A stretch of DNA of 37,791 nt from Jimgerdemannia flammicorona (Eukaryota), in assembly GCA_003990765.1 (NCBI GenBank), contig RBNJ01000178.1, positions 1 to 37,791 on the forward strand, read 5' to 3'. Positions 1 through 37,791 of the stretch are shown piece after piece (position 1 is the first letter of the stretch; the number at the start of each line of letters is the position of its first letter). The notes beneath the pieces are model-generated. The model ran no database searches. It was not told where the DNA came from and saw only the letters and a list, made by a program, of their open reading frames with translations. Position numbers and translations under genes: made by a program.

Positions 1-3000
1 CCTCTCCTCAAAAACAAAGAGCCAATGTCCAGCCAACCCCACCCACACTGCCACAACCCATCCTACAGTAAGCCACCTATTACCGACACCTCCCACAAGT
101 CTAGATTCCAGATCTTCCCAGCGACCTCTCTCCCCATCTTGTCTCCTTTCAACCCCAAGGCAGTCCCCTACAGCTATCCAAAAGTCACCCACTCCCCCAG
201 CCAATGTTCTGGCGTTTGTACAAAACCCCCAACTTGCCCAACATTATAACACTCCTCACAATCCAGCTGACCCCCATCCACCAGATGCCCAGCACAGAAG
301 TTCAACATAATGTTCCTCTGCAACATATGCCACCACACTACCCAGAACTTGGGTGGGAGCCACTGCCAGACCTCCGTGCTCCAAGACCAGATCCTTGCCC
401 AATCCCACTCTTCACCAATCCTCAACGCCTGCCAGCTACTTGGCCAAAGATCCTGGCCAATTCGCCGCTGATACTCTACTCTATCGCCAATGTCAAACTC
501 AGCTAGTGGAACTCCCCCTAGAAGCAGACGGTCCCATCACCACATAGCTGGACCCCATACCTCCTCCCCCTCATTTCCACACCAGCGCAGGCCAATCCGG
601 TGTGCCCCATCAACCACTCCCCACCAGAAGCCCTTATACCGTAACCATCGGCTTCCATTCAGACCCACCAAAGAGAGTAGATCCCCTGTGGACCCCCGGG
701 GGGAGACTCTCATCTCCCACACCTTCTTCATCAATGGCACCCAACCTCCACCCTGTAGATCCACAGCCCTTCTCAACCACCAAGCTCGCAGGCAGTGTAG
801 ATGCTTAGGGAAGTCCACCAGGCCAAGGCCTCCCCTAAGCACTGGCTCAACAAGGGTATCCCAACTGATCTGGGCCCTTCTACCAGCCCAAATCCAATCC
901 CTAGCCAGTCTCATCAGCCTCTTCACCACCCAAGTGGGAAAGTCTAAGTGATATGCCACATACCACAGCTTGGGGAACCAGTATACATTCAGAATTGCCA
1001 CCCTTCCTGCCAGGGAGATGTGATGACCCCCGCAGCCTTTTAGAGCCTCTCCCCAAATGGCCACCCTCCTCTCCCACCATATCCGTGGTAGGACTGATCC
1101 ATATACAGAGAGGAAGATACCAAGGTACTGCACTACCTCTCCTGTGGGGACAATTGTTCCAATGACATCCCCTCCCACTAGCCCATTCCCCAGCACCATT
1201 GTCTCACACTTATGCCAGTTGAGCTTTGCTCCAGAGTGTGCCTCATACCACTCCACTGTTTTCTGAAGAGCCTCTACATCCGCTACTGATCCAAGTCCAA
1301 CCACCATATCATCTGCAAAGGCCCCCACCTTCTATTCCATGCCATATATAGAGAGCTCAGTCACCCTCTTACGGATCCTGTCCATCAAAGGTTCCAAGGA
1401 GAGTACATAAAGGATAGGGGACAGTGGGTCCCCCTGAGGGACTCCTCTCTCCAAGGGGAATGCCAAACCCCTGTGACCATTACACATCAGCACCGCTCGA
1501 CTCCCTTCCAACAAACTCAACATAGAGACCCAAAACTGTGGCGGAACGCCAATTCTGTCCAGTACCTTGCCCAACCAAACCTGCCGAACACGGTCGTAGG
1601 CCTTCTCTTGATCCAAAAAGACCAGTCTCCCATCCAGTCCACAGGCCCAGGCTCCATCAACAATGCCATGTACCCAGGCAGTTCCATCTCATATAAGTCT
1701 ACCACCTACAAAGCCCCACTGCTCCTCCCCCAGCACCTGCTGAGCAACCTTCTGTAGCCTTGCAACAATCACCTTAGTCACCAACTTCCGATCCATATCC
1801 AGCAGCATGATTGGCCTCCAGTTCTTCCAATCCTCACGCCAGCCCTTATCTTTGTACAATAGGGCAACCAGCCCTAAGTCCTGCTCACCAACCCACATGC
1901 CATTCAGAAGAACATGGTCACAGAGGGCCGCCATCTCACCCAGCATCCCTGGGACTTCCACCATCTTCTTCCAGAAGTCCCATGGTAACCCATCCTCTCC
2001 TGGTGCTGTCCCAAGCTTAGTCACTGCCAGGACACTTCGTATCTCCTCCTCCTGGACAGGTAAGGTCAAGTCACCCAGTCCCTCTATCTGTGGCGGCTCC
2101 CACTCATCCAGTGTGTCACCAATCGCCTCTGCATCAGCACCCCCTTCTTCCTCACTCCACAGACCCCGCCAATTCTCCTTCAGCTCTCCCAGGATCTGCT
2201 GCGTGCCATGCACCAACTCTCCCTCAGCATCCAAGATCCCATCCCACCTATGCCTCACCTGCCTGGCTTTGAGGAGCCTAGACAAGTACCTAGTAGGCTG
2301 CTCCCCCTCCTCAAGCCCCTGCCATCTAAGCCTGGCTGCCATACCTCACATATGAATCTCCTCCTCCTCTCACAACACATGTTGCAGTTCTACAACCTCC
2401 AATTTCGCCCTCACTAACCTCCAATCCTCCACCTCATCAGATGCAAGCAAATCTGCCCACTCCAACTGCAATCTCCTCAGCCTATTGGAGGCAGACTGAA
2501 TTCGCCTCCTCCTCCTTCTTCCTGCCTCCCTACCAGCTCCTCCCCAATAAACCCTCACAGCCTCCTTCAATCTCATCCAATGGACACTCACAGATAAACC
2601 CTCCTGCCTCCAAAACGGAATCTTTGCCTGTATGTCCTCTACCCATGAGTCCCACAACCCCTTCTTGGCCAGCAGGGAGGAGTTAAGATGCCAATGTCCG
2701 GGTCCATCTCCACTCCCCCCAAACCGCCCCTGACCACTCAGTCCCCAGTGATCAGACCACGGGCACCACACCACCTCCAAAGTCTTCCAGACATCAGCAC
2801 CCCAACATGCAGCTGTCAGAATCCAGTCAATCCTTGTCCCTAAGCCATTCACCCAGTGCGTGTAGACCCTGGTGTTGCCCCACCATGTCTGGCCCATATC
2901 CCCTAAGGAGCTAAGGTTTTCCACCTCCTCCCATGCATCCAGACCGCCACTCCTCCCACCAGCATTTTTTCCTCCATCAGTCCTATCCAACTGCAAATCT

Positions 3001-3417
3001 TGAACCATGTTAAAATCACTACCAAGAACATCGACCCCATCCTCCAAGAGAACGCCCTCCTCCAGTAATTCCTTAATCCATGCAATCCTCTCTCCCCTAG
3101 CCGCCGGGCAGTAGCATGAGCCCACCCTCACTGATTCCCACCCTGGCCAGTGCCATTCACCCCAGACCAGTCGATCTCCCCAGTTCTTGATCCCTTCCAA
3201 ATCTCCTCTACCCTTCTTCAACAGAATCGCCACCTTTCCAAACCAAGCAGTAGCCCCACCCCATTCCTTAGTCCATTCCACCCATTCATCCTAATACATC
3301 CTGCAGTAAAAAGAGATCAGCCTCCAATCCCTTTAGCCAAGTAAAAATGTTCTTATGCCGCCCAGATCCTCAAAGACCATTCACATTGAGAGAGAAAATG
3401 TTAGTTGTACTGTTCAT
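1..3417 (-). pseudogene. LINE ORF2: APE endonuclease + reverse transcriptase + C-terminal zinc-binding region, with stops and frameshifts
   Basis: ATG at 3417 gives MNSTTNIFSLNVNGL*G..LLQD. APE motifs GSDFN, RIDWIL, WSDHW. RT motifs PGEDGLP, NWRPIMLLDMDRKLVTK, QWGFVGGR, DQEKAYDRV, GVPQGDPLSP, FADD, YLGI. C-terminal CEEC..TPEH. Confidence 0.93.
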
Positions 3418-3448
3418 GAGGAATATTGTTAAAGATTAAACCTCTCCT

Positions 3449-5489
3449 CTACAAATCCATCCTCAAGTCCACCTGTGCCAAATCCAAGACGTGTCCTGCA
3501 GCCAGTTCCTTCCTCTCAGTTCCCTGTGCCTCCAATCCCTCCAGAAGTTCAACCATTGCCCCATCATCTTTCTCCTCAAAGTCCTCCCTATACTCCCTAC
3601 AGGCCTCCTGCCAGAACTGCAAACCATGGCATTCTGCCCAACAGTAGGCCACCCACTCACCCGCAACAACCACCAGCTCTGCCTTCCTCACCTCATCCAC
3701 CTCATAACCCTCTTCCTCCAGCAGAATCGTAAGAATCTCCATCTGCAGCGCCTCCACCACTCCCTCACCTCGCAGAATCCATGCCCAGTGCTCCTCCGGC
3801 ATAACCCTCAGATCCACTTCCCCCAACTCCTCAGCTGCAAGGTTATCCATCACCTTGCTCATCCACAGCAGATTCCCGATCTCCTTTCCTCCAGGGGTCC
3901 CTGGCTGCCCTCCATCGAGCATCGTAGTATCTGCACCCACACTGGCATCCTCATTCCACTCCTCTTCTGGGACGTCCACCAGCTCATCCTCACCAACAGC
4001 CACCACCTGGCCCCCTTTTGCCACATCTGGGACCCCAAAGGTACCCCTCTGGGCCCCCTTCATCGGTACATCTTCCGCTGCCCCTCCCCACCCCACCGGG
4101 CCCCTCCTGATAAGTGGGGGGGGGGTACCATCTGACTCCTCCTCCCAGACCTCGAAAGTACCATCTGCATAGGGATCCCTGCCCAGTACCTTCGCAGCCC
4201 ATTCTTCTGTCACCACTGGCTCCTTGCCGCCTTCGCTAGCCCATACACTGGCTTTGATGCCTCTAGACCCTTCAGCCCCATCAACCTTCCTCTTCCCCCC
4301 TCCAGTCATACCCACCAAGAGCTCCCTCTGTCTCAAGTGCCCCTGAGCCCACTCCCACTGCCTCTTGTCAGTGCGGATACACTTCCCCTCCACAATCTCC
4401 AAGTGCGTTGACTCCTTATAAAGCTTCCAGGCCTTCGCCCGCCGCTCCACTGCACCACTCATCTCCTCCAATGCCTCCAACAAATCCTTCTACTCCTCCT
4501 CACTCCCCTTCACCCTCGTCACCTTACAAATGAAGGCCCCCCACATCAACACTGAGGGCCAGTCACCAGCCTTCCCTGTGGCCTCCCTCCCTGCCAGCCA
4601 AATGCTGACATCAACATCACCAGTCCTGATCGTCGTCCCCTCCCACACCTGGAAGCCAATATCCACCACATCTCTAAACTCCGCCATCAACTCCTCTACC
4701 CTCCTCCTCATCTCCTCCTTCGTCACTGTGGGCACCCCCTTCACCAGCAGCTGCACCACCCTGGGGTCCCACCTCAAACAGCATACCATGGGAACCACCA
4801 CCTTGCCAACTGCCACCCCTGCCCTCAGTGCCTCTTCCAGTGGGCCTGCCTCCTCAAAGCCCACCTCAACGCCCTCCAGACCCTTCAGGAATTTCACCGA
4901 GGCTGCCCCAGCCACCTGCTTTGAGATCAGCCCCAAGACCATCCTCGCCATCACCCCTAAGCCTCGGAAGCACAGAGTCACCGCAAACTCCAAGATCACC
5001 TTCTGGAGTAATGGTGCTACCGCCAGCCCTGTAACACTATCGGCCAGGTCCCCCTTCCGCATTGGGACCCCCTGCCCCACTGGGCCATCAGCCGTCACAT
5101 CTCTTTTTTTTTCTTGATTCCCCATCATGCCCCATCAGTAGTCACACCCCCAGCCACCGCCCCTCCAGCCCCTACTCCTGCACTCCCAGCCAGAGCACTA
5201 CCCCCCCTCCCTAGGCTCGCCTTGCCCTTCCACTCAGCAGCACCAGCCCTATTACCAGCTGGCCACCCACTCCCCTTGACCTTGTCCGTGAAGCTCGGGA
5301 ATCCAGATCTTCCCCCATTGTCGCTGGCAGACCCTTGCCCTCCAGCCCTGCCTCCTCCTCCACCACATCCTCCTGCCAGCAGCCCCTCATGCTTCCCCCC
5401 AAGCCAGGTCCTCTCCCCACCTGCTGCCATCCAAATGCTCCAGGGCCACCCTGCCCAGTACACACCTCAGGATTCTCATCGGTAGCCAT
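3449..5489 (-). pseudogene. LINE ORF1 (Gly-rich N-terminus, RRM-like middle, acidic C-terminus), disrupted
   Basis: Chain of ORFs 5489/5463/5128/4483 ending at the TAG at 3449. Homologous peptides recur in copies B-E (e.g. LEFxVTLCFxGLxVxAKMVLxLI, WGAFxCKVxRVKGSEEE). Confidence 0.82.
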
Positions 5490-5572
5490 GATACTAGTAG
5501 CTTTCCTCCAGAAACTGCGTCAAAAGTGTTGCCAAAAGATTGTGTAACCTGAATGTTACCGGAGAAAGGATG

Positions 5573-8210
5573 TCCAGATCTGGAAACTCAATCTCTCTAC
5601 TTCTGCCCATGACCCCAGAGCCCCACTCCTATCCTCAGCCCCCAACACTCCATCAGTCCTATCTACCCACACATCCCAGACCATATTAAAGTCCCCTCAA
5701 GAATGTCCACTCCTGTCTCTGTAAGTGCCCCACTCTCCTGGAGTTTCTTTACCCAATTCACTCTCTCACCACATATAGCAGGACAGTAGCAGGACCCCAC
5801 CATAACTGGCTCCCAACTCAGTCAAATCCACTCTCCCCAGACCACCCTGTCTCTCCAGCTCCTCATATCATATATCTCCCTTCTGCCTCTCCAGACTATG
5901 ATCCCAACCTTGCTCTTCCAAACTGTCACTCCACCCCATTTCATCATCCATTGTAATCTATCTAAGTCATCTTCACACCAAACATTCTGCAAAAGAAAAA
6001 GATCAGCCTCCAGACTCTTAAGTCAAGTAAAAATGTTCTGATATCTAACTAAACCCTACAGCCCATTTACATTCAGAGAGAAAATATTTGTTGTACTATT
6101 CATAAGAAATAATGTTAAAATTCCTTCTTACCCTCTATAACTCCACATACATCCTTTTCTGTGCTAAGTCTAAGTTGTGTTCCATAGCTATCTCCTCCTC
6201 TTCAATTCTCCTCACCTCTAATCCCCCCAGCAGATCATTTAATTTGCCATCCTCCTTTTCCTCAAAATCCTCATAAAATTGCAGGCAGGCCAACTGCCAG
6301 AGCTGTAATCCATAACACTCTACCCAACAGAAGGCAGCCCACTCACCAGCCACCACTGTCAGCTCAGCCTCCCTATCCTTATAAACCTCATATCCTTCCT
6401 CCTCCAAGTATCTCTGCCTTTAGTACCTCCACCACTCTATCACTACACAGGATCTGTGCCAAATACTCATCACCCATCACTCTCAGATCCATTCCTCCCA
6501 ACTTCTCAGCCATAAAGTTGTTCATCATCCAGCACAGCTATAGTAGGTTCCCCACTTCCTTTGAGTTACTAGTCTTTCTCCACCCAGGATTGACATATCT
6601 GCCCCTGTGCTCACAGTCTCATCCCACCCTTCTTTTGGGATGTCCACCAGTTCCTCCTTACCAACTGCCACCATCTGTCCCCCCTTCACCACCTCAGATA
6701 CTCCAAAGTATACTCACTGGGCACTATGTGTTGGCACATCCTCTGCCACATGGCCCCTCACAGTTGGTCTCCACCTGATAAGAGGAGGAGGAGAATTCTC
6801 CCAGACTTCAAATGTATCATTCTTATATAGGTCCTTGCCCAGTGCCTTCCCAGCCTCCTCTGGACCCACCTCCATACTCTCTCCACTTCTTCCAGCCCAG
6901 ACACTCGCTTTGGCTCCTCTAGTATCCTCACTACTACCAGTAGCCCTCTTTGTCTCTCTCTCTAGGTTTTCCAGCAACTCCCTCTGCCACTTGTATTCTT
7001 GGGACCTCTCCCACATCCTCTTATCAATGTGAACATGCTTCTCATCAACAATCTCCAGTGTATTGACTCCACATATACATTCCAAGCCGTTGCCCTCTGC
7101 TCTACTGTACTACTCAGCTCCACCAGCACCTCCAATAAGTCCTCTTCCTCCTCCTCACTTCCCTTTACCCTCATCACCTTGCATACAAAGGCTCTCCATA
7201 CCATTACTAAAGGTCAATTAAAAGCCTTCTCAGTAGCCTCTCTCTCTGCCAACCAAATCCTGACATCAATATCTCCTATCCTGAAGAAGATACCTTCCCA
7301 GACTCTGAACCCTACATCAACCACCTCCCCATATGACTTTCTCAACTTTCCTCTTCATCTCCACAGTAGTTACTGTAGGAACCCCTTTTACCAGGAGCTG
7401 CACTACTCTGAGATTCTACCTCAAGCAACACACTATTGAGACACACACCTCCCCAATAATCAACCCAGCCTTCAGTGCCTCTTCCAGTGGCCCTGCCTCC
7501 TCAAAGACCACCTCCACCCCTTCCAGACCCCTTAGGAACTTAACTGATACCACACTATTCATCTGCTTAGTGATTAGCCTCAAAACCATCTTTGCCATCA
7601 CTGCCAAGCCCAGGAAGCACAAGGTAACTACAAACTCCAAGATTGACTTCTTGAGTAATGAGGCCACTGCCAGGCCCATTATACCATCAGCCAGATCACA
7701 AGGCCTCATGCCCTTCCCACTACCCAGTCTATTATCAGCAGTCCTATCTAGATTTTGTTCCAGATTACCCATCATGCTCCTACCAGCAGTCACTACCTCA
7801 GCCACAACACCACCAGCCCCACTACTCTGGCCCTCCAAAGGGACTCCCTTCTGCTGCTGCCACCCTACAGTCTTTACTGCCTCCTTGCCCCTCCTCAGCC
7901 AGCCCTCCAGTCCAGTCACCAGCTGTCTCCCCTTCACCATATCTACAAAGCTTGCCCTCCTGATTCTCTGTCCTCCACCACTGCTCTCTCTCCTTCCACA
8001 TCCTCCCACCAATAGGACCCTCATGCTATTCTCCAATTCAGGGCCCCTCCCCACATATTGCCAGTCAAATGCACTTGGGCCCCCCTACTTAGTATACACC
8101 TCAGAATGCTCATTGCTTACCATGTTACTAGAATTATTTCTCTAAAAACTATATTATGAGTATTGTCAGAAGGTTATATAATCTGAATATTACTTGAGAA
8201 AGGGTTGTTG
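5573..8210 (-). mobile_element. LINE copy B: 5'UTR, ORF1 (8123-6135) and the start of APE (ATG 6103), interrupted by copy A
   Basis: ORF1 fragments align to copy A. The APE GDFN region (~5690) is followed directly by the 5' terminus of copy A. Confidence 0.88.
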
Positions 8211-8559
8211 CCAGAAATCTTCTGAGACTACTTCTCAGAAATTGGCTAAGATATACTTATTATTCTTAAAAGTTTGTAGATCTGCTTCACTAAAGTAATC
8301 TGAGTATAGAATATCTAGTACTCGGTGATCTATTCTTCTTTAGTTATATTCTTCTTATTAAGACTTAAAGTCCTTTGAAACTTGACATAAAGTTTGTAGA
8401 CTCTAAATTAAGAAATTTATAATCTGTTAAAGAAATTCTCTATGACTGCTAGCTTAGTGGAACACTATTTTCTTTCTATAGTTTACTGAACAGCACTTGT
8501 GATCCTGAGTACCAGAGTAGTACTTTATTAGTTAGCTCTAGTACTTTCTAATTTGGTTT

Positions 8560-10070
8560 TGATGAATAGTAGTAGAGATGATTATGCTAGTTAGTTTTTA
8601 TAGCTAAAAGATAGTTTCTTTATATATATGTATATTTTATACAATATAAGATTTTTCCTTAGGCTCTAGTTTTTATAATAATATATTCTAATATATTAGT
8701 ACTTAGTCTTCTATCTTGATAATCTCTAGAAGCTTTTAGATCTTCTCTGCATTATTCTGTTACAATACTTGTCTCATGATTATATAATCTTTAGCCTTCT
8801 TCCTTATATATTACAATTTCTCTATCTTTATATCTATATGTTTCTATACTATATCTCTATTGAATAACAGAGTTTATTTAGAACTTTCTTCTCTGAATGA
8901 CTATTCTCAAGAGGTGAAATATGTGTTTGTGATTAAATATCCTAGTGAGCAGATAATGCTATTAGCAGATAGTGGTCCTAAATTTTGTAGTTATTATAGA
9001 TCTTGGTAATAACATTCTTGAGTATCTTATTGATCCTTTCTGTCTACCCATTTCTCTGTAGATGATAAGAGATGGTTTATAAATTCCATACCTCTATATT
9101 TATTACTTGCTCAGGGTCTTGAATCAGCTGATAATCTCACTATAGAAGAAATCAGCAATTGATTATATGTATATTGAATTCTTTCAGGAATTCTACTTCA
9201 ATCTATTTCATAAAGAGGTCTATGATGATAATGATATATTAGTTATCAGTAAATATTAAGGATAGTGGCTCATAACCTTTATTATAATATAGGAAAAATA
9301 GTGCTGTTTCTATATTTACTAATTCTGGTATCTAGGTTTGCTGATATTACTTCTGTTTCTGATATTTATCATAGGTCTGAACAAATAATATAATATCTTT
9401 CTCTATTTTAGACTAATATATTGTTCTTCTTACTTTATTATAAGTATTTGTTCCTTTTAAATAGTCTAGTTCATACATATGCTGATTTCATTACTTATAT
9501 CTCTTGTAATCTAATATAACTTATAGTTTTTCTTCCTTTAGTATTTTTCTAATAGTTTTAAATTATTTCCAGGTTCTGTAGATAATTGTTTATATCAATT
9601 CTTTTAGATATTTGAGCATCTTTCACTGTCCCATATAGGTGATAATTCTATAGTAGAGTTTTTTTTATATTTTAATTTTACTTATTATAAATCCTTTGAG
9701 ATATCATGAAAGTATATCTATATTGACATTGGTTCTTTTTAGGCAGTGTATTATGATTGCATCATAGACTTATTATTCATGATCTATCTGGCAAATATTC
9801 CTTTAGGCTGGCTTATTGTCAATAGCTAGATAAGGCTGAAATTTTAGTCAGAATAGTAAAGTATCTTTCAGTAAGATAGTAATAGAACTTTTCTATAGTC
9901 CAGATAACTGCTAGATACTCTAGCTTATAGGATTCATATTCTCTTTCACTGCTATTGATTCCTTTGCTGAGATTTGCAATTATATATTCAACTTTATTCT
10001 TTTTTATATAATATTAGCTTTTGGTTAAATTAGCTTATATCTGTCTATAGAATGAACTTTTGGGATCAGT
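8560..10070 (-). mobile_element. Ty3/gypsy pol remnant (RNase H - integrase), heavily mutated
   Basis: Minus-strand translation gives KLEYLAVIWTIEKFYYYL (RH), YY*SKIEKDI..FVQTYDKYQK (decayed HHCC), SYHLQRNG*TERINKILK (IN core) and KLEPK (GPY/F module). Confidence 0.8.
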
Positions 10071-10224
10071 TAGATCTTCTCAGAATATGTATCTGGGTCA
10101 AACAGATCTTGTATAATGTATTTCAATTTTCTACTCTTAGACTAGTTATAACTTCATCCATAATATATAGCTTAACAGATATTATGATATATATATATTT
10201 ATATATATTAGTATAGCTTATATT

Positions 10225-10475
10225 ATTCTTATATTATTTTTATTATTATTATTATTATAGTCACTTAAACTTCCATATTTATTACCAAACCAATCTATAC
10301 TCTGATAATATACAATAATCCTACCCCCTACCCAATCCACCTAAAGAACATACTCTCTACCTCTTTGCAATTGAATACTACTAGACCATTAATAACAATA
10401 ACTCTTCTAGTACTTTTTCACTATCAGTCATCAATAGCGACTGTACTAAAGACTCTACCCCTTCCACTAGCCTGT
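10225..10475 (-). mobile_element. 3' terminal fragment of the LINE family with a (TAA)n-like tail
   Basis: The reverse complement matches the 3' end of copy D (TAGTGGA.GGGGT.GAGT, TAGTAGTATTC, GATTGGGT, GTTTGGTAATAAA), followed by CTATAATAATAATAAT. Confidence 0.65.
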
Positions 10476-10878
10476 TATATAGTTCTTATATTATTATCTA
10501 GAGCTTACTGATATATTCTAATAACTTTCTATTTCCAAATAGATATCTTAATAAATATTAAAATACTTTTATTTGGCTTTTATATTAATATCTCATTACT
10601 AGAGGCTTCATTATTATCTTTATCTTTAATCTCTATTATTTTGGATTACTTAGACTTAGACATATATAGTGATTAAAAATGATTTAAATTAACTGCTAGA
10701 GAGATTATTTATATTTTAATATTTACTAGTATATATCTAATCTCTGAAATTTTAAAAGTTTAGATTACTTATTAGCCAATATTTACAGAAGTTTAAAGAA
10801 GATTAGATTGTTATCTAATAGATCTAATATAGATAGATTATAATTATAAAATAAATTTTCCAGTTAATAAAATATAAT

Positions 10879-11625
10879 TATTGTAAAAAAGAGAGACAGA
10901 TTCATTATTGAAGTTATATAGGTTATATATTTCATGCATTACTGATGAATGACATAAATCTGATAAAATGTCATAAGTTATATATTGATATATTAAGTTA
11001 CCATCTCAATACTCCCATTTAATGAGATATGTAAATCCAGAAAAATTAGAGAATACAAATTAGAGTAAAAAGCAATGTAATGCATATATAATCCAAATTA
11101 CTATTATAAAATCCTATATCTACAAAAATTTTGAAGGTCAAAAGATATTCTATAATATATGAAATATCTACAAAATCCACTTATAGGATGAGAATGCAAA
11201 TGCAATAAGAGAGGCTTTTTAGGATCTGAAAGGTATTCTGTGATTTACTACTAAAGGTGTATTACTTGTAAGACCCATTTCTTATATGCATAGCTTGAAT
11301 ATTGGCTTTGGAAGAGCTTTTAAAAGTGATTCAGCAATTATAAACTCTATGAGATGTATTCTAAGTATATAGTACTATTTTCAACATATTCATGAATGTA
11401 ATAATACTGTATATTGATATGTTTTATTCTACTATGATGTCCCAGATTCTTGGCAAGTACAATTATAGATGGGTTATCCTAGTATATTATAGTACTCTGT
11501 TTTTGAGTTAATCTAACTTCTTTTAATAATTCATAGAGCCAAATATCTTCCTTTGTTACTAACAATAATGCCTAATACCCTGTCTGTATTGATGATATTA
11601 CTATAAATGATTTGCTTGTGTATTT
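10879..11625 (-). mobile_element. Ty1/copia 3' remnant (RNase H, PPT, ~130-bp 3' LTR at ~10879-11011)
   Basis: Minus translation KEDIWLYELLKEV..DNPSIIVLAKN..HSRIKHINIQYYYIHEYVEN..KALPKP. Nucleotide homology to 16700-17444. Confidence 0.82.
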
Positions 11626-11689
11626 CTTTTTTTATTTATAGTCTCTTGAACTTTGCCATTTATTAACAGCCTATTAAAGATAAGTACAG

Positions 11690-14600
11690 TAACCCATCTC
11701 ACTATCCAATCCCCCTAGGGGGACTCCCCCCACATCTTCATACTTAAATACCACCTACCACTATAACTCTCCCCCCACTCTGCCCATAAATATTCTCCAC
11801 CAAACAATGCTGGTAACCTCCCTGTAGACCCCATCCCAACCACCAACCTATCAAGATATCCACCATCAATTCTACCCACCTTTGTCAGCCACTTCTCCAA
11901 ACATATATGCCTCTCTTCCTCAAAATCTAACAGCTAATGTCCAGCTAGCCCCATCTATATAGCTAAAACCCCACTAACAGTGAGCTACTTATTTTCAATC
12001 CTCTTCACCAATCTATCTCTCAGATTCTCCCATTGACTCCTCTCACTATCCCCCCTCCTAACAATATCCAATCAATTCTCAACTACTAACCAAAAGTCTC
12101 CAAGTATCTCACACTCTTCTAGTCAATGTTCTGGTGTCTGCACAAACCTCCCTTCCTATCCTACATTATAACACTCCTCACAATCAAAGCTTTTCCCCTC
12201 CACAAGATAGCCTGAATGAAAATTGAGCATAATATATTTCCTCAGCATGTACCACTAAACCACACAGTACTTAGGTGGTAGCTATCACTGTATCTCTACA
12301 CTCTAGGCCCAAACTCTATTTCAGTCTCACTCCTCTCCAATACCTGCCATCTGCCAGCCACTAGGCCATATATTCTGTCCCAACCCTCTCTGGTACTTGA
12401 CTGTATCTCTAATATTGAAGTCAATTAGGGGAGTACTCCCCAATAGTACTTGATCCTATCTCTATATTGACAGGCCCCAAATTATCTCTCCATCAGCCCC
12501 CTGCCAGTGAATATCAATATGGTGTACCCCATAAACTACTCTCCATCAGAAGCCTTTATACTACATGTACCCACTATTCTGAAGCCCAATCAAGGACAGT
12601 AGATCTCCTGTAGAGTCTCTTAGCAAGAACTACATCTCTCAGACCTTTTTCATCAGAGGAACTGAGCTATCCCCCCTCAGTTTCACAGCTCTCTTTATTC
12701 ACTAAGCTCTCAGACAATACAGCCTCTTTGGGAAGTCAACCAGTCCAAGGCCAGCTCTAGCTACTGGCAGTGACAAGATTTTCCAGCTAATCTAACTCCT
12801 CTTCCCAGCCCAGATCCAATATTTGGCCAGCTTCAATAGCCTCTTCATCACCTATCCTGGAAAGTCCAGATCATATACTAAATACCACAGCTTCAATAGC
12901 CTGTAGATATTCAAAATAGAGATATAACTTACTAAAGAGATGTGGTGAACTCCCCAACTCTACAGGACCTCCCCCCAAATAGCCACCTGCTGCTCCCACC
13001 AAGATCTCATAGGACTGATCCATCAATGGAAATATAGATACCCAAGTATCATACAGTATCTCCAGCAGAGATAATTGTTCCAATGACATCTCCTCCCACC
13101 AGGCCTTTGCCTAACACTATCATTTCATACTTGTGCCAATTGAGTTTAGCCCCAGAGTACACCTCATACCACTCTGCCATTCCCTGGAGTTCCTTGACAT
13201 TAGTGATTGATTTCAGGCCAACTACCATATCATCTGCAAAGGCCAAAACATTCCACACAATTCCAAATACTAAGAGCCTCACTATCTTTTGCTGAATTCT
13301 ACCCATCAATGGCTCTAAGGATAGAGCATACAAAATAGGTGACAGTGGGTCCCCCTGAGGAACTCCTCTACCCAGAGAAAATGCCACCTCCTGATGACCA
13401 TTATATATGAGCACCACTCTACTCCCTTCCAGTAGGCTGATCATTACCACTCAGAACTACTGAGAGACACTAATCTGATCCAGTACCTTCACTAATAAGA
13501 CCCACCTAACACAGTTATATATCTTCTTCTGATCCAAGAAGACTAATCTCCCATTCAGCCCACAGGTTCAAGCCCCTTCAATGATGTCATAAACCCAAGC
13601 TGTGCCATCTCTATTGAGCCAGCCCTCTACAAAACCTTGTTGCTCCTCACCCAAGATTTGCTGGCCCACCTTCTATAGCCTCACAACTACCACCTTAGTG
13701 ACCAACTTCCTGTCTATATCCAGGATCATGATAGGTCATCTGTTCTTCCAATCCTCCCTCCTGCTCTTATCCTTATATAGCAGTGCCACCAGCTCCAGAT
13801 CCTGCTTTCCCACTCACTTCCCTGATGGTAATACCAAGTTGCAAAGTGTCATCATCTCTCCAAGCAATCCAGGGACTCTAATAATCTTCTTCCAAAAGTC
13901 CCAGGGCAGACTATCCACTCCAGGTGCTGTGCCTAGTATAGTTGTGACAAGAATCTGTCTGATATCCTCCTCCTGTACTGCCATCATTAAGCTACTAAGC
14001 CAATCTACTTATATCCTCCAAAATATATTCAATGGTAGCAGCATTGGTCCCACCCTCTTCCTCACTCCACAGATAACTCTACCTCTCCTTTAGTGAGCCT
14101 AGAATGTTTCATGGAATATATACCAGCAGACCATCAGAATTTAGTATCCCCTTCCACCTCTGCCTCACTCTCCTTATCTAAAGAAACCTTGAGAGATACT
14201 TAGAGGGTCTCTCTCCCTCCTCCAGCCCCTGCCAGTATAACTGTACAGCTAAACTCTGCACCTGTATCTCCTCCTCCTCCCTCAACACCTGTTGTAACTC
14301 AGTGACCTCTAGCTTGGCCTGTATCAATCTTCAGTTCTCCACCCCCTCTAGGGCCAAAAGACCTGCATAATTTTTTTAAAGCTAAGCCAATCTAACAGAA
14401 GCCCAGGTCACCCTCCTCTTCCTCTGTCTTTCTGCCACCCTGCCAACCTCACTCCAGTAAACCCTAGCAGCCTCCTTCAATCTTACCTATTGAATACCAA
14501 CTGGGGCACTCTCATGTACCCAATTTTCTACTTTCTGCTGAATGTCCTCAGCCTAATTATTCCACAACTCCTTCTCAGCCAATAAAGAGAAATTGAGGTA

Positions 14601-16595
14601 CCAATGTCCAGGCCCATCCCCACTTCTCTCAAACTGCTCATGCTCTTACAAGCTCCAATTGTCTTACAATGGGTACCACTCAATTTCCAGAGACTTTCAG
14701 ACATCCTGACCCCAGCAGTCAGCTGTCAGCACCCAGTCAATTCTAGTCCCCAGGTCATCTACCCAATGAGTATAGACCCTCCTATCTCCCCACATCACCC
14801 ATACAGTATCCACTAAGGAACTAAGTCGCTCTACCTCCTTCCAACTCTCCAGACCACCACTTCTGCCCCTGCATTTCTCCCCCCATCTGTCCTGTCTAAC
14901 TGTACTAAGTGAATCATATTAAAGTCCCCTCCAAGCACCTCCACTCCTGCCTCTACAAGTACTCCACTATCCAAAAGACTATCAATCCACTCTATATGCT
15001 TGACCCTAACTGTAGGGCTGTACCAAGATCTAACTACAATCAACTCTTATTCAGGCTGACACCACTCTCCCCAAACCATATGATCTCCCCAGTTCCTGCT
15101 TTCCCATATTTCCCCTTGCCTTTTCCACACCAGTAGCCCAACCTTACCATTTCAGAATGCTGCTCCACCCCATTCCCTTCTCCACTCCTTTTGATCAAGG
15201 TCCTTCTTACATCATACATCTTATAAAAGAAAGATATCTGTCTCTAATCCTCTTAACCAAGTAAAAATATTGTGTCATCTCCCAGAACCTCCCAGACCAT
15301 TCACATTCAATGATAAAATGTTAGTTGTAATGGTCATAAGGAAGAATGTTAAAATAGATGCATCCTCTTTACAACTTTCTGTTCACTTTCTCTCTAGCCA
15401 AGTTTAGTTTATACTCAACAGCAGCCTCTGCTCTATCAACCAGCTTAGCTTCTAGTCTACCCAAGAGCTCATCTATTGCTGTATCATCCTTCAACTCCAT
15501 ATCCCCCTGATACTCTAAACAAGCCTCTTGCCAAATCTCCAATCCACTCCTCTACTCTAATCAGAAGACTGTATGCTCCCTAGCAGCCCTCAATATCTCT
15601 GTCTCTCTCTCACTATCTACCTCATAATTCTCCTCATCTAAATACACTGCTAGCACCTCTTTTACCAGAGCCTCTACAACACTATCTCTCTGTAGAATTA
15701 TCATTCAGTTTACCTTACTGATGACTTGCAAGTCCACATCTCCCAACTTCTAAGCCACTAAGTTGTTTATCACCCAGTATAGCCACTGTAAGTCCCCAAT
15801 TTCCTTACCCCCAGGTGTTACTAGCCAGCCAGTTCCAAGCATCACAGTGTCTACCCCAGTACTTGCAGACTAATCCCACTCCTCCTCAGAGACATCCACC
15901 AGCTCTTCCTCTTAGATCTCAACCATCTGCCCTGCACTTGCTACCTCTGGTATACCAAAACAAATGTGGCAAGTCCCCAACATCTCTACATCCTCACCAG
16001 CTATTGGCTGGACACCCTGATCCATCCTTTCCATATCTCCATCCTCCTTCCACACCTCCTGTATACCATTGTCATAGAGAGCCTGATCCCTCTCCTCCTG
16101 GCCCCTGCTTATATGCTTTGGTACTCTTCCAATCTCTACTTCTGCCCAGATACTCTCCTTAGCACCCCCAGCCTCTTCAACTAAGCTTGTCTTCTCCTTC
16201 TCCTTCTTCTTCAGACTCACCAACAGCTCCTTCTACCTCTTATGCCTCTGAGCCCTCACCAACATTCCCTTGTCTACCCAAATCTACTTTCCATCCACTA
16301 CCTCCAAGTACATCAATTCTACATAATTCTGCCATACCTTGGCCCACTGCTCTACTGCCCTGCTGAGCTCCTCCAGTATCTCCACCAAGTTCTCCTCCTC
16401 CTCAACACTTCTCTTTATCCTTATCATCTTACAAATAAAGGCTCCCCACATTATCATTACTGACCAATTCCATGCCTTCTCAGTAGACTTCTTCCCTGCC
16501 AGCCTAAGGCAAACATCAACATCCCCTATTCTAAAAAAGGTCCCCTCTCAGACCTGAAACCCAATATCCACTATCTCATCATACTCAGCCATAGC
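11690..16595 (-). mobile_element. LINE copy C (5'-truncated within ORF1; ORF2 ATG 15337; cut near the 3' end)
   Basis: Motifs GGDFN, GVPQGDPLSPILY, AFADDMVV and CEEC..H..EEC. Colinear with copy A. Confidence 0.9.
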
Positions 16596-16599
16596 ATCT

Positions 16600-17444
16600 A
16601 GTTATCTGGTATATGTGATGCTGATAGGCCATAGACTTAGATGAGCATCAATCTACAACTGGGTACCTCTTCCATATTGGCAACCAAGGATCCATCATTT
16701 CATAGCAAACACATAAGCATAGTTCTATGGCAATATCATCAATTTAAGTGGAGTACCAGGTATTGTCATTAGCAACAAAGAAAGTCATTTAGCTTTGCAA
16801 GCTTTTATAGAAGCTTGGCTTTACTCAGGGGAACTCTACACTAATCAGGTAAGACAACTAATCCATGATAATACTTGTAAGAATCTATTCAGTATACTAC
16901 AGCAGAATGAAAAATATTGATATACAGTATTATTTTATATGTGAATGTATAGAAAATAGCACTATATATCTAGAATACATCTCTATTGAGAATATGATTG
17001 CAGACTCATTGACCAAAGCCCTTCCAAAGCCCACATTCAAGCAATGTACTAAAGAAATAGGTCTTATGAGTTATACACCAGTATGTGATAAATTTTGAAA
17101 TACTTTTCAAACAGTAAAAAATTTCTACATTAATCCAGACTTATATTACTAGTCTTTTACTATATTCTTTATCTATTTTTATACTTATAAGTAGGGAATT
17201 TTAACCTTCTGTAGTTACCTAGATAGTATCCCATTAGTTATCTTTGGTTTACTCTAGTTTGCTTCTATTCTAGTTTGTATTCTTTTTTTTAGATTATATA
17301 TCTTATTGAGCAGAAGTATTGGGATAGCAACTCAATATGTCAGCATATAATCTTATACTATTCTATCAGATATATATCATTCATTAGTAATGCAAGAATT
17401 ATACAATCTAAACAACTTCAATAAAATTACTTCTCTTTACAATA
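16600..17444 (+). mobile_element. Ty1/copia 3' remnant (RNase H, PPT, 3' LTR ~17317-17444)
   Basis: ICDAD..DLDEHQSTTGYLF. ORF 16865-17098 KNIDIQYYFICECIEN..MIADSLTKALPKP. GAGCAGAAG|TATTGGG is a decayed PPT/LTR junction. Confidence 0.87.
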
Positions 17445-17619
17445 ATGACTACCTTTTTTCTCTCCTATATCCAAAACCTTCTACATATATCTCCTCTCTA
17501 CTCAGCTCTCTACAATATGTACTACCCTAACTTAAAATAGTTCTAAAGTAAAGAGATATAGAGAACTAATAATTCTACGAGCAGATATACTTGAACTCAC
17601 CCACTCCTTCCTCTAACTG

Positions 17620-18447
17620 AGGCTTCTGAGAGATTAAATAAGATAAAGTATTCAAGATAAAAAAATCTGCTATACTTTTCATATTAAGTATTTGCTATAT
17701 TATATTATATATTATATTTATTATATAAATAAGATATAATTGTAAAATATATACTTAATTCAATTCTCTTTGAAAGTAATATAAATTGAATTGTTATTAA
17801 TCGTAAATATCATTCAACCCTAATTAACCATAACTCTAATAACTTAATTTTATTATATATTTAATATAAATAAATTTATTGAAAGTAAATTTAATGGTCA
17901 ATAATTAAATATGACAATTTTAAAATAAAAATTTTAATATTTGAATATTTAAAAATATATAATAATATATATACTAATACATAATTAATTTGATGACATT
18001 ACTTATAATAGTTATATAAAGTGAGTTCTCAGGCCCAAAAAGTCGATCTTGTAGACCTTCTAGAAATATCTGAAGTAGTATTTTAAATTGAATTTGACCC
18101 AAATTTAATTTGATTTAATTAAATCAAAGGTATAATTTAATTTAGTTGAAATTAAATTAAAGACTAATTTAATTCAAAATTAATTTGAACTCTATTCTTT
18201 TAAAATATAATAACTCAACTAATTCATATCTAAATTTAACAGTCTTTAGTATGTTAGATTCTCCTAGTAAATTTAACAAGTTAAAGATTGTTAAATTTTG
18301 AATATATTTTTATAAAGTTATTATATTTTTAAAAATATTATTTAAGTCAGACTCTTAATTTGATAGGAATTCAATTTGATTTGAAATTCAATCAAATTGA
18401 ACAATCTCTAATTCAAATCATTTGGGAATACTAATCTCAAAGTAGGA

Positions 18448-18450
<3 letters not shown>
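17620..18450. repeat. Extremely AT-rich segment with short inverted repeats; possible decayed non-autonomous DNA element
   Basis: AATTCAAAT/ATTTGAATT-type motifs and a perfect 14-bp inverted repeat at 18202-18215 / 18316-18329. Confidence 0.35.
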
Positions 18451-18453
<3 letters not shown>

Positions 18454-18498
<45 letters not shown>

Positions 18499-18597
18499 GA
18501 CTCAATATCTTAGATTTTGATTTGAAGGAAACTAAGACTATATCAGTTAAAACCTTCCCCACCTCTACTCTGAACACCATATCTCCATTAAATCTAG
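18454..18597 (-). mobile_element. 3' end of a polyadenylated retroposon (41-nt poly(T) on +), cut by the gypsy LTR
   Basis: Pure T tract at 18454-18494, then ~100 bp unique sequence up to the LTR start. Confidence 0.55.
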
Positions 18598-19889
18598 TAT
18601 GATGAGCAGTAGAATTATACTGCCAAAATTATAAATTAGCTATATACTATATCTAGTACACTAAGTAACTAAGACTGCTTTATTGTACCAATCTATATAA
18701 TTAGCCAAAGATAGTAGAAACAGTATGTTTAACTATACCTGTCCAGTATACTATACTGAGCCAATATACTATATTAGTCTAGAATACTATACTATTCAGG
18801 AATACTTACCATATATAGTAATCTATAATTAGCAATATAGTAACCAAGTAGTAACCACAACAGAATAAAATACACCAGAGATAAAGTGAATAAACCTCAG
18901 TCCAAAAAGTTGAAGTTCAAACCAAAGCTAAAGCTACAAAAGATTGTGAGCATTAGTTCTGTTTTCTCCACTCCAGTTTACTTTCCAATATAAAGAACAA
19001 GTTCAAGAGTATTTGCTGCCTAAGTTCAAGGAAGAACTTTGCTGCCATTTGAGTAATCTGCTGCTTAAAGAATAAGCCACTGTTTTCACAAGAAGCCCAC
19101 TATAATTTTGGTTTATTTGCCAGATAAGTCTGAAAGCTCTTTTACCATAAAGCTAGTCTTTCAACATAGCTTTACAGTAAACTTATTTGTACAAATGAAG
19201 TCAGTCTTGACATAACTTTGCCAAGTAAAGAAGAGAAGAATCAGCCATTCTCAGAGAATCCATCAGAATCTTGCTACAAGCCAGTCTATCTAATACAACT
19301 TTGCAGTAGAGCCAGTCCCTCTGATGTAAATCTATGTAAACAAAGCCAGGCTTTTATACAACTTGCTAAGAATCTACAACATCTGAGTTATCTGCATCAT
19401 TCAAGTTACTCAAGTTATCAAGTTATCTACTATTCCCAGAAGAGCTTACCAATTTAGAAGAATCTGCACCATCTGAGTTATTTCCTAGAAATCTGCCAAT
19501 TCAGAAAGAATCTATATCATCAGAATTATCTGTATCAAATTAAGTTTTCTGCCAAATCTGTATAAATAATACTGCTAAGATCATCTTGCCAGAATCTTAA
19601 ACTTTTAAAGATCATTATCCTATATAGAGATTATCAAATAGAAATCACAAATGAAAACTGCTCATATCATACAAAAATTGTAACTGCTTATATCCAAGAA
19701 CTCATTCAATAAGAAAATTGCCAAAGTTGCTCACAGATATCCAGCTTTGACAATTATATCACTAAACACCAAGAACCTCAGAAATCTTAAAACATTTGGT
19801 TACTTTTTGACAAAGTAACTGGAGATTTAAGCCAAATTACATCAATCCCCAATCTTGTAATTTGCCTCTATTGAGCCAGGGATGTTATA
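18598..19889 (+). repeat. 5' LTR (~1.3 kb) with internal sub-repeats
   Basis: The first ~370 bp align to 31256-31594. The end is inferred from GTTATA (decayed ..ACA) directly before a TGG-starting PBS. Sub-repeats at ~18740-18800 and ~19380-19550. Confidence 0.72.
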
Positions 19890-19890
19890 T

Positions 19891-19908
19891 TTGGTGGCTC
19901 AACTGAGA
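19891..19908 (+). promoter_or_regulatory. Primer-binding site (TTGGTGGCTCAACTGAGA); priming tRNA not determined
   Basis: TGG-initiated segment directly after the inferred LTR end. Confidence 0.55.
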
Positions 19909-20511
19909 AGATTTTTGAAATTTACACTCAAAATCAATGTGACTTTTTGGCTCATAAGAACCCATGGTCTAACTGGATACATTTGATACAATACCAATCT
20001 CTGCCACCATAGAACCAGTCATCACCAGTATTTGGATGAGAAGAGAAGTAATCATCTCAAGACTTACCAACTACCCATTATCAAAAGGATCTCAACAAGA
20101 AGCCAGTACAATACAGAATCCCCAGTCAGTACCAACAGACCTATTACTAGACCAATCAGATCAACTAGATTATATTGAAAACCCTGCCAGAGTCTTTGAT
20201 GAGCTTGTACAATAACTTGAAAATCTCATTGAACAAGCCTAATTTCCTGCAGGAGACTTACTGATTTCACTCATTGAACCTCTACCACTAGCTTTCACAG
20301 AACAAGTAGGCCAATGAGTAGCTCCTTCAAGGATATCCAGACCTATTCCACCTCATTCAAGATCTCCAACACTATCTTCAGGATATCCAAGTGTCTCAAA
20401 CTCTAGTGATAATTTAGAAAGCAAATCAGAATTAAAACAGAAATCAGAATCAGCCCCAGAAAAGTACCAGAATCAAAGCCAGAACTAGAATTAGAAGACA
20501 GTGATGAAAAA

Positions 20512-21390
20512 ATGATCACTTCATTACCAATCTTTGCAGGATATCCAGAAGAAGACCCAAGTGAATTTCTTGATAGAATTGGAGAAATTTCTATATAAAG
20601 CTCAACTCAGAGAGCCAGCCAAAGGAATTTTCACTCAAGCAAAGAAATGATTTGCATTCAGACCTTGGAGAAGCCATCAATGTAGCACTAAATTCACTGG
20701 TAGAGTATGAAGCCATAATCCATTGGCTCATTGAGAAGTATGCAGGAAATGAGACTCATCACAAGGCTCAAGAATCCATCATAGAAATGAAGATGAAATA
20801 TTGGAGAATCACCCAGAGCCTTCTTTACAAGAATTCAAAAAAGAATGCATACTGTCAGGTTTAATGCTACTAACCAAGACATTATAGGTCCAATGACCTT
20901 CATGAATGGGATTTCTAGCAAAAATTGCTCAGTATTTCTACACCTTAGGCATCAGATGGTCCAAAGAATAAGTAGATGTAGTCCAAGGATTTTTCAATGT
21001 CAGATAAGGAACTATCTGAAGTGAACATATAAGAAATATGACAAAGAAGATATCCTGGTCAAAGCCCTACAAGGACTCCCTTTGGGACAGGAAAGATCTG
21101 AAAAAAGAAAGTCAGCCAAAGAATAGAAGGAGAATAGAAGTAAAATTCAAGACCTTAGTTCCAAGTTGGACCAATTGGTAGAAAGATTGAAAAACTCACC
21201 AAATATGAAAATTGGAGCTACCCATAAGAAGAGAGTACACACTACAAAAGAACCAAGGTTATCTACCCAGAGATAACAGGAGCTACCAGCAAGAAGAAAG
21301 AAGATAATCTGTCCAGGACAGAGCCCAAGTCCAATGCTTCCACTGTGGACACTTCAGACACTATACCACTGAATGTGATAACAAAAGAAG
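20512..21390 (+). pseudogene. gag: gypsy gag (capsid region and CCHC knuckle)
   Basis: LPIFAGYPEEDPSEFL at ~20525 and CFHCGHFRHYTTEC (CX2CX4HX4C) at 21335-21376. The ORF may begin further upstream. Confidence 0.8.
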
Positions 21391-21989
21391 TGACCAAAGG
21401 GACTCAGAACTACGAAATTGAAGAAATAAAATCCAGTATAAGAAAACTGAAGCCCATTCTGTCAAAGACTTTGATGAAGAAAGCAATAGTGAAAACTATA
21501 GTTACCTGGACTTGTACCCTGCCAAAGTCATTACTAGAAAGACAGTCTACCTAGTAGAGAAAAGGAAGAGACCTGTAGGAAGATCATCCAGAAATACCAG
21601 CAGAAGAATTTAGGGGAAAAATAAAGAGTATGAGGAGGAGTAAGTAGAATCACCTCTCTGGTCTCCCTCATCTTTTGTATCAGAAACAAATGAACTATCT
21701 TCAGAGAATGAAAAAATGAAGTAAGAATAACAAGAGCCTGGTTCCCCAAATTCAAAGAAGAAGTATACCCTGAAAACTATGTCCAGAGATATCTACAATA
21801 TATCCTGGCAAAAGAGTCAAGAAGCTAGGATAGAAGTTCCTCTCCTGCAGTTTCCACAACTGATACCAACTGGAGTCTGAAACAAACTGCTGAGAACTAC
21901 CAGATCTTGTACTGACCAAGTCCCCATCTCACAGTAAGAGCCAGCTCCCATCTCTATTCAAGCTGCAGAGAGATATATCAGCATCTACC

Positions 21990-22280
21990 TATATGAAGAC
22001 ATTGGAGGACAAAAAGCAAAAATTCTCATAGTCAAAAAAGCAGCTATTGGTATCATTGTCAAATGATTTCTGGATACCCTCCAATGGTCCATTGAAAGAC
22101 CATCCAACCTCAGCATCATAGTAGCAGATGGAGCCCAAACCGAATCTATTGAAAAAGTACAAACATCTCCATCTCTCTTAGACACATTCAATTTTCTATT
22201 CTGAAAGCTGTTGTCACTAAAGCTGTTACCTATGACATGATCCTTGACACCAACTAGATGAAGGAAATGAATGCAGTTGT
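21990..22280 (+). pseudogene. Retroviral-type aspartic protease, decayed
   Basis: IGGQKAKILI..AAIGII..LQWSIERPSNLSIIVADG..YDMILDTN*MKEMNA. The catalytic D-S/T/G-G motif is mutated. Confidence 0.7.
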
Positions 22281-23640
22281 TATATCAGTTGATAAGTACT
22301 CAAGTTTGACTACTAAGGCAAGAAGTACAGAGTTAAGGTAACCAGCTATGAGCAATGAAAGAAGAAGAAGGTCACTATTCAGGAAGAATATACCAGCAGT
22401 GAATAGTCTCCCACAGAAGATGAAGAAGAATCTAAAGAGAGAAATGATCCCAGACTCAATATCCAAATCAATCCAGTAGATGATAGGCCAGAAGATAATA
22501 TGTGGGTCAGAAATACCATCTCTATCACAATTGGAGCTATTGAAGGATAGAACAAAGGATGCTCCACTTGTCTCAAATGGCATAAGTGCCCCAAGCACTC
22601 CTCTAAGATCATTGGGACAAGGAAATCACCTGGCATAGCCTGCCCTGAGTGCAGAAGAAAGAAGAAGAAATGTAGACATGTTCCAGAAACATCTGCGGCC
22701 AAAACTGCAGAAGTACAAGTAATCTGAAGTCAATAATTATATAAGGAAGAAGAAATCTCTGAACAGGAGGTTCCTGAACAAGAAGTAACCAAAGAAGAGG
22801 AGGTCCCAGAACTCATTCCTTGAGATAATACTTGCTGAACACTACCAGAAGATAATGACCCCTGGAATGTTCAAGAAGGACCCAGTATAATCTGCATTAT
22901 TCCAAAGCAAGAAATATACCAAGAGTGAGCCTTTTGGCTAGAAAGATCTCTACATCAAATGGTCTTCCACTCTCCCTGAGACTATTGCTACCAGTGCTAC
23001 CTACTGGATCAATAAGAAAGTCAGAGACTCCAAAGGCTAGAACTCCTAACTATAGTTGTACAGACAACTATCTTCCAAGAAGTCACTATAAGATTATCAA
23101 GTCAATTTAGAGGAAAAGGTCTCTTTGTTCAAACAGAAGTATATCCCTTGGCTACTCTTCCCTCAATTTATGACCAAGATAGATATCAATTCTTAAGACA
23201 ACAGGAGATTAATAGGCAGAAACAGTATTTTTGAGCAATGAGATATTGTAATCATAGAAGACATCAAGACTGTTAAGATTACAGACACTAGAAGATTCAT
23301 CTCAGTCAGAATGTTGTAGTCTACACTCTAAAGAGAGGAGACAACAGAACCCAGATCTGAAAAAGTCAGACAAAGAAACCAGAAAGAAGAATTTTCAAGT
23401 ACTTAATTTGGAAGAAGATATCTGGGCTCTCATCAGACATACAATGCACTAAGGATGGGTAGAAGATGCCACCAATTTTATGGAATCTCTAGACCCTATA
23501 GGAAAAAGAGGAATCAACTATCTATAAGATCCCTCTACTGAAGCCAGATGGCTGCACCTCAACCTCAGAGCCTGGAGACTTTCTGCCAGTAGGCTTCAGC
23601 TTAAGAACAGCCAAAACTCAGCAAGGATGTTGCTCAGTAT

Positions 23641-24020
23641 GTTCTGCTACATCCTAAGGCCAAACCCCTGACCAAAGCTAACTAAGAAGATATAAGGTAT
23701 GACCTTGACAGTCTGGAGGATGAATGATGTTCAGAACTAGACTAGTTATGCAGCTATCTCAAGGAACTTACATCCAATAGACCTCAAGGTCTGGACTTGC
23801 CAGACAAGGAGTAACTGTAAAAGGAGGAACTATAGATCCAGGATATATAGGTAAAATCAAGATCATCCTGCACAACAGTGGTACAAAATGGTACTGTATT
23901 CTTAGAGGAGAGAAGATTGCCCAAGCAGTCTATATGAAAGTCAAACCCCACAATTACAAGAAGTCACTGAACTGACTGAAGGAATAAGGCAAGCTGAAGG
24001 ATTTGAAAGATCAGATAAGT
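23641..24020 (+). pseudogene. dut: Trimeric dUTPase domain in pol
   Basis: LHPKAKPLTKAN*EDIRYDL, SRSGLA, GGTIDPGYIGKIKIILHN, GEKIAQ and RQAEGFERS correspond to motifs I-V. Confidence 0.9.
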
Positions 24021-24399
24021 AGGAAGTACATCACCTTCAGGTCACTCACCTCCAGAAGAATGTTACCCAGTAAATATGTTACCAAGTAGTCAAACGGCAT
24101 AAGAACCTCATCCTAGAGCCTGGAGAGCAAACTACATTTGAAATCTTTGAACCATCTGACCCCAGGAATCTCTTCTTTGAATCCAATGAAGATATCCCAA
24201 ATCTGGATATTGAAGGACATACATTCTCGGATAAGTTGAATCTGATATACTCCTATTATAACCCAGAAGACAGTGAAGCCTTATACCAATATTGGAGAAG
24301 AATTGATACCTCAGCAATGACAACAACTAGTAGAACTCCTCAATAAATATCAAGATATTTTCACTACCAATTAGGGCAACCTACCATAAAACCCATCAA

Positions 24400-27300
24400 A
24401 CTACTATAGAATAAATACAGAAAATATAACCTCCATCTGGCAGAAATCCTATAGAATACCCCATTATTTAAAAACATTCAAAATGGAACACATTCAAGAA
24501 CTCTTAGACAATGAAGTCATCTGACCCTCTGCTGGCCCTAGGGCAAGCCCTATACTTATTATACTAAAAAAAGGAGGAGGGAGACTCTGTATAAACTATA
24601 GGAAACTCAATTCAGTTATGGAAAAGGATACCTACTCTTTGCCCTGAATTGATGACCTTTTGGGCTATTTACAAGATGTCAGATACTCACAACATTTCTC
24701 CAGTAATATTCGAATTATACAAACTTCTCACAATATTTACAATATCATTTTTGAAGAATAGATATTAGGAATATGATAACCAATGAGTATTCTGATATGC
24801 TGGACAGGGCAGCTCTTGTGTATTTTACTGGCAGTATGTAGGGAGGAGTTATGGCTTGGGAGAAAGTATGTGAGACTTGCTGGCTAGAGGCTGTAGAAGG
24901 GGAGGGGGCAGGGCAGGGAGACAGGGAACTGGGAGGATGAGCTTTGCTGATAAGATGAAGGAGGGACAGCCATTGACAGGACTAGAGGGTTGGCTGAGAA
25001 AGGGCAAGGAGACAGTAAGAGCTACAGGGTCTGGTAGAGTGGCCCATAGTAGTGAGAACAGTATGACTGGGAGAGTAGTGGCTGGGGAGAGTGGGACTGC
25101 TGATGATAAGCAGACTGCCAATCTGAAAAAAAAACCAGATGTGATGGTTGATGGTGAATCTGGACAGAGGGGGGGGCATGAGTTCTGAGAATCAGTAGAT
25201 AGTATAATGGGTCTGGTGGCAGCACTATTACTCAAGAAATCCAGTTTGGAATTCACCATCACATTGTGTTTCTGGGGCTTAGCAGTAATGACAAGGATAA
25301 TTCTAGGGCTTCGAGCTTAGAAGGTGAGGAGCAGCCTTGGTGAAGTTTTTGAAGGATCTGGAAGAGATTGAGGTAGGCTTCAAGAAGGAGAAGAATCATG
25401 CTACTGGATATGGATCATAAACTAGTCACAAAGATACTAGTGGCTAGGCTATAAGGAGTGGCTTGGCAGGTTCTAGGGGCTGAGTATAGAGGATTTATAG
25501 GGAGATGTCTGATCAGAGATAGGACAGCCTGGGTGCATGGTATCATTGAGGAAGCTTATACTGCTAGGGTGGATAGATATGGCTTTTTTGAAATAAGAGA
25601 AGGCCTATGACAGGTCCAGCAAGTGTGGTTGAAAGGGGTGCTCAGGCATAAAGGGATCCCCCCTAGAGTTCAGCTGGTCTTAGTCAGTCTGCTGGAAGGG
25701 AGTTGAGTAGTAATTATAGTAAATAGGTACAGAGAAGTTTCATTCTCTCTGGGCAGAGGAGTGCTGCAAGGGGATCCACTGTTACTAATTCGTATATGTT
25801 GTCCCTGGAGTCTCTTTTGGATATAATACAGTTAAAGATGGGGGGGTTGGATATTCTGAGGATTAATTAGAAGGTGGGGGCCTTTGCTGATAATATTATA
25901 GTCAGGTTAGGGTCAGCAGAAGATGTGGTAGCATTGAAAGGTGCAGTAGAGTAGTACATATGAGGGGTGCTTGGGTGCTAAGTACAACTGGTATAAGTTT
26001 GAGACTTTAGTGTTAGGAGAAGGAATATTAGGTATAGATATAATTAGATCAATTATTCCTTCAGGAGAAGCTGTTTGATATCTGTAGATCTACTTTTCAG
26101 TATATGGCTTCTTGTTACCTCATGGCTGGTGAGAGCAGTGGCTGGCAGAGTGGGGGAGTACTCTCTCAGGGTGGGGTAATCTATATATATCTCTAGTAGA
26201 GAGGGTGATAGTGCTGAATGTCTACTGGTTATCTAAGCTATGATATCTGGAGAATGACTTAGACTTTCTGAGGTGGTCCAGAGATTGTTGAAGATGGCCA
26301 GGACCTGGATATGGGTAGGGTGAAGGAGTCAGATTGGCTGGAAGGTATTGATCATACTAGTGGACCAGAGAGGCCTGGGTCTGATGGATTTCTCTTAGTG
26401 TCTTCATTGCTTGAGAGCAGCAAGCTTGTATGTTGAGGAACAAAGAGTGGGTTCCTCTCATGCAGAGGATGTGGGAGGCCAAGTTCTCCTCCCATAGAGT
26501 GATTGGGCATCTAGTATCTCTGGTGGCTTTGAAGGAGAGTCAGAGGATACAATATAGGGGTTTCTGATAGGGAGTGGTTGATGGGGCTCACTATATTGAT
26601 CTTAAATGGTGGGGTAGTGAGGGGGAGGAGGAATGGGGACCTCAGATATAGAGGTGGGAATGCCTTCTGTTGGGTGGAGAGCCAGTAGTTAACTTCTGCT
26701 TAGAGGATGGTATGGAGTGCCTTCAGGAACCTGAGAGAGGTTCATGGTCTGAGGTGTAGAAGAGGATAGGGATTTAAGAAGAGTGGGACTAGAATGGCAT
26801 TTGATAGTAGGGCAAGAAGATAGTAAGATAGATTCCCCCAAAGTTCTGAGTGGTATAGCAGAGACTCTAATACTAATGTAATGTTAAACTACCAGTTGGA
26901 TCACTTCATAGAAAGAGGTATCCAGGAGTGTGAGGAGTGTCTGGATGTTAGATAAGAGAGAGGGGTGGTACAGACTTCTGAACATTGATTAGAGGAGTAT
27001 AAGGTGATGGGTGACCTTTGGAGGGCAATTGAGGTATAGCTGGGAGTGCACTCACTAGAGTTGTTGGTAGGAGAGAGGTGAGGTGACCTCTGGTGGAGGC
27101 TGGTGGGGGGGCTGAGAGATGAGTGGTTGATATTAGAATGGGTGTTGGCAATTTAGATCAGACTTGTTAAACATTGACTATATATATTTGAGGAAGATCA
27201 ACAGATGACATTACAGGTGATGGTTGCTAGATGGGAGTTGCTAATAATGCACCTGTTGAATGGGTAGTGGAGGGGGTGGAGTGATGGTAGAGAGTATCAG

Positions 27301-28495
27301 AGGTAACTGGTGGAGACAATCTGTAAGAAGAGTGGGAAGAGGATTGGGATAGTAAGGAGTTAGTAGTATTCCAAGTAGAACAGTGAGAGAAGGAGAGAGC
27401 TTCCAAGTGAGATTGGGTGAGGGGTTCAATGTTTGGTAATAAAAGTAGAAGTTCTTATAACTATAAAAAAAAAAAAAAAAAAAAAAAGATTTCTGATACT
27501 TCAGTAGTATGGAATTTTTTGTAGGATTTTACAAGATCCCCATAGACTGAAAGAACATTCAGAAAACAGTCATTCTTGCCCTAGAAAACTGTTTGAATAC
27601 CTCTGAATGCTCTTTGGACTTTACAATATACCTTCTACCTTCCAGAGAATGATGAACTCAGTCTATAGCCCACTGATCCACTACTCTCTGATTGTATATA
27701 TGGATGTTTCAAACATCTATTCAGCAAATTTTTGAGGAATATCTGTACTACCTAAAAGAATTGTTTAAGCTCACTCACAAGAATTACCTGAGACTTAATA
27801 CCAAGAAATATTACTTTGGAAAACAGAAACTTGAATTTTTGGGATTCATAGATTCAAATAAAAGAATCCATACAGAACTAAAGAAAACTGAGAAGATTAA
27901 TAATTGGCCAGTAAATAAGACCCTAAATAAAATACTGTCATTTCTGATACTAGTATCCTACTATAGAAGGTATATCAATAATTTTGTCCAAATTACTACC
28001 TCAATCTGAATTCTTCTTAAGAAAGAAGTATCTTATAAATAGATGAAATCATAAGAGAAAGCCTTCAAAGAACTCAAGCACCATATGACTACAGCACTAA
28101 TCCTTATTTGGCCCAATCTACAGAAGCAATTTATCTTATATATAGATGTCTTCAAAGATGGCCTCAGAGCAGTTCTAGCCCAAGAAGGACCTGACCAACA
28201 GTACTGTTTATTGGCTTATACAAGCTGAGCAATCAATCAGCAGCAAACCAACTATGATAGCACCAAACTGGAATACCTTGCAGTTATATGGGCAGTTACT
28301 CTGTTCAAGCATTACCTTATTAGAAAAAGGTTCACCCTAATAACTAACCATATAGCCCTCAAATAGCTATTCAATCAAAAAGAACCTGCCAGAATCCTAG
28401 CCTGCTAGATTCTTATCCTTTAGGATAAGAAAATCACTATCATTCACAAAGCAGAGAAAGCCCACAACAATGTTGATGTACTTTCCTACCAATCT
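24400..28495 (+). pseudogene. pol: gypsy reverse transcriptase + RNase H, split by LINE copy D
   Basis: ASPILII.KKGGGRLCINYRKLN..LP*IDDLL up to 24687. Resumes at ~27500 with YFSS..GFYKIP, MLFGLYNIPSTFQR and VYMD, then RH KLEYLAVIWAV..FKHYL. Confidence 0.9.
24688..27485 (+). mobile_element. LINE copy D: both termini present, ~3 kb internal deletion, poly(A), 15-bp TSD
   Basis: 5'UTR and ORF1 start, a jump to RT (IMLLDMDHKLVTK) at ~25393, and poly(A) at 27465-27487. TSD AAGATGTCAGATACT (24673-24687) / AAGATTTCTGATACT (27486-27500). Confidence 0.9.
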
Positions 28496-28539
28496 TAATG
28501 AACTAGAAGAAGGGTATACAGAGGAACTATATCCTACAG

Positions 28540-29610
28540 TTTAGACAACTTCTTTCTCTTGAACCATACCAGTCAAAGGTCTGGGTGGAAATTGAATCCC
28601 TATGGTGCAGAGGAAGGGGGGCTCTCAGACAATACAGACAACATGGGTAACATGGGTAACACAGGTGAGCAAGATGTGCAAGATGGACAAAACAGGTAAG
28701 ATGAGCAAGATGGGTAAGATAGTAAGATGACAAGATGAGTAACATGGGCAAGATGGGAAAGACAGGCAAGATGGGCAAGATGGGGCAAGATAGGTAAGAT
28801 GACAAGATGGCAAGATGGACAACATGGGCAAGATGGGCAGAAGGCAAGATAGGTGATATGGGCAAGATTGGCAAAATGAGCAAAACAGGCAAAACAGGCA
28901 ATATAGGCAACACAGGCAACATGGGCAACATGGGCAGGCAACATGGGTAACATGGGCAATATAGGCAATACAGACAACATGAGCAACATGGGCAATACAG
29001 GCAACATGGGCAATAAGGGCAATATGGGCAACATGGGTAACATAGACAACATGGGCAGGCAAGATGGGCAAGATAAGCAAGATGACAAGATGGCAAGATG
29101 GGCAACATGGGCAAGACAGGCAGACAGCAAGACAGACAATATAGGCAAGATGGGCAAAATGGGCAAAATGAGCAATACAGGTAACATGGGCAGCATGGGC
29201 AATATGGGCAACATGGGCAGACAAGACAGGCAAGATGGGCAAGATGGACAAGATGGGTAAGATGGGTAAGACAGGCAAGATAGGTAAGATGGGCAAGACA
29301 GATAAGATAGGTAAGATGGGTAAGACAGAAGGCACTAATCGGAGTAGGTCAGATATACTAGATGCCAAGTACTTGAGGTGGTTGGGGCTCACAACTCATA
29401 CCCACTCTTGGGTAGGGCAGGCTAGGTAGAAGGATCTAGTTACTTGAGCAGTGAGGTCACAACTCATACCCTAAAGGTGCAAGGCTGAGTGAGTGTAAAG
29501 GTGGGTTAAGATTGAGGTAGAATAGGACTACTGATGTTGTATGAGGACATGTGGCATGTTATAGATAGTTAATAAATGAGAAAAAAAAAAAAAGAGGAGG
29601 AGATAAGATG

Positions 29611-29680
<70 letters not shown>
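28540..29680 (+). mobile_element. Non-autonomous VNTR-containing polyadenylated retroposon with 15-bp TSD
   Basis: TSD AACTATATCCTACAG (28525-28539) / AACTATATCCTAAAG (29681-29695), AATAAA at 29571, and an A-rich tail at 29581-29682. Sits between gypsy RH and IN. Confidence 0.82.
28628..29330 (+). repeat. 9-bp minisatellite (GGCAAGATG / GGCAACATG units), ~700 bp
   Basis: Directly visible. Blocks of AAG-type and AAC-type units with occasional 4-bp GGCA slips. Confidence 0.95.
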
Positions 29681-29684
<4 letters not shown>

Positions 29685-29699
29685 ATATCCTAAAGAAAG

Positions 29700-30705
29700 C
29701 TCTCCAGACTATTAATATATAAGAAGATCTCATCTGAAAAGAACACCAGAAAGCCCACCAAGAATAGGCAAATATAAAAGAAAAGTTATGAACATACCAA
29801 TATTGGCCCAATCTCAGAATACAAGTCTGGGACATACTCAAGAAATATGACATATACCAGAAGTATCAAGGAGAGAAGAACCATCAAGCACCACTACAAC
29901 TAATCAAACCATCAGACAATATCTTTCAGAGATGGTAAGTAGATATAATTAGACCTCTACTAGTTACATCAAGAAGTAACAAGTATATTCTCATATTTAT
30001 AGAGTATCTGACTAAGTGGCCTGAAGCTTTTCCAATAGAAATCACAAATGCCTTGACCATTGTAGGTCTCCTCTATGGCCTCACACTCAGATATGGACTC
30101 TCAGAAGAACTCATCTATGATCAAGATACTGAATTGATCAATAATATAATTATAAGTTATATCTGAATTCACAAGATCCATCTTAAATAAACCATATAAT
30201 ACTAAACTCAGACCAATGGTATGACAGAACAAATGAACCAGACCATCAAGAAGGGACTTGCCTGAGTCTATTCTACCAACTGGGACCTCTGCTTACCTGA
30301 GATCCTATGGAAATTCAGAATACCCATACTGCTTCTATCAAACAAATGCCCTTCAAGATGATTTTTGCCAAGAAAATCAGAACTGTTGACAATGAGAACC
30401 TCAGAGACCTCTTCAAGAAGGCAAAACAGTTATATAATTAAGTATAAGTTCAGATTATCAAGGCTTAAGAGAGATAAAAGAAGTACTATAACCAGAAGTA
30501 GAAGGATCAGAAGATCAAGATTGGAGATCAAGTAATAGTTTGGAGAATTATAATTGAAACAAACTTTGTTGCCAAACTGGAGCCCAAATGGGAAGAACTT
30601 TAACTTATATATAATATCAGAGGAACCAGTATCTATTTAAGAAGTATGGATGGACAAACCCTGAGGATACCAGGATATATCAACTATCTCAAGATATACC
30701 TCTCT
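29700..30705 (+). pseudogene. gypsy integrase with GPY/F module, decayed
   Basis: VDIIRPL..NKYILIFIEYLTKWPEAFP, YDQDTEL, QTNGMTEQMNQTIK and KIGDQV..KLEPKWE. Confidence 0.88.
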
Positions 30706-31255
30706 CCATACCATAAACCAGACAATTGACCAGCATCTTCAGATCCTTATCAGGAGTTCATTCTAATCACTTCCAGTTCCCTTACCACAATTTTACCAAG
30801 TCAATGGAAATCCCATCTAATAAATCCAGACCCATTAGGAGAACCTCACCCTGGCCAGATATTTACTACAAGTCCACCAGCTATAGATCTACTATGCAAT
30901 TAGAGAACAGTTGCAGAACCTTCTAGCCCTAGATCTAACCTATATCAGGAACTCTACTGGTCTAACCTGGAAAAACACCTGTGATGCAGACAGTTTGTAT
31001 ACAATCTACAAATGAAACACCCCAGTACTCATACAGATACAGTTCTCCCTGAATGATATACTACAAATAAATCCTACCATCTATCTAAGTATCATCAATC
31101 ATATTGAAATTCTATTCTCAGAAGAATCTATTAAATAGAGTGACTCTAGTCCAAATAAAGACAATAGTTCAGGTATTAATGCAGAAAATGCTTATGTATA
31201 TTGGAATGATGACTAAAGGATAGTCTAAGAATAACCATTCTTTAGTAGTGGCTGA

Positions 31256-31594
31256 TGTGATAGGCAGTAGAATTGTACTGCCAATATCATAAATTTGCTA
31301 TATACTATATCTAGTATACTAAGCAACCAAGACTACTTTACTGTGCTAATCTATATAATAAGCTAGAGATATTAGAAACAGTATGTTTATCTATACCAGT
31401 CTAGTATACTGTATCATCCAGAAACACTTATCATAGATAGCAATCTATAATTAGCAATATAGTAATCAGGTAGCAATCACAACTATATTAAATACTCCAA
31501 AGTTAAGAGTGAATAAACCTCAGTCTGAAAAGTTGAAGTATAAACCAAAGTAAAAGCCATTAAAGATTGTGAGCATTGATACTCTTTTCCCAAC
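31256..31594 (+). repeat. 3' LTR of the gypsy element (first ~340 bp, interrupted by copia)
   Basis: TGTGATAGGCAGTAGAATT.. aligns with 18598 onward through AAGATTGTGAGCATT. Confidence 0.9.
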
Positions 31595-32240
31595 TATTGA
31601 AATATCTTAGTATCTTGATATGTGGTGGCAGTACTAATCTTCACCTATATCATCAATATAGATATCATCAAGAAGACATCATCATGGAATACATAAAAGC
31701 ATGTATTCAATAATCAATAATAAACTAGCTTGCTCTCTTCTACTCTCTTAACTGTTATCTATAATAAAGATTATGAGTCCCAATTAGCAGCTCTATATAT
31801 ACCTCTTATATATATGTTATATACTATCAACTAATACTAGTGGCAGAAGCACTGGAGGTAGTGCACCAGTTCTAAGTAGTTCAAGTGGAATGGAACCCAG
31901 AATGGGTACTGGTATAAGTATATCTATTACAATAATTATAACAATGACCATTTTGGTTGTGGTGGTGGCAATAATAGTAAAAAGGATGATTCCTGTCTTT
32001 GAAGATAAGGATTATGCCATATAGGCATACTATATGAAGAATCTACTTAAAGAATGTGGTTTGGAGGACTATAAGAAGCCATAGGTACAAATTATAACAT
32101 ATGATGGTACAAAGGATTACAAAGTACTAAGGGAGATTATATTCACTCTTTCAAATATGTAAATAAAGCTCATAATCAACACTACAACAGTGAAAAAGGC
32201 CTGGGAAATTTTATTTAATCACTATTAATAAGAATTTGCA
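31595..32240 (+). mobile_element. Ty1/copia 5' portion (LTR ~31595-31766, PBS, gag N-terminus), interrupted by LINE copy E
   Basis: TATTGA start (decayed TGTTGA). AGATTATGAGTCCC at 31768 resembles the copia GGTTATGAGCCC PBS. Gag IPVFEDKDYAI*AYYMKNLLKECGL..TTTVKKAWEIL. Confidence 0.75.
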
Positions 32241-32242
32241 TC

Positions 32243-35200
32243 CAACATACACTCCTCCTGATACATCTCACATTATACAAATATATATTATCTACTTTTA
32301 CACTGTTTTTTTAGAGAAATGTCTTAAGAATATGTCCTTAAATTGGAGTTCTATAGAGTATACTAAGCAGGGTAGCCCCAGTACATTCAGCTGGCAGCAT
32401 GTGGAGAGGGGTCAGAGAGTAGGGTTGGGGATGCTGAGCACCTTATCAGAAGGAAGGGGGGTCAGCAGTAGTAGAGGAAATATGGCACAGTCAGGAGGAA
32501 AGTAGATGAGCTTTGCTGAGAAGGTCAAGCAGTGGAGTCTGGTGGCTGGACTGGATGGATGGCTGCAGAGTGGCAAGGGGAAGGCTACTGCTGGAGGGCT
32601 GGGAGGAGCTCCCTTGGGGGTGTCAAGTGGAAGGGCTGGTGGTTTAGTAGTAGAGGGTATGACTGCTGATGGAGCAGTAACTGTTAATCTGAAAAAAAAT
32701 CCAGATGTGACTACTGATGGTGGGGCTTAGAAGATGGGGCCTGGGTGGATAGGAGATCTGACAGATGGTATAATAGTCCAGGTGGTGGTTCCATTAATCA
32801 AGAAGTTGATCTTAGAGTTCATGGTTACTTTGTGCTTCCAGGGCTTGATAGTAATAACAAAAATGGTTTTGGGGCTAATTGCTAAGCAGATGGAGGGTGC
32901 AGCACTGAAGGCTTGGCTAATTGTTAGAGAGATATATATTCTGATGACATGCTATATGATGTGGGACCCCAGGATGGTATAACTGCTGGTGAAAGGAGTA
33001 CCCATGGTGACTACTATAGAGATAAGGATGAGAGTTGAGAAAGTCATAGCTGAGTATAGAGAGGTGGTCATTATTGGATTTTAGGTCTGGGAAGAGGATA
33101 GAGAATATTGATGTCTGGATTTGGTTGGCTGAGAGGGAGGTCACTGAGAAGACTTATGATAGGCCATTAGTGATAGTGTGGGGGGCCTTTATGTGTAAGG
33201 TAATGAGAGTGAAGAGGAGTAAGGAGGATGAGAAGGATTTGTTGGATACATTAAAGGAGCTGAGTAGTGTGGTGGAGAGGAGGGTGAAGGCTTGGAAGGC
33301 ATATATGGAGTTGATATATTTGGAGGTAGTAGATGGGAAGTAGATCTGTGTTGATAAGAAGCTGTGAGAGGTCCTAAGGATGCAAGAGGTAGAGGGAGTT
33401 GCTGGTGAATCTGAAGGGAAAGGCAAAGACGGATACAGTGAAATTGAGGATACTGGAGGAGCCAAAGTGAGTATCTGGGCCAGCAAAGGTGGAAGGAATT
33501 TGAAGGAGGGTCCAGAAGTGGCCAGTGAGGTACCTAGTAAGAACCTATATATAGATGGTATGTTTGAGGTCTGGGAGGACACTCCTCCTCTTATCTGACA
33601 GAGTCCAGCCTCAAGGGGTCAGGTGGTAGAGGATGTGTATATGTGTAGTATCCAGAGTATACACTTTTGAGTTTCTGAGATAGTGAAAGGGAGACAGGTG
33701 GTGGCAGCTAGTGAGAATGAACTGGTGGATATCTCTGAGGAGGAGTAGGATGATACTGCAAGTATAGGAGCTGATACCTCAATACTGGGGAAGGAGAGAC
33801 TAAAAACTCCAGATGGAATAAAGGTGGGCAACCTTTAATAGATGTACAGGATGATGATAACTTGGCAGCTGAGGAGTTGGGAGAAGTGGACCTGAGAGTA
33901 CTTAGTGATGATCAATGGATATAAATCTTGTGTGATAATGGAGTAGTGGAGGTCCAGAAAGTGGAGGTACTTACAGTTTTCTTGGAAGAGAAAGGATATG
34001 AGATCAATAAGGTAAGGGAGGCAGAGCTGGCAGTTGTCACTATTGAGCAGGCTGCCCTCTGGTGGGTAGAGAGATATGAATTGTAGCTCTGCCAGGAGGC
34101 CTGCTTGGAGTATTATGAGGACTTTGAGAAAAAGGAAAATGGGGAACTTGCTGAACTACTGATTGGATTGAAAGCTAAGAAGGTTGAAGAGGAGGAGGTG
34201 GCTGCTGAACACAATTTGAACTTAATACAGAAGGAGATGAATGTGGAGCTGTAGAGGATGTGCTTGACACTTAATATTATTTCTTATAAATAGTACAACT
34301 AATATTTTTTCTTTGAATGTGAATGGGCTACAGAGTTCAGTTTGACATTGAAACATTTTTACTTGGCTGAAGGGATTGGAAGCTGATCTCTTTCTTTTGC
34401 AAGATATTAGATGTGAAGAGGACTTGAATAGGCTGAATTAGATGAAGGAATGGGGAGGTGAAGCTGTTTAGAAAGACAAGGTTAGGATTTTGATCAGGAG
34501 TGGCAAAGGGGAGATCTGAGATATGAGATGCTGGAGTGACCAGCTAGTTTGGAGAGAGTGGGTTCAACCAGGTTGGAAGCCCATAACATTTGATTCTTAC
34601 TACTGCCCTGCTATACAGAGTGGGTGAGTAGAGTGGGTAAGGAGACTTTAGAAAAGTGGGGCTCTTGCCAAGGCTGGAGTAGATATTCTTAGTAGAGACT
34701 TCAACATGGTCCAGGATGTGCTAGTGGATAGAACTGATAGAGAGCAGGGGGCTGGGGGCAGGAGAGGGGGTCTGGAGATATTGGAGAATGAAAAAAGGTT
34801 AAGCTCTCTGATAGATACTGATAGAGTGATCTTAGAAGACAAGAGGGTCTACATATACTGGACAAATAGACTGGAAACTAGGATTGACTGAGTGCTGATG
34901 GTAGACTGCTGGGGTTTGGGTGTTTGGAAGTTACTGGAGATAGTGTAGTGTCTGCAGTCTGATCATTGGAGATTATTGAGATGGGGTAATTTTTGGGAGA
35001 GTGGGGACAGACCAGGACATTAGTGCCTCAGCTCCTCTCTGCTAGTAGATGGGAGCTGTGAAATGAGATATTCAGTGGATGATTGGTAGTTGGATTGGTG
35101 AGAGCCTCTCTATAGATACTCATTGGAAGTGGTTGAAGAAGAAGACAAGAGTTTACTGGGAGGAGACTGGTCAGACTGCAGGAGGCCAGAGGAGTGATGG

Positions 35201-37791
35201 GCCTCCAGCAAGCTCACCCAGCTACAGGGTATTTGGGCCCAGCTGCTGAGTTTAGAGGAGATTGATGATTAGAGGGTAGTACATGCCAAATTGGAGGTGG
35301 TGGAGCTGTAAACTGTTTTGAGAGAGGATGAGGAGATGCATGTAAAGGAGATGGTTGCTCAGTTGCAGTGGTAGAGAATAGAGGAGAGAGAGAGGCCCTC
35401 TAGATATCTTTCTAGGCTACTTTGGGCTCGGTGGACAAAGCAGAGGTGGGATAGCATGGTTTATTTGGAGAGTGTGCTTGTTCATGGCACACAGCAGATC
35501 CTTGGCTCTCTCAAAGAATGATGAAGTAATTTATAGAGTAAGGAGGATGGGGGTGCCAAAACTGTGGACATTGAGCATACTAAGGAGGACTAGAACCTAT
35601 CTCCAGTAGATAGTATTGAGTAGCTATCTTGGCCAGTTCAGGAGGGGGAGATTCAGTGAGTCATCTTCACTACAAAGGCTGGCACAGCTTCTAGTAAGGA
35701 TGGGCTCTCTTGGGATTTCTGAAAATGAATAGTGGGGATCTCTGGTATGTTTGGTAAAATGGTGGCATTGTGTGATCATGTTCTCTTAAGAGAGGTGGGT
35801 TGGCAAGCAGGATCTTGGCTTGGTGACCTTGCTCTATAAGAATAAGGGTGATAGAGAAGATTAGAATAATTGGTGGCCAATTATGCTCCTGGGTATGGAT
35901 AGGAAGTTAGTTACCAAGATAATTGTGGCATGACTATAGTATGTAGTCCAACAGGTGCTGGGTGAAGAGCAGTATGGCTTTATTGGGGGCTGACTCATTT
36001 ATGATAGTACTACATAGGTGTATGGTATCATTGAGGGGATAAACACAAGTGAACTAAATGGGAGACTAGTTTTTTGGATCAGGAAAAAGCCTATAATTAG
36101 GTGAGATATTACTGACTGGGTAGTGTGTTGGACAGAATTGGGGTCCTGTGATAATTCCTGATTTCTATGATCAGTTTACTAGAAGATAGCAAGGTGGCAA
36201 TTTTGTATAATAAATATAAGAGAGTGACCTTCATCCTAGGAAGAGGAGTTCTGCAAGGGAATTCACTATCACCTATTCTTTATACTCTCTCTTTAGAGCC
36301 CCTTATCAATAGGATATGGCAGAGTGTAGCAAAGTTGTCAGTGTTTGGAGTTGTTTGGAATGTGGGCGCCTTTGTGGATGATATAGCAGTGGGACTTGGC
36401 TCTGTAGTAGATATGGGGGTATTGAAGGAGATGGTGGAGTGGTATGAGATATGTTCTGGGGTACAGTTGAATTGGGATAAGTGTAAGATGATGGTGCTAG
36501 GGAATAGAGTGGTGGGGGGGGACATCATTGGAACAATTGTCTCAGCAGGTAAGGCTGTGTGGTACCTTAGAGTGTATCTGTCTATATATGAGTCTGTTCC
36601 AACTACTGAAGATATAGTACTTGGCCTACTATCTGAATCTTCCTCCTTAGGTGGTGTGGCAGAAGTTGATGATGGCTAAGGATTGAATCTGAATAGAGTG
36701 TCAAAGTCTGATTGGTTGGAGCACCCTGGTACTTCCAGTAAATCAAAGGGGTCTTGGTCTAGTGGATTTCCTGAAGAAGCTTTATTGTTTGGGGGCCTGG
36801 TGGTTGAGGAGGGCTGTAGAACTGTAAGGGGGTGGCTGGGTCCCTTTGATACAGAAGGTGTAGGAGATGAGGGTTTCCCTGAGGGGCTCTACAGGGGATC
36901 TTCTGTCATTGGTGGGCCTGTAGAGCAGGGGGAGATTGCACTTCAGGGGATTCTGGTGGGGGATTGCTGTGGGGGTACATTACATTGGACTGCAGTGGTG
37001 AGGTGATGAGGGGGATGTACTTTGGGGGCTGGTAATGTGGTATTGAGATAGACTCCTGCTTGGGGGCTCTCTTCTTATTGAATTTGATATTGAGAATGAG
37101 ATTGAGTGTCAGCAGGAGATGGGGCTAGATGTGTGGCCAGTGGGTTGGCAGGATATTGGTATAAGTAAGAAGTGTGACTAGACTAGAGTTTGGTCCTGGA
37201 GTGCTGCAGTCAAGCAGTGACTTCCCCCTAAGTTTTGAGTAGTATAGTAGTATATGCTGAGGAGGAATGTCATATTGGACTTCTGCTCTAGATATTTGGT
37301 TGATGGTGAGAAGTTTGAGTGTGAGGTTTGTCTTAATGTGGATCAGAAAAGAGGTTTTGTACAGATGCCATAACATTGGCTGAGAGAGTGTGAGGTGCTT
37401 GGCAATTTTTGAATTACTATAAGAGAGTACCTGGGGGTTCAGAGGAGGAGAGATATAGTGGGGGACTATTGGGAGAACTTGAAGGTATGGCTTATAGGGG
37501 GAGTGGGGAATGAGTGGCATATGTATGGCTGGATCTTAGCGATTTGAGTGGGGCTAGCTGGGCATTGGCTCTTATATTTGAGGAAGAGTGATAGTAGAGC
37601 CTTACCAAGAGGTTATTGCGATGGGATAGATTGATGGAGAATCTCTTGACTGGCTGGTGGGTGGGCTGAGGGCCTCAGGATGGCTGCCATTGCCAGCTTA
37701 TTGATAGGGTCTGCCAGCAGAGTGAGGTCAGATAGTGGTGATTGCAGGATGAGTGGCATTCAAACAAGTGGGGTCCCTCTTAGGGGGATTG
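32243..37791 (+). mobile_element. LINE copy E, near full length and degraded; runs off the window end
   Basis: ORF1 homology ending at TAG 34254. ORF2 starts at 34286 (ATA; NSTTNIFSLNVNGL..LQD) and contains DQEKAY, GVLQGNSLSPILY and AFVDD. Confidence 0.9.

What the first reader, a model, noticed from the sequence alone, without database searches (positions are those of the whole stretch)
28525..29695. SVA-like composite retroposon: leader + 9-bp VNTR + unique 3' arm + poly(A), with 15-bp TSD
Seen: a 1.14 kb insert with no credible protein gene, bounded by a 14/15-identical TSD. It ends in AATAAA and a ~100-nt A-rich tail, and removing it restores gypsy RH-IN continuity. The TSD length and AA start match those of LINE copy D nearby. 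Established: poly(A) plus a ~15-bp TSD are hallmarks of target-primed reverse transcription by L1-clade LINEs, and VNTR composites are best known from hominoid SVA/LAVA. Inference: this is a non-autonomous VNTR retroposon mobilised in trans by the resident LINE. I see no clear pol III A/B boxes.
Basis: partly seen in the sequence, partly recalled or inferred. Interest (0 to 1): 0.8.

Follow-up and report, generated by a model that had tools for sequence, protein, structure and literature searches.

The report
Poly(A) minisatellite retroposon inside old gypsy
A 1.1-kb non-coding piece of DNA built around a 9-base repeat was copied from RNA and pasted into an old gypsy retrotransposon by LINE-type machinery, but whether it belongs to a jumping family like human SVA could not be tested.

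Summary
A 1141-bp insert (28540-29680) lies between a 14/15-identical 15-bp duplication. At up to 1 mismatch that 15-mer occurs only at these two places; 0.02 are expected by chance. The insert has an 87-bp leader, a ~700-bp 9-bp minisatellite, a 242-bp unique arm, AATAAA, and a 100-nt tail that is 89% A. It sits between the RNase H and integrase-core domains of a decayed gypsy. The window's LINEs carry an endonuclease and a reverse transcriptase closest to L1 ORF2p among solved structures. One copy ends in AATAAA plus poly(A) with a ~17-bp duplication that also starts with AA. LINE-type retroposition of a polyadenylated, non-coding RNA is therefore well supported (~0.9).

The "SVA-like composite family" claim was not tested. 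No genome is held, no sequencing run was listed, and every external search was blank. The arms match nothing else in the window. Repeat positions 7-8 read TG/CA/TA and never CG, the pattern of a decayed CpG. Frame-breaking partial units argue against a coding source.

My best reading is a non-autonomous, pol II-type retroposon (0.45). The rivals are a one-off retrocopy and a truncated end of a longer element.

The parts
28525..28539 (+). Left copy of the 15-bp target-site duplication (AACTATATCCTACAG)
   Evidence: 14/15 identical to 29681-29695; 0.02 such matches expected by chance in the window.
28540..28626 (+). 87-bp unique 5' leader of the insert
   Evidence: no significant match elsewhere in the window; no Rfam family (E<=1) and no tRNA; fold z-score -0.46, not special.
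28627..29328 (+). 9-bp minisatellite (about 76 units) in alternating blocks of AAGATGG-type and AACATGG-type units
   Evidence: TRF 28669-29325, 75.7 copies, 71% matches; 68 whole units parsed; positions 7-8 are TG in 42, CA in 16, TA in 10 and CG in 0; 10 of 12 inter-unit segments have lengths not divisible by 3; 0 CpG.
29329..29570 (+). Unique 3' arm holding an internal imperfect ~34-bp direct repeat (29370-29403 and 29441-29471)
   Evidence: no similarity to LINE 3' ends or to the rest of the window beyond chance; fold z-score 0.24. G 76, C 36.
29571..29576 (+). AATAAA polyadenylation signal, the only one in the insert
   Evidence: It ends 34 nt before the long A run, so cleavage near 29610 would lie just beyond the usual distance (inference, distance recalled).
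29581..29680 (+). A-rich tail: 13 A, a 17-nt spacer (29594-29610) that contains a repeat-unit-like 9-mer, then an A run to 29682 with one G
   Evidence: 89 A in 100 bases; TRF reports a 72-nt A run at 29611-29682; the spacer 9-mer AGATAAGAT also occurs once in the array.
29681..29695 (+). Right copy of the target-site duplication (AACTATATCCTAAAG)
28118..28411 (+). Host gypsy RNase H domain (decayed), upstream of the insertion
   Evidence: PF17917 E 1.6e-23, read through with X at stops. One search found the same domain in ORF pieces.
29918..30301 (+). Host gypsy integrase catalytic core (decayed), downstream of the insertion
   Evidence: foamy-virus integrase core E 4.3e-5. IS481 DDE transposase E 1.5e-6. 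Pfam rve E 0.069 over profile positions 6-98 of 102, below cut-off.
24690..27487 (+). Internally deleted copy of the resident LINE ('copy D'), nested in the same gypsy. It ends in AATAAA plus 23 A, with a ~17-bp TSD (24673-24689 and 27486-27503). Candidate driver family.
   Evidence: homology to the other LINE copies starts at 24689-24695; ends and TSD read by eye. A run of 23.

Best explanation
The insert is a retroposed copy of a polyadenylated, non-coding RNA, most likely transcribed by RNA polymerase II. The endonuclease and reverse transcriptase of the resident poly(A)-type, L1-like LINE pasted it into the RNase H-integrase linker of an older gypsy element by target-primed reverse transcription.

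I think the source was most likely a non-autonomous retroposon lineage rather than a host gene. Its body is a short leader, a once CpG-rich 9-bp minisatellite and a unique 3' arm carrying AATAAA. That makes it work like SVA or Eg-R1 elements without being related to them.

Shown:
- The insertion and its TSD.
- The AATAAA and A tail.
- The lack of any gene.
- Nesting in the gypsy element.
- A resident LINE with the same end hallmarks.

Inferred:
- Mobilisation in trans by that LINE.
- Pol II transcription.
- Membership of a family.

After insertion (or partly before), C-to-T and G-to-A decay removed all repeat CpGs, as it did in nearly all repeats of this window. I put about 0.9 on LINE-type retroposition and 0.45 on the whole statement including family membership.
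For: Retroposition hallmarks:
- A 15-bp TSD, 14/15 identical, with 0.02 expected by chance.
- A single AATAAA 34 nt before a long A run, and a tail of 89 A in 100 bases.
- Insertion between gypsy RNase H (E 1.6e-23) and integrase core (E 4.3e-5). About 350 nt (~117 codons) of gypsy sequence lie between the two domains once the insert and one TSD copy are left out.

Candidate driver:
- Read through with X at stops, the LINE ORF2 (540-3290, minus strand) matches human L1 ORF2p at E 2e-40 over query residues 169-833, against 3.6e-14 for R2.
- It matches RVT_1 at E 6.7e-31. It matches Exo_endo_phos at E 0.0097, below that family's cut-off.
- LINE copy D ends in AATAAA plus 23 A and has a ~17-bp TSD that also starts with AA.

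Non-coding source:
- 20-23 stops per + frame.
- 10 of 12 inter-unit segments in the array break the reading frame. The flanking, at least equally old gypsy RT-RNase H region reads in one frame over about 1 kb.

No pol III-type head: Rfam gave 0 matches at E<=1 and ARAGORN found 0 tRNAs.

Weak hint of long LINE dependence: sense-strand G over C skew is +0.36 in the arm and +0.39 in the array. The LINE sense strands show +0.34 to +0.54 and the gypsy about 0.

Precedent from passages read:
- Eg-R1 of Blumeria is a non-autonomous, AAUAAA-bearing element judged to be pol II-transcribed, without A or B boxes (10.1101/242271).
- EhSINE1 carries one to four internal 26-27-nt repeats (PMC2996970).
Against: - Only one copy was seen. 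This TE-dense 37.8-kb window holds at least four LINE copies, yet no second copy or fragment of either arm.
- Nothing shows that the arms derive from other repeats, so 'composite' is unproven.
- Nothing shows a promoter in the leader or that the 5' end is complete.
- The LINE clade is not resolved. L1 and R2 were the only LINE-type proteins among the solved structures matched, so 'closest to L1' is a coarse statement.
- The ratio of 42 TG to 16 CA is not the symmetric decay expected in double-stranded DNA, so part of the unit variation may predate insertion.
Confidence: 0.45

Rival explanations
1. One-off retrocopy. A host pol II transcript (a non-coding RNA, or an mRNA that is mostly untranslated region and minisatellite) was captured once by the LINE machinery. 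There is no family.
For: The retroposition hallmarks are the same as above. No second copy lies in the window. The repeat read as Gly-x-y gives Collagen hits at 21.9 and 28.5 bits against a cut-off of 27.2, so a repeat-protein mRNA cannot be fully excluded.
Against: No + frame is open: 20-23 stops per frame. 10 of 12 inter-unit segments break the frame, which decay dominated by transitions would not produce. By recall, in genomes with active poly(A)-type LINEs most such inserts belong to families rather than being single retrocopies of non-coding RNAs. The G over C skew resembles that of the LINE.
Confidence: 0.25
2. The insert is a 5'-truncated 3' end of a longer element. That could be a different autonomous LINE whose 3' untranslated region carries a minisatellite, or a longer non-autonomous element. 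The 'leader' would then be internal sequence and not a true 5' end.
For: By recall, 5' truncation is the commonest outcome of LINE-type insertion, and tandem repeats in LINE 3' regions are common. Nothing marks the 5' end as a transcription start.
Against: There is no similarity to the 3' end of LINE copy D or to any other LINE sequence in the window. For the arm and the leader, 4 target regions were tested. Only short chance-level matches were found: the best are 14 of 15 bases and a 30-column gapped match, both to one region (1-600), and the window-wide scan was topped only by A-run matches. No coding remnant was detected in the leader.
Confidence: 0.2
3. This is not a retroposition. It would be a minisatellite that expanded in place inside gypsy-borne or other DNA, with the flanking 15-mers and the A run arising by chance or by another insertion mechanism.
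For: Minisatellites can expand in place. The gypsy is old: its LTR-like ends are 82% identical.
Against: The TSD is far beyond chance. The A tail abuts the right TSD exactly and AATAAA sits at a plausible distance upstream. Gypsy protein homology stops and resumes at the insert borders.
Confidence: 0.05

Closest known systems
Hominoid VNTR composite retrotransposons (SVA, LAVA, PVA, FVA), mobilised in trans by L1
   Same: ORF-less, with a central tandem-repeat domain between unique 5' and 3' parts, AATAAA plus poly(A), a TSD of LINE type, and a repeat domain that was apparently CpG-rich. Mobilisation of SVA and LAVA by L1 in trans is stated in the abstracts of PMC3287187 and PMC7353768 (listing).
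   Different: There is no hexamer repeat or Alu-like head, and no match to any Rfam family, which by recall include the 7SL-type. Units are 9 bp; SVA units of roughly 35-50 bp are recalled. The arms were not shown to derive from other repeats. The family is described as specific to hominoid primates (abstracts of PMC4432496 and PMC7353768), and this window is plainly not primate. Copy number here is unknown.
Eg-R1 (and Egh24) of the powdery mildew Blumeria: non-autonomous non-LTR retroposons thought to be transcribed by pol II
   Same: Non-autonomous, without A or B boxes, carrying AAUAAA and expressed as polyadenylated RNA. They coexist with abundant LINEs (passages of 10.1101/242271).
   Different: That paper reports that genomic Eg-R1 copies lack an encoded poly(A) stretch. 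No internal minisatellite is described in the passages I read.
EhSINE1 of Entamoeba histolytica
   Same: A non-autonomous LINE partner with a variable number of internal tandem repeats between conserved 5' and 3' parts, flanked by TSDs (abstract and passages of PMC2996970).
   Different: It has only one to four repeats of 26-27 nt, and the search there allowed elements of at most 700 bp. By recall its LINE partner is not of poly(A) type. The element here has ~76 units of 9 bp and a long A tail.
Processed pseudogenes and retrocopies made by L1-type LINEs
   Same: TSD, poly(A) tail and AATAAA, with dependence on a LINE in trans (general knowledge; review listed, PMC3747384, abstract only).
   Different: No decayed ORF and no protein homology. 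The body is two-thirds non-coding minisatellite.

Membership tests
SVA/LAVA-type VNTR composite retrotransposons | 5' hexamer repeat plus Alu-like (7SL-derived) region | tested here: not met
   The leader is an 87-bp unique sequence without a simple repeat. No Rfam family matched at E<=1 on 28300-29900. The SVA structure itself is recalled and comes from no call.
SVA/LAVA-type VNTR composite retrotransposons | Central variable tandem-repeat domain | tested here: met
   75.7 copies of a 9-bp unit arranged in blocks. The unit is far shorter than SVA units (recalled). Variability between copies could not be tested.
SVA/LAVA-type VNTR composite retrotransposons | Modules derived from other mobile elements (composite origin) | tested here: inconclusive
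   The arms match no LINE, gypsy or other sequence in the window, but only 37.8 kb of the genome could be searched.
SVA/LAVA-type VNTR composite retrotransposons | Dispersed multi-copy family with distinct TSDs and varying repeat length | not testable with these tools
   No genome is held and no sequencing run was listed. Pattern and protein scans of public collections found no copy.
LINE-mediated (target-primed) retroposed insertion | Target-site duplication of about 7-20 bp directly flanking the insert | tested here: met
   15 bp, 14/15 identical, 0.02 expected by chance.
LINE-mediated (target-primed) retroposed insertion | 3' poly(A) tail abutting the TSD, preceded by a polyadenylation signal | tested here: met
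   AATAAA at 29571-29576 and an A run at 29611-29682 that runs into the right TSD.
LINE-mediated (target-primed) retroposed insertion | A resident autonomous LINE with endonuclease and reverse transcriptase that makes the same kind of ends | tested here: met
   RVT_1 at E 6.7e-31. Exo_endo_phos at E 0.0097, weak and below cut-off. L1 ORF2p at E 2e-40. Copy D has AATAAA, 23 A and a ~17-bp TSD read by eye.
LINE-mediated (target-primed) retroposed insertion | Actual mobilisation in trans by that LINE | not testable with these tools
   This needs an experiment or population data.
Pol III SINEs (tRNA, 7SL or 5S head) | 5' head homologous to a small RNA with A and B boxes | tested here: not met
   0 Rfam matches at E<=1 and 0 tRNAs by ARAGORN in the window. 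By eye the leader holds only a poor B-box-like 11-mer directly next to a poor A-box-like one, which is the wrong spacing.
Processed pseudogene of a protein-coding gene | Decayed ORF with protein homologues | tested here: not met
   20-23 stops per + frame and 10 of 12 frame-breaking inter-unit segments. Only compositional Collagen hits at or below the cut-off. The minus-strand ORF search found nothing. The + strand ORFs were not sent to the large protein search.

The most novel reading that the evidence does not exclude
This copy belongs to a dispersed family that arose independently of primate SVA. It would be a pol II-transcribed, ORF-less retroposon with a CpG-rich minisatellite core that parasitises an L1-like LINE in a non-primate genome. 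The host is possibly fungal, judging from the dUTPase-bearing gypsy, the near-total CpG loss in repeats, and LINE relatives seen only in metagenomes. The repeat core would have been a target of methylation-driven decay.
Probability: 0.3. Interest if true: 0.6.

Novelty: new variant of a known kind. Interest (0 to 1): 0.35.

Why it matters
VNTR-cored retroposons mobilised by LINEs are described as specific to hominoid primates (abstracts of PMC4432496 and PMC7353768). A family with the same layout in a distant eukaryote would show that this architecture arises repeatedly. It would also offer a second system for asking why a tandem-repeat core helps an RNA hijack LINE proteins.

As it stands there is one old, decayed copy. 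It is a clean example of LINE-type retroposition nested in a gypsy element, and on its own it is ordinary.

Tried and rejected
Searches for other copies (all blank, none counted as evidence either way):
- The window's own genome is not held.
- Earlier notes of this scan held nothing on this genome or on look-alike sequence. The 8 word hits concern other genomes and do not bear on this finding.
- One 25-nt stretch of the 3' arm had 0 exact matches in the metagenome, prokaryote-genome and viral collections.
- The 273-aa minus-strand ORF across leader and array gave no hit at E<=0.001 among the 8000 candidates scored.

Attempts to identify the host or fetch more of its DNA through the LINE:
- ORF 3452-4489 gave no hits.
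- The RT C-terminal piece (264 aa) gave no hits among longer proteins.
- One metagenome contig, L001, was found. It is 80% identical in protein over 65 residues and about 68% identical in DNA. It matches only LINE and gypsy parts of the window and nothing in 28540-29680.
- The viral and prokaryote-genome collections gave nothing.
- The exhaustive search found 1840 relatives at E<=0.001. Of the 10 clusters I looked up, 9 carry no name and one is called 'exonuclease III'.
- The Atlas gave only broad eukaryote labels.
- The host therefore stays unidentified.

Sister gypsy empty site: the flanks 27488-28539 and 29681-31500 have no DNA-level sister in the window apart from the LTR-like pair.

Shared 3' tail with the LINE: local alignments of the arm and the leader against 4 LINE end regions gave only short chance-level matches.

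RNA structure: z-scores of 0.24 (arm) and -0.46 (leader), nothing special.

The bacterial promoter and terminator scan is irrelevant to a eukaryote.

A TSD for the 41-T run at 18454-18494 was not found.

Supplements of the papers were not consulted.

Full report
**Observation**

The 15-mer AACTATATCCTACAG at 28525-28539 recurs as AACTATATCCTAAAG at 29681-29695, 14 of 15 bases identical. At up to one mismatch these are the only two occurrences on either strand of the window. Dinucleotide-preserving shuffles give 0.02 expected, and 0 of 100 shuffles reached two. At up to two mismatches the expectation is 0.23.

Between the two copies lie 1141 bp (28540-29680):
- An 87-bp leader.
- A 9-bp tandem array. 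TRF places it at 28669-29325 with 75.7 copies, 71% matches and consensus GCAAGATGG. By eye and by my parse it runs from about 28627 to 29328.
- A 242-bp unique arm with an internal imperfect 34-bp direct repeat at 29370-29403 and 29441-29471.
- The only AATAAA of the insert, at 29571-29576.
- A 100-nt tail with 89 A.

The tail is 13 A, a 17-nt spacer, then an A run to 29682 with one G. The 13-A run starts only 4 nt after the hexamer. I therefore infer that it was encoded in the source RNA and that cleavage and polyadenylation took place near 29610, 34 nt after the hexamer. The spacer contains a 9-mer that also occurs once in the array.

**No gene**

The three + frames over 28540-29580 carry 23, 20 and 22 stops. 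The long minus-strand ORFs (273, 244 and 256 aa) are open in all three frames across the array, which is what the composition of the repeat gives. Pfam finds only Collagen hits to the Gly-x-y reading of the repeat, at 21.9 and 28.5 bits against a cut-off of 27.2. I read these as compositional.

My parse recognised 68 whole units and 12 inter-unit segments. 10 of the 12 segments have lengths not divisible by three. The neighbouring gypsy RT-RNase H region is at least as old, yet it still reads in one frame over about 1 kb, apart from stops. I conclude that the array was non-coding already in its source.

**Context**

With stops read as X, the left flank gives RT_RNaseH at E 1.6e-23, mapping to 28118-28411. 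The right flank gives an integrase catalytic core at 29918-30301:
- Foamy-virus integrase core, E 4.3e-5.
- IS481-type DDE transposase, E 1.5e-6.
- Pfam rve, only E 0.069, below its cut-off.

The duplicated 15-mer encodes L-Y-P on both sides. With the insert and one duplicate copy left out, about 117 codons separate the two domains. By my recall of gypsy Pol layout, that is the usual room for the integrase zinc-finger region.

The gypsy element itself has these features:
- A dUTPase domain at 23781-23972.
- LTR-like ends at 18566-18972 and 31221-31595, with 305 of 370 aligned columns identical, 42 transitions and 23 transversions.
- A second nested insertion, LINE copy D.

No sister gypsy copy exists at DNA level in the window, so the empty-site test could not be done.

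**Candidate driver**

At least four LINE copies share homology. Read through with X, ORF2 of the best-kept copy (540-3290, minus strand) gives:
- RVT_1 at E 6.7e-31, and a weak Exo_endo_phos match at E 0.0097, below cut-off.
- Human L1 ORF2p at E 2e-40 over 665 residues among solved structures, against 3.6e-14 for R2.

This shows an endonuclease-bearing LINE but does not fix the clade, since few LINE proteins have been solved.

Copy D begins at the LINE's own 5' end (homology starts at 24689-24695). It ends in AATAAA and 23 A at 27465-27487. By eye it is flanked by a ~17-bp duplication, 24673-24689 and 27486-27503, with two mismatches and one indel, starting with AAG. The resident LINE therefore makes the same kind of ends as the insert.

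**Mutation pattern**

CpG observed/expected is 0.00-0.03 in every repeat of the window except the best-kept LINE, where it is 0.21. It is 0.02 in the insert and 0.00 in the array.

In the 68 parsed units, positions 7-8 are TG in 42, CA in 16, TA in 10 and CG in 0. The other variable positions differ mostly by transitions; the exceptions are the G-type versus C-type units at position 5 and a single A at position 2. TG and CA alternatives with no CG are the signature of a decayed CpG, so the array was once CpG-rich.

A mutation regime that hits only C and G also explains how a long pure A run and an AT-rich TSD can survive in an old insertion (inference). The excess of TG over CA suggests that part of the variation predates the insertion (inference).

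**What could not be tested**

Whether other copies exist is the crux, and no tool reached the host genome. The blank searches are listed under Tried and rejected. Inside the window neither arm has any match beyond chance. There is no tRNA or Rfam-type head and no unusual RNA fold.

**Reading**

LINE-type retroposition of a polyadenylated non-coding RNA is well supported; I put it at about 0.9. For the source I favour a non-autonomous, pol II-type retroposon lineage (0.45 for the whole statement), for three reasons:
- The RNA was non-coding.
- By recall, most such inserts in LINE-rich genomes belong to families.
- The sense-strand G over C skew of the arm (+0.36) and the array (+0.39) resembles that of the LINE sense strands (+0.34 to +0.54) and not that of the gypsy (about 0).

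That last point is only a hint. A one-off retrocopy (0.25) and a truncated end of a longer element (0.2) remain open.

**Comparison with known kinds**

The layout works like SVA/LAVA: a tandem-repeat core, AATAAA, poly(A), TSD and dependence on an L1-type LINE. It fails the family's defining head, and the composite origin is unshown.

VNTR composites are described as hominoid-specific (abstracts of PMC4432496 and PMC7353768). The closer functional relatives are two:
- Pol II-type non-autonomous retroposons such as Eg-R1 of Blumeria (passages of 10.1101/242271).
- LINE partners with internal repeats such as EhSINE1 (abstract and passages of PMC2996970).

My searches for a described non-primate VNTR retroposon were few and do not show that none is in print.

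**Host**

The host was not identified. Three observations fit a TE-rich fungus:
- dUTPase-bearing gypsy elements are reported from fungi (passages of PMC2864245).
- CpG loss in repeats through 5mC deamination is reported for a large rust genome (passages of 10.1101/2025.05.29.656941).
- The LINE's closest relatives occur only in unnamed metagenome assemblies.

This remains an inference.

Noticed in passing
window 1-8201 (-), 12001-17000 (-), 24690-27487 (+), 32001-37791 (+): The LINE copies have a very strong sense-strand G over C skew (about 0.35-0.54 per 1-kb window) and tryptophan/glycine-rich ORFs. The best-kept copy spans more than 8 kb. Its 346-aa ORF at 3452-4489 matched nothing in the protein search, and the upstream ORF pieces and the 3291-5134 read-through matched no Pfam family. 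The closest relatives of the RT C-terminal piece are unnamed metagenome proteins.
   Followed up: partly
whole window: CpG is almost completely lost from repeats (observed/expected 0.00-0.03) except in the best-kept LINE copy (0.21). A related LINE on a metagenome contig (L001) has 0.50.
   Followed up: partly
window 23781-23972 (+): A dUTPase domain (E 3.5e-11) lies inside the gypsy element, upstream of its reverse transcriptase region. Such gypsy elements are described from fungi (PMC2864245).
   Followed up: partly
window 18454-18494: A run of 41 T, which is a poly(A) tail on the minus strand, lies about 70 bp from the start of the gypsy's left LTR-like repeat. No TSD was found, and the adjoining sequence is not similar to the 3' end of LINE copy D.
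   Followed up: partly
window 18566-18972 and 31221-31595: LTR-like direct repeats of the host gypsy, 82% identical (305 of 370 aligned columns), with 42 transitions against 23 transversions. The element is old, and both nested insertions are younger than it.
   Followed up: yes
window 16980-17070 (+): By eye, a copia-like C-terminal motif (an ...ADSLTKAL... type reading) next to very AT-rich DNA at 17100-18450, which holds several short AT-rich tandem repeats. No Pfam match.
   Followed up: no
window 9822-10013 (-): A second, unrelated gypsy RNase H fragment (E 6.4e-12) sits in a 27-30% GC stretch between two LINE copies. It is too diverged to serve as a sister copy for the empty-site test.
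   Followed up: partly
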